A DNA stretch of 64,000 nucleotides, taken from Blasia pusilla (lineage: Eukaryota). Where the stretch lies: NCBI GenBank assembly GCA_050084515.1, contig CM114271.1:15934001-15998000 (forward strand). The letters are read 5' to 3'. The notes under the pieces were generated by a model. That model was not told the origin of the DNA. It saw nothing but the letters and a program-made list of their open reading frames with translations, and searched no databases. Below, one piece after another: positions 1 through 64,000 of the stretch. The translations under genes were made by a program, and so were the position numbers. Every line of letters begins with the position of its first letter. The first letter of the stretch is position 1.

Positions 1-3000
1 GAGAGTGAGAGAGCTTCATGGAGGAGCTCGATGGTCACTCGTTGCTTTTGCAGGTTGGAGACCGTGTTCCCCATTCAGAGGCTCATGGGAGTGCTCACCG
101 GAGCAAGGGCTGCTTTGATTGTTCTTTGCATTTGCCGATTTTTTGTGTGGAAGAGTGGCGCACGGAAGCGCTGCCCAATTTTTGATAGGGATTGATTATG
201 GGGACGGATTGCCCCATGCCGGCACTCTCGGGAGCACCATGTAGCCTACTGATTTGTATTTTTATAAGTTTTGCATTTTTTTTGGGAGAAATCAGTGCGG
301 AAGCGATGCCGACTTTTGTGTAGGAGAAAGAGACATTGGGCTTTATGACAGTCCCCGTCAACATTTACTGGAATGTCCAATTCTAAATATTTTTTGACGT
401 TGTCATACATCGTAAAGTTGTGCACGTTGTGCAATAAACACTGCGCAATTTGAAGTTGCGAGAGAATGGTTATGGTCAATCTTGCAAAAATTCCATTGCT
501 AGGCGATTTTTAGGGTTAAATTGTTCAAACCCTAAACCAGCCACCAAGCCGGCGGCGGCCATCGCCGTCATAGTCACCATCAACGGTCCGCCGTCGAGAG
601 TCAACCATCACCATCAACGGTCAACCGTAATCGTAACCGGTCGGCCGTCACCATCAACGGTCAATCATCACCGTCAACGGTCCACCGTCCGTTGTCCACC
701 CTTTGGTTCCCATTGTCGCCATTACGGAGTGGAGGGTCTTCCACAATATTTGTTGATTCTCTGAATTACGTCACCACCACATACTTTTTTTTGGCCGCCA
801 CCATCATAAAAGTTTCGTCATCAACCAATGATAGCAGATGACCTTTAGTTATGGTGTTTGAGTTTTGATTTCATGCTGTTATGTTGTGATTGGTAGCCGC
901 TCGACGACGATCGAGTACCGTGCCGTGACGCCAGTAGCCGCAACGCGCCGTGACGCCCGTAGCCGCAACGCGCCGCCGATTGTTGCGACGTGCCGCTTGT
1001 GGCCGCACTGCACCGTCTCGATCGCAAAACCGCTCCTTCACTAAGGAGAAAAGCGTGTGAATTGTTGATTGAGGAGGGTATGCTGCCGAGTGCTGCACCC
1101 CATTCCCGAGTGTCCTGCTCTTTGTAACCGTTCCATGCCGTCAGTGCCGCACCAGACCGCTCAACTTGCACCGCACATCGAGGAGGTTTAGCACCGTCAG
1201 TACGAGAGGAGTACGAATTACTGATTGGAGGAGTTGTCTTCACGACCGAGTTCGGGTCGAGATTTGCAGTTGATGAGGAGCGACATCGATATGTGTTCAG
1301 GTTACCCATTCTGGTCCTTTATCCTGCACGTATGAGGGATTCTCATATTTGGGTAGTTTATTTGGGGATATTGGGTTGTAGGGATGCTAAGAGCATCATT
1401 CATGTATGTCGTTTAGGGGACATAGACCTGTGTGGGATGTCCGGAGTTGAGGGTAGGTTATCGATGAGATGACAGCCAAGTCGATTTTCCCCACCACGCC
1501 GCGTGTTGCCGCATGTTATACGTCTCGGGGAGGGAGAGTGTAGATCGAGTGTCGCATGTTTGGGATGAGTGATTGAGGGATTACTCGCGAGGTTGAGAGT
1601 GATCAGGTGAGAGGGGCACGAGGATCATCACGGCGTCCGTTCGGGACTTTGAGAGGCGAGGTGGTGAACCCGAGAGTAACTCTAGAGGTTTTACGCGGAG
1701 TGGTGCGAGGTTCCGGGGGTCTCCACATGAGGGACCACCTCGACCTCCTTCTGTGTCATCATCAGACAAGGGGGAGGGTGTAGAGGAGTTTGTGATCACA
1801 TCGCCACACATTGTGAGTGGTCCTACCAGTTGGGCGTACGAGATGGACGACCGGGGTAGAAGACCGTGTAGGTTTTCAGGTGCAGTAGGCACGATTGAGT
1901 TGCTCGATTTCATAGCAGAGTTTAAGAGTTGGTGTGACTCCCAGCGGGCTAGGAACTCTAGAGAGTTCAACCCGTTTACAGCATGGAACGGTATGTTCCA
2001 GCATTTAGAGGGGGCGCCCATGGACGATTACCATGAGTTTTCTCAGAGATATGCACGTGAGATTGAGGCATGGAGGCTCTACTATGACCCATATTATGTG
2101 TCATGGACGGAGCCGTTCCCATATGAGGAGGAGGAGTCAGGAGAGGCTAACTTACTCTTACACTAGTGACATTTTAGGAGGGGTCACTCGCACTGGAGCA
2201 ATTGCACCGACGAGTCGGGTTCGTCCCAAGTTCAACCCTATGGTTGAGTTCTTTGCTGAGTTGAGGGCGAGCTACCAAGGGGTACGGACGGAGAAGTTGC
2301 GGAGCATCCACGACTTCCAGAGGCGCCCGGGTGAGAGTTTGCGTGAGGCTTACACTCACTTGCGCCAGTTGATCAACGTCACTCAGGGGTGACAGAGGCT
2401 CAGGTTATCCAATCATGGTACGCGATGCTGGACCGGACCCTGCGGACACGGGTGCGGGAGGGGATGCTTCTTATGAACACCTCCCCTACGTCGAGAGATG
2501 TTTTTTAGGACCGCCGAGAACATTGAGCGCAACATGGCGGAGGAGAGCGTAGCCACCATGGGTTCTGGGCGAGAGTAGTCACGATTGGCTGCACCACCTG
2601 TGCAGCAACGTGGACTCTGAGATAGGTTGACTGTGGCACCACGAGCTAAGGGAGGATACCGGGAGGCCGTGCCACAAAGACCTGCGCCTTCATATGCGGC
2701 TCAGCAGCAGCCGCCCACTATTACTTGTTGGTCATGTGGTGGAGCCCATCATCAGCGCGATTGCACTCGTCAGGGTCATGGACATGTGCCTCAGCATGGA
2801 GGAGGAGATGGTACTACACTAAGAGGTTATCAGTGTGACTATTGTCAAAGGTATGGTCATACACGCGCTAGGTGTTTCAATTTACATCTTGAGTTACGTC
2901 CGGACTGAGGGCTAGATAGGGCACCAGAGCGAGTAGCCGGTCTGGGTGGGCCTAGAGATCGTGCACCAGGTGGTCCCATTGGGGGACGAGGAGCTGGAGT

Positions 3001-4555
3001 TGCCGGATAGGATGGTGGTGCTGCCCGTGGAGGAGGCATAGTACCACCATCTAGACACGCCAAGGGAGATGCCTAGGATGGCTGCTCAGATACAAAAGCT
3101 ACATGAGCAGATTGCCGTTATGGCATTGAGGATATCCGATGCCGGATCCGTGGCATCGACATCATATGGAGCAGCCAGAGATATGGAGAATCCTGGTTGG
3201 ATGTGCGGGATTGTCCAAATGGAGGCCGCCATAGTTGTGATGCTTGGAGTAGCAGCAGACTTGGATCCACAGCGAGGGGAAGCCGGAAAAAGGACTAGGC
3301 TTCCTCAGTCTTTCACGTTGTCCGAAGCAATGAGGACCCCATCGATGGGTCCTCATCAAAGGTCATGGAGAGTTGGTGATGTTGTTGGTGTGCAGTCATG
3401 GAGGGCGATGGGAGAAGCAAGTGCGACGACTCCTAGTGTTGATGTTGAGGAGGGGCATGTGTCAAGCACATTGTTGGGGGCGGCCACCATTGTGTACCGC
3501 ACTCCTTTATTTTCTGCTTCCGATGTTATGACGTTAGGGGGTACGCCCGCCGAGGCTTTTGGCTGGCCGCTGCACTATGTGAGCACGGAGTTTCGTGCAT
3601 CACATTCAGAGGTGATTGCAGAGGAGGTGATGGCCCTGCCCTTGGAGGAGATGCTCGGGTCGTCCATGTCAAATTCATGGCAGGCTGCGGGTGCTAGGAT
3701 GGCGGAGATGCCCGCTAGACCCGCGATAGAGCGTGCCATGGCTTTTCCTGGTGTTTTGTTGTTGGATAATCGAGGAGAGGTCTTCCAGTTGGTGAGTCTC
3801 GGAGGTAGAGCTTTTATCCTCAACGCGTCTTGTTGGATTCAGGAGTGCAACCCCTGATTTTGGGGAAAGTGTCATTCACAGGATTGGGCTTGACGAGAGC
3901 CGATGTGGAGCGTTGTCCATTCCGGATACAAAAATCCTTGGGTGGAGCGAGTACCACACAGTATCTTACTCGATAAGAGGTCGTGGTGAGGATTTTCCCG
4001 GGACATCCTATAGATGAGTTCGTGTTGCGAGCCAAGGTGATAGTGACTGATGCAGAGTCCTACAACGTCTTGGTTAGTGGAGTAGTGTTATACCAGATGG
4101 GGTTTTCCCTCGATTACTGGGAAGAGTCAGCGTCCTATAGACCAGGATGGCAGTCAGGTGATGGGCGCCTTAGCTCATTACCCGTTCGATTCATAGGTGC
4201 AGTGATCAAGCGAAGGCCAGGAGAGGTGGCGACCTTAGCAGCATTTAGCAGTGCCATCACTTAGCCTAGTGATTTGATTGAGGGACATGTCCATATAGAG
4301 GATACTTCCGTTCCTGATATTTCTATGGAGAGGAGTGTTATGGTAGCCGCATCATTCCGTGGAGGAGAGGTACCATTGTGGGGCTCGACTGAGGAGCTTC
4401 GACGATTGGCAGATGAGCACGTGCAGACCGCGTGGAGCAAGGCGTTTGCACCAGAGCGTGACGGGTCAGAGGAAACCGAGGTAGCAGGGAATGCTACGAT
4501 GACACCCTTGGATACCACACCCATTGTGTGGTGTATCTTGGAGGAGGGTATTTGA

Positions 4556-5475
4556 GTGTTAGATCTCTTTGGAGGGATTAGCACCGGGTTAGCTGTTGTT
4601 TTGTAGGGAGGAGTGCAAGTGCAGCAGTACCTGTATGTGGAGAGTGATGATGTTGCGAGGCGCATCTCACTACGACATATGGCGCAGTTACGCCTACGTT
4701 TTCCCGACTTATTGTCTACGTCCACGGTACAAGGGTACGTACCAGTGTTCTCTACCGAGGATATTTCGTTGTTGGGGGCGTAGGACTTAGAGCGAGTAGG
4801 GACCATTGATTTGGTCATTGCTGGTTGGCCATGTCAAGGCCAATTGAGTGTTGGACGAGCTAGCGGGTTGGCTAACACTCAGTCCAGGTTGTTTTGGGAG
4901 ATGTTGAGGATCTTACGGCAGTTGCAGGAGCACAAGTCTCGTTCTCCGGCCTACATTCTGTAGAATGTGCCGATCTTAGGAGACTCCAAGTCACGAGTGG
5001 TGACGAGTGCTCATCAGGTGTGTGACTGGATCGGCCCAACAATGTTCTTGGATGCGGCGAGTGTAGGTTCTAGAGCCCATCGCCTGCGTCTATGGTGGAT
5101 CAACTTGGTGCCCCATGCGGTGTTACGGAGGGCATATGCGAGAGTGGAGCGCCCCTCCCATTTGTTAGTGGATTCCATTCTAGATCCAGGTCGTCAATTA
5201 CAGGTAGTGAGGCACGATGATCAACCACCGTTGACTGTGGTCAACAGGGTAGGCAGGACGCGGGCAACCTTGCCCACGTTTGTGAGTTTTCCCACTTCCT
5301 ATGCATACAAGGAGGTTGATCTTGGCTTGGTTTGGGATGACCAGGTTCAGCAGTTGGTGGAGCCCAACGCTGACGAGAGAGAGCAAGTGATGGGATTTTC
5401 CACATGAGTGACGGAAGTACCGTCAATGTTAGAGGCATCACGACGCCATGTATTGGGTCAGGTGATGGACCTGAA
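4556..5475 (+). pseudogene. DNMT3-like C5 cytosine methyltransferase domain between protease and RT (F1-a)
   Basis: Motif I VLDLFGGISTG, II YLYVESDD, IV DLVIAGWPCQG, VI IL*NV, VIII SRAHRLRLWW, IX EREQVMGF, X SRRHVLGQVMD. Confidence 0.88.
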
Positions 5476-8400
5476 TTGCTTGATATGGATCCTCAGCTTG
5501 GGAGTGGCTGAGCAGCGCCATATGAGATCGCGACAGATCACAGCGGTTGCGTTGGTGAGCCCCATGCCTACCAAGATGATGGAGGCAGTGGTTGGGGGCA
5601 AGACCTGAGGAGATCTACACACCAAGGGAGATCGGGAGAGACACCCTTGGACTTCTTAGGATGTTTTGCAGGTACGCCATGAGATGATAGCCACAACATC
5701 GAGCGTGGTTCTGAGCACTGCACGTGGAGGAGATCAGAGTTTTCAAATGGCTGTAGGAGAGCGGCCGAGTGTTGTTGTTCGAGACGGGGTTGCATCGTAG
5801 CAACCACCGATACCCGCGCCGGAGAGTCCTACCATAGTCACGATGGAGACTTGGGAGCAAGATATGGGCCCTAAGTTGACAGGAGGAGAGCCGCGCCGGA
5901 TACATCAATTCCTCAGGAGTTGTAGGAGTTGCTTTGCATTTAGCATGGAGGATTTGGGTACGCTGAAGGGACGGGGGATCCGCATTGAGTTGTCAAGTGA
6001 AACGCCAATCTTCCGACGAACCTACATGTATAGTGATATGGAGAGGGCTCTGATTCAGAGTAGGAGCCAGGACTTGGTTGGAGCAGGACTAGTGGAGATG
6101 TCGCATGGAGAGTATGCATCTGCCACTATCACGCCCGCCAAGAAGGATGTGCATGGCAACTAGACGGATAGTCGGATATGTGGGGACTACCGACCTATCA
6201 ATCGGCAGACGAAGTCCAGTATGATGCCATGCCCACCCTTGAGGAGATCTTTGATGCGATTGGTCACGCAAAGGTCTTCAGTTCATTGGATTTGCAAGCC
6301 GGATACTAGTAGTTACCTATCAGATTTGAGGATAGGTAGAAGACGGCATTTTGGGGCATCGATCCTCACAGGAAGGATTGTTTGTGCCAGTGGCGGTTCT
6401 TACCATTTGGGTTAAAGAACGCCTCGGCTGAGTTTCAAAGGGTCATGGATAGGATCTTGGCTGGTTTGGATTCTGCTAGGTGTTAAATTGATGACATCGT
6501 AGTCTTTAGCGCCATGGTTAAGGAGCATGAGTGACATCTAGAGGAGGTGTTTCGACGATTGAAATTACATGGGCTGAAGCTACATCCAGGCAAGTGCAAG
6601 TTCTTCTACGACCAGATTGAGTACTTGGGTCATACAATATACCCATGGGGCCTTGGTGTTCAACAAAAGAAGGTAGAGGCTATCTCACGCATTCCACACC
6701 CTACAAATGTGAGCCGTGTTCGCGCATTCATGGGATTGGTGAACTTCTATCGATGGTACGTCAAGATATTCAGTTTGATTGCAAAGCCGCTAACCTTGCT
6801 GACCAAGGTGGATCACGAGTGGCATTGGGGGGATGAGCAGGAGCGAGCATTTCAGTTGCTCGAGGATAGGTTGACGTCCACGCCCATCTTGAGGAGACCG
6901 ATCAGGGGGCATCCTTTCCAATTGCACATAGATTGGAGCATGTTGGGGGCTTGGAGCGGTGCTCACCCAATATGATGATGAGGGACGAGAATACGTGGTG
7001 GCTTACGAGAGCCGCTCGAACAACGTTGTAGAGGCAAAGTACAGCTCGTATGAGGGTGAGTGCTTGGCTGTAGTGTAGGTTGTCGCGCATTTCAGGTGTT
7101 ACTTATTCGGAAACCCCTTTACCATCATCACTAATCATCAACCAATGAAGTGGTTGATGGAGTCCGATAAGCTTATAGGGAAGCTTGCAAGATGGGCTCT
7201 GTTGTTGCAGGAGTATGATTTTCAGGTGGTGCATAGACTTGAGACGCTCAACCAGGATGCAGATGGGTTGAGTCATAACCCATGCTCGAGTCAGAGAGAT
7301 GCGACTAGAGCTTGATGGCATGGAGAGAGTGATGAGGAGTCAGTGCCAAGATGGCATGCGTCAGCCTATTTAGGCATGTTGGCTATGGAGAGCCAGTGTG
7401 GAGACTTTGATGGCGAGGTCTAGTGGAGAGTCCTTGGATCCCGAGGCCAATGTGGAGACGATAGGTAGCCGAGATATTCATGATGATGGAGTAGTCTTGG
7501 AGTACCTTCGTACTGGCAGCATTGCGAGCATAGTGGGTGCTAGAGAGCAGGATCATATCCTACAGCAGGCTAGATGGTTCCGTTGGGAGGGGACACATGT
7601 TTTGAGGGTTTGGGAGGATGGTAGAGTACGCGTAGTGCCGCATCCTTTTCAGAGAGCACGACTAGTGCAGCATGCCCACGAGGAGTTGGGTCACTTTGGG
7701 ATGAAGCAGACGTAAAGATTGTTCTAGATTCAATATTAGTGGCAAGGCGTGCAGACTGACGTTCAACAGTTTGTTGCCAAGTGCATGGTGTGTGATCACG
7801 TTTGAGCATCATTCAATGCTCCGACTCCACAATTTCATCCATTATCGATCATGGGCTTATGGTATAGATGGAGTTTGGATTTTGCAAGACCTTTCCCTTT
7901 GACGGAGCGTCATAGTCGTTATGTGTTGGTGGCGGTCGAGTATTTTTCGAAGTGGATCGAGTTGGTTGCATTGTCTGACAAAGCGAGTGAGGGAGTAGCT
8001 TATGCCTTCCTTGATAGAGTGCTGAGTCATTATGGCGCACTGGCTGAGGTGTTGACACACCAAGGTACCGAGTTTCGTGGTGAGTTCCAGGCCTTGTGTG
8101 ATCAGGCGCTGATTAACCACCGCACGACTTCGCGAGATCATCCTCGAGGCAGGTGGATTAGCGGAGAGAGTTGTACAGACGGTGAAGAGGGATTTACGCA
8201 AGTATGGCTTGCATAGAGGTCACCTAGGAGATTGGGACCTCCAGTTGTTGTGGTTGGCGATGGGATACAGATTCAGCAGGCATGCATCCTTAGCGTCTTT
8301 AGCGCCTTTTTCACCGTACTTGCTACTTTATGACCGAGAGCCAGATTCACCTGCGGCCATTCGTCGAGATGCTGGTGAGGTGCTGGACATTGATGACCCA

Positions 8401-8778
8401 GATATATGGATGCAAGCATGTTCTCATAGGGCTGAGTTATTTCGGAGAGTGATGCTCATGGCGTTCGAGAACTTGGCGATTGCGCATCATCGGAATACGT
8501 TGAGGTATGCGACTATTGGGGGTGGTGGTTATAACCCAACTAGCCGGAGGTTTCATCAGGGAGATTATGTCTACTTGCGATGAGAGCGGCGACCGACGTT
8601 GGATGATCGTAGGGCGCACTATCTTGAGAGTGCGTGACGTTTTGCCCTCTGGTGTTCTCTTGTTGGAGGGACGCGATGGTATGGTATGGAAGGACCATGT
8701 GCGTAATTGTGCGCCATGTCACCTTCCTAACATTGATGGTACATTAGATTCGAGCTCAACTGTAGTTCTTGCAGGCTT

Positions 8779-8910
8779 GCGTTGTATGTTGTGTGATTGT
8801 GCTCGTTAGTCACGATGCTAGTCTGTGATGGATGTTTGAGAGGTTGGCATATGGCATGTCTGACGCCACCTCTCTCTAGGGTTCCTCGGGGACGATGGAT
8901 GTGTCCCAAA
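8779..8910 (+). pseudogene. PHD finger at the integrase C-terminus (F1-a)
   Basis: CMLC...[33 protein letters not shown]4HC3-type spacing, last Cys altered in this copy. Confidence 0.85.
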
Positions 8911-8918
8911 TATACATA

Positions 8919-10120
8919 TAGGAGATACTAGGGAGATACTTTTTGCTATGGATGAGGACATGACAACGAGGGCTACAATCCTTTCTACTCCTTCCATATG
9001 TGAGCCTTTCTTGAGTAAGGAAGAATCACGGAGTTGGATATTGAATGATTTTTCAATACAAAATTATTACGTATACTCTCCATTCTCTCAAAGTGATAAA
9101 CTAAATAGCGAGTGACTTCTTCATAACATTGGATTTTTGCTAATTATAAAATCCTTATAAACTATACGCTTATAAAGAGTATCTGGCGTCCATGGACATC
9201 GTCCTTCCGATTGAGGAAACCGGAGTTGGATATTGAATGATCTCACATGAACGTCTCCAAAAGTGATAAACTAAATAGCTTGAGTGAACCAAAGGTATCT
9301 AAAAAGAGTATCCATCGATCGATTGAGGAAAGCGGCACAACTCGTGCTCCACCCCTATCCATGCTTGACAGACAATCTCTACTCTCCTCAAGAATGGGTT
9401 TTGGCGTAGTTATTCTCCCAAGAGGGGTAATCCACTCTCATTGGGAAAGTAACAAGCCAAAACATTCATTATTTTAATATGACTAAACTCTTCTAAGGTG
9501 ACAAACCTCTCATTTCCACATACACACCACACTCTAGAAACCTCTCGAAGAATAGACCATGGTGAAGCTACTCTCCCAAGAAGGGTGATCCACACTCATT
9601 GGAAGAGCAAGCAATCCCAAAGCCATATATTCAAGAGTGACATGAGAGACTCAAGATGTGGAATAGAAGATGATGAACCCTTGAAGGTCCCTCATCTTTA
9701 TATACTCACAAGTGATCCACAAGAATACGAAATAGAGCTAATCTTATCTTGTGCCACATGGCTTCCTCTCAAGGTTTAGCCAATCATATTTTAACACAAG
9801 TAGATTTCCTCTTATCTCTTCCAAAATATTCTTTTTTACCCACTTGATATTTTCCAAATTACCCTAACTAACGTAGCCACCAACCAAGCCTACTTTTGCT
9901 TTTTATTAAAGCATCAACCTCACTACTTTACTTTTATAAAGTCATTTTTTATTTTATTACCTTTTTTCCTAAAGTTGGGCCCCACATAAAAGAGGCACCA
10001 TAAAGAGGTTTAAACATGGGAATTTTTCTTTTCCTAAGCTAATTTACTTAATACTTATAAAACTCTATCTAATACTTAACAAGGAAGGAGTTTACACACT
10101 GGCTGATTTTATTATACGAG
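8919..10120. mobile_element. Foreign AT-rich segment replacing part of the F1 3' UTR; includes a possible solo LTR (~9480-10096)
   Basis: Absent from the homologous UTRs at 51085-51190 and 62650-62750. TGACTAAACTC ... GAGTTTACA ends; internal duplications (9375-9470 vs 9530-9630; 9029-9050 vs 9221-9242). Confidence 0.45.
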
Positions 10121-10206
10121 AGCGTCTTAGAGATATATATTGTGATAGGTAGGGATAGATGGTTATCGAGAGTTAGAGGGATCTAACCACCAGCTAGGGG
10201 GGCGAT

Positions 10207-11081
<875 letters not shown>

Positions 11082-12779
11082 AAGTTCATAGGAGCATCAA
11101 AGCTTGTCTGGAATCCATGATCTGTGTTAGTGGACAAGATACGCAGACACCGTGGAAGCCTTCTTGCTTTTTTCACGAAGATCCTAAGGAAGAGCAATCA
11201 GCCATAAGGGAAGTGCTTTTAGGAATTCCTATATAATTTTATATTTGGCACATGCGGAAAGTTTAGCTCCGAAAACTCCATCAACAAGGGAGATGCCCCA
11301 TTACCAAGGTGGATATGAATCAAGACCTTAGTCAAATTATGCACACGCAATATCTCAATATGTGCCATTCTCTGGAAAACTAAAGTTCATCCTAAATAAT
11401 AAATGCCTATCCAGATCCTCAATAAGTGTCAATGAACTTTGATCGTCCACAAGTATGTTATTTCTGTGCCGTATTTTGTGAAATACTACGTTAGTAACTA
11501 GCACCCAAAATTAGGGTCATAGGTGAAGGCATTAAGAATTGAAGCCAAATATGCCCAAGATACAAATGTTGCATGCCCAATTGAAAGATGGCATGCCAAT
11601 TTGAAGACACATCTAACATTAAGCATGCCAACCAATGGAACAAGGAAGATTATTTGGAGATTGAAATATTGACCAATGGAATTGAGAGTATCTTTTGGTA
11701 CATGGCACTCTTGAAGGTGGAGGAAGGGTCATGAATAAGCCAAGCAAGGTTGCATGGAAACATATAGCCGTGTCTAGTCTAGGAAATGCCCAACAATTTC
11801 CATGTCTTGGTTTTTTTTTATAGCCTGGTGACCCATATGGTCTTGGGATGTGGGAACGTGTGCGGGTTTAGATTAAGGGAGGTGGTTAGGAATCGAATGG
11901 GTGTGTAGGATATGAGCCCTTGTCTGGCCCTCATCAAGCCCGCGCTAGTCACAAAACGGGGGTCAAGAATGGGTGACAGGTTTTTGGATTGGGTTTGGGC
12001 TATCCCAGCCCGGATCTCCGTCGTGGGTAGGGCGAGCTCCAAGGTTGCACGAAAATGTACATGCCACCCGCATCGAAGCCCGCCCCCTGAGGGCCGGAGT
12101 TTGTCGAGCGTGTAGCGGGCACCCAAGCTGGCCAAGGCCAAGCCCGGATTGGTTTTGGGGGGGCGGGCCGCGAGCATCCCGGCCTACACGAAATGTCTCT
12201 CACATCTTATTTTGACGTAGGTAGAGTTATCTCGCGTCGACGACATAGAGAGTCAGCAGGTTTTTTGGGTGTAACTTTGTCCCAAGATGTCGGATGAGGT
12301 TGGCGACAAGTTTGTTGTGTCAGGAACGTCGTTTATGGCGATTTCCCAATTTTGGTTTTAGTCCGGCATGTGACCTGCTCGGTCAATGGTCACCCAATAA
12401 CCTATGCATGCGGGTTACCGTTGGGAGGGCTATTTTTGCGAAAAGAGCCTTTTGGCTCTTCCCAAGGGTATAAGAGTGAAGAAGATGGCTTTCCCAAGCC
12501 ATCTTTCTCATGTTGAGCCTTAGGAGCGCCTCTCTTGCATAGATGTGTGTGGGTGTATAGGAGTTAGGGTGCTAACATCCAAATTCCCTTATAGTAGAGA
12601 ATGGATATTGTTCGATATGCCGATGTAGATTCAAGAGTGGAGTTTTAGGCCGGGTGAGCCGTTTTTACCACTCTTGATTTTACATGAGAAAGATGCGAGG
12701 GGGTAGGGAATTCATTGGTTGCAGATAGGTAAGCAAGTTTCCTTGGTGGGGAGACCCTAGAGACGCGTATGTGACGTTT

Positions 12780-13704
12780 TGTCGTGACCCTCATTACCAA
12801 ACAACACCAAATAGGCGCCAAGCAGAACATCAGAACTCGAGTGGACTCACGCTACGATGATCGCGCTTTAGAAAGGCTTTTGGAAGATCTCTTGGAAAAG
12901 TCCAAGAGACAAAACGTGGAACTAAGTTGTGTGTTTTATGCATTAGTGGTCGCGACTGGGAAACCTAGACCATACGCAAGCCAAGACTTGAAATGAGTTG
13001 AGTCTTGGAAGGTTGGTTGCCAAAGAGGTGAGAACTAGTTTAAGAACATGACTAGCATTTGGGTAATTGGACTATCTTTTGGACCATAACGTTTAGCTCC
13101 AAGATGAATTAGAAACAAATAAGGGCGCGTTGGAAAGCTTATCTTAAGACGCTTTCAACACACAAAGATCTCAGCAAACGCATAAGTACAAACTGAGATA
13201 TTAGCAAAAAATGATTGTGAGAGCAATCGGGTTGAGGGCCAATTGGGGAGGCCCGGGTGTCTTTCCCCAAATGTAGAGAACCCCGGAGATCCCTTGAAGA
13301 ACTAGTAAGGGAGGAGTCTCTCCAAGAAGTCTTGGAACACGAATCTCCACTTTGAGCACCAAATGGCGTCTCAGAGGCACGAGATGGAAAGGGAGTTTGG
13401 CGTTGGAACTCGAAACCCAAACCTGATCCAAGGGAGTGGACTTTGTACGCCACACTTGGATTCCAATCCGAGATTCACTTTGTGTGAGTCTCAGTTAGGG
13501 ACTCATTGGACGTCCATCGGAAAGTTAGAACCGCCATGCGCGAAATGTCGTTTGAGGTTCCTAAACCGACCAAAAAGTCTGTCCCAAGTCTTTCAAGACT
13601 TGCCTTTGTTGTAAACCACAAAACTAGGAAGGTTGAGCTTGATGAGAGACCAAGACGAGGACTCAGATCTCGTTGGTGCGGGTTGACGGGGTATATCAAC
13701 GACA
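12780..13704 (+). mobile_element. ~0.9-kb solo-LTR-like element in the F2-a leader
   Basis: TGTCGTG...CGACA ends; about 880 bp homologous to the reverse complement of 57700-58617. No clean TSD seen. Confidence 0.65.
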
Positions 13705-16704
13705 TTTAGTGAAAAGTGTAGGGGCAAGAATTCACGAGTGTGTTTCCGACATGTGAACGGCGAGTGTCGGGAAAGTTGGAAAGGAGAGAAATCAACTTTA
13801 GGTCATGTAGCTGCCTCTCTCAAATGTGCGCGGCCGTAGGCTAGGATACAGGCTAGGATGCGACTAGGGTTAGGTCACGGGCAAGGGATTGGAGGATTTT
13901 GGAGCACTGAGCGAGGATTGGAGGGCCGTGAAGTCGGGAGTCGGGAGTTGCAAGCCGGGGAGAAGACGTTTGGAGAGCAGGGTCGCGAGGTAAGAGGTAG
14001 GAGACGGAGTCCAGAGAGAGAGGATCGGTTGGGGCTGCGCATAGGGCACCATGCTCTAGGACACGGAAAGTGTGTGGGTGGGAAGGGGCCTATTAGGGAG
14101 GCCTGCGGGCCTGGCCCATAGAGTTGCGGGCTCCCCCCCGCCGCATTTAGACCCCCAAAGGTAGACGTGGTTGAGTGCGGACGTGGTAGGCAAGCTGGAT
14201 ATGGTTGGGGCTAGGGTTGATGTAGTAGGGCATGTGGGACGTGGTTTGCAAGGCAGACGTGGTCTGGTGGGCGGACAAGGTTGGGGAACGAGATGACATG
14301 GTAGAGCAAGGAGCTTGACGTGGTTGGTTCACATTACCAGGTTGAGGGGGTTGGACGTGATTGAGTTGAGTTATGTAGTGGGAGAGAGTTTTTGGGGACT
14401 AGATGTATCGCGAGCGTCGATGGGATTCAAAACAGGAGTTTTTTTGGTTATTTTGAGTCGCATGGGGATCGCCGTGATAGTCCTTCACCCATTGTGGATG
14501 CGAGGGTTGTGATGGAGACACACACACACCGATGTTGATGGAAGGTTTGACGTGTTGGTCGAGGAGAGTGTCGTGTTGTGGAGGTTGCCACACCACATGG
14601 AGGAGTGCGTGTTGAGGATGATCATGTTACCCATTCGAGTCCCTCTTCCCACACTTATCTTGTGTGATTGAGAGTGTTGGACATCGGGTAGTTGTTGGTG
14701 CTAGATGGGTGTAGTGATGGTCACAAGTGTAGACTCCTTTCATGTGTAGCATGTTGGTGGATATACGGTGGTTTCCGAGTAGGGGTCACGTGTATGATTC
14801 GAGAGTGTAAGTAGTTTAGGTGAGTTAGTGTGAAGGTCATGGTGAGTCCAAGTGTTGAGCGTGCGTGAGGTCGGGTGTGTTATCACGGGATATGCATTAG
14901 CGTAGGTGAGCTAGTGAGGAGTGTGGGACACTCTCGGTGAGTCTGAGTGCTTGTGTGGGTAAGATAGGGTTGACATCACGGCGTTCTTCCATGGTTTGGA
15001 AGAATGGGGTAGTACGAGTAGTGGTAGTGGAGTGACACGGAGTGGTGTGAGGTATGGAGGGGTTTTGAATGAGGAACCACCCCGACTCCCATCCGTGGCT
15101 GGATCGTCATCACTAGACATCAGGTTTGGTGACGAGATTGCACGTAGGGATGATGATACGTGGAGAGAGATGGACGACATGGGCCACTGTGGCATGCATC
15201 ATTTCTTGGATGCGGTAGGCACCATAGATCTTGACAATTTCATCTAGGAGTTTGACACATGGTGCGACTTCCAGGAGATACGGACCCCTACGCGATTCAA
15301 CCCTTTTATGGCATGGAAGGGGTTGTTCCAACACCTGAACGGGCCGCCGATGAATGATAACATGTAGTTTTGATGTCTATACTCTATAGAGATCAATGCC
15401 TCAAGGATGTATTGGGCTCCAAGGTATGTATCCACTAGTGGCCGCGAGGCGTATGATGGGATAGTGAGAGTGGAGAGATCTTCACCATCAACCCGGGGAC
15501 TAGATGGAGAGGATGGCAGTGAGAGTGGTGAGGTGGCAGAGACCTGTCGTGGTAAAGGACCACCGAGTTTCAATCCTATAGTGGAGTTCTTCCGATCGTT
15601 GGGGAGGAGCTACTAGGGCGTGCGGACCGACAAGTTGAAGAATCTACATGATTTTCAGCAGAGATCGGGTGAGAGTCTGAGAGAGGTGTTCACGCGCATG
15701 AGGAGGCTGATAATTGCTACTTATGGAGTGATTGAGGCACAATCAGTCCAGTATTGGTACGGGGTTTTGGATCAAGAGCTGTGGAGGAGATGTCGTGCGA
15801 ATCCACATCGTCATACAACATACATCGCTGACATACCATACTCACATACATACATAACATAGACGAGAGTATCCACAAACACAAGTGTACCACAACTCAG
15901 CAAGGCGCTTCTTTCCCAACCGACCGCGCACCAGATTCACACCTCCAACATAGGCCACAAGCCACGAACATCCACGGCTGAGTACACAATCAGCCCTAAC
16001 CAGATCCTACTGATCTACAATCGACGCTACCATCGATCTACTCCAGTTCTTTGAGTGAAATCCGTGAAAGACCTACTGTCATAAAACACGTATAAAATCA
16101 CATACAATCGAGCCAAACCCACTCCACGATGGAAGAATCTAGGTCGAAGCTTGCGGGAAACACCATAGCCAAGAGCTCTACTCACTACCAAGGCTAACTC
16201 CCAACGCAACAGGCTCAACTCAAAGAACTGACTGTTCTTTGAGGGCACTCCACCTTATATCCTCCAACCTAAGAGCGGGCCCTACTGGGAAAGTCACCCC
16301 CAACTGAGTAACCCCCAACCCTACGTATGGAACCGCATCTCTACCAAGCCACTACGGTCCTACATAAGGAATGGCCTCTACTAGCACACCATACTCTACG
16401 ACATAATCCGTATGGTCATGACAGCTGTCGTGCGAATCCACATCGTCATACAACATACATCGCTGACATACCATACTCACATACATACATAACATAGATG
16501 AGAGTATCCACAAACACAAGTGTACCACAACTCGCCCCCCTAACTGGCGGTTAGGTCCCTCTAACTCCCAAGTAGCCCTATACATCTACTACATGCTATA
16601 CACCTTCTTTGGTGCCCGAATCAGAAGGCCGGGTGCTAGGTTGCCCCATCGTTAGTCGCACATCTGTAATCCATTTCATGCAAAGATCAAGTTATCTACC
16701 TCTC

Positions 16705-19700
16705 CTAAGTACATCGAGGACAAACCCACCTTCCACTAGGAACAACATCCATACGTGGAGTCAAACACATCATGTGCCAACCCCTAGAACACCGATCACA
16801 CACCAACATACGGGCTGCGTTACCAGCAGATCCACACAACATGCACCTCAAGCTACCACGCATCATGGCTAAGCTTGGGTCAACAGTACCATCCACATTT
16901 GGAAGATGACATGGCGCACAATTACGCACATGGTCCTTCCAAAAAACTCCATCACGACCCTCCAACATGAGAACTCCAGAAGCTAACACCTCGCGCACTC
17001 GTAAAATAGTGAGGCCTACCGTCACATCCAACGTTGTCGGTGCAATCTGCTGCAAATAGACATAGTCCCCCACATGGAACCTAAGAATCGATGGTCGATA
17101 ACCTCCACCTTGAATGGTTGCATACCGCAACGTATCCCTGTGTTGAGCAATGGCAATATTCTCAAAGGCTGTTGGCATAACTCTCCAAAGAGCTCCGCCC
17201 GCTGAGAACACACCCTCATCCACATCTCTGGGTCATCAAGGTTCACGACCTCACTAGACTCCCGACGAATTGCTGCTGGCAAGTCTGGATCTCTGCCATA
17301 TAACACAAAATAAGGTGAGACGGAAGCCAAGGATGCTTGGCGACTGAACCTATACCCCATGGCTAACCATGGCAACTGAACATCCCAGTCTCCAAGATGC
17401 CCTTCAGAGGCCATACTTGCGCAATGCCCTCTTCACCGCCTGAACCACACGCTCGGCCAAACCATCCCCTCGGATGATCTCGAGATGTGGTCCGATGATC
17501 AATCAACGCCTTGTCACACAAGACCTAAAACTCACCCTGAAACTCTGTACCCTGGTCGGTCAGCACTTCAGCTGGTGCACCAAAATGAGTAAGCACTCTA
17601 TCCAAAAATGCATACGCCGTTCCCTCACTTGCCTTGTCCGGTAATGCCACCAACTCAATCCACTTGGAGAAGTACTCCACCATCACCAACACATATCGAT
17701 GATGTAAATGCAATCAACGATAACGGTCCCCAAAGTCCACACTCCAACGGTAACCCAACCCCATAATAGGCAAAGGGTGTAATTGTGGTGTAGGGGCATT
17801 AAATGATGCCCTCACCCGGTCACAAACCATACAACGTGACACCAAGCTGCACTGAGTATGCATGCCACGCCACCAATAATAGCCAAGGAGTAAGCTATAT
17901 GCGTGACGCTTTACCCCAAAATGTCCCAACTCCTCATGGGCATGTCGCACAATGCGCTCTCTCGAGCCAAATGTGGCACTACTCGTACTCTACCATCCTC
18001 CCACACGCGGAGAATATGTGTTCCCTCCAATCGATACCTCTTAGCACGTTGAAGAACACGGTCTCGCTCCTTGGCACTCACTATGCCTGGCACCCTCTTG
18101 GTCCGTAGGAACTCCAACACCAACGCATCATCATGAATATCACGCTGATCCGCACCACCATCTCCAACCTTAGGATATGAAGGTGGCCATCTACCCTCGA
18201 CTAGAGTAAGATATCATGTGGTCCTCCATACTAGAGTCCACCTAACCAACATAAAAGGTGGATGCATGCCAACTGGCACCATCTCCTCATCAACCTCGCC
18301 ATGCCATCTAGCCCAGTTGTATCCTCTTGGCTAGTACATGGGTTCCTACTCAACCCATCAAAGATCAAGGTTGGCAACCTGTGTCTATGTACCACCGGAA
18401 GTCATACTCTGTAAGATAAGAGCCCACCGTGCAAGCTTCCTGTAATCTTGTCCGACTCCATCAACCACTTGAGCGGTTGGTGATCAGATAACAAGGGTAA
18501 ATTGGGTGCCAAACAAGTAACACCTAAAGTGTGCCCCACCACCACACTCTTGCCAAGCACTCTCCCTCATATGAACTATAGCGCGACTCCGCTGCATTAT
18601 TCGAACAACTTGCATAGGCCACCACAAACTCCATGTGCTCATCATCATGTTGTGTCAACACCGCTCCAAGTCCCAACCTACTCCAATCAGTGTGTAACTC
18701 AAATGGGCGCCCTCTGATAGGTCTCCTCAAGATAGGCGCCGCCACCAACTGGGCCTTAAGCTCCACAAAAGCTCTCTTCTGATCATCTCCCCAGTGCCAC
18801 TCTTGATCTGATTTCAGCAATTGGTTCAAAGGCTTTGCCATAGCACTAAATCCTTTCACATACCTCCGATAGTAGTTCGCCAATCCCATGAATGCTCGAA
18901 CTCTACTCACATCTACCGGACGTGGAATAAGTGCAATAGCCTCCACCTTTGCTTGCTGAACTCCCAAACCACCTGGATAGATCACATGACCCAAGTACTT
19001 AACATCCTCATGGAAGAACTTACACTTTCCTGGATGCAAACGTAGACCATGAGCTTTCAACCGCTCAAACACCATCTGCAAATGTATCTGATGCTCCTCC
19101 ACCGTGTTACTGAACACCAAGATATCATCAATGTAACACCGAACAAAATCCAACCCTGCTAGGATCCTGTCCATCACTCTTTGAAACTCGGCAGGTGCAT
19201 TCTTCAACCCAAAGGGTAAGAATTTCCAGTGGTACAAACAATCCTTGCGATGAGAGTTGACACCCCAGAATGTTGTCTTGGCCTTGTCACTCTCCCGAAT
19301 CAGCAATTGATGGTATCCTGCCCGAAGATCCAAAGTACTGAAAATCTTTGCCTATCCCACCACATCAAAGATCTCCTCAGGTGTAGGCATGACATACCTA
19401 TCGGCCTTGGTTTGCCGATTGATAGGACGATAATCTTCACACATCCTTGATTGGTTGTTGCCATGCATATCCTTTTTGGCAGGCATGACAGTGGCTGATG
19501 CATACTCTCCATGCAACAACTCCACTAATCCAACCTCCAAAAGGTCCAACGTCCTACTCTGAATCAAGTCCCTCTCCATATCACTATATCGGTAGGGACG
19601 ACGGAAGATTGGCGTATCACTAGCCAAATCAATCCGTATACCGGGTCCAACCAGAGAACCCAACTCCTTCATGCTAAAGGCAAAACAACTCCTATAAGCA

Positions 19701-22700
19701 CGTAGGAACTGTGTCAAGCGTCGTTTCTCACCTCCCATAAGCTTGGGCCCAAGTAATGGCTCCCAAGTCTCCTCCACTGGCACACTAGAGGGAGAGGGCG
19801 ATGCCATTGGTCGCTCATAACCCCCTCACAAGATGGTACACCCTTAGCTACACCATCATCGAGCAAATAACTCCTCCACCAAAGATGAGCAACCAACTCC
19901 ACATGCCCAACCATTACATCCCATTTACTCCAAGGATGCAAAATACTACTCTCCTCGCCTTGGCCGATGCCTCTACCGCCCCGGTAGCCATCGAGCTCAT
20001 TACAAGGGGTGGAAGACCCACAGACATAGTCCAAAGTCGATTTGCTCGGCCATACCAAGACTCAAAATCCAAGTCAAACAATTCAGGTCCATGGCCTGAC
20101 CCAACACATGACGTCGTGAAGCCTCAGAAATAGAAGCAACCGTTGTCACACCAGTAGCAAATCCCATCGCACGCTCTCTCTCATCAGTGTTAGGCTCCAC
20201 CAATCCGCACATGAGAATCCCATACAAGCTCGGACCACCTTCCCTATAGGCATGTGACGAGGAAAACTCACAAATGTGGGTAGTGCAATCCTAGGTGGCC
20301 CCACGGTTCACCACCGCCATGGGTGACCGATCAATAACCCTCACCACTTGAGAAAGTCGCCAAAGATCAAGATACTATCCTTTGTAAGGCGAGGATCGCC
20401 GACTTTGCATCATATGCTCGACGAGAACCTCCTAGGCAACAAGTTTGTCCACCACAAGCGTGGGCGATGTGCACGTGAGCCAACTCGCATTTGCATCCAA
20501 CAACACCGCTGGTCCAATCCAAGACCGCACCTCATGAACACTCGCCATCATCCACGTCCGAGTGTCACCCAACAATGGAACATTCTCCAGAATGTAAGCT
20601 AGAGCACGTGCCTGATGAACCTGAAGATGTCGTAACACCCGTAACATCTCCCAAAACAATCGAGACCTAGGGTCATGTAATCCGTCACCATGACCAGCAC
20701 GTGTATGACCTTGACATGGCCATCCAGCAATCACCAAATCCACAAGACCAACCCTCTCAAGGTCCTGCGCCCCCAACAATGCAATGTGTGATGGTAAAGC
20801 TTTTGGTACCCACGAATAGCGATGGCGACAACAACTCAGGATATCTCATCAAGCGACCAATATGTCGGGATGAGACTCTCTGGGCCGTCTCATCTCGCTC
20901 CACATACACGTATCTCCGCACAAGAATACCGGCCTGCAACACTGTAGCCAAACCAGTGCTAATCCCACCAAAGAGATCTAACACACAAATGCCCTCCGTC
21001 GGATACTGCCATACAATGGGTGTAGTATCCAAAGGGGATAACCCAACTGGACCAGAAGTAGGAATCCGCCGTGGGGCCTCCTCTTCCTCGTGAGGTATAA
21101 TGACCTCACACCAAGCCTTGCACTAGGCGATCGCCTCCCTGCCGTAGTGCACCGCCTGAACTCCAAAGTGGCACATCCAACGATGAGGATGCCATTGCTG
21201 CAAAAATAGGGACCTCCTCTACCTCCTCATGCATGGGAGAATCCATAGCGAGAAACATTACCCTCAAAAAGTCTCGTGGCCAAGTGACTACTCCACTAAA
21301 ACCAGCCATAGATGCTAACATTGTTGGGAAGACCCTCTGGTCGAACCCAGAAATAAATCTCACAGAACTTGGCTCATACGTCCATCCCGGATTGCCAACC
21401 AGGTCTCAGTAAGACGCTATCTCGATCCCAATAATCCATTTGAAAACCCATCGGGTACAATCGCTCCTCCAACTAGTACATCATACGACTCGGTGATGTG
21501 ACTACATGAGATACTCCCAACCGGGAGCTATCGATCGCATGATCTGGTCTCAATCATGTCAGAAAACTTTTCCCATGTCATGAATTGAGACCTATCATTG
21601 GCTCCTCCAAGTGATGTTTGAATCTGGAATGGGCAAGGCTCAAGCTCGACCTCCGAATACCCAAACCAATACATGCCGCCTTTCCCAACATCAAGGTTGG
21701 GCACCGAGTCTAACAAGACTCTATCTGGTCTATACACTGTCCTATAGGACTCACCAATCGGAAGATCCCACTCGGTTGTCCAACATACATACACCAGGTA
21801 TAAGCCTCTCACGATCAATGGTGGCCGGGTTGGTAATGCATCCATCTTCGCCGCCGCCGCTAAGTAGCACGGTACTCAATGCTACACGACATAGAGGGTC
21901 GCTCCACCGCAACATCCTCATCCACCTCAACACGTGTAGAATAACATCCCCACGTTCACACAATGTGGTCGCTAGCTGAAATCAGAGCTAAGTCAACTCC
22001 TAAAGCCATCACTCCGTGGCGAAAACAATGGGGATCCCAACACTGAAGTTGCCATCCGCAATACTGCACTGGATGTTGCATCCGTGTCTACTACACGCGA
22101 TGTAGATGCCTCAGTCCCCACTATCGGCTCAATAGGCTGCGTAGGAACCATGGATGGAGTCCTAAGCACCTCAGACAACAAGAATGATGGGAAGCCTAGC
22201 TCGCCTCCCGGCCTCACCCCTCTGTGGGTCCAACTCCACAAGTAGGACCACGTGGCTCGACGCTCGAGTGGCTCCTCTCAGAATAGCAGATTGATGCCTC
22301 AACTTTTGTCTTTGCACTCGCCATACAAGAGAGATCATCCCCTCCATAAGAGGTGGAAGCTCCTGCTCCCGAACCTGATCTATGTTGGATACCAACCATA
22401 GTAGCCAACTTCTGCTCCAACTGCTCAATCCTAGCAGCCATAGCTGACTCTGTCGTAGTGGTAGGGGTAGCCACCGTAGGCTCTCCAACCACCTGGTCCA
22501 CCTCTACCACCCCTACCACCTCTACCACCTCGACCTCTCAGAGCTACTCCACCACGGCCGCGGCCTGATCTCAACTATGGATGAAGATCAAAGCAACGCT
22601 CTCGAGGATGATCTGGTCTCCCGCAATGATCACACTGAGTTGGGGCCGATCGAGGCCCATCCTCCAAAGTCCATCTCCCATCCTCTTGGGGACAAAACTT

Positions 22701-23818
22701 CCTAACATGATCACCTCCACATGTCCAACATGATTGTCCTTGCTGGGGCAGCAAATGAAGGCAATGGTCTCTGCGCAAGTGTCCCTCTAGGACTTGGTCG
22801 AGGTCGCGTGTACCCCACGACTCCCCTACTACTACCACCACCACTACTACGAGGCGTGAGGTGGGGGCGGCCGAACACGAGAAGTAGTAGTTGTATCCCT
22901 CTGAATGCGGATGTCACCACTCTCTCCTTCACCATGTTAAGCTCAATCTTCTCGAGATAGAGCAAACACATGGGTCAATGTGGGTGAATCATCACTCATA
23001 AGAGTAGCATCACGCACCCTACTGGCGCAAATCTCTGTCCAAGATCCCATACCAAAATCGATCTGCTCGATCCTCGAGTCACACCTGGGTAATCGAAATC
23101 AAGCGTCGATATCAGTGTATGCCTCACGAAGACTCTCACTAGTCTTTCGCTCAAATTCTGAAGATTCCTCAACTTCTCCGTCTTCACTCCTCGATAGTTC
23201 TTCTTCAACCTCTTGAAGAACTCGCAACTGGGTGAACGATGGTGGGGCACTAGTACCTCCACTAGTACCCCCACTAGTACCTCCACTGGTACCCCCACTC
23301 CGGCTCGTACTCATACCACTCAACGTCAGGCTGGATGGCATAGTAGGAGCACTACTACCAATACCACCATGGGTGATAGACACATAGCCTGGAGACCAAT
23401 ATTGTCTCCATGCCTCAATCTCAGCAACATGGTCCTTCCTAAACTCATGGTAATCATCCATGGGTGGTCCTTCCAAGTGTTGAAACAACCCCTTCCAAGC
23501 CAAGAATGGTGTAAACAACGTGGCGTTCCGCAACATCTGCATATCACACCACGTATCAAACTCCTGCATGAAGTCCTCCAACTCAATGGTACCCACTGCA
23601 CCCGAGTATCTTCGTGGACCCTTCATGGCCCCATATCCACCGTCCATGTCCCAAATCAATGGAGCTGCAACACTCGATAACAACGTAGAAGACTCGGTGT
23701 TTGGAACACCCTCGTCCTCCTCTTCATCAACCGTCGGAAGTGGAAAAGGTAGCCGATACCTAAATCCACTCTGTGTGAAACCACCACTGTCCCCAACCAG
23801 ACCACCCGACAGCTCCGT
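16705..23818 (-). pseudogene. F3 polyprotein Gag-PR-C5 MTase-RT-RNaseH-IN-PHD (frameshifted)
   Basis: CWTCGGDHVRKFC, CDHCGRPDHPRERC; VLLDS; RT DLRAGY, PFGLKNA, YIDD (ORF 18524-19333); LHTDWS; AHEELGHFG/CMVC; VLTDQGTEF; PHD CMLC..CDRC..H..C..WVCPRC (16708-16845). Confidence 0.93.
20087..20984 (-). pseudogene. DNMT3-like C5 MTase domain (F3)
   Basis: VLDLFGGISTG, YVYVERDE, DLVIAGWPCQGH, YILENV, ERERAMGF, SRRHVLGQAMD. Confidence 0.9.
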
Positions 23819-26800
23819 GATGACCAACGCCGATGCCGCACCACCACCAAATTACCCAAGTGACGTCGATGTCGCTCTACTATTGTAGCTCTACTAGCTA
23901 TGGGTGTAGGCAACCTAACCTCTCATCACCACAAGAAGCCTCCCACGGTCTACTGGTCATCACTCCAGCCTCACTATTTGTAGCACACAGGAGTAACACT
24001 ACTCTGGAAATCAGCGTCAACCCTAACAATGGGCGCGCAAGCAAGAAGCACGATGGAGGGGATCCAAACACAGGAAGTCCAACGACAATCCTCCAATCGC
24101 AAATGGAAATCAAGGTAACACAATCCACCAAACGTGGTGCCCCCTGAATCCACAAAACCCACCACATAATTCTAATGCAATAGCTACTCCGCCGCGAGTC
24201 GATGACGTACTAGTCGAACTCGCAGCACCTGAAAATATCACCTGCATGGAGAGGCTACACCGTACTATGCTCTAGAGGTACATCAACCAAAAACCTGAGA
24301 TGCATAAAGCGCCTAACACATCTCCGAACAGCACCAAATGAGCTACAACAATGTGTACATTGGCATAGTTAAGAACTCAGCAGTTAAGCGTCCTCCAGGC
24401 AGAATAGCCCAAAGATGGGTGACCAGTTATGCAAAACTAAAATCCCAAATCCTGCAAAAATTTCCTCACGCCCAAGCAAGCAAGCAAGCTTGCTTGCTTG
24501 CTTGCTCCTTGCTCCTTACTCCGCCTCTCACGCCCACTCGCCCCGAGCTACCACGAGTTGCCTCGAGTTGCCTCGAGTTGCCTCAAAACGTCGAGAAATG
24601 CTCGAGACATGCCCCATTCGCCACGCTTCGCCATGCTTCACTATGGAGAGAGGCCCAACCAGGGCGTCCCCAATGGGATAGGCGTCTCCAACAATGAACG
24701 AGTCACCAACCAACCAGCCCCTTCGATCCGCTGTCCACCATAACCAGACCTTGAGCTAGTCCGCGAAATTTCGATCAAAAATTACTTCACAAATCCATGA
24801 CTGAAATTGAATCTGTTTCAACCAGAATTCAATTGACCACCATAGCTATCTCTCCACAAAAAATCAGCTACAACCGAGCTCTGTACCCCGAGCTAAAAAT
24901 CAAACAAACTTGTTGTCCATACACCTCCAGAATCGCAAATCCGACAGCGCTGCCGCCAAGTTTCATGCACGCAGAAATCCGCAACGCTCCACACACTCGA
25001 GCAAATAGATTCACAGGAGATCACAATATGAGTAGCAACAGGAACCTCTCACCCGATCTGGATGAACTTCAACAGAGCTCTCCACATCAGAAAACCGTCG
25101 AACACGAACCAGAATCTTCAATCCTTGATAACTTCCAACTCCCTTGACGAAATCCGGCGATCTAAAGCGCGTTGGAAAGCTCTCACCAAGGCGCTTCTTT
25201 CCCAACCAACCGCGCACCAGATTCACACCTCCAACATAGGCCACAAGCCACGAACATCCACGGCTGAGGACACAATCGCCCCCTAACAGATCCCTTCGAT
25301 CTACAATCGGCTACCATCGATCTACTCAGTTCTTTGAGTGAAATCCGTGAAAGACCTCTTTGTCATAAAACACGTATAAAATCACATACAATCGAGCCAA
25401 AAACCCACTCCACGATGGAAGAATCTAGGTCGAAGCTTATGGAAACACCATAGCCAAGAGCTCTACTCACTACCAAGGCTTACTCCCCCAACGAAACAGC
25501 TTAACTCAAAGAATCGATCGTTCTTTGAGGGCACTCCACCTTATATCCTCCAACCTAAGAGCGGGCCCTATTGGGAAAGTCACCCCCAACTGAGTAACCC
25601 CCAACCCTACGTATGGAACCGCATCTCTACCAAGAAACTACGGTCCTACATAAGGAATGGCCTCTACTAGCACACTATACTCTACGACATAATCCGTATG
25701 GTCATGACAGAGAGTTTGGGATGCGATGTTGCTTCACACGGCGAAGCCCACATTGAAGGTGGTCTTTGGGTTTTCTGAGCGGGTAGAGCTCAACATGAGT
25801 GAGGAGCAGGTGGTAACCATGGGGTGTTCATGGGAGTCAGCGGGTCCACGAGTAGGATAAGATCCATAGGTGCTCCAGCATGCACCAATACCACGGGCAA
25901 ATGGGCCCAAAGAGCACAGCGGGTATCGTGAGACGATGAGGCAACGGCCCGTACCGACATATATTACCCAGTAGGGACTACGGTTGGCTTGTTAGACGTG
26001 TGGTGGGCCACAATGGTAGAGGGACTGCCCACAACATGGGAGAGGGCCACGGGCACCTCCGATTGCTCAGGAGCCATAGAGGATGTCCCAACCACAGTTG
26101 CAATGTGATCATTATCACCGATATGGTCACACTAGGGATAGGTGTTATGATCTTTGCGGGGAGGTACGTCTAGAGGTAGGCAAAGGACTTGGGGGCGAGA
26201 GAGTTGGTGGAGATTGAGTAGTGGATGATTGTGGTGGTAGAGTGCCATCACCAATCACAGGAGATGGAGGACGTGCACCCGATGCAGCGCTCCTTACCCG
26301 CATCGATCAGTTGGAGCAGAGGATTGCTTCCATGACAATGATGCAGCTACATGAGGCTGCTACGGTGATGACTCGAGATGCTGCGAGAGTAATCGAGCCA
26401 TCAAGAGGTAGGGTTGAGATTGACCCACATGAGGGGACCGTGGGCGGCAGGACAGGGTTCCCGAGTCGTTCACATTGTCAGAGGTACTACATACATCGTC
26501 AATGGTGCCTCAATGACCGATAGTACCCATGGGTGAGGCAGGTGCATCAACATTATGAGGAGTTGGAGAGATGACTCCTATGCCGGCTCGAGAGGAGCCA
26601 ATGTCGACCATGTTGTTTGAGGTAGCCACTATGGTGAGCCACACTCCGTTGTTTTTCGCCATGGAGTTGGCGACGTTGGGAGTTGGACCAAGGGAGGTGT
26701 TCCGGTTGGCTGCCACGTTGTGTGAGCATGGAGAGGTGACTACCTTTCGTTTAGAGGTAGTTGAGGAGGTGGTGGACTTGCCCTCAGAGCAGGTGGTCGG

Positions 26801-29800
26801 GATGTCTCCCATTGAGTCATGGCATGCTACGGCGGCGGAGTTGGTAGATATGCTAGCTAGGCTAGCGATAGAGTGAGCCATGATCACACCAGGTGTGATG
26901 TTATTGGATAATCGAGCATGAGTGTTTTGTTGGGTTAGTCCCATATGTACGGTATACCACCCGCAGCGTGTCCTACTTGATTCGGGAGCACAAACCCTGA
27001 TATTAGGGAAGGCGGTGTGTTTGGCGTTGGGGTTATTGAAAGGTGACATCGAACGTTGTCCCTTTCAGATACAGACCTCTATTGGGGGCATATCATCCAC
27101 GTAGTACATGACTCGACAAGAGTTGGTGGTTAGACTTCAGCCAGAGCATGAGTCGGATAGTGCGATGGTGCGCACTTGGGCAATTACGACACTGGCACAC
27201 TCATATGATATGTTGGTAGGGAGTGCGGTGTTGTATCCCCTTGGGTTTATTCTGGATTTTTGGGAGGAGACGATTTCTTATTGGCCACGGTGGCGATCAC
27301 GTGATGGATGGGTGAGCCATCTGCCGATGTTGTTTGCAGGGAGTAGTGGTGGTCAACCACGTGAGGATACGGTGACCATGTTGGCAGCATTCACAAGTGG
27401 TGTTAGTTGATCATGAGGGTTCGGAGAGAGGAGCACACATGCGGAGCACATTCCCATAGTGGATAGTCCCACGAAAAGATATGCCAGGGTGGGTGTCTCT
27501 TCCCATGGTGTGGAGCTTCTTTATTGTTGTTAGGAACGAGCGTTGAGATGCGTGGAGTGTAGACAAGCTTTTGAGGCATGCATGGAGCCGTGCCTATGTT
27601 TGGAGCAGGATACGAGAGTGTTAGATCTCTTAATTTGGAGGGATCAACACGGCAGGTTGTTGTAGTGTTGCGGGGGTAATGGTACCGATCATGCTAGATG
27701 TATATATGATAGGAGATCATGTCGGGGACATATATGTGTGCTATCTGGAGTTGGGGGTATCCAACTGCCAGCTAGGGGGGCGGTTGTGGGGTTCTTTTGT
27801 ATATGCGTGAGTATATATATTTTATGTGTGGATCTATCCGTATGTTAGGGAAGATTGGTGTTGTATGGTGTGTAGACGTGACTAGCGAAGTGGGTTGTGT
27901 AGCGATGTGTATGCGCACGACAACTATCACATCTTATTTTGACGTAGGTAGAGTTTTATCGCGTCGACGACATAGAGAGTCAACGGGCTGTTTTGGTGTA
28001 ACTTTGTCTCGGGATGTGGAATGAGGTTGGCGACATGTTTGTTGTGTCAGAAATATCGTTTATGGAGATTTCCCTATTTTGGTTTTAGTCCGATATGTGG
28101 CCCGTTGAACAAGTCGATGGTCATCCGGTAACCTATGCATGCATGTTACTGTTAGGAGGGCAATTTGTGGGAGAAGAGCCTTTTGGCTCTTCCCAAGGAT
28201 GTAAGAGTGAGGAATATGGCTTTCCCAAGCCATCTTTCTCATGTTGAGCCTTAGGAGCGCCTCTCTTGCATAGATATGTGTGGGTGTATAGGAGTTAGGG
28301 TGCTAGCCTCTAGATTCCCTCATAGCAGAGGGTGGATGTTGTTTGATATGTCGATGTAGATTCAGGAGTGGAGTTTTAGGCCGGGTGAGCCAATTTTACT
28401 ACTCTTGATTTTGTTGTGGGGCTCCTTTGTATATGCGTGAGTATATTTTTTTTATGTGTGGATCTATCCGTATGTTGGGGAAGATCGGTGTCGTGTGGTA
28501 TGTAGATGTGACCAGCAATGTGGGTTGAGCAGCGATGTGTATGCGTACGACATGTCCGACGGACATAAGTCCACGGATATGGATTTTTACCATGTGCAAG
28601 CTTGAAGGCAATCCACGGAGTGATGACTATGGCCATAAAGAATGCAAAAGAAATTCTCGATTCCCATGTTGCGTTTGAAGATTTCCATGGCGTAAAATAT
28701 ATGAAGATGTTGAGTAAGTCCAAATGACAATTCTGGCACTCAATATGCAATTACAACTTGAAGAATGTTGCATGCACATTCCCAAATGCGCAAGAAAATA
28801 CCACATGCAAGCACCAAGTTAGTGTCCAACTAATTGCTACTTCAAAAGGAATGCACACAATTCACAAGTCTATGAAGCTTAATTGCATCTTGTTTACGCT
28901 TCAATTTTTTAAAATCTGGTTGGGCTATCGTGCGAGGGGAAGTGTCTCTTGCTATCTAGAGTCATCGAGGCATAAGTTCTATTATATCTTTAGCCAAATT
29001 TTGAACTACAGTTGGAAGCTTTCAAAGGCCTTGCTAAGTATCGAGAAGGTGACCTTTAGGAACTATCCAAGTCTAATTAACAGACCGTTGATGAACAAGA
29101 TTACATATTCCCTAATGACGAGAGAACCATTGAGGATGCTTAGAACTTGGCAAGGCCATCTGCCCTTAATATTGAAAATATGTTACAGAAGCTCATGAAA
29201 GTTATTGAAGCTTCTGACTCACACCAACTTGTGATTGACCATACCATACAACAAATGAAATCAGTTTATAAGTCCATTCTCACTTTGAAGGCAAGGAGTG
29301 ATGAGAATGTGCTCTCTACATCAATTGCAGTCGAATACCACTTGAAAGCTTTGTACCAATTAGGCTACTTGATAGGTAATTGAGACAAAGTGGAGTGGGT
29401 TGAAGCCTTACATAGTAATAGTAGGCGCAAACTGAACAACAACTATGAAATTATCATTGTTCAAACCCTGCCCCCTTTCCAACGAGAAGAAAGGGTCAAA
29501 TTCAAGGATATGCAAATAGAGGTAGATATGGCTACCATTGACATGGTTCTAGTTGAATTTCCTACAAACCATACATTATAAGCTTGTAGAAAAGTGATGG
29601 AAAATCCAAGTTGTTATACTCGATCATGAGTGGAAGGTCTTTTGATGAAAAATGTACATTCTTGAATTTTTCACCCATTAAAATTTGAGTATTCACCTCA
29701 TGTCCTTCAAATGCTCTTGGTTACTTGTGTGTTTTTCACCTACTCTATATTGGGAGTCTGTTTGGAACTACTACATCAATAATTGGATGCTCAAAGAAAA

Positions 29801-32166
29801 TGCGAGTAAGTGATAAGCCATCTGTAAACAAGAGATTCCCAATCCAAGAAACTAGAGTCATTGGTTCTTAAGAAAGCAAACTCTCATTCTTTATATGACA
29901 ATTAAACTTTAGATAGAGTCAGAATCCAAACCATTCTGGTTTGGTAGATAGATGGAATCCCTTGATAAAGTCACAAACCACTTCTCAAAGCCAACCCAAG
30001 TGCTCCTAGTATGCCCTCTTTCCATAAGTGACTTGCTTGCATTGGCTCATAACTCCACATATCAAGAGTTTGCCAATAAGCAAGAAAGCCCTACACCAAG
30101 CCTCAAAGGGGAATTCGAGCGACTTGTCATGAATCCATGAGGCTAACTTGGTCATGCGCACTCTCACACAAAGGTGAGGTTGAACCCCATGTATTAGGAG
30201 GTTGGATGAATCTCGCCATGCATGTATATAGAAGCCCTTAATAAACTCTTAGACCGCATTTCAATGCCAACCTAAATGCCCTCGTATGTCCTTTTTCCAG
30301 AAGCAACTTGCTCTCACCAGATCATAATTTGAACTCCAGATATATGGAGTTCGCTTTAAAAAAACCTACCATGGATCACTATACAACAAACAAGAAAGCC
30401 CTACACCAAGCCTCAAAGGGAAGACCAAGTAATTTTCCCTCGTGCTTTCCAAGATTAAGTTATGGAACTTGCATTTCCATGTGAGAATCCAATGTTATGG
30501 AGGCAATCCACACCCTACTGCCCACTACCGGAGCATTGGGTGAGAATTCACAACTTCCTTGGTAGATTTTTGAGAAATTTACGTTACAACGTTTTGTACG
30601 AGAAAGGGAAAGATGAACAACCAACCCACTTGGCTTGAGTCCGGACACCGCACCGCATTGCTAGAGGCACGTCTAGCTAGAATCAAAGGTATGTAGAGGC
30701 AAGGATCTATATGATGCAGCAACTAGCGGGACGGTGGTGTGTGTGGAGTCCACAAGATTATGAAGAACCTTGCTCAAATGGGCAGAAGAGATCCATACAT
30801 CCCTAAGGGTCACGTTTACGAAATGACTGGTTTTATTGCATAGATTGATGCCAATCGCGATGCATCCCAATCGTAATCTAAGTCAAGACGAGGGCCCCAA
30901 TCATCTTGGCCAAAGAATTAGAAATATGCAGCGACTCAATTGCATGAGAGTGCACTCCTTGGATGAGACATGAGCGAGTTTGGACTTTGGAGGAGGACTT
31001 ATCCCATAACATCTCATCATTAAGCTTGAGGAATATTTTCAATTCGTGCCTCTTGATGCTTGATCGATTCAACCTTCTAATCTATGTTGAATTTGTTATT
31101 TAGATACTACAACCTTTATATTTACATATTTCCCTGATGGGAGAGATCACTCGAGAGTGCAAGGGGAAAAAAATCGACATGGGAGCATGTGATAGTTCTC
31201 AGCGACAGTAGTCCAGCCTTAACCATGGAATGGTCGAGTTGTGTCTACACACTCGCCTCTCTTTTTCTGCGGGTTCGAGTTTTCCACTAGCTGTGCAAGA
31301 TCCTCGACATGGAAGCATATGACAATTCCCAATGAACGTTTGTGAGGTGTCGAGAGAGGCTAAGCAATCGAAAGAAAATACCTACATTAAGATTATGGTC
31401 ACAATATGCCTGTGCATAGCACGAGCATTCTTACTAGTAGTATGATAAGTAAGCAAGATAAATGTATGTGTCAAACAAATGCCATCTATTCCTTCACGAA
31501 ATTGAAATTTAATTACAGTATTTCTTACATAAGAGACACTAGTAAAGACTTATAATAGACTGCTTAGTAATGCACAAATCCCTATTCACGGCCTCTACAG
31601 ATATGTGTCAGTTTTTTTTCTCATCGTTTATATTATCCACGTGTACTCCACATGTATGTTTAGTAATTTTATAATACTTTCCCCCTCTCAAGGCCGCACT
31701 GGTTAATAATTCGAGTTAATATTTCACTCTCCTTACCAATATCTCCATATCACTCCAAAAACATTTTGGAACTGTGACATGTGTCAAACATAGAGGAGGA
31801 GGAAAAAAAGGTATCCTTAAATTCTTAAACTGTTAAATCATTAAATTTTATTCTTAATTCTTAATTTAAATATAATAATCTTAGTTATAAAAGAAAATGT
31901 TTACGGCAGCACACCAACTAGTGCTGCCTTGTAACGCGTGCTCGGCTGAAAGATGATGGACCGATATAACGCAGCAGAGACCCGTCTTTTGAAACCTCTA
32001 CGGGAAGACGAGCTAGTCTGGACAGGGAGGGTATTAGGGCAGACAGAGGGATCGACAGGACGAGGGTCGAAGAGAAGCGCGGGACGAGGCACGCGAAGGT
32101 TTGATCTCGCGATCGAGTAGGGGGTTGGCGTAGGGAGTTTATCATCCACAGCAAGTGCTTGCAAAG

Positions 32167-35100
32167 ATGCAGAGCGGTGCGGAGCTCGAGGAGAATCTGA
32201 GCACGTACGAGGAGCAGCTGCAGCAAGTAAGTTGCAATCCATCTCTTGGTCTTGACGGAAATGCCGGGTTGGAGGCGAAAACGTTTTGTGCCTTTGCGAG
32301 GAGATGATTGCCCTTTGCGTTCGTCTGTCATTGATTGTCTGGGAATTCGAGATTAGCGATGAGACAGTCGGTGTCGGTCGTTTTATTTGCGTCTGGAGAT
32401 CGATTGTACCTTCGAATGGAAATTTATGTGTTCTGCTTGTCAGAATTCGATATCGACTTGTCGGCCCTAAGTTTATTTCGATGGATTTGGAAATATCCAG
32501 CTGTGTTTTCATAGTGTGGTAAACATGTTGGCAGGTGAGGGAGTTACATGAGGCCGAGCCGGACAACGCCGAGTATGGAGAAATGGTTAAAGAATTGGAA
32601 GAGGTTAGTATGAGCGGCATTTTTGGGTCATGCTTGGACGCTTTGCTGGAGAACGAATTGAAACTTGCTTGGCTGCGATGTTGTAATGAATGATTATCAG
32701 CACCTGGTAGTGTAAACGTACACTGCTGAGTGGGAAAGAGAGAGCATGTGAGTGATGAAAGCTAGTCAGTGTACCTAAGGAGTCACCAATGTTGTTCAAG
32801 CAGGGCAGCACGACACAGCTGCATGCGAGACAGGACCTTTTTTGGAGTTGCTTTGCAAGGTGAGGTGGTTTGCCCTCTTGAATGGAATATAGTACTGCGA
32901 CATGGGCTTTGGGGCCAATCAGAGTTGTTCTTCATACCCCTCACTGTCTCAATTAAATTTTCATGGAACGTAGGGCATGATGCCTACATTCAAAAGCGCA
33001 GCACTGAATATGGATACTTTTTGTTGTGTAATCTGCCTCAGTCATCTGCGTCCTAGCCTTGTTCTGGCAGGTTATCAGATGTGATGGTTTCAATCATCGA
33101 TTCTCATCAAAAGTCTTTGGTGTGACGATGGGATGGTCAGGTTCTTGAGCTCACACGGGACTTGCTCGCTGCTGCAAGACAAGGCGAGGCAGATGATTCT
33201 TCCATACCTCTACAAACTCACAAGAAAATTTCAAGACCCGTCAATGATCAGGTATAGCCGGAAACATTGTTTCCTCAAATATGAATGTCATTGAAAGTTG
33301 TGTAGCTCTTCTCTAGTTGCCTGGTCTGAATGTCTTTTCAGTGGAGAATGATTTGAAAACTTTGCTGTTAGGTAGCAAGATGGTACCAAGATGCATTTGA
33401 TGTTTTGCAACACCGCTAACTAAATAACTACGAGGGTGCCGCCAATCGGATTGCAGGTAGTAGAGTCCCTGGACATACCAGGACGCATGCCAGTTGGCAG
33501 CAGAGTGCAAGCAGTTTGGAGTGAAGATGGTGAATGGTGAGCTCCATTTGTTGATTGTTGTTGGTGTAGTCTCTGCCTCTGTTCTCATGGGAAGCCTGTA
33601 GTTGTTTCTCATGAGTTAATTGCTATCTCCATAACTAATATGATTGGCTGTTATCCAGGTACAATGCGATAGTTGAAGCAATCACTCCAAATGGATACTT
33701 TGTCTCTTACGATGAGTGGGGGAATAAGGAAGAGGTACTCATTTGACTGATCTACGCACTCTCATTCAGGTGTAGGGTAGCAGGTGAAAAGAAATTGGAA
33801 CATTCCCCTACTTCGTTCTCACTAACTTTAAGCAGATTGTCCAAAGGTCCACATGCCACTGGTTATCTTTCCTCAATCCCCCACAGTGCTATTCTAGAAA
33901 AGATGAAGATGTCGCATCAGCAGGGTAAGGGGTCCCTAGAGTGTTTCAGGAGAGAGCCCTCCATCCAGAACAGGATGACCTAATGTTAAATAATAGCAAA
34001 TTATGTAGTCCGTGGAAAAAAAAAATTAGAGTGATTATGAAGACACACATCACACCTGGTCTAGAACAAGCTCTTTGCAGTTCCCAGGGCAGAGTTTAAT
34101 GTCTGGGCCCCCACCCTGATCTTCCAGCCTGTGTAAGTCATGTACTCTTGGGACTGATTCAAAAGCTTTGGGAAACAAAACCAACGGAGGCAGCATCTTT
34201 TCCTTGGTTGCCAAAAGTATAATCACTGTCATGAAGCTTCCTGTAGTGTGGAATATTGTAGAAATAAACTCTCATTACTTGTGACTTACCTACCTTCTGA
34301 ACTAACTTCTCAGGTAGACCTGGCAAATGTTCGAAGTATTACCATTCAAGCAGACGAGGATATACCCATTGAAGAGGATCCCCTTCTAGATGCTGAAAGA
34401 GAGGCAGAGGCTACCAAAATGGCACTGAAACGGAAGATAGCACAAGCAGCTGATACTGATGTTATGCCCAAGGATTTGCCTGCCAAGTTGAAAATCCGAC
34501 CTGAGGATCCTGAGGATCTGGTAAGCAGTCTTTACTGAAGTGGCAAATCAGTTGGTAAAATTTGAAATTAGAAAATATATTGGAATCCCATATTGCAGTA
34601 ATGAAGTTGGCATAGATCTGAAGACACCAGGTCAATGCCTAGTTGAAATATGATTCTGGTTCACTTCTGTGTCCAAAGGTATCTAATGCTTGCATGCACT
34701 GGGTGGACAGAAAATTGCGAAAAGAAAGAAAATTCATGCATTTAAATCAAAGCAAAGGCTTGAACAAATGGAGCTCACTCAAAACAAGCGACAAAATGCA
34801 TGGCAACAATTTCAAACTGCTAAGGGGAAGTCAAAAAAGGTAACTAAATAGTGTTTTGGGTATGAATGCATCGTGAGCAGACTGTACTACACAACAAAGG
34901 ATGCAAAGTAATGGATTGCTCCAGTAGAATATGCAAAGTGGAACACAAGTCTTGAATGAATGACTTGTTCTGAGACTAATTTATAAGTTCCTTGGAAGAA
35001 ATCTGAGAGGGTAGGACATGTTATTTATGTATCCCAGTGTCTTATTTATTCCCTAATCCAGTCAACTGAGCAGTGGTTATGGGTTTCTAGCAGGTTGGAT

Positions 35101-35261
35101 TTTTCACAGGTCGCAAGAAGGAGAGTATCTTCAAATCTCCGGATGATCCAAAGGGGAAGGTGGGTGTTACAGGTAGTGGCAAAGGAATTACGGAGTTTCA
35201 CAAGCGGGAAAAGCACCTTCACATGAGAGTAGGAGGAGAGGATGGAGAAGACTGGCAATGA
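32167..35261 (+). CDS. SPF30: Survival of motor neuron-related splicing factor 30 (Tudor domain, SMNDC1 homolog), 8 exons, 299 aa
   Basis: Exons 32167-32226, 32535-32603, 33141-33251, 33457-33536, 33659-33734, 34314-34520, 34711-34839, 35094-35261, all GT-AG, giving one open frame. N-terminus MQSGAELEENLSTYEEQLQQV; Tudor GSRVQAVWSEDGEWYNAIVEAITPNGYFVSYDEWGNKEEV; C-terminus KRQNAWQQF...ESIFKSPDDPKGKVGVTGSGK. Confidence 0.95.
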
Positions 35262-37149
35262 GGCACATTCTTTTTATGGCAGTTTATACTGTCCTTGTAT
35301 AAAATTTTGGATATGCAGTACTGTAGGGCACTTCCCCTACTTACTCTATGTTACAGCCTAGATAGGTGTAGGTATTCCCACATTTGTAGGCAAACGTCCA
35401 ATTGTAACAAAGTGAACGGAGCTCAGATTTATTGGTTTTGAGCATCTATGTAGGTTGGGCTGTAATATGGTCTTGTGACCTCTTTCCTGTGCGATCAGCA
35501 GCTGTCTGTTCAAATTTTGTAAACCATATTAAGCAGAAGAGATGAAGGCAAAAATGGAGAAGAGTGGAAGAATGGTCTCAAAACTCTGGGCCAAAGAGAG
35601 TTTCAGATATAGTCTATGTACACAGCATGACTGTAGTTTGCTATTGCTAGTGTCTCCCATCCCAGGTAGTGGAGGTAGGCTCACAACAATTCCATATTAG
35701 GTGAAAAAACAGCTTACTTAAACCTTGCCATCTTGCAGCCCTCGACTTTGGTTGTGCATTGAAACTTGAAGACTCCCTCTTTGATTAACAAGTGTCCATG
35801 GTACTTTGGGGCAATATATGCACGAATGCCAAATGCACAGCCAAAGACTAATTCTTATGGAGGCCGCGTAGCAATCACTACACGTGGGAAGAGAGATGAC
35901 AAGAAGCACGCACCCACTCCGATAAAAGTTGTCACGCTAATGTAGATAAAATGGGAGGAGTTGAAGCCCCCAAGAGCAACACTTATTCGTAGCGGCCTCC
36001 CCAGAAAGCCTACACACAAATTGATGTCCCAGCCCTGGAGGACCAAATCTCCCCTCATAATGCCCAAAGACACGCTCTGTCACAGAAGGAGACGCATCAA
36101 TATTGATGCACCCGGCGCTTCTGTTGCAGAACATGGAGACAAACGTCTGAACGATTGACAACATCCTTCTTATCATCAGAGTATCACTCGGGAACTCTCC
36201 CGAGACCCTCGTTTTGGACAAGCCACTGGACCCGGAAGGTGAAATGGTAGGAGAGCCTATCCACCAAGTCAACTTACGTGTAGAGACATAAGGTGCAAAG
36301 GTTTAAGAGTTGTTTGCCATTGCATGCTAGCTCATTGTTCTCTTTCAATGCTAATTCCAGAAGTTCAGATTCCCGAAATGGAGTGAATACAAAACCATAC
36401 TACCACAGCAAGAGAAAGGGAAAAAAGGTTAGAGTTGAACAAAACCACATGGAAATATCTCTAAGGTTGGTTTAAAAGTTGTTGAACTGATTAATATGGT
36501 CACTTCCTCACAAGAAACCCATGGAAATTTGATATATTAGGACTTAATATGGTCTCTCATGTCTGATTTATATCCCACAACCCTCTCAAGGGTAATTATG
36601 TGGATTTGAAGAAGGTTTAGACATATGGCAATGTTACTCTTGCAAGATGTTTCCCTTTCCTACACTCCTTGCTCACAATGAACTGTGGGACACACAACAT
36701 GCATGTGCCTACAATCCAAGAGAATTTGATGTCTACCCTTCCCCACATTGAATTTGGTATACATTTCGAAAGCAATTAGTGCATCAAGCTCAAATGGTTT
36801 GTTTGCTCAAAACATGTAGAAAGTTGCTAAAGAAAGCACAATTTATGGGATATGATACTATGGAGAATAAACTTTTGCAAAGAGAGAATGAGTGGGGGAT
36901 GGTCCTGTTTACAATTATATAGGGTATGTAGTATATACCATCACTCTTAATCCTAACCATTGTCTCTAGTTGAATTAAATGTGATTAAGCAACCCTATTT
37001 AAGCTAGTCATGGTTATTTGACCAACCTTGTTATGTGTACTTCTGTTGTATCACCATGCGAGTACCAAATATCGCTATTCCTATGTCTAGTGGGGCCATA
37101 ACAAGTTTGCAAGATATCCATGAAGATTTTGTAGTCTTGGGAGTATTTG

Positions 37150-37544
37150 TACACATGAGTGGTGGCGGACATAGTGAGAGCTATAGAGCCACAACCAATC
37201 CTACGACGAGCCATGCGATTTGGATAGTGGGGACTCATCTCTTGTGAGTGCGGGAAAATGGATGGGCACAAGTGGTGTCTGATCATTCCCAATATCTTGG
37301 GCATATGGTACTCATCCCAAAGTACGACATCCCCAAGAGGAGTTGGGAGCATTTTATAGTAAAGTGCACACACAACTTACTCTAGGGATAATATTAGTGG
37401 TGAGGGATGCAAACATATGCACGTGAGTTTGTGAGTCGTTGTGTGGTGTGTGATAGTATCGTTCAATGCTTCTACACTAGAGTTTGAATTTTGCATGGCC
37501 CTTAACATTGATTAGTTGGTATAAGCGATTTTTTTGGTGATACT
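37150..37544 (+). pseudogene. Highly decayed integrase fragment of an older related element (target of F1-b)
   Basis: Remnants ILRRAMRF..GTHLL.VRENG, QEELG.HF, FVSRCVVCD..SFNA align with the F1 integrase N-terminus. Confidence 0.6.
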
Positions 37545-40500
37545 TGTCACCACTTTTAGGATAGATCGGCGAGATCTAGTAGCGCGCCTTCAGGGATACT
37601 AGAGGACAACCTCAAGAGGTTGAGGATGACATGTTGAAGCCTCAAGCATCTTGCGAGAGCAGGTTTCCCATTCGTTTCGGCTCATTTGGAGCCATATAGA
37701 GAAGCTTACTATTTTGGGTAAGTTTCCATTTGGAGCATAGTTGACTTTCCACTTTGGAAAGTGTCCCTTGACCAGATACAGCAGGTCAAGAGCCAAGGAG
37801 GTGACCTGCGAGCATAGGTTACCGATGAGAGAGCTTGGGAGAGGGAAGGGGGGGTATACCTCAAGGAGAAAGAGCTTGAGAGCTCATTCTCTGTTTGTTG
37901 AACCTTTTGGCACAAGTCGGCGGAGCTATGGTCCCTTGCCTCGTAAGTGTAATCCAAGCCTCTCATTAGGAGAGTGGGTTTGGTTTGACATTGAGAGAGA
38001 CATGTGAGAGTGCACACATTTGAGAGCTATGGTGTTGAGAGAGATTGGATCTACTTGATTTACAAAGAGAGAATGAGTGAGTGAGAGAGCTTCATGGTTT
38101 TGCAGGTTGGGGATCGTATTTCCCATTCAGCGGTTCATGGGAGTGCTCACCGGAGCAAGAGCCGCTTACTTTTGATGTGTCCTTTGCCGATTTTTCATGT
38201 GGAAGAGTGGCGTGCGGAAGCGTTGCCCAAATTTTGATAGGGATTGAGTATGGGGGTGGGTTGCCCCATGCTAATGCTCTTGGGAGCACCGTGTAGCTTT
38301 TTGATTTTTATTTTCACAGGGTTTACATTTTTTTTGGGAGAAATCAGCGCGGAAGCCTTGCCAAATTTTGTGTAGGAGAAAGAGACTTTGGGTTGCACGA
38401 CAATCCCTGTCAATTTTTGGTGGAAAATCAAATAGGAAAAATGATTTAACAAGGTCGTAGATCGGGAAGTGGTGTATGATGCTGAAGAAATGGTGCACAA
38501 TTTGGAGATTGGAGCACGAACTTATGATCATTTTTGTTGGGCTACCATAGCCACCGTTCGAAGGTGTGAGTGAAATTTTGAATTTTTTGGGTTGAAATTC
38601 TTTCTTGAGAGGTAGAAAAAAATCAGTTTACTTGGTGGATAGGACAAGTGAATTCAGCTATTTGGAGGTAGGGTGAGTAGATCCCATTTTTGGGGGATGT
38701 TGACCCTCAATCTTAGGAGGGATTTGTGTTAAGGCATTAAATTTGCAGACTTGTAAGGAGGGGGGCTATCAAGTAGGGGAATATAGTGGAGATCCAATTT
38801 TCCCGGGGGGTTATTCTAGTTTAAAAATAAATAAATATTTTTTTTGGCGGGGGACAACGTCTGACCTACCACGTCCTAGCCGACTATCCTAGAGACGCGC
38901 AAACCGGTGTGCACTTACTACCGCCATTGTATGTTGTGTGGTTCGTCGACGCTTTAGGGCCGCTACGCGGTTATCGGACCTCCTAGTGCCGAAAAAATAC
39001 TGAGCCGCCGTGCAACCGTGCGCTGCTCCGTCCGACCCTGCGTTACTGCTGCCCGTAGAGCCGAATCTCTGAATCTTTGTCCCAGACCGCCTCAGCTGCT
39101 TGTGTTCGTGGTCAGCAGTTTGCATTTTGGATTGATGGGGTCGTAGTGTTCCATTTGGTTTGTTATGCTGCGATTTGTAGCTGCTCAAGGACGATCGAGT
39201 ACCGTGCTGTGATGCCCGTAGCTCCAATGCGCCGCCAATTGCCGTGTTGCTTGTGGCCGCACCGTACCATCTCGATCGCCGAGCCGCACCCTCACTGGAG
39301 AGCAAAGCGTGTATTGCTATTGAGGAGGGTTTGCCTTTGAGAGCCGCACCCTATTACCGAGTGGCGTGCTATTTGTAGCTTTTCCTTGCCTGAGTGTGCC
39401 GCACCGTACCGCTGGACTGCACCGCACACCGAGGAGATTTGAGCATCGTCAGGACCAGAGGAGTACGACTTGCTGCTTAGAGGAGTTGTCTTCACGACCG
39501 AGTTGGGATCAAATTTTTTCAGTTGCTGAGGCGCGACATCGACACTTGTTTTCAAGTTACCCATTCTGGTCTTTTGCCTTGCATGTGTTAGGATTTCGGG
39601 TATTGGGCAGTTATTTGGGATATTGGGTTTTGTGTAGATGCCGAGAGCATCGTTCATGTATGTGGTTTAGGGGACATAGACCTGTGTGGGATGTCCAGAG
39701 TTGATGGTAGGTTTTTTATGAGATGATAGCCTAGTGATTTTCCGCACCACGCCGCTTGTTGCCGCACGTCACACGTCTCGGTGAGAGGGAGTGTAGACTT
39801 AGTGCCACATGTTGGGTTGAGTGGTTGAGGGATTACTCACGAGGTTGAGAGTGATCGTGTGAGAGGGGCATGAGGGTCATCAAGGTGTCCTTTCGCGACT
39901 TTGAGAGGCGAGGTGGTGGACTTGAGAGTAGCTCTAGAGGCTTTACCCTGAGTGGTGCGAGGTTTCAAGAGTCTCCACATGAGAGTCCACCTCGATCTCC
40001 TTCTGTGTCATCTTCAGACAAGGGGAAGAGTGTAGACGAGTTTGCTAGTGATCCACTGCACACATTGAGTGGTCCTACCACTTGGGCGTACGAGATGGAC
40101 GACGGGGGTAGAGGACTGCGTAGGTTTTTGGGTGCTATAGGCACTATAGAGTTATACGACTTCATTGCGGAGTTTAGGAGTTGGTGTGACTCATAGCGGG
40201 CTAGGAACTCCAGTGAGTTCAACTTGTTTACAACATGGAACGGAATGTTCTAGCATTTAGAGGGGGCACCCATGGACGATGACCATGAGTTCTCGCAGAG
40301 ACATGCCCATGAGATTGAGGCCCAGAGACTCTACTATGACCCACACTATGTGTCATGGATTGAGCCATTTCCAAATGAGGAGGAGTCATTAGAGGGTTCC
40401 TCCACCAGTGATGTTGTAAGAGGGGTGACTCGCACTGGAGCAGCTGCATCATCCAGTCGAGTTCATCCCAAGTTCAACCTCGTGGTTGAGTTCTTAGTTG

Positions 40501-43500
40501 AGTTGAGGGCGAGCTACCATGGGGTACGGACGGAGAAGTTGCGGAGCATCCACGACTTCCAGAGGCGCCCGGTGAGAGTTTGCGTGAGGCTTACACTTGC
40601 TTGCGCCGGTTGATCAACGTCACTCAGGGGGTGATAGAGGCTCAGGCTATCCAGTCATGGTACGCGATGCTGGACCAGACCCTGCGGACACGGGTGCGGG
40701 AGGGGGTACTTCTTATGAACACCTCTGTCGTGCACATACATATCGCTACACGACATACATCGCTGGTCACATATACACCACATAACACCGATCTTCCCCA
40801 CACACGGGTCGATCCACACATGTAAAAAAAATCAACTCATAAATATACATGGAGATCACATGATCAGGTTACCCATTCGAGTCCCTTTTCCCGCACTTGT
40901 CGTGTGTGATTGAGAGTGTTGAGTATCAGGTAGTAGCTGGTACTAGGTGGATACAGTGATGGTGACGAGTATTATGTTCATGTGTAGCATGCTGGTGGAT
41001 ATATGACGGTTGTCGAGTAGGGGTCGCGTGTATGACTCGAGAGAGTGTCGCTAGGTTAGGTGAGTCAGTTGGGAGGCTCATGGTGAGCCCGAGTGTTGAG
41101 TGTGCGTGAGGCCGGGTATGTCATCACGGGATTGATGTTAGCATAGGTAAGCTAGTGAGGAGTGTGGGAGACTCTCGTTGAGTCTGAGGGCTTGAGCGGG
41201 TGAGAGAGGGTTTGTCATCACTGCGTCCTTCCAGTGTTCGGAAGAACGGGGTAGTGCAAGCAGTAGTAGTGGTGTGACACGGAGTTGAGTGAGATACGGC
41301 AGGGTTACCAATGAGGAGCTCCCTTTACATCCATCCGTGGCTGGATCGTCATCACTAGACATTGGGTCTGGTGACGAGATCGCAGACAGAGATAGTAGTA
41401 CTTGGTAGGAGATGGACGACATGGGCCATTGGGGCATGCGTCGTGTCTTGGGTGCAATGGACACCATCGACTTAGATAATTTTATCCAGGAGTTCGACAC
41501 GTGGTGCGACTTCCAGGAGATACGAACCCCGACACGGTTCAACCCTTTCATGGCATGGAAGGGGTTGTTCCAGCACTTGGAGGGTCCTCCGATGGATGAC
41601 TACATGGAGTTTCGATCACTATATTCAGTAGAGATCGATGCCTGGAGGATGTATTGGGCTCATTGGTATGTGTCCACTAGTGGTCGCGAGGCATATGATG
41701 GGATTGTGAGAGGAGAGAGACCCACACCATCAGCCCGGAGACTAGATGGAGAGGAGAGCAGTGATTTTCTTGAGAGTCGACGGGTCCATGAGCGACGGTG
41801 ACCCCAGAGGTGCCACAACGAGCACCAGTACCACGGGAGCGGGCCACTGTGCCCAGAGAGTAGGGCGGGTACCGTGAGCCTATGAGGCAACGATCCGTAC
41901 CTACATATGTTGCCTAGCAAGGACCGATGTGGTCTTGTTGGACGTGTGGAGGGGCCCATAGGCAGAGAGACTGCCCACAGCATGGGAGAGGACCACCAGC
42001 GCCCCGATTGGTTAGGAGCCACAGAGGATGGCCCCACCACAACACCATTGTGACTATTGCCACAAATATGGTCACACTAGGGATAGATGTTTTGACCTTC
42101 GCCGAGGGGCACGTCCAGAGGTAGGCCGAGGGCCTGGGGGCGGTCGTCCTGGAAGAGGTTGGGGAGTTCTTCCTGGACGTGGTGGTAGAGGACCACCACC
42201 AGCCAGAGGAGATGAAGTAAGAGCACCAGAGCCGACACTTCTCTCACGCATTGATCAGTTGGAGCAGAGAATTGCTGCCATGACGATGATGCAGCTTAGG
42301 GAAGGCACGGAGCTGCGAGCAGCTAGTGTGACTCCAACTTTTAGCTCTTACCCTGACCCGGGTGAGAATCTCTCCAGTATGGGATTTATGTGTAGTGCAG
42401 CCTAGGTTGAGGTTGCTGCAGTGGTGACTCAAGGTGTTGCGAGAGGCACCGAGCCATCGAGAGGTGGAGTTGAGATTGACCCACCAGAGGAGACTGATGG
42501 GCGGCAAGCCAGGGTTCCACAGTCATTCACATTGTCGGAGGCACTCCACACACCATCGATGGTGCCTCGACGACCAACGGTGCATACAGCTCAGGCACCT
42601 ACGTTGACGTCACGAGGAGTTAGAGTGATAACTCCTATGCCGGCTCGAGTGGAGTTAGTGTCGACCATAGTGTTGGAGGTGGCCACCAGAGTGAGTCAGA
42701 TTCCGCTATTTTCCGCCATAGAGTTGACGACGTTGGGAGTTGGACCAGCTGAGGTGTTCCGGCTGGCCGTGACGTTGTGTGAGCATGGAGAGATGATTGC
42801 TTCTTGTTCAAAGGTAGTTGAGGAGGTAGTGGACTTGCCCTCAGAGCCGGTGCTCGGAACGTTCCCCACAGAGTCATGGCATGGGGCGGCGGTGAAGTTG
42901 GTAGATATGCCAGCTCGACCGGCCATAGAGCGAGCAGTGGTGACACCTGGAGTAGTGTTACTGGATAACTAAGCTGGAGTATTTTTCTTGGTTAGTCCAA
43001 TGGGGACAGTATACCACCGGCAACACGTCCTACTTGATTCGGGAGCGCAACCCTTGATGTTAGGGAAGGTGGCGTGTTTAGCGTTGGGGTTACCGAAGGC
43101 CGACATTGAGCCTTATCCCTTCCAGATACAGACCTCGATTGGGGGCGTGTCACCCACGCAATATATGACTCGACAGGAGATAGTTGTTAGAGTCTAGCCA
43201 GAGCATGAGACGGATAGTGCTATGGTGCGCACACATGCGATTACGACACCAGCTCAGTCGTACGATGTGTTGGTGGGGAGTACAGTGTTATATCCCCTAG
43301 GATTCATGCTTGACTTATGGGAGGAGACCGTTGCTTATCGGCCATGATGGCGGTCAGGTGACGGCTGGATGAGTCAGTTACCCATGCAGTTTGCGGGACG
43401 AGGTGGTCGATCACGAGGCGATTCTGTGACCACGTTGGCGACTTTCACAGGTAGTATTAGCTGGCCAAGAGAAATGTTGGAGGGGAACACACATGCGGAG

Positions 43501-43761
43501 GATGTCCCAGTAGCGGATAGTCCCACGGAGAGACAGGCCATGGCAGGTGTCTCTTCCCATCTTGGCAAGACCTCTTCACCATTGTGGGATACGACTAGAG
43601 AGCTACAGAGGAGTGCCGACGACCTTGTGAGGCAGGCGTGGAGTCATGCTTTTATCCCGGAGCAGCAAGAGTCACCTGGCGATCGGGCTCTTGGAGTGGA
43701 GACGTTGACCCCATTGGATACCAAACCCGTTGTGTGGCAGTGCCCAGAGGAGGGTGTTAGG

Positions 43762-44675
43762 GTGTTAGATCTCTTCGGAGGGATTAGCACCGGATTGGCT
43801 GCAGTATTGTAGGCGGGCATACGGGTGCATCAGTACCTTTATGTGGAGAGAGATGAGACCGCGCGGCGAGTATCATTACGTCAAGTGGCGAGATTGGTCC
43901 AGAGGTATCTTGAGTTGTTTCCGGTATCTGCAGTACGGGGATATCAACATACTCTACCCGCCGAGATCTCTTTGGTGGGGGCGCAGGATCTGGATAGAGT
44001 TGGCACCATTCATTTGGTGATTGCTGGATGGCCATGTCAGGGTCATTCATCAGCTGGTCGAGGATTTGGATTGCAGGATCCGAGGTCAGGGATGTTTTGG
44101 GAGATGCCGTGAGTAGTACGACACTTGCAGGAGAGTCAGACATGTTCTCCAACGTACATCTTGGAGAACGTGCCGTTGTTGGGAGACACTCGTGCACGTG
44201 TGATGACGAGTGTGTATCAGGTGAGGTCCTGGTTGGGACCTGTTGTGTTATTAGATGCGGCGAGAGTTGGATCACGTGCCCATCGTCCACGACTATGGTG
44301 GACGAACCTGATACCATCAGAGGTACTGAGTCAAGCATACGATGGAGTCCAAAGAGCACCACATCTCACAATGGATGCTATTTTGGGCTCAGGGCATCGA
44401 TCTCAGGTGGTGACACGGGATGATAGACCACCATTGGCCATGGCCAATAGGGTTGGGGAGTTGAGGGCAGCCTTACCTACGTTGGTGAGCTTCCCAGCAT
44501 CCCATGCCTTTCGTCAGGGAGGGCCAGGCATGATTTGGGATGAGGTGACCGGAGCATTGGAGGAGCCTACAACATATGAGGGCAAGCGCGCCATGGGGTT
44601 TGATACCGGTACTACGGCAGTGCCAGGCATGACTGAGGCATCCCGGAGACAGGTGTTGGGATAGGCAATGGACCT
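43762..44675 (+). pseudogene. Best-preserved DNMT3-like C5 MTase domain (in-frame stops only)
   Basis: VLDLFGGISTG, YLYVERDE, IHLVIAGWPCQGHS, YILENV, SRAHRPRLWWTNL, EGKRAMGF, SRRQVLG*AMD. Confidence 0.92.
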
Positions 44676-44760
44676 CAACTGTCTCACATGGATAGTCAAC
44701 CTAGGTATGGCTGAGCAGAGATGGATGCGAGTGTCATCCATGCCGTCACGTCCACGAGTT

Positions 44761-45968
44761 GGACCATTGCCTACAGGGTCTGTACAGGCATTGGCTAGAG
44801 GTGAGACGAGGAGAGATAGGCACCCATGGACTTCCTAGGATGTCGTTTGAGTAGAGAGTATGAAGGCGGCTAGAGTAGCACATGTTCATTTTTCGGATGT
44901 GGAGCATGGTTTAGGAGGTCAGAGTGGAGTGGCTGTTGCGGAGGTGGCTAGGGTTGCTACATAGCAACCAAAGCCGGAGGTTGCGTCCTCTCAGAGTGAG
45001 GTCACGATGGAGACTTGGGAGCCTGTGATAGGTCTCAAGTTGATAGGAGGAGAGCGACCACGAGTTCATAGGTTTCTGAGAGGGCATGTCAGTTGTTTTG
45101 CCTTTAGTATGAGAGACTTGGGTACGCTGAAGGGTCCCGAGATACGGATTGAGTTGGCTAGTGATACCCCGATCCGCGCCCATCGGACCATTGCCTATAG
45201 GTTGTGTACAGGCATTGGCTAGGGGCAAGACGAGGAGAGATAGGAACCCATGTACTTCCTTGGATGTCGTTTGAGTAGAGAGTGCGAAGGCGGCTAGAGT
45301 AGCACATGTTCATTTTTTGGATGTGGATCATGGTTTAGGAGGTCAGAGTGGAGTGGCTGTTGCGGAGGTGGCTAGGGTTGCTACATAGCAACCAAAGCTG
45401 GAGGTTGCGTCCTCTCAGAGTGAGGTCACGATGGAGACTTGGGAGCCTGTGATAGGTCTCAAGTTGATACGAGGAGAGCGACGTCGAGTTCATAGGTTTC
45501 TGAGAGGGCATGTCAGTTGTTTTGCCTTTAGTATGAGAGACTTGGGTACGCTGAAGGGTCCCGAGATACGGATTGAGTTGGCTAGTGATACGCCGATCCG
45601 CGCCCATCAGACCATTGCCTATAGGTTGTGTACAGGCATTGGCTAGGGGCAAGACGAGGAGAGATAGGAACCCATGTACTTCCTCGGATGTCGTTTGAGT
45701 AGAAAGTGCGAAGGCGGCTAGAGTAGCACATGTTCATTTTTCGGATGTGGAGCATGGTTTAGGAGGTCAGAGTGGAGTGGCTGTTGCGGAGGTGGCTAGG
45801 GTTGCTACATAGCAACCAAAGCTGGAGGTTGCGTCCTCTCAGAGTGAGGCCACGATGGAGACTTGGGAGCCTGTGATAGGTCTCAAGTTGATAGGAGGAG
45901 AGCGACGGCGAGTTCATAGGTTTCTGAGAGAGCATGTCAGTTGTTTTGCCTTTAGTATGAGAGACTTG
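44761..45968 (+). repeat. Tandem triplication, 424-bp unit (MTase-RT linker)
   Basis: METWEPVIGLKL ORFs start at 45007, 45431 and 45855, period 424; the third unit is truncated. Confidence 0.95.
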
Positions 45969-48946
45969 GGGGGAGAGGGGGTCGCGTGCCGTCCGCGCCT
46001 GTCGTCGCCTGTCGCCAACCGTCCGCGCCCGTCGCCCTACCCTAGCCTTCACGACCTAACCCAACCACCTTTACTTGACAGCCCCCTGGCAGTTGGAAGA
46101 CCCACCTCTGCCCTTTTCTTCTCTCTCCCGACACCCTCACTCGCGTACATCCACCGCCCCACCGCACACTACACTCGGCTGCTGTCTTGTGTTTATCCGT
46201 ACCAGAAAAATCTGAGAAAAATGGACAGCGCTTCCGCCCACGGCCTTCCGAACAGAAAAATGACAAATACGACGCCAACCAACGTCTCCATGTGCTCTCG
46301 ACCAAGGAAACTCGCTTGCCTACCTACAAACAACAAATTCCCACCAGCCCCTTGACATCTTTCTCATGTAAAACTAAAGAGTAGTAAAAATGGCACACCC
46401 GGCCTAAAAATCCACTCCTCAATCTACATCGGCATATCGAGCCTCGTCCACCCTGTGCTATCAAGGAATCCAGACGCTAGCACCCTAGTCCTATCTCACA
46501 CACATACAAGAGAGGTGCTCCAACGGCCCAACATGAGAAAGATGCTTAGGAAAGCCACCTTCCTCTCTTATATAGGTTTGGGAAGAGCCAAAAGGCTCTT
46601 CCCCTAAAAATAGCCCTCTCCTTGGTAACCTGCGCGCACAAGTTACCATGGGCGGGTGACCTGGTCAACAAGTCACCCGGTTGTAAAATACCTCATCATG
46701 AAAGTTATCAGAAAAACGTTCCTGACACAATGGACCTATCCTCAACCTCATCCGACACCGTGGGACAAAGTTACACTCAAGATAGTCTGCTGGCTCCTAC
46801 GCCCTATTCACGATAGATCTCGGCCTATCGGCTACTCAGATGTGACATCTCACCTGCGTTGAGAGATGTTTTTAGGACCGCCAAGAGTATTGAGAACAAC
46901 ATGGCGGAAGAGACCGCAACCACCATGGGTTCTGGGCGAGAGCAATCATAATTGCCTGCACCACGAGTGCAACAACGTGGATTCCAAGATAGGTCTGTGG
47001 CACCACGAGCTTAAGGAGGATACCGAGAGGCCGTGCCACAAAGACCTGCGCCTTCACATGCGGCTCAGCAGGAGCCGCCTATGATTACTTGTTGGTCATG
47101 TCGTGGAGCCCATCATCAACGCGATTACACTCGTCATGGTCATGGTCGTGTGCCTCAGCATGGAGGAAGAGATGGTGCTGCACTAGGAGGTTATCAGTGT
47201 GACTATTATCAGAGGTATGGTCACACACGCGCTAGGTGTTTCAGCTTGCACCCTGAGTTACGTTCAAACTGAGGGACGGAGAGGGCACTAGAGCGAGTTT
47301 CCGGTCCGGGTGGACCTAGAGATCGTACACCACGTGGTCCCGTTGGGGGGACGAGGAGTTGGATTCGCCCGAGGGGATGGTGGAGTTGCCCGTGGGGGAG
47401 GTAGAGTCCCACCACCTAGGTGCGTTGAGGGAGACGCCGAGCATGAGGCTGGGATGGCTGCACAGATACAAAAACTACAATAGCAGATTGCCGCTATAGC
47501 ATTGAGGTTACCTGATGCCAGATCTGTGGCATCAGCGTCATATGGAGCAGCCAAAGATATGGAGGATCCTGGTTGGATGTGCGGGGGTTGCCCACATGGA
47601 GGCTGCTGCAATTGCTACGCGTAGAGCAATGGTAGAGTTGGATCCACAACGAGGGGAAGCCAGGAAACAGACCATGCTTCCTCAGTATTTCACATTGTCC
47701 GAGGCGATGAGGACCCCATCGATGGAACCTGATCAGAGTTCACGGAGAGTTGGTGATATTGTTGGTATGCAGGCATCGGGGACGATGGGAGAAGCAAGTG
47801 TGACGACTCCTATTGCTAATGCTCAAGAGGAGCATGTGTCGAGCACCTTGTTGGGGGCGGCCATTGTTGTGTACCGCGCTCCTTAATTTTTCTACTTCCT
47901 ATGTTATGACGTTGGGAGGTACGCCCGCCGAGGTTTTCCGACTGACCGCTACGCTATGTGAGGATGGAGTTGGAGTTCTTGCATCACGTTTAGAGGTGAT
48001 TTCAGAGGAGGTGATGGACTTGCCCTTGGAGTGGATGCTCATGCCGTCCACGTCAAATTCATGGCAATGCAAGCTGCGACTGCTAGGATGGCGGAGATGC
48101 CCACTAGACCCGCGATCGAGCGTGCTATGGCTTCTCCTAGTGTTGTATTGCTGGATAACCGGGGAGAGGTCTTCCAATTGGTGAGTCTAGGAGGTAGAGC
48201 TTTTAATCCGCAATGCGTCTTGTTGGATTCAGGAGCGCAACCCCTGATATTGGGGAAAGCGGCATTCTGAGGTTTGGACCTCACGAGGGCCAATGTGGAG
48301 CGTTGTCCATTCTAGATACTGACATCCTTGGGTGGAGCGAGTACCACACAGTACATCACCCAACAAGAGGTCATGGTGAGGATTCTCTCGGGACATCCTA
48401 CATATGAGTCTGTGGTGTGAGCCAAAGCGATAGTGATTGATGTAGAGTCCTACGACGTCTTGGTTGGTGGAGATGTGTTGTACCCGATGGGATTTTCCCT
48501 CGATTACTAGTAGGAGTCAACGTCCTACAGACCAGGATGGAAATCAAGTGATGGGCGCCGTAGCTCATTAACCCGTTTGATTCATAGGTGCAGTGATCGA
48601 GCGCCGACCAGGAGAGATGGCGACCTTAACAACATTTAGCATCGCCATCACTTGGCCTAGTGATTTGATTGAGGGACATGTCCATGCAAAGGATACTCCC
48701 GTTCCTGAAATTTCTATGGAGAGGAGTGTCATGGTCGCCGCATGAGTCCGAGAAGGAGAGGTGATGCTTTGGGGCTTGACTGAGGAGCTTTGTCGCTTAG
48801 CCATTAAGCATGTGCACATCGCGTGGAGCAAGACGTTTGCACCAAAGCGTGATAGGTCAGAGGAACCCGAGGTAGCCAGGAGTGCTTCTATGACCTCTTT
48901 AGACACTACCCCAATTGTGTGGTGCATCCCAGAGGAGGGTATTCGG

Positions 48947-49575
48947 GTGTTGGATCTCTTTGGAGGGATCAACACTAGGTTAGCTGCTGTTTTGCAGTCA
49001 GGACGCGTGCAACAGTACTTGTATGTGGACATTGATGATGTTGCAAGGCGCGGTTCACTTCACCATGTGGTGCAGTTACGCCTCTGTTTATCCAACTTGT
49101 TGTCTGCGTTCGTTGTCTAGGGATACCAGAATTCCCTACCAAGGGATATTTCATTGTTGGGGACGCAAGACTTGGAGCGGGTAGGGACCATAGTCTTGGT
49201 CATTGCTGGTTGGCCGTGTCAGGGCCAATCGAGTGTTGGATGAGGTAGCGGGTTAGCTGACACTCGGTCCAGGTTGTTTTGGGAGATGATGCGGATTTTG
49301 CCACACTTGTAGGAGCATCAAGCTCGTTCTGCAGCATACATTTTGGAGAATGTGCCGATCTTGGGAGATTCGAGGTCACGGTTGGTGACGAGTGCACATC
49401 AGGTGATTGCATGGATCGGCTCAACTATGTTTTTGGATGCGGCGAGTGTAGATTCTAAAGCACACCACCCGCGTCTTTGGAGGACCAACTTGGTCCCACA
49501 TGAGGTGTTGCGGAGGGCATATACGCGAGTGGAGCACCCCTTCCAGTTGTTGGTGGATTCCATATTGGATCCGGG
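48947..49575 (+). pseudogene. Partial C5 MTase domain (F1-b)
   Basis: VLDLFGGINT, LVIAGWPCQG, YILENV, AHHPRLWRTN; C-terminal part deleted. Confidence 0.85.
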
Positions 49576-52500
49576 CCAGGGTATGGGATTTTCAGCTTAG
49601 GACTAGCTGAGCAACGTTATTTGAGGATGTTACAGATCATAACTGTTGCGTTGGTGAACCCCATGCCTATTGAGATGGTTGAGGTAGTGGCTGGGGGCGA
49701 GACTCAAGGAGATCGACATAGCAGGGATGATCAGGAGAGACACCCTTGGACTTCTTGGGATGTTTTGTAGGTACGCTAGGAGATGGTAGCCACAATATTG
49801 AGCGTGGTTTCGGGTATTTCACATGGAGATCAGATTTTGCACTTGACTGTAGGAGAACAATCGAGTTATGTTGTCCAAGACGGGTTTGCACCATAGCAAC
49901 CACCTGCACCCGCACCGGAGAGTTCTACCGTAGTCACGATGGAGACTTGGGAGCCAAACATGGGCCCTAAGTTGACAAGAGGAGAGGGGCGCCAGATACA
50001 CCAGTTCCTGAGGAGTTATAGGAGCTATTTTGCATTTAGCATGCTGGATTGGGGTACGCTGAAGGGTCCAGGGATCCGCATTGAGTTGTCGAGTGACACG
50101 CCGATCTTCAGATGACCCTACAAGTATAGTGACATGGAGAGGGCTCTGATTCAGAGTAGGAGCCAAGACTTGGTTGGAGCAGGACTAGTGGAGATGTCGC
50201 TCTGCGACTATCATGCCTGCGAAGAACAATGTGCATGGCAACTGGACAGATAGGCGGATGTGTGGAGATTATTGACCTATATCAACCGGTAGACGAAGTC
50301 CGATAGGTCAATATTGGGCATGCAAAGGTCTTCACTTTCTTGTGTACATACACATTGCTACATAACATACATCGCTCTTGACAAACATACACACAAACAT
50401 GCACGATCCCATGCTAACTCATGGTATCCAAACAATGAGACAAGAAGTACCAAAATATCTCCTATAAATCAAGATCCAATCTCTCTCAACATTAGAGCTC
50501 TCAAATGTGTGCACTCTCACATGTTGCTCTCAATGTCAAACCAAACCCACTCTCTTACTAAGAGGCTTAGGTTACACATACAAGGCAAGCAAGACCATAG
50601 CTCCGCCGCCTCATGCCAAGAGGTTCAACAAAGAGAGAATGAGCTCTCGAGCTCTCTCTCCTTGAAGTATACCCCCTTCCCTCTCCCAAGCTCTCTCCTA
50701 GATAACCTATGCTTGTACGTCACCTCCTTGGCTCTTGACTTGATGAAGCGGGTTAAGGGCCACTTCCCAAAGTGGAAAGTAAACTATCCAAATGGGACCT
50801 TACCCAAAATAGTAAGTTTTTCTATATGGCTCTAGATGAGCCCAAACGAAGGGGAAACCTGCTCTCTTAGGTTTTCCGCGACCTCAGCAAGTCATCCTCG
50901 ACCTCCTGGGCATGTCCTCCTCTACTCGCAAAGAAGTTCTACTAGATCTCTCTGATCTATCCTGAAAAGTCATGACAATTATTGTGCGCATACACATCGC
51001 TATGTCCAATCGCCCCCCTAGCTGGTGGTTAGGTCCCTCTAACTTGAGATAGCCATCTATCCCTACCTACAATGACACACATCTCTTGAACGCTAAGAGC
51101 AAAAATTTCGGGTGCTCATGTGGCCCCATCATTAGTCGCCTTCTTGTCATCCATGTTACAGACACAAGTCGGAATCTAAACTACCTACTCTATGTACATT
51201 TGGGACACATCCATCGTCCCTTATGGACCCTAGTGAGAGGTGGCGTCAGACATGCCATATGCTATCCTCTCGAATACCCATCACAAACTAGCATAGTGGT
51301 TTCACCACGGGCGGAACCACACAGCATACACCGTAAGCCTACAGGAACTACTCCTAAGCTCGGATCAATTGTATCATCAATGTTCGGAAGATGACATGGC
51401 GCACACTTATGCATATGGTCCTTCCAAACCATACCATCGTGTCCCTCCAATAAGAGAACATCAGATGGAAAAACTTCACGCACTCTTAAGATGGTGCGCC
51501 CTGCAGTCACAACAAACGTCGTGGGTGCCGTCTGCTGCAAGTAGACATAGTCTCCCTGATGAAACCTTGGGATGGTAGATTGATAATCACATCCTCGAAT
51601 AGTCGTAAACCTCAACGTATCTCGATGTTGCGTAATCGCCAAGTTCTCAAATGCCATGGGCATCACTCTCGAAAACAACTCAACCCTCTGAGAACATGCT
51701 TGCATCCATACATCAGGGTCATCACAGTTCAACATCTCACCAACATCTCCACGAATGGCCACAAGAATCTGGCTCTTGGCCATAAAGTAGTAAGTACGGT
51801 GAGAAAGACGTTAAGGATGCATGCATGCTGAATTTGTATCCCATCGCCAACCACGGTAATAGGAGGTCCCAATCTCCTAAGCGATCTCTCTGCAAGCCAT
51901 AGTTATGTAATCCTCTCGTCACCGTGTGCACAACCCTCTCCGCTCTTCCATCCGTCTCAAGATGATGGCGTGGAGTAGTGCAGTGGTCGATCAACGCCTC
52001 ATCACACAAAGCGTGAAACTCCCCGCAAAACTCTGTACCCTGGTTTGTCAACACCTCAGCTGGTGTGCCATAATGACTCAGCACTCAATCTAGGAAGGCA
52101 TACACTACTTCTTCACTCGCTTTGTCAAGAAATGCAACCAACTCTATCCACTTCGAGAAGTGCTCGACCATCACCGACACATAACGACTATGGCGCTCCA
52201 TCAAAGGCAAAGGTCTTGACCCTTGACGTACCCTTGATAGAAGTTTTCCAATCCCATGAATGCACAAACTCGACTCATATCTGTAGGGCATGGAATACGT
52301 GAAATAGCCTCTACCTTCAAAATGTGCGACAGCCCACACTGCAAGCAAGCACTCACCCTCAAACGAGCTATACATTGCCTCTGCAGCATTGTTCGGGCGA
52401 CTAGCGTAAGCCACCATGAACTCTCTACCATCATCGTCATGCCCGGTGAGCACAGCTCCAAGCCCCAACATGCTCCAATAGGTATGCAATTGGAAAGAAC

Positions 52501-53939
52501 GCCCCCTGATCGCTCTCCTCAATATGGGCGCGGACGTCAATCTATCCTTGAGTATCTGAAATGCTCTCTCCTCCTCATCCTCCCAGTGCCACTCTTGATC
52601 CAGATTGGTCAGCAAGGTCAACGGCTTCGCAATCGAGTTGAAATCCTTGACTTACCTTCGATAGAAGTTTGGCATTCCCATGAATGCACAAACTCGACTC
52701 ACATCTATAGGACGTGGAATGCGTGTAATAGCCTCTACCTTCGTCTGTTGCACACCAAGGCCACCTGGGTATATCGTATGATCCAAGTACTCGATGTGGT
52801 CGTAGAAGAACTTGCACTTGTGTAGATATAGCTTTAGCCAATGTAACTGCAATCGTCGAAATACCTCCTCTAGATGCATATGTTGCTCATGCTCCTCAAC
52901 CGTGGCGCTAAAGACTACGATGTCATCAATATAACACCTAGCAAAATCCAGACCTACCAAGATCCTATCCATGACCTTATGAAACTCAACCAGGGCGTTC
53001 TTTAACCCAAATGTAAGAACCGCCACTAGTACAACCAATCCTTCCCGTGAGGATCGATGCCCTAAAATACCATCTTCTGCCTGTCCTCCAAACTGATAGG
53101 CCGCTGATGGTATCCGGCTCGGAGATCTAACGAACTGAAGACCTTTGCATGCCCAATAACATCAAATTTCTCCTCAAGAGTGGGCATGGCATACCTATCA
53201 GATTTTGTCTGCAGATTGATAGGTCGGTAATCTCCACACATTCGCCTATCCGTCCTGTTGCCATGCACATCCTTCTCCGCGGGCATGACAATGGTAGATG
53301 TATACTCTCCATGCGACAATTCCACTGGTCATGCTCCAATCAAGTCTTGGCTCCTACTCTGAATCAGAGACCTCTCCATGTCATTATACTTGTAGGGTCG
53401 CCGGAAGATCGGCGTGTCACTCAACAACTCAATGCGGATCCCTAGACCCTTCAACATATCCAAATCATGCATACTAAATGCAAAACAACTCCTATAACTC
53501 CTAAGGAATTGGTGTTTCCGGCGCCGCTCTCCTCCTGTCAACTTAGAGCCTATATCTGGCTCCCAAGTCTCCATCTTGACTATGGTAGGACTCTCCGGCG
53601 CGGTTCTTGGTGGTTGCTATGGTGCAAACCCATCTCGGACAATAAAACTTGACTGCTTCCCTAGAGCCAAGTGCAAAATCGGATCTCCATGTGCAGTACC
53701 CAAAACCACGCTCGATGTTTTGACTACCATCTCCTGGTGTACCTGCAAAACATCCCAAGAAGTCCAAGGGTGTCTCTCCTGATCACCCTTGGTATGTCCA
53801 TCTCCTCAGGTCTCGCCCCTAGCCACTGCCTCAACCATCTTGATAGGCATGGGGCTCACCAACGCAACTACTGTGATCTATCGCATTGTCAAACGACGTT
53901 GCTCAGCTACTCCTAAGCTCAAAATCCATGTCAAAAAGT

Positions 53940-54866
53940 TCAGGTCCATCGCCTGATCCAAGACATGACGTCGTGATGCCTCTGATACCGAAGGTATTAT
54001 TGTCACTCCTGGGGGGAATCCCATTGCTTGCTCTTGCTCATCGCCGTTGGGCTCCATCAACCTCTATTCTTGGTCATCTCAAACCAAGCCAGACCCAGCC
54101 TCCTTGAATGCATAGGAATTAAGCGAAGCGGGAAAACTCACCAATGTGGGAAAGGCTACCTATGGCATGCCAATATTTTTGACCACAGTCAACGCCGGTC
54201 AATCATTGTGCCTCACTGCTTGTGATCAACGGCCCGGATCCAATATAGAATCCACCAACAAATTGGAGGGACGCTCCACTCTCGCATAAGCCCTCTATAA
54301 CACCTCATGTGGCATCAAGTTGGTTCACCATACACGCGGGCGATGTGTTGTAGAACCTACACTCTCCGCATCCAACAACATTGTCGAGCCGATCCATGCG
54401 CGTACCTGATGTGTACTCGTCACCACGTGGAACCTTGAATCGCCCAAAATCGGCACATTCTCCATAATGTTTGATGGAGAATGAGACTGATGCTCTTGCA
54501 AAGTGTCGCAAGATCCGCATCATCTCCCAAAACAACCTGGACCGAGTGTCAACTAACCTGCTACCTCGTCCACCACTCGATTGGCCCTGACACGGCCAAA
54601 CAACAATGACCAAATCTGTGGCCCCTACCCGCTCCAAGTCCTGCGCCCCCAACAATGAAACATCCCGCGGTAGGAAACTCTAGTATCCCTGGACAGTGCA
54701 CGCAGACAACAAGTCGGGAAAATGGACGCGTAACTGCGCCACATAGTGAAGTGAAGCACGCCTCGCAACATCATCAATCTCCACATATAGGTACTGTTGC
54801 ACACGTACTTATGCTTGCAAAACAACAGCTAACCCAATGTTGATCCCTCCAAAGAGATCCAACACC
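53940..54866 (-). pseudogene. C5 MTase domain (F1-c)
   Basis: VLDLFGGINIG, DLVIVVWPCQG, MENV, EQEQAMGFP, SRRHVLDQAMD. Confidence 0.86.
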
Positions 54867-57588
54867 CAAATATCCTCCTCTAGGATGCGCCACACGGTAT
54901 ATGAGGACGTCAACATAGCACACTCGGCTACCTGAGGTTCCTTTGACGCATCACGCTCTGGTGCAAACGTCTCGCTCCACACGGTCTCCACATGCTCAGT
55001 GGCTAAGCGTCGAAGCTCCTCAATTGAGCCCTAAAGCGGCACCTCTCCTCCACGGACTGATGCGGCTACCATGACACTCCTCTCCATAAACATGTCAAGA
55101 TAATGAGTGTCCTCTGCATGGACATGTCCCTCATTCAAATCACTAGGCCAAGTGATAACGTTGCTAAATGCTGCTAAGGCCGCCATCTCTCCTGGTCGTC
55201 GCTTGATCACTGCACATGTGAATCGAACGGGTAATGAGCTAAGGCATCCATCACACTGCCATCATGGTCTGTAGGATGATAACTCCTCCCAATAATCGAG
55301 GGAAAACCCCATTGGATACAACACTCCTCCACCAACCAAGACATCGTAGGACTCTACATCAGCCTGTATTGCCTTGGCTCGCACCACAGACTCATCTGTA
55401 GGATGTATCGAGCAAATCCTCATTACAACCTCCTCTCGGGTAATATACTATGTGGTACTTGCTCCACCCAAGGATGTTTGTATCCGAAATGGACAACGCT
55501 CCACATCGGCTCTCGTCAAGCCCACTCCTATGAATGACGCTTTCCCCAACATCAAGAGTTGCGGTCCTGAATCCAACAAGATGCGTTGTGGACTAAAAGC
55601 TATATCTCTGGGACTCACCAACTGGAAGACCTCTCCCTGGTTATCCAAAAACACAACACCAGGAGAAGCCATGGCATACTCTATTGCGGGTCTAGCGGGC
55701 ATCTCCACCATCCTAGCAGCCGCAACCTGCCATGAATCTGACGTGGACGGCCCGAGCATCCGCTCCAAGGGTAGGTCCATCACCTCCTCTGTAATCACCT
55801 CTAAACGTGATGCAAGAACTCCAACTCCATGCTCATACAACATAGCGGCCAGCCAAAAAACATCGCCAAGCGTACCTTGCAATGTCATAACATTGGAAGC
55901 AGAAAATAAAGGAGCGAGGGACCTCGGGCGGGACACAACAGTGGCTACCCCCAACAACGTGCTCAACACATGCTCCTCCTGAGCATCAGTAATAGGAGTG
56001 GTTGCACTTTCTTCTCCCATCGCCCTCCATGCTTGCACACCAAAAACATCACCAACTCTCTGGGAACTCTGATGAGGACCCATTGATCGGATTCTCATCG
56101 CCTCGGACAACGTGAAGGACTGAGGAAGCTTGCTCTGTTTCCTAGCTTCTCCTCATTGTGGATCCAACTCTGCGGCTGCTCCACATGTACCAACTACAGC
56201 GGCCTCCATCTGGGCAACCACGCACATCCAACCAGGATCCTCCATATATATGGCGGCTTCATAGGACGTCGATGCCACGGATCCGGTATTGGGTAACCGT
56301 AATACCATAGCGGCAATCTGTTGTTGTATGTGAGCAGCCATCCCAACCTCACGCGAGGCGTCTCCCTCAACGCATCTAAGTGGTGGGACTCTACCTCCTC
56401 CACAGGCAACTCCACCACCTTGTTGGGCAACTCTAGCTCCTCGTCTCCCAACGGGACCACCTGGTGCACGTCCTCTAGGCCCATCCGGACCAGCAACTCG
56501 CTATGGTGCCCTCCTTGGACCTTTTTCGGATGTAACTCAGGGTGTAAATTGAAACACCTATCGCGTGTATGACCATACATGTGACAATAGTCACAATGAT
56601 AACCTCTTGGTGTAGCACCATCTCCTCCTCCATGCTGAGGCTCACGTCCATGACCCTGACGAGTGCAATTGCGTTGATGATGGGCTCCATCACATAACCA
56701 TCAAGTAATCGTAGGCGGCTTCTGCTGAGCCGCATATGAAGGTGCAAGTCTCTGTGGCATAGCCTCTCGGTATCCTCCGTGCGCTCGCGGTGCCACAGTC
56801 GACCTATCTCGGAGTCCACATTGCTGCACTGATGGTGCAAACAATCGTGAGTGCTCTCGCCCAAAACCCATGGTGGCTACGCTCTCCTCCGCCATGTTGC
56901 GCTCGATGTCTTTGGTGGTCCTAAAGATATCTCTCAATGTAGGGGAGGTGTTCATAAGAAACATCCCCTCCCACACCCGTGTCCGTAGGGTTTGGTCCAG
57001 CATCGCGTACCATGACTGGATAGCTTGAGCCTCTGTCCACCCCTAAGTGACATTGATCAATCGGCGCAAGCGAGTGTAAGCCTCACGCAAACTCTCACCC
57101 GGGCGTCTCTAAAAGTCATGGATGCTCCGCAACTTCTCCGTCCGTACCCCCTTATAGCTCGCGCTCAACTCAGCAAAGAACTCAACCACGGGGTTGAACG
57201 TGGGATGAACCCGACTAGACGGTGCAACTGCTCCACTACAAGTTACCCCTCCTAAAATATCACTAGTGGAAGAGGAAGTAGCTTCTCCTGACTCCTCCTC
57301 CTCATCTAGGAATGGCTCCGTCCATGACACATAGTATGGGTCATAGTAGAGTCGCCATGCCTCAATCTCTTGGGCATATCTGTGGGAGAGCTCATGGTAA
57401 TCGTCCATGGGTGCCCCCTCTAAATGTTGGAATATACCGTTCCATGCTGTAAACGGGTTGAACTCTCTAGAGTTCCTAGCCCGTTGTGAGTCACACTAAC
57501 TCCTAAACTCCGCAATGAAGTTTTATAGCTCTATAATTCCTACAGCACCAGGTCCTCTACCCTGATCGTCCATCTCGTATGCCCAACT

Positions 57589-58617
57589 TGTCGTGCGCCT
57601 ACTCTCCTTGAACATTAATCTTGTTGTTGCGGGAGCGTTCGTTCAGTAGGTCATACTCTCAATTCTGATCTGCATCCAAACACGCACTTTGGTTAGTCGG
57701 GTCTTGGATCAATCAGCGGGCTAACTTTCCGAGTTCTCGTCTGGGTCTCTCATTAAGCTCAACCTTCCTAGTTTCGCGGTTTACAACACGGGCAAGTCTC
57801 AAAAGACTTGGGACAAACTTTCTGGTGGGTTTAGGAACCTCAAACGGCGTTTCACACCTGGCGGTTCCAATTGTCCTATGGACATCCAATGAGTCCCTAA
57901 CCAAGACTTGCACAAAGTGAATCTCGGGTTGGAATCCAAGTGTGGCGTACAAAGTCCACTCTCTTGGATCAGGTTTGGGTTTCGAGTTCCAACGCCAAAC
58001 TCCCGTTCCATCTCATGCCTCAAAGACGCCGTTTGGCGCTCAAAGTGGGGATTCGTGTTCCAAGACATTTTGGAGAGACTCCTCCCTTACTAGTACTTCT
58101 GGGGATCTCTAGGGTCCCCCTACCTTTAGGGAAAGACACCCGGCCTTTCCAATTGGCCCTCAACCCGATTGCTCTCACAATTGTTTTTGGCTAATATCTC
58201 AGTCTATACTTATGCGTTTGCTAAGATCTTTAGTGCATTGGAAGCATCTCAAGATAATCTTTCCAACACGCCCTTCCTTGTTGCAAAAATATCTCGAGGA
58301 TAAACGTTATGGTCCAAAACACAGTCAAATTCCCAAAACGCTAGTCGTGTTCCAAAACTGGTTCGCACCTCTTTGGCAACCAACCTTCCGAGACTCAACT
58401 CATCTCAAGTCTTGGCTCACATTTGGTCTAGGTTTCCTGGTCGCGACCACTAACACACAAAATGCACAACTCTGTTCCGCATTTTATCTCTTGGACTTTT
58501 CCAAGAGATCTTTCCAAACGCCTCTCCAAAGCGCAAACATCGCAGCGTGAGTCCACTTGAATTCTGATGTTCCGCTTGGCGCCTATTTGGTGTTGTTTGG
58601 TTATGAGGGTTGCGGCA
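57589..58617 (-). mobile_element. ~1.03-kb solo-LTR-like element in the gag of F1-c
   Basis: Ends TGTCGTG / TGCGGCA; apparent 5-bp TSD CAACT/CAAGT; homologous to 12780-13665; no coding signature. Confidence 0.75.
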
Positions 58618-61600
58618 CAAGTGGTAGGACCACTCAATGTGTACAGTGGATCACTTACACTCTCCTCTACATGCCCCCCCTTGTCTGAGGATGACGCAAA
58701 ATGAGATCAAGGTGGTCTCAAGTGGAGACCCTCGAAACCTCGCACCACTCCGGGTAAACCTTCCAAAGCTACTATCAGGTCCACTAGTTCGCCTCTCAAA
58801 ATCCTGAAAGGACACCGTAATGACCCTCGTGCCCCTCTCACACGATCACTCTCAATCTCGCGAGTAATCCCTCAATCACTCAAACTAAACATGCGGCACT
58901 CAATCTACCCTCTCTCACTGAGACGTGTGTTATGCCGCAACAAGCGGCGTGGTGCGGCAAATCAACTAATCTATCATCTCATCGACAAACCATCCTCAAT
59001 TGCGGACATTCCATACAGATCTATGTCCCCTAAACCTATCATCGATGCTCTCAACATCCGCACGAAACCCAATATCCCAAATAACTTCCCAATACCCGAA
59101 AATCCCTTAACACGTGCAGGGCAAAAGACTAGAATGGGTAACCTGACAATAAATGTCAATATCGCTCCTCAGAAACTACAAATCTTGACCCCTACTCGGT
59201 CGTAAAGAAAACTCCTCCAAATAGCACGTTGTACTCCCCTAGTACTGACGATGCTCGTATCTCCTCGATGTGCGGTGCAGGTCCAGCGGTTTGGTGCGGT
59301 ATTGGCAGTACGGAGTGGCTACAAATGGCACAGCACTTGGGAATGGGGTGCGGCACTCGCCGGCATACCCTCCTCAGTCAACAAAATGCAATCTGCTCCT
59401 AGTAATGGTGCGGCTCCGCAATCGAGATGGTGCAGTGCGGCCACGAGCGCACGACATGGCAATCGATGGCGTGTTGCGGCTACGCGCGTCATGGCAAGGT
59501 TCTCAATCATTGTCGAGCGGCTACCAAACACAACATAGCAAAGTGGGAAAGAAACTACGATCCCATGAATCCAAAAAGGTCACAGTGTCAAAGTCGCGAG
59601 TTAACTAGTGGCGATGACTCATACAGACTCACCAAGTACGGTAGCGGCCGCTCTACCCGGCCACTCGTGACTGGTCGTTATCTTGAACAGCGGAAACGGA
59701 AGCGGTAACTCATGTTGATGGAAATAGCGGCAACAAATAGCGGCGGCGGCGACGGTTGTGACAAGCGGCCGTGGCAAATGGCGGTGGCGAAAACTCACAT
59801 CGGCAGTAACTCGCGGCGGCAACAACAGCAACGACAACCAACGGCGGTGACGGCGACAAATGGCAATGGTGCTGCAGACGGCAATGGCGATGGCACGGAC
59901 AACACAGATGGTGACAGCGACCGTGCTGCCAACAACGGCGGCTGCTTTAGGGTTTGGCTATTTTTACCCTAAAAATTGGCACTTTGCAAAATCAGCCATA
60001 ACTTTCTGATCGTACTCCAAATTATACACCGTCCATTGCACAATGTGCACAGCTCCATGATCTATGACGGCATAAAAAAAAAGTTTGAATCGAAAAATCC
60101 CATAAAAAATGATGGGGATCTCGTAAGCCCAACGTCTCTTTCTCCTACACAAAATTTGGCAGCGATTCCGCGCTGATTTCTCCCAACGAAAATGTAAAAC
60201 CTTCAAAAATATAAATCAGCAAGCTACATCGTGCTCTTGAGAGCACTAGCATGGGACAACCTGCCCCCATAATCAATCCCTATCAGAAATTGGGCAGCGC
60301 TTCTGTGCGCCACTCTCTCACACAAAAAATCGGCACACAAACGTCAAAATAGCGGGGCTCTTGCTCTTGAGAGCATTCCCATGAGCCATGAAGCAGGGAA
60401 CACGGTCCCCAACCTGCACCAAACATTGAACAACCAGCGAGCTCCGCCATGAAGCTCTCTCACCCTCTCATTCTCTCTTTGTAAATCAAGATCCAATATC
60501 TCTCAACACCATAGCTCTCAAATGTGTGCACACTCACATGTCGCTCTCAATGTCAAACCAAACCCACTCTGAGAGGCTTGGGTTACACACACAAGAAAAG
60601 CAAGACCACAACTCCGCGGCCTCATGCCAAGAGGTTCAACAAAGAGAGAATGAGCTCTCAAGCTCTCTCTCCTTGAGGTATATCCCCTTCCCTCTCCCAA
60701 GCTTTCTTCTGGGTAACCTATGCTCGCAAGTCACCTCCTTGGCTCTTGACTTAATGTAGTGGGTTAAGGGCCACTTCCCAAAGTAGAAAGTCAACTCTAC
60801 CAAACATGGAAACTTACCCAAAATAGTAAGCTTTTCTATATGGCTCCACATGAGCCCAAACGAAGGGGAAACCTGCTTTCTCACGTTTTTCAGACCTCAG
60901 CACGTCATCCTCAACCTCCTAAGCCTATCCTCCTCTACTCGGAAAGGCATTCTACCTGATCTCTCTCATCTATCCTAAAATGTCATAACAAGTTTTTTAG
61001 ATCTTCGAGCCGAATAGCATCAGTTGCCTATTAGATTGGAGGACATGCAGAAGATGGTATTTTGGGGCATCGATCCTCAGGGGAAGGATTGCTTGTACTA
61101 GTGGCGGTTCTTACATTTGGGTCAAAAAATGCCCCAGCTGAGTTTCAGAGGGTCATGGATAGGATCTTGGCAGGTCTAGATTTTGCTAGGTGTTATATTG
61201 ATGACATCGTAGTCTTTAGCGCCACGATTGAGGAGCATGAGGGACATCTAGAGGAGGTGTTTTGACGATTGCACTTACATGGGCTGAAGCTACATCCAGG
61301 CAAATGCAAGTTCTTCTACGACCAGATTGAGTACTTGGGTCATACAATATACCTAGGTGGCCTTGGTGTGCAACAGACGAAGGTAGAGGCTATTACACGC
61401 GTTTCACGCCCTATAGATATGAGTTGAGTTTGTGCATTCATGGGATTGGCAAAATTCTATCAACGATACGTCAAGGGTTTCAGCTTGATTGCGAAGCCGC
61501 TGACCTTGCTGACCAACATGGATGAAGAGTGGCACTGGGAGGATGAGCAGAAGAGAGCATTTCAGATGCTCAAGGACATATTGACGTCCGCGCCCATCTT

Positions 61601-61793
61601 GAGGAGAGCGATCAGTTTGATTTTGAAGCCGCTAACCTTGCTGACCAAGGTGGATCAGGAGTGGCATTGATCATCAGCCACTTAAGTGGTTGATGGAGTC
61701 CAAAAAGCTTATAAGGAAGCTTGCGAGATGGGCTCTTTTGTTGCAGGAGTATGACTTCCAAGTGGTGCATAGACTTGGGACGCTCAACCATGA

Positions 61794-63169
61794 TGTTATG
61801 TGCATACACATCGCTACACAACATACATTGCTATCACCAAACACACACACAAACACGCACGATCCCATGCTAACTAATGGCATCCAAACAACAAGATAAG
61901 AAGTACCAAAATATCTCCAATAAATCAAGGTGAAATCTCTCTCAACACCATAGCTCTCAAATGTATGCACTCTCACATGTCTCTCTCAATGTCAAACCAA
62001 ACCCACTCTCCTAATGAGAGGTTTGGGTTACACATACAGAAGGCAACCAAGACCATAGCTCCGTTGCCTCATGCCAAGAGGTTCAACAAAGAGAGAATGA
62101 GTTCTCAAGCTCTTTCTCCTTGAGGTATACTGCTCCCCTCTTCCAAGTTCTCTCCATGATAATCTATGCTCTCAAGTCACCTCCTTGGCTCTTGACCTAA
62201 TGTAGGAGGTCAAGGGCCATTTACCAAAAATATAAATTTAACCATATACTCAAAATGATACTTACATAACATAGTAAGTTCTTAAATATGGCTCCAAATG
62301 AGCCCAAACGAAGGGAAATCATGCTCTCTCACATTTCTTGAGCCCTCAGCAGGTCATCCTCAACCTCTTGAGCTTGTCCTCCACTACTCACAAAGGCGTC
62401 ATACTAGATCTCACCAATCTATCCTAAAAGATGTGACAGTTGTCATGCGCATACACATCGCTACACAATATATATCGTTATCATTGAACACACACACAAA
62501 CACGCACGATCCCATGCTTACTCATGGCATCCAAATAACAAGACAAGAAGTACCAAAATATCTCCAATCGCCCCTCTAGTTGGTGGTTAGGTCCCTCTAA
62601 CTCCAGATAGCCATCTATCCCTACCTACCGTTGACATACATCTCTCGGACGCTAAGAGCAAAAAGGTCGGGTCCTCATGTGGCCCCATCGTTAGTCGCCT
62701 TCTTGTCATCCATGTCACAGACACAAGTTGGAATCTAGAACTACATACTTTATGTACATCTGGGACACATCCATCGTCCCTTATGAACCCTAGTGGGAGG
62801 TGGCGTCAGACATGCCATATGCGATCCTCTCGAACACCCATCATGGACTAGCATAGTGGTTGTACCATGGGCGGAACCACACAATATACATCGCAAGCCT
62901 CGAGGAACTACTGCTAAGCTTGGATCAACTATACCATCAATGTTCAGAAGATGACATGGCACACAATCATGCACATGGTCCTTCCAAACCATACCATCGC
63001 GTCCCTCTAATAAGAGAACACTAGATGGCAAAACCTCACGCACTCTCAAGATGGTGCATCCTATAGTCACATCCAACATCGTGGGTGCCGTCTGCTGCAA
63101 GTAGACATAGTCTCTGTGATGAAACCTCCAGATAGTAGGTCGATAACCACCTCACCGAATAGTCGCATA
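61794..63169 (-). mobile_element. 3' end of subfamily F1 copy d (IN C-terminus, PHD, A-B-A)
   Basis: ORF 62750-63100 with PHD CILC..DGC..H..C..WMCPRC. A1 62441-62566, 2-nt spacer, B2 ~61920-62438, A2 61794-61919. Confidence 0.88.
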
Positions 63170-63700
63170 CACTAGAAGAAAAGCATGACTTTTATGACTA
63201 CAACTAAAATGACTGATGTTTTTCATGACTCAAACGTATGACTAGAATGTCCCTTAGTCATATGGTAGTCATATCTTTCCATCAAATACTAACATCTTAG
63301 TCATATAAAATATGACTGATGTTTTTCATGACTCAAACGTATGACTAGAATGTCCCTTAGTCATATCTTTCCATCAAATACTAACATCTTATTCATATAA
63401 AAATATGACTAAGTCATTGTAGAATTTTGGGATATGGCTCCATCATGTCCCAAAATGACTTGCTAAGAATTGAGTTATTTTAAAACTCTAACACGTAATA
63501 TTTCAGTCTTATGAGAATATGAGTGAGTGATTGAATAACTTTGGATTTCTCCTTAGTTATATCATGAAATATCTCACAAAATGTTGAGTCATTTTGTATC
63601 AAATGAGTTATATTTATGAATTAATCATAAATAAAAATGCTATAAATTTTATTTATGATTAATAATTAAAAAATTCAATAGAATAATGATTTCAGCTTTA
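63170..63700. mobile_element. Terminus of a CACTA (En/Spm-like) DNA transposon
   Basis: Integrase sequence stops abruptly at CACTAGAAGAAA. It is followed by many ATGACT/AGTCAT subterminal repeats in both orientations and an AT-rich tract. Other end not in window; right boundary approximate. Confidence 0.75.
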
Positions 63701-64000
63701 CTTTTATTTTGAACCAAATGAAAAAAAATACTCCCACCTTGATGGAATTAAACATCATTCACAAAAAAAAATTTCGCTTGTAGGTGGGTTGGGAAAAAGT
63801 CCTATAAACACTTACCTTATGAAGAGCGATGGATCTTAGCTATAGGAGGCAAGAGTAGTGTCACTCACAAGAAGGCTTTCCTAACGAAGACGATACCTAA
63901 GGAAGAGAATAAGCTTGCGGCAAATGACGAGGGCGGGATCGAGCTCATATGTAGAGTCGAAGGCAAAGAGAGCAAACGCGGGAGAGATAGCTAGTGTGAG

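Follow-up and report, generated by a model that had tools for sequence, protein, structure and literature searches.

Textbook classification ties the repeat layout of a retroelement to its integrase: split direct repeats belong to tyrosine-recombinase elements and paired LTRs belong to DDE-integrase elements. We know of no target-site duplication (TSD) left by a tyrosine-recombinase retroelement with split repeats. The closest described system is KnitGypsy-Dnmt3 of the green alga Klebsormidium nitens, for which the legend to Fig. 4c of de Mendoza et al. (2018, PMC5890265) gives DIRS-like repeats together with Gypsy domains. The main-text account of that element gives no TSD, termini, priming site (PBS), polypurine tract (PPT) or mechanism, and the supplementary figures may hold more. 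Elements with the repeat order B...A-B-A occur in a 64-kb stretch of Blasia pusilla DNA (the whole stretch analysed is called the window), and the original prediction for this stretch saw in them a distinct, unrecognised type of retroelement. Since the same combination is already in print for KnitGypsy-Dnmt3, this layout in a Gypsy-type element is not new, having one earlier mention, in a green alga and, in the legend and main text, without explanation. What we add, from sequence comparison, is the boundary between PPT and A, the boundary between B and PBS, the palindromic A-nn-B joint and the renewal of the repeats.

Structure and coding content of the F3 element

The F3 element (15791-25709, minus strand) is complete but, as are all copies examined, degenerate. 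Its minus-strand order is 5' B...PPT-A-nn-B-A 3', or in full B1-PBS-leader-gag-pol-PPT-A1-nn-B2-A2, which on the plus strand reads A (15791-15896), B (15897-16423), GC, A (16426-16531) and then B (25182-25709). A1 and A2 are 98% identical and B1 and B2 93%. The termini are of the TG...CA type (TGTCATG...CACGACA) and are flanked on both sides by a perfect 4-bp TSD, TCTC (5' copy at 25710-25713, 3' copy at 15787-15790). B1 (25182-25709) starts with TGTCATGACC; the family-typical end of B lies inside it, at 25339, and in F3 the repeat extends beyond it to take in the PBS and some 150 nt of leader. Correspondingly, only 16056-16423 of B2 (15897-16423) is family-typical, and the remainder (15897-16055) is leader sequence that contains the PBS a second time and is private to F3. 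The PBS, CTCAAAGAACT (25328-25338), is complementary to the predicted transcript start and has its homolog directly 3' of B in another copy (L010), while the putative self-primer, AGTTCTTTGAG, lies within B2 (16219-16229), 30 nt 3' of TATAAGG (16253-16259); its counterpart in B1 (25505-25515) is degenerate. Towards the 3' end, a block at 16532-16575 is the non-coding stretch best conserved among five copies compared, and its 3' edge is the PPT, AGGGGGGCGA (16532-16541), which the first base of A1 (16426-16531) adjoins. The internal junction CACGACA-GC-TGTCATG (16417-16432) then places the right and left termini head to tail and is the proposed att site, and A2 (15791-15896) closes the element with CGCACGACA.

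The coding set of F3, all on the minus strand, comprises gag, protease, C5 DNA methyltransferase, Ty3-type reverse transcriptase (RT) and RNase H, DDE integrase and a PHD finger. The gag remnants (22575-23851), which had no Pfam match, were read by eye; they include a CCHC-like knuckle (CWTCGGDHVRKFC) and are homologous to those of other copies. Within pol, a C5 cytosine DNA methyltransferase domain (20432-21122; PF00145, E = 1.4e-9) with visible FGG, PCQ and ENV motifs precedes RT and RNase H (18524-19825; RVT_1, 1.9e-29; RT_RNaseH_2, 3.7e-23), and the best PDB matches of the RT are 4ol8 (2.4e-46) and 7q5b, that is, Ty3 RT and Gag-Pol. The integrase (17022-18213) of this broken copy is assigned to the DDE class via alignment to the intact relative P0041: an H2C2 zinc domain lies at 17714-17989, and 17465-17962 aligns to residues 1523-1688 of P0041, covering its H2C2 (1518-1574) and rve core (1594-1686). 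A C-terminal PHD finger follows (16705-17232; PF00628, 4.1e-11). The same domain order, PR-DNMT-RT-RH-H2C2-rve-PHD with PF00145 upstream of RT, is found in the intact relatives P0041, P0053 and P0023. No tyrosine recombinase (PF00589) was found by HMM in any of the 20 F3 sense-strand ORFs of at least 90 aa, in these three relatives or among the domains listed for 120 matches. The closest RT matches of the window elements are liverwort proteins (Marchantia, 83%; Calypogeia, 80%). Overall, the original prediction had the repeat layout and the union of Gypsy RT with DDE integrase right, with coordinates correct to within a few bases, and overlooked two domains, methyltransferase and PHD, as well as the existence of forms without B-A.

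Related copies, their ends and target-site duplications

F3 shares its layout with two more complete copies in the window and with three partial ones, and the split repeats hold true for each of the three subfamilies found there. Old, rearranged copies are densely nested in the window, and individual ones have private deletions or duplications. F3 is itself nested inside F2-a (12198-28552, plus strand; B1 12198-12681, A1 27783-27922, B2 27925-28412, A2 28413-28552), which has its PBS, ACATGAGAAAGATG, at 12682-12695 and is bounded by TGTC at 12194-12197 and 28553-28556. The second complete copy, F1-b (50338-60990, minus strand; A2 50338-50465, B2 50466-50978, A1 remnant to 51008, B1 60482-60990), has a 3' block (50338-51008) in which A1 is reduced to about 30 nt, and a PBS, CAAAGAGAGAATGAG, just below 60482. 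It is inserted in another element, and two paralogous empty sites reveal a 4-bp duplication of AGTT, intact at 60991-60994 and present as ACTT in the left copy (50334-50337). Of the partial copies, an A-B-A 3' block on the plus strand (10205-11078) belongs to an element with genes at 1678-8916 and its 5' B outside the window, and within its A2 a (GT)n tract has expanded and 102 bp are duplicated in tandem; a second such block (61794-62568, minus strand) belongs to an element that continues past the right window edge; and a lone 5' B of a further F1 copy (37545-38062, plus strand) is followed directly by PBS and leader, without A.

Beyond the window, the same layout is present in 12 distinct metagenome contigs. 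When the ends from the window, the metagenome contigs and the run contigs were pooled and duplicates counted once each (L016 with L017, L033 with L032, L024 with L022, and the near-duplicates L031 and L027), 17 of 30 distinct 3' ends read A-nn-B-A, ten consist of PPT-A only and three are incomplete A-nn-B ends, two of them stopping at the contig end and one (L028) entering unrelated sequence. At the 5' end, where the original prediction had named complete B+A repeats as its refutation, A follows B in 0 of 19 distinct ends, and B-A-B is likewise absent from all 19. With the element ends set by the internal junction, the TSDs of 11 elements comprise five perfect pairs, four with one mismatch and two with two mismatches; shifted controls gave at most one mismatch in 5 of 55 cases (binomial P for at least 9 of 11, ~1e-10).

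These data bear on whether the layout is secondary, i.e. whether ordinary two-LTR elements acquired it when solo LTRs happened to insert, when parts were duplicated locally after integration, or through assembly error. A window full of nested, old and rearranged copies with private deletions and duplications is the kind of place in which such events could be suspected. This explanation is nevertheless largely refuted, and we give it hardly any credence: base-exact junctions recur in the 17 distinct 3' ends across sources and lineages, including lineages that share no more than 43-50% RT identity with F3; the A-B-A block has no TSD of its own, as a chance solo-LTR insertion would, and both A1 and A2 are full-length copies; and the divergence of the A pair is correlated with that of the B pair (r = 0.84, n = 8).

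Copies of the form B...A that have TSDs also exist, and on the tree they are interspersed with B...A-B-A copies. The 3' ends without B-A (10 of 30) could be primary products rather than deletions. TSD-bearing B...A copies would suit a pararetrovirus-like cycle in which an episomal circle, B-leader-genes-PPT-A-nn, is transcribed for more than one round as in Caulimoviridae and the genomic copies are occasional over-length integrations. Terminally redundant RNA, one PPT and one PBS would fit such a cycle, and the second-best affinity of the RT, after Ty3, is to a chain named 'Enzymatic polyprotein' (8r0s). We consider this cycle very unlikely, however, because an over-length copy of the circle predicts B-leader after B2 and the B|A joint is off the circle's path, because the B...A copies are scattered amid B...A-B-A copies, and because the DDE integrase is intact and the 4-bp TSDs are regular, as expected if integration is the normal route.

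Repeat boundaries and the proposed replication pathway

A PBS was scored as an 11-mer that starts within -5 to +3 of the B end and, allowing one mismatch, is complementary to some site within B. Such pairing is present in 11 of 14 5' ends; the exceptions are L004, L041 and F3, whose PBS is included in the repeat. The pairing partners vary by lineage (CAAAGAGAGAATGAG, ACATGAGAAAGATG, CTCAAAGAACT and TCTAGAAAAACTA) and the pairing is preserved, indicating that PBS and primer covary across four lineages. In seven of eight B copies a TATA box lies 28-31 nt 5' of the primer, and the first 11-15 nt of the predicted transcript are complementary to the bases after B1. The most likely start of the RNA is within B, some 30 nt past the TATA box. 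The L010-type B has two sites (about 170 and 255) able to pair with the PBS. Judged by pairing, covariation and TATA spacing, what directly abuts the end of B is a predicted self-primed PBS of the Tf1 type.

The start of A is equally sharp, as A1, after the G-run PPT, and A2, after B, begin at the identical base in every copy printed. The repeats meet in two kinds of joint: B2|A2, in which the PBS-side end of B is fused to the PPT-side start of A, and A1-nn-B2, in which both integrated termini are fused in a near-palindrome, CA-nn-TG (CACGACA-nn-TGTCATG). Because the repeat edges coincide with the PPT and the self-primed PBS, they suggest ordinary LTR-type reverse transcription of an element whose LTR is A-nn-B and which is permuted later, rather than the 'Ngaro-like replication layout' of the original prediction. 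We thus think it probable that these are Ty3/Gypsy-type elements of the streptophyte 'Gypsy-DNMT3' kind that make an ordinary cDNA with A-nn-B LTRs, and that this cDNA is integrated in circularly permuted form.

In the pathway that we propose, reverse transcription would yield a conventional linear cDNA that has an A-nn-B LTR at either end. The outer cDNA ends would not be integrase ends, the integrase recognition sequences being joined within the LTR. The outer ends would be joined to each other, giving B2|A2, and the DDE integrase would open the 5' LTR at its internal site, giving the integrated B...A-nn-B-A. More speculatively, the integrase might commit to the site in the 5' LTR because this LTR would become double-stranded much earlier than the 3' one; host end-joining might close B2 to A, before or after strand transfer; and later recombination between A copies or between B copies might give rise to B...A and solo B-A forms. 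A circle with two identical internal sites would be expected to open either way, and only one permutation was found.

The B2|A2 joint is nearly uniform among copies, which fits exact blunt joining and equally a templated joint. In F3 it lies 160 nt deeper in the leader than in other copies, and contigs from four sequencing runs join A to ...GGATTTCA immediately 5' of the PBS; both would be expected if the joint tracks the minus-strand 5' end. Between elements, A identity is 0.844 for A1-A1, 0.864 for A2-A2 and 0.854 for A1-A2, with no clustering by position. By these identities and the correlated divergence of the two pairs, both A and B are homogenised at every transposition.

The same joints can be read in another way, as a DIRS/Ngaro-like restoration in which the transcript lacks the outer stretches of B1 and A2, the A1-nn-B2 joint templates or bridges both termini and the DDE integrase inserts linear DNA. 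The internal joint equals the joined termini exactly, as does the ICR of DIRS-1 in the account in PMC7192593, the layout is the A1...B1-A2-B2 that PMC4157794 describes for PAT/Ngaro, and run contigs that we guess to be RNA cover B2|A2 and the entire A2, so that the joint may be transcribed. Yet we hold this restoration to be unlikely. It leaves the end of B at the self-primed PBS and the start of A at the PPT without reason, it does not predict the 160-nt shift in F3, and separately copied A1 and A2 should diverge by position, a drift that is not seen; furthermore, a tyrosine recombinase is absent and TSDs are present.

Implications and comparison with known systems

This lineage breaks the link between repeat layout and integrase in many copies and several plant lineages, and its readable priming sites allow a testable explanation of the possible origin of a split-repeat provirus from standard two-jump reverse transcription. 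This bears on the replication of DIRS, PAT and Ngaro elements and on the substrate range of DDE integrases, and is relevant to the methyltransferase-carrying retrotransposons of bryophytes and charophytes. For transposable-element annotation, LTR finders that require two matching LTRs will miss or mis-bound such elements. A bolder possibility, put forward tentatively and with rather less than even confidence, is that a whole streptophyte lineage of DDE-integrase retrotransposons has a pre-joined palindromic att in the LTR as its sole integrase site, with end-joined cDNA obligatory and the provirus always circularly permuted. If true, it would show the circle-junction route, once suggested for retroviruses, at work in a living lineage, and would supply a concrete intermediate by which the split repeats of DIRS, PAT and Ngaro could have arisen from ordinary LTR elements, the swap of integrase for tyrosine recombinase coming afterwards.

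The features shared with Ty3/Gypsy elements are the Ty3-type RT/RH, the order PR-RT-RH-IN, TG...CA termini with a 4-bp TSD, and PBS and PPT beside the repeats; what is absent is a pair of complete identical LTRs (A in 0 of 19 5' ends; A-nn-B-A in 17 of 30 3' ends). The likeness to KnitGypsy-Dnmt3, as far as its published main text and legend describe it, lies in a Gypsy-type Pol that encloses a cytosine methyltransferase (PF00145 in F3) and in the DIRS-like repeat layout. The two differ in sequence, the window RT being only ~54% identical to K. nitens proteins at best, and PF00145 is listed for none of these K. nitens matches. In Tf1/Sushi and plant Tcn1 elements, as described in Neumann et al. 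(2019, PMC6317226), a PBS directly after the 5' repeat pairs, as is predicted for the window elements, with the transcript start and not with a tRNA, but these elements carry a full LTR at either end, with TG...CA bounding the LTR itself, and have a chromodomain, whereas in the window elements the TG/CA sites lie inside the LTR as defined by reverse transcription, and a PHD finger and no chromodomain is found at the C-terminus. With Ngaro and PAT/TOC the window elements share the repeat order, a single repeat at the 5' end against the two kinds and one more at the 3' end, as well as an internal joint identical in sequence to the fused termini; in the accounts in PMC4157794 and PMC7192593, those elements have a tyrosine recombinase and a modelled integration from circles, in contrast to the DDE integrase and 4-bp TSDs seen here. 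Finally, retroviral integrases are reported to cleave the palindromic LTR-LTR junctions of 2-LTR circles (PMC1905944, PMC1180852), which resembles the proposed cut by a DDE integrase at an internal CA-nn...TG palindrome of two joined ends. The retroviral palindrome is known only from circles and belongs to a side route, whereas in the window elements it appears to be permanent in every LTR and is proposed to be the sole integrase site.

Structure and coding content of the F3 element and of related copies in the window

The segment at 15791-25709 is a single minus-strand retroelement (F3), which begins with a repeat, B1 (25709-25182), followed by the leader, gag and pol. After pol we found a G-run polypurine tract (PPT; 16541-16532), the first copy of a second repeat, A1 (16531-16426), two bases (GC), a second copy of B, B2 (16423-15897), and finally A2 (15896-15791), which forms the 3’ end; all of these are on the minus strand. 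A1 and A2 are 98% identical and B1 and B2 are 93% identical. The element starts with TGTCATGACC and ends with CGCACGACA, and TCTC flanks it on either side. The body of F3 contains gag remnants, a C5 DNA methyltransferase domain, reverse transcriptase (RT), RNase H, an integrase zinc domain and a C-terminal PHD finger. F3 can also be aligned with the part of an intact relative in which the H2C2 and rve integrase domains lie, and the best solved relatives of its RT are those of Ty3. None of the 20 F3 sense-strand ORFs of at least 90 amino acids matched a tyrosine recombinase. Two domains did not feature in the original prediction: the methyltransferase (20432-21122, minus strand in F3), which lies upstream of RT in every element copy, and the PHD finger (16705-17232, minus strand in F3), which occupies the C-terminus, in place of a chromodomain, in F3 and at least three other copies (sites in other copies for these two domains are 4430-5056, 43633-44259, 48821-49441 and 54337-54973).

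F3 lies in a nest of related elements, and stops interrupt every element copy in the window. F2-a (12198-28552, plus strand), a complete copy of a second subfamily, encloses F3, has the same layout and is bounded by a perfect target-site duplication (TSD), TGTC. F1-b (50338-60990, minus strand), a complete copy of a third subfamily, separates the pre-RT part of another copy from its RT part; because two paralogous copies are uninterrupted at this point, the inserted unit can be seen to be exactly B1...A2, with a 4-bp duplication. Two 3’ blocks (10205-11078 and 61794-62568) and one 5’ B (37545-38062) conform to the same pattern. Overall, the predicted split-repeat layout, B...A-B-A, is real, its coordinates are confirmed, and TSDs bound the elements in F3, F2-a and F1-b alike.

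Other features of the window were also recorded. In the A2 of the first element, a long (GT)n microsatellite occurs together with a tandem duplication of about 102 bp (10909-11020 and 10890-11076). In a plus-strand element, a 424-bp unit is repeated three times in tandem (44761-46022, 94% identical) within the pre-RT part of the coding region. An isolated fragment of A, in minus orientation (40726-40859), was considered as a solo element and rejected; it is wedged between F1-type and F2-type internal regions and looks like the product of a rearrangement. GC skew changes sign with the orientation of the elements (about +0.2 to +0.3 for plus-strand and -0.2 to -0.27 for minus-strand elements), and hence the sense strand is rich in G and poor in C across the whole window. 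The only long stretch free of element homology (about 28600-37500) has a lower G+C content (0.40-0.46) and includes the longest ORF of the window (31901-32761, minus strand, 286 amino acids).

Distribution of the split-repeat layout among related copies

We searched metagenome contigs by RT alignment and sorted all A, B, leader and pre-PPT segments by type, excluding four rows (L016, L033, L024 and L031) as same-locus repeats; for TSD calls, element ends were set by the internal junction. Among 30 distinct 3’ ends, 17 had the form A-nn-B-A (where nn is two bases), 10 ended with PPT-A only and three were truncated as A-nn-B, two of these stopping at a contig end and one at unrelated sequence. 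The original prediction had named a complete B+A repeat at the 5’ end of most genomic copies as a finding that would count against it; A followed B at none of the 19 distinct 5’ ends, and B-A-B was likewise seen at none of the 19. The layout is common to the close relatives of F3 (RT 75-88% identical) and to a distant group (43-50%).

The copies ending in PPT-A without B-A (B...A copies) comprise four complete loci (L003, L018, L030 and L036) and six of which only the 3’ end was available (L022, L023, L027, L042, L071 and L078). A perfect 4-bp TSD bounds three of the four complete copies, that of L030 being the low-complexity TTTT, and L036 is without one. On the tree, B...A copies are interspersed with B...A-B-A copies (seven label changes over nine rows, with no clustering), which suggests that the main form has given rise to them more than once. 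They may be deletions between A1 and A2, or else a second primary integration product. L071 also contains a solo B-A unit (about 6060-6524, minus strand) with TG...CA ends and flanks of AAGT and AAAT (a TSD with one mismatch); this unit is equivalent to a solo LTR.

Putative priming sites, the internal joint and a candidate mechanism

At 11 of 14 5’ ends, the 11-15 nt that follow B1, the primer-binding site (PBS), are complementary to a site within B (11-mer, at most one mismatch); against a background of 390 windows per element only sporadic matches occurred. Sequences of the PBS and of this ‘self-primer’ vary by lineage, and their pairing is kept. A TATA box precedes the self-primer site, a predicted transcript start, by 28-31 nt in 7 of 8 B copies. 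Together, the pairing and the TATA spacing are the signature of a putative self-priming of the Tf1 type, a mode also predicted for the plant Tcn1 and TAR elements (Neumann et al., PMC6317226). In the F3-like group (L010 and L014), two sites in B, at about 170 and 255, can pair with the PBS, and only the first sits 30 nt past the TATA box. By eye, we saw no TGG-initial (tRNA-type) PBS after B1, and pairing between A and B or between A and the leader gave no consistent signal. Work by Atwood-Moore in 2006 reportedly found that the Tf1 self primer is not removed.

A starts at the identical base after the G-run and after B2, and the internal joint, CACGACA-nn-TGTCATG, consists of the right and left termini fused. 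Its middle bases differ between copies by transitions; the joint is therefore inherited, not random. The A pair and the B pair diverge in step (r 0.84, n 8), and, when different elements are compared, A copies from equivalent positions resemble each other no more closely than those from different positions, which indicates that each round of transposition renews both pairs, in the manner of LTRs. No clear pattern emerged when the divergence of B was taken separately for its upstream and its transcribed part. Two schemes, priming of the minus strand at the 3’ end of the RNA and a B|A joint templated via an RNA tail, were dropped; they predict 5’ B-A-B or unrenewed A copies.

Under the mechanism we propose, reverse transcription of the usual LTR type would define an LTR equal to A-nn-B, from PPT to PBS, with the integrase sites joined inside it. 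The integrated copy would then be the cDNA with its outer ends joined, cut open at the integrase site that lies within the 5’ LTR. We infer that integrase would bind this site because completion of the 3’ LTR comes much later than that of the 5’ LTR. There is precedent for an integrase that cleaves palindromic LTR-LTR junctions (PMC1905944 and PMC1180852). A symmetric circle fails to account for the strict direction of the layout, and random opening of a 2-LTR circle was dropped because it predicts B-A-B...A copies in equal numbers, against 0 of 19 observed. Bridging in the style of DIRS elements remains a rival; it gives no reason for the repeat borders to coincide with PBS and PPT.

F3 itself offers a natural experiment on the B|A joint. 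Its B repeat exceeds that of its relatives by about 160 nt, the extra part of B2 (15897-16055) being leader, with a second PBS copy, ahead of A2. In contigs from four sequencing runs the start of A is joined to ...GGATTTCA, directly ahead of the PBS, as in L010, and contigs of other genomic copies skip the extra leader segment of F3; in F3, B and A2 are thus separated by the PBS together with 150 nt of leader. (The four runs are represented by contigs only, three of them presumed to be RNA.) If B|A is the junction of the cDNA outer ends, this single case is what would be expected from a minus strand primed further downstream. The B|leader boundary of F3, where we saw by eye only an imperfect local hairpin, is read as a private variant. 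Overall, the sequence supports a specific, testable candidate mechanism, and we found none such in print.

Relation to described elements

The best named protein matches of the element are from liverworts (Marchantia 83%, Calypogeia 80%, Riccia 75%), followed by Klebsormidium (up to about 54%) and Closterium (47-49%); on these matches the window probably comes from a liverwort. In Marchantia, transposable elements are derepressed in methylation mutants (10.1101/363937). A scan of viral contigs returned mostly 7-8 kb contigs with RT identity of about 30-35%, which are probably caulimovirus-like. The literature searched on Gypsy-DNMT3, split-repeat or permuted LTR elements yielded no analysis of termini or mechanism, and the 2018 supplements may hold more. 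The suggestion of a distinct type of retroelement is not supported as stated, as a lineage with odd repeats was already noted in 2018: de Mendoza et al. describe KnitGypsy-Dnmt3 (PMC5890265), to which the legend of their Fig. 4c assigns a DIRS-like repeat arrangement and Gypsy domains, and a 2026 preprint mentions ‘streptophytes (Gypsy-DNMT3)’ as already known from earlier descriptions. The split-repeat layout is thus genuine and conserved, and F3 is probably a liverwort member of that lineage.

Follow-up and report, generated by a model that had tools for sequence, protein, structure and literature searches.

A CA-NN-TG junction inside permuted Ty3/gypsy-type retrotransposons of Blasia pusilla as a candidate internal integrase site

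KnitGypsy-Dnmt3, reported from Klebsormidium nitens, is an element with a Dnmt3-like C5-methyltransferase inserted into its Gypsy-type pol; its repeats are termed "DIRS-like" in the legend of Fig. 4c of that report (de Mendoza et al. 2018, PMC5890265). For this element, neither the junction sequence nor a spacer, a target duplication, a mechanism or the positions of PBS and PPT are stated in the main text, and we met KnitGypsy in no literature outside this single paper. PAT, Ngaro and TOC elements possess split direct repeats in the order A1-B1-A2-B2, with a right-end copy and a left-end copy inside the element (PMC4157794); instead of a DDE integrase, they encode a tyrosine recombinase. The integrase of prototype foamy virus cleaves the CA-AT-TG LTR-LTR junction in vitro, on both strands and after CA, which is reported to leave cohesive 5′ AT overhangs with only 2 nt lost upon integration (Delelis et al. 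2005, PMC1180852). Among Ty3/gypsy elements, self-priming is described for Tf1/sushi and the plant element Tcn1 (Neumann et al. 2019, PMC6317226). Literature searches on split direct repeats with integrase yielded no junction description and no mechanism for a DDE element, and one on Marchantia, DNMT3 and Gypsy likewise yielded none.

Textbook LTR elements and retroviruses integrate linear cDNA, with the integrase sites at its tips. Retroviral circles are taken to be dead-end products, foamy virus being a disputed exception, and the view that they serve as integration precursors is an old, abandoned idea. In bacterial insertion sequences of the IS3/IS30 type, the substrate of a DDE enzyme is a pair of inverted ends that abut across a short spacer, as may be the case in the element described below; unlike that element, they are DNA transposons without reverse transcription, and their junction is transient and derives from donor flanking DNA. 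Here, we analyzed a 64-kb window, i.e., the whole stretch of Blasia pusilla DNA under study, in which abutted element ends separated by 2 nt occur inside integrated retrotransposon copies.

Coding content, repeat layout and ends

Nested, decayed copies representing three subfamilies are densely piled up in the window. By its domain content, the element is a decayed Ty3/gypsy-type retrotransposon comprising gag, protease, a C5-DNA-methyltransferase, RT/RNase H, a DDE integrase and a PHD finger, of which RT/RNase H, the integrase H2C2 zinc domain, the PHD finger and the C5-methylase were detected in the window copies. The pol order RT-RNase H-integrase, with gypsy-type RT_RNaseH domains, was found in window copy M2 and in intact relatives, and rve together with H2C2 is present in the intact relatives P0006, P0023 and P0041. 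Residues D735, D795 and E830, which form the D,D35E triad, are invariant in all 10 aligned relative proteins, and the decayed integrase region of the window copies aligns with relatives at 69%. Relatives also carry PF00145 (C5 cytosine methyltransferase), while no tyrosine recombinase (PF00589) was found in domain scans of the window copies and intact relatives or in the Pfam lists of 120 relatives.

Copy M2 lies on the (−) strand at 15791..25709, nested in copy P2. Its decayed pol (16708..20797) contains the C5-DNA methylase (20797-20042, with a DNA_methylase match at 20432-20845), RT/RNase H (19771-18542), the integrase zinc domain and core (17965-17471), and the integrase C-terminus with the PHD finger (17466-16708). 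The gag region (22575..23851) contains a CCHC-like knuckle and has no Pfam match, its assignment being by position and similarity between copies. All copies seen here are old, with A1/A2 identities of 81-93% and a longest ORF of at most 385 aa, and none of the 10 loci inspected was intact. The best protein matches were liverwort sequences (Marchantia, 83%; Calypogeia, 80%), and Klebsormidium relatives displayed 54-55% identity over RT/RNase H. The Blasia element resembles KnitGypsy-Dnmt3 in domains and layout, i.e., in having a methyltransferase in a Gypsy pol and DIRS-like repeats, but differs from it in that its best matches are from liverworts and not from Klebsormidium. The family brings its own DNA methyltransferase and PHD finger and has protein relatives in liverworts; the PHD finger stands in place of the chromodomain of chromoviruses.

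The integrated layout reads A1 - PBS - gag/pol - polypurine G-run - B1 - NN - A2 - B2, in which A begins TGTCAY and B finishes CRCGACA, so that the element ends in TG...CA. In M2, A1 (25181..25709) starts TGTCATG and forms the left terminal repeat, A2 (15898..16423) is 93% identical to it, and the 107-nt B1 (16426..16532) begins right after the G-run and finishes CACGACA, with B2 (15791..15897) forming the right terminal repeat. The split direct repeats A1...B1A2B2 follow the DIRS order of PAT/Ngaro-like elements, and the topology is identical to that given for PAT, Ngaro and TOC; the enzyme, however, is different, since rve with D,D35E is present instead of a tyrosine recombinase, together with TG...CA termini and short target-site duplications typical of LTR retrotransposons. 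What sets the element apart from the latter is that identical terminal LTRs, with a PBS after the 5′ LTR and a PPT before the 3′ LTR, are lacking: the left end is A alone, the right end is A|B, and the PPT precedes the internal B1 and not a terminal repeat. In its repeat order, the element corresponds to LTR-internal-LTR after circular permutation.

Target duplications were checked at 17 end pairs. Exact 4-bp duplications flank six of them (M2, P2, L016, L021, L003 and L043), 3 of 4 bp match at nine, 2 of 4 bp match at one (L010), and one (L015, whose A sits at an odd distance) has no duplication. Within the window, the duplications are GAGA for M2 (15787-15790 and 25710-25713), TGTC for P2 (12194-12197 and 28553-28556) and ACTT/AGTT for M1 (50334-50337 and 60991-60994). 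They bracket the entire A1...B2 unit and not its parts, and their 4-bp length indicates DDE integration rather than the action of a tyrosine recombinase. In the sequence-only reading, the part that assigns the ends to a DDE integrase is supported by the TG...CA ends, the target duplications, the D,D35E rve of the relatives and the lack of a detectable tyrosine recombinase.

Junction sites and their spacing

Four junctions were read on the (+) strand of the window, and their sequences and positions agree with those first proposed for them: CATGACA-GC-TGTCGTG at 16417-16432 (M2), CACGACA-AC-TATCAC at 27916-27930 (P2), GTGACA-GT-TGTCATG at 62433-62447 (M3) and ATGACA-AT-TATTGTG at 50972-50986 (M1). 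Each is the boundary between an internal right-end copy (B1) and an internal left-end copy (A2); the proposed joining of right end to left end thus holds, while its label, A1/B2, corresponds to B1/A2 in the usual naming of split repeats. Specifically, M2, read on its (−) strand, has the B1 end CACGACA at 16432-16426, the spacer GC at 16425-16424 and the A2 start TGTCATG at 16423-16417. Copy P2 ((+) strand, 12198-28552) is interrupted by M2. On the (−) strand, the M1 junction (copy at 50338-60990) reads CACAATA-AT-TGTCAT, with most of B1 deleted, and that of M3 reads CATGACA-AC-TGTCAC, with the right end of this copy at 61794, its PPT at 62568-62578 and its 5′ part extending beyond the window.

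When the degenerate pattern CAYRAYANNTRTCAY was scanned on both strands of the window, it matched only these four sites, compared with 0.11 matches expected by chance, and none of 100 shuffled windows reached four matches. The window contains five B1/A2 boundaries, of which four are intact, each with a spacer of exactly 2 nt; the fifth, in copy P1 ((+) strand, 10205..10345), is missing 13 nt around the junction (~10331/10332). Since the A repeats of the three subfamilies are mutually unalignable past their first ~7 nt, the 2-nt spacing is conserved and not just the legacy of one recent copy.

The spacing extends to relatives. Among 80 related loci taken from metagenome contigs, the B1/A2 boundary could be read in 25 distinct ones, and the spacer was exactly 2 nt in all of these. 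An unbiased scan of 75 non-duplicate loci for spacers of 0 to 8 nt, compared with shuffles, yielded 26 matches in 23 loci for spacer 2 (versus ~1 per shuffle) and 15 matches for spacer 5, the latter mostly reflecting a sub-terminal repeat within B and not B/A junctions; the other spacers in this range stayed at chance level. A spacer of variable length was encountered neither in the window nor in the metagenome loci, and the exact 2-nt spacing put forward for the window copies therefore stands. The accompanying statement that 2-LTR circles usually have 4 nt between their ends is not universal, as the prototype foamy virus junction given in PMC1180852, CA-AT-TG, has 2 nt.

Putative priming sites and a possible use of the junction

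The 12-15 nt that follow A1 match the reverse complement of a site within A, termed S, which lies ~30 nt past a TATA box. Despite the lack of sequence relationship among the subfamilies, the PBS pairs with S at 15/15 positions in M1, 14/15 in P3, 12/12 in P2 and 10/10 in M2, and the metagenome loci L031 (13/13), L021 (12/13), L030 (11/12) and L016 (10/11) show the same, with a compensating change in L020; complementarity covaries in four subfamilies. In P2, the PBS is located at 12684-12695, S at 12500-12511 and 28231-28242, and the PPT at 27773-27782, all on the (+) strand; in M1, on the (−) strand, the PBS is at 60467-60481, S at 60640-60654 and 50629-50643, and the PPT at 51010-51020. The TATA-like motif of M2 occurs at 25539-25547 in A1 and at 16253-16261 in A2, which also hosts S (AGTTCTTTGA, 16220-16229). 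S starts 32 nt past GATATAAGG in M2 and 31 nt past the conserved TATAAAAGG in the L031-type family, and this TATA spacing makes S the probable start of transcription.

A tRNA-type PBS (TGG...) was found in no subfamily, either after A1 or after the junction, and the start of A was ruled out as a PBS, as only ~7 nt of it are conserved between subfamilies. The complementarity following A1 looks like self-priming of the Tf1 type: as described for Tf1/sushi and Tcn1 in PMC6317226, there is no tRNA-type PBS and the stretch following the repeat can pair with the 5′ end presumed for the transcript, although those elements have ordinary LTRs and the present one is permuted. The pairing could also represent a leader hairpin with another role. 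At the other end of the internal region, B begins directly after the G-run in all loci with a B1; in M2, the polypurine tract TTAGGGGGGCG (16533..16543) lies directly upstream of B1, and relatives show the same arrangement. Both A copies of M2 are 160 nt longer and include the PBS: A1 contains a copy of the PBS motif (TCAAAGAACT, 25328-25337) plus a leader of ~145 nt, and A2 contains the motif at 16045-16054. Such an extension is expected if the start of minus-strand synthesis sets the 3′ edge of A.

We consider it probable that the junction is a germ-line fused pair of attachment sites of the DDE integrase, residing inside a Ty3/gypsy-type element and cut internally, with the ends of the cDNA being joined. 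The right-end site (...CRCGACA) and the left-end site (TGTCAY...) would form an inverted pair 2 bp apart. Transcription probably begins at S inside A, ~30 nt after the TATA box, the RNA would prime its own reverse transcription through the first 12-15 nt after A, as in Tf1, and plus-strand synthesis most likely begins at the G-run just upstream of B. With a PBS after A and a G-run before B, the repeat made by reverse transcription would be B-NN-A, and the expected linear cDNA is [B-NN-A]-internal-[B-NN-A], whose ends, the start of B and the end of A, would be without TG/CA. The integrase would then cut both strands after CA at the junction of the left repeat, with the two cuts 2 nt apart, yielding recessed CA-3′OH ends like those of any 3′-processed retroviral DNA. 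Joining of the A-end to the B-start may precede the cut, through a circle of the 2-LTR type, or may follow insertion, through repair of free ends; the predicted product, A-internal-B-NN-A|B, matches the observed copies exactly. Transcribed within the U3-equivalent, the junction left uncut would re-create both ends in the next cycle.

This anatomy suggests cleavage by the integrase at a site within the element and not at the ends of linear DNA, and, by analogy with prototype foamy virus, the cleavage would have a 2-nt stagger. In both cases CA and TG lie 2 nt apart in a palindromic junction; the foamy virus junction is made by joining the cDNA ends and is absent from the provirus, whereas the junction described here lies inside the integrated copy. 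The proposal that the junction templates both ends is anatomically possible, as it falls within the part predicted to be transcribed and copied into both repeats. Its likening to a circle junction needs correction: since the PBS follows A and the polypurine tract precedes B, the classical circle junction, where the ends of the reverse transcription product are joined, would be A2|B2. In M2, this joint is at ~15897/15898, ~0.5 kb from the B1/A2 junction.

The A2|B2 joint, competing readings and significance

Copies differ in the length of their A2|B2 joint, while templated boundaries are constant. Among 17 loci of one family, and with the end of A set from the family consensus in loci without A1, seven joints are exact, four are without 2 nt, two are without 1-2 nt, three have 1 extra nt, and one has 14 extra nt and 6 missing. 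At least 11 joint variants, some with filler letters, occur in contigs of the host genome. This variation is as expected from end joining, though some of it could be slippage in an AT-rich context. In contigs of four sequencing runs compared with M2, the family is very abundant in the richest DNA set, and the joints either connect A to B or belong to a deleted derivative (17095 to 23561), with nothing that tells circles or tandems apart from the internal junction.

The alternative permutation A|B-NN-A-internal-B was found in 0 loci versus 25 canonical ones, with the upstream part readable in only 4-5 non-canonical loci. In a symmetric circle, whose two junctions are identical, opening would be expected at either one, so the single permutation is an asymmetry, and either the cut precedes joining or the symmetry is broken otherwise. 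A second form, A-internal-B with target duplications, occurs in at least 10 distinct loci and in copy M4 ((−) strand, 40726..46847), which has a rearranged internal region, has no internal junction, lies inside P3 with the duplication CCTC/TCTC, and has an empty site visible in copies P1 and M1. This form may be the direct product of cutting both junctions, but it could equally be a later B1-B2 deletion. In addition, cutting and joining do not predict that B1 and B2 of M2 are identical at 106/107 positions and its A1 and A2 at only 93%, for which gene conversion is a possible cause.

The single permutation would be expected if the integrase did no more than ordinary end processing, with the reverse transcriptase itself producing linear cDNA that terminates in TG...CA(+NN), e.g., by jumping end to end from the A-end to a B template, and with the junction serving as a template that is never cut. 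Such jumps add or lose 1-2 nt, which fits the heterogeneity of the joint; the left end, however, must still lose B-NN, which needs a junction cut or a second plus-strand start, and a purine run is absent at the 3′ end of B. We know of no element that makes such a cDNA by this route, and we regard this explanation as unlikely. Less likely still is templating in the manner of DIRS/Ngaro elements without an LTR-type duplication, essentially the mechanism of the sequence-only reading, in which the RNA runs from inside A1 to inside B2, B1-NN-A2 acts as a splint that restores the tips, and the integrase opens a closed circle with two junctions. While the repeat layout matches that given for PAT/Ngaro/TOC (PMC4157794; PMC5890265, Fig. 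4c legend) and both ends are contained in the junction, this scheme neither needs nor explains the placement of a PBS-like motif next to the end of A and of a G-run next to the start of B, and a joint copied from RNA would be expected to vary no more than other parts of the element, yet it does. In M2, the lengthening of both A copies by 160 nt fits a repeat edge defined by a primer, and no convincing fixed differences specific to A1 or A2 were found (two biased columns of ~340, one of them polymorphic in more copies). As for the identities themselves, those of A in the metagenome family (84-91% within an element versus 85-89% to the best other copy) are uninformative, and in the M1 family of the window A1 and A2 are 88% identical versus 79-85% between copies. 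A non-functional origin by chance palindrome, two adjacent insertions or post-insertion rearrangement of a normal LTR element, for which the dense piling of nested, decayed copies might speak, has next to no probability and is refuted by the junction counts (4 versus 0.11 expected; 25/25 loci elsewhere, with layout and spacing common to three window subfamilies), by target duplications around the whole A1...B2 unit and by the layout reported for Klebsormidium in PMC5890265.

The stretch after A1 that is complementary to S, the G-run before B, the B-NN-A repeat, the permuted integrated copy and the variable A2|B2 joint together would constitute a new anatomy. Standard LTR finders will get the annotation of these elements wrong, and solo units of A|B resemble ordinary solo LTRs. 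If cutting at the internal junction is indeed how the element inserts, it would be a natural system in which an integrase must cut an internal palindrome and the joining of cDNA ends is part of the life cycle; the question of a circular versus a linear precursor would become directly testable in an element of the plant lineage, and the origin of a DIRS-like layout without a tyrosine recombinase could be explained. More tentatively, and as a possibility to which we give somewhat less than even weight, a lineage of DDE-integrase retrotransposons extending from charophyte algae to bryophytes may have moved its attachment sites from the LTR tips inward, with end-joined cDNA of the 2-LTR-circle type, or an equivalent cut-then-rejoin route, as the normal substrate. 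Such a lineage would be a natural counterpart of the abandoned idea that circles are precursors of integration.

Junction anatomy and the 2-nt spacer

Self-comparison and a 3′-region alignment of five copies (P and M denote copies on the plus and minus strands) gave the layout A1 - internal region - G-run - B1 - NN - A2 - B2, in which A1/A2 and B1/B2 are split direct repeats, the G-run is the polypurine tract and NN is a 2-nt spacer. In the window copies, A measures ~490–530 nt and B ~107–131 nt; A starts with TGTCAY and B ends with CRCGACA, an inverted pair. The four CA-NN-TG strings quoted in the sequence-only reading lie exactly where it placed them (16417–16432, 27916–27930, 50972–50986, and 62433–62447), and the pattern CAYRAYANNTRTCAY matches only those places in the window (0.11 expected by chance vs 4 observed; 0/100 shuffles reach 4). 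The flagged site, called A1/B2 in the sequence-only reading, is the B1/A2 boundary in the usual naming of split repeats. It is intact in four of the five aligned copies, with spacers GC, AC, AC, and AT, while the fifth (P1) carries a 13-nt deletion at 10331/10332. A long (GT)n microsatellite has expanded within B2 of P1 (10890–11050).

The window copies form three subfamilies, and because their A sequences cannot be aligned past the first few bases, the 2-nt spacing reflects conservation and not only inheritance from one recent copy. A ten-relative alignment, scanned against metagenome contigs, returned 80 loci (L-numbers); the layout recurs among them, with B1 beginning ~60 nt past the end of pol, right behind the G-run. 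The sequence-only reading had held that variable spacing would count against it; instead, spacer length proved constant, at 2 nt in 4/4 intact window junctions and in 25/25 distinct metagenome loci with a readable B1/A2 boundary (duplicates L001, L029, L041, L049, and L080 were left out of the locus count). An unbiased scan of the 75 non-duplicate loci with spacers of 0 to 8 nt gave 26 matches in 23 loci at 2 nt (vs ~1 per shuffle) and 15 matches at 5 nt, mainly from a sub-terminal repeat within B, with other sizes at chance level. The spacer letters among the 26 matches were GC (8), AC (7), AT (6), GT (4), and GA (1). The last ~30 nt of B in metagenome loci (e.g., L021 8850–8881 and L032 3405–3439) hold two or three tandem terminal motifs (CGTCACGACA, with CTACA between), which may be additional integrase-binding sites.

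Element identity and target duplications

The 64-kb window is crowded with decayed copies of a single type of retroelement, nested in one another and lying on either strand; their ORF fragments match reverse transcriptase (RT), RNase H of the gypsy type, the H2C2 zinc domain of integrase, a PHD finger, and a C-5 cytosine DNA methylase. The best RT/RNase H frame (18524–19351, minus strand) retrieved 428 relatives from the protein collection; among the 120 listed, the closest named were from the liverworts Marchantia polymorpha (83%) and Calypogeia fissa (80%), the farther ones from Klebsormidium nitens (54–55%) and Closterium (47%), and rve, H2C2, PHD, and DNA_methylase co-occur in many. A domain rescan of three intact relatives found protease, methylase, RT, RNase H, H2C2, rve, and PHD, and no tyrosine recombinase, and the integrase residues D735, D795, and E830 (spacing 35) are invariant in the ten-relative alignment. 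The methyltransferase sits between protease and RT (20042–20797 on the minus strand, 43348–44664 on the plus strand, and other copies), and the PHD finger comes 3′ of integrase in window copies. In contigs from two presumed RNA runs, the PHD region is joined straight to gag (17095/23561, 6465 nt skipped), which marks a family derivative with an internal deletion. The element sense strand is rich in G and poor in C, GC skew in 4-kb bins tracks element orientation (~+0.15 to +0.23 for plus-strand copies, −0.13 to −0.27 for minus-strand copies), and differences between copies are mostly transitions.

Copy M2 (15791–25709, minus strand), nested in P2, has GAGA on both flanks, P2 (12198–28552) has TGTC on both, and M1 (50338–60990) lies between ACTT and AGTT. 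Across 17 end pairs from window copies and related loci, six were exact 4-bp duplications, nine matched at 3/4 positions and one at 2/4, and one was a miss. Such duplications are the hallmark of a DDE integrase that cuts its target with a 4-bp stagger, and they argue against a tyrosine recombinase. In copy M4 (40726–46847), one A and one B, both in minus orientation, lie within a 4-bp duplication (CCTC/TCTC; two other copies show the empty site). Since its internal part (40860–45970) has the plus orientation and a truncated RT, M4 is an inverted or rearranged derivative. A 424-bp unit is repeated in tandem (~3 copies, 94–98% identity) at its RT start (44761–45970).

Putative self-priming, the expected cDNA, and the end joint

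No tRNA-type primer-binding site (PBS) was found 3′ of A1. The first 12–15 nt past A1 are instead the reverse complement of a site within A (site S), 130–185 nt ahead of the A end, and this complementarity recurs across subfamilies of unrelated sequence: 15/15 positions in M1, 14/15 in P3, 12/12 in P2, and 10/10 in M2, with 13/13 in L031, 12/13 in L021, 11/12 in L030, and 10/11 in L016. The pair in L020 shows a compensating change. The arrangement is that of self-priming elements such as Tf1, and self-priming has also been predicted for the plant Tcn1 clade in the available text of PMC6317226. S starts 31 nt after a conserved TATAAAAGG in the L031-type family and 32 nt after GATATAAGG in M2; the M1 type has GTATAC ~28 nt upstream of S (by eye), and no clear TATA was found upstream of S in the P2 type.

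A would thus comprise promoter, transcript start, and R-U5. With the PBS directly past A, the polypurine tract directly ahead of B, and the start inside A, reverse transcription would be expected to build the repeat B-NN-A, and the linear cDNA would be [B-NN-A]-internal-[B-NN-A]. Both A copies of M2 are 160 nt longer than those of its relatives and include PBS and leader (25181–25340 and 15898–16056, minus strand), as this model would predict had minus-strand synthesis at one time started farther downstream; these long repeats support it. Joints in host-genome contigs show the short A form in most family copies. The M2 extension stops in a conserved leader hairpin, inside its loop.

The integrated element would then be this cDNA with its two termini, A-end on the right and B-start on the left, linked to each other and its left repeat opened at CA-NN-TG. 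The flagged site had been likened to a circle junction; from the PBS and polypurine tract positions, and because the element would be an end-joined, reopened cDNA, the classical circle junction would instead be the A2|B2 boundary. This boundary behaves as a circle junction would, since its length varies: among 17 loci of one family, it was exact in 7, 2 nt short in 4, 1–2 nt short in 2, and one nucleotide longer in 3, and in 1 it had 14 additional nucleotides and lacked 6 (the family consensus supplied the A end for loci without A1). The G-run|B1 (17 loci) and A1|PBS (7 loci) boundaries are constant. L016 and L021 have their own A1 and B1 with full ends, yet their joint is 2 nt short. Host-genome contigs gave at least 11 joint variants, some with filler letters; coming from short-sided alignments at 85% likeness, these support the variability of the joint only weakly.

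If each strand of CA-NN-TG were cut after its CA, the result would be a 2-nt staggered double-strand break that leaves recessed CA-3′OH ends with 5′ dinucleotide overhangs, the usual strand-transfer substrate; we infer that integrase makes this cut. Comparable junction cleavage by HIV-1 integrase has reportedly been described in one study. As a precedent, the prototype foamy virus LTR-LTR junction is CA-AT-TG, and the available text of PMC1180852 describes cleavage of both strands in vitro by the virus's own integrase, with the palindrome required. Taken as a whole, we infer with good support that the element arises by permutation and junction cutting.

Asymmetry, other forms, and significance

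With a symmetric circle, opening would be expected at either junction, and the single permutation fits this poorly: the alternative was seen in 0 loci vs 25 canonical ones, with only four to five non-canonical loci having readable upstream sequence. We speculate that timing is the source: the left repeat becomes double-stranded well ahead of the right one, which could let integrase cut it first, with the two free termini joined later. It also does not fit neatly that B1/B2 of M2 are identical at 106/107 positions vs only 93% for A1/A2.

A second form, A-internal-B, lacks NN-A2-B2 and occurs at at least 10 distinct loci as well as in M4, with target duplications including TACA/TACA, TTTT/TTTT, and AGAT/AGAC. 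There is also a solo A|B unit (L054, 6061–6524, minus strand; flanks AAGT/AAAT). These forms may have arisen directly, through cutting at both junctions, or may be later deletions between repeats. The solo unit resembles an ordinary TG...CA solo LTR, and its annotation as such is to be expected.

The CA-NN-TG observation is real and family-wide. The window element is of the same kind as the published KnitGypsy-Dnmt3, and its repeat layout is not new, having been published for this algal relative: in PMC5890265 the Klebsormidium layout appears in a figure legend, with nothing beyond that in the available main text. In the searchable literature, we found no account for this kind of element of the junction anatomy, the 2-nt rule, the target duplications, the self-priming site, the true position of the cDNA-end joint, or bryophyte protein relatives. 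Because the best protein matches are from liverworts, the methylase-bearing gypsy clade known from Klebsormidium seems to reach into land plants.
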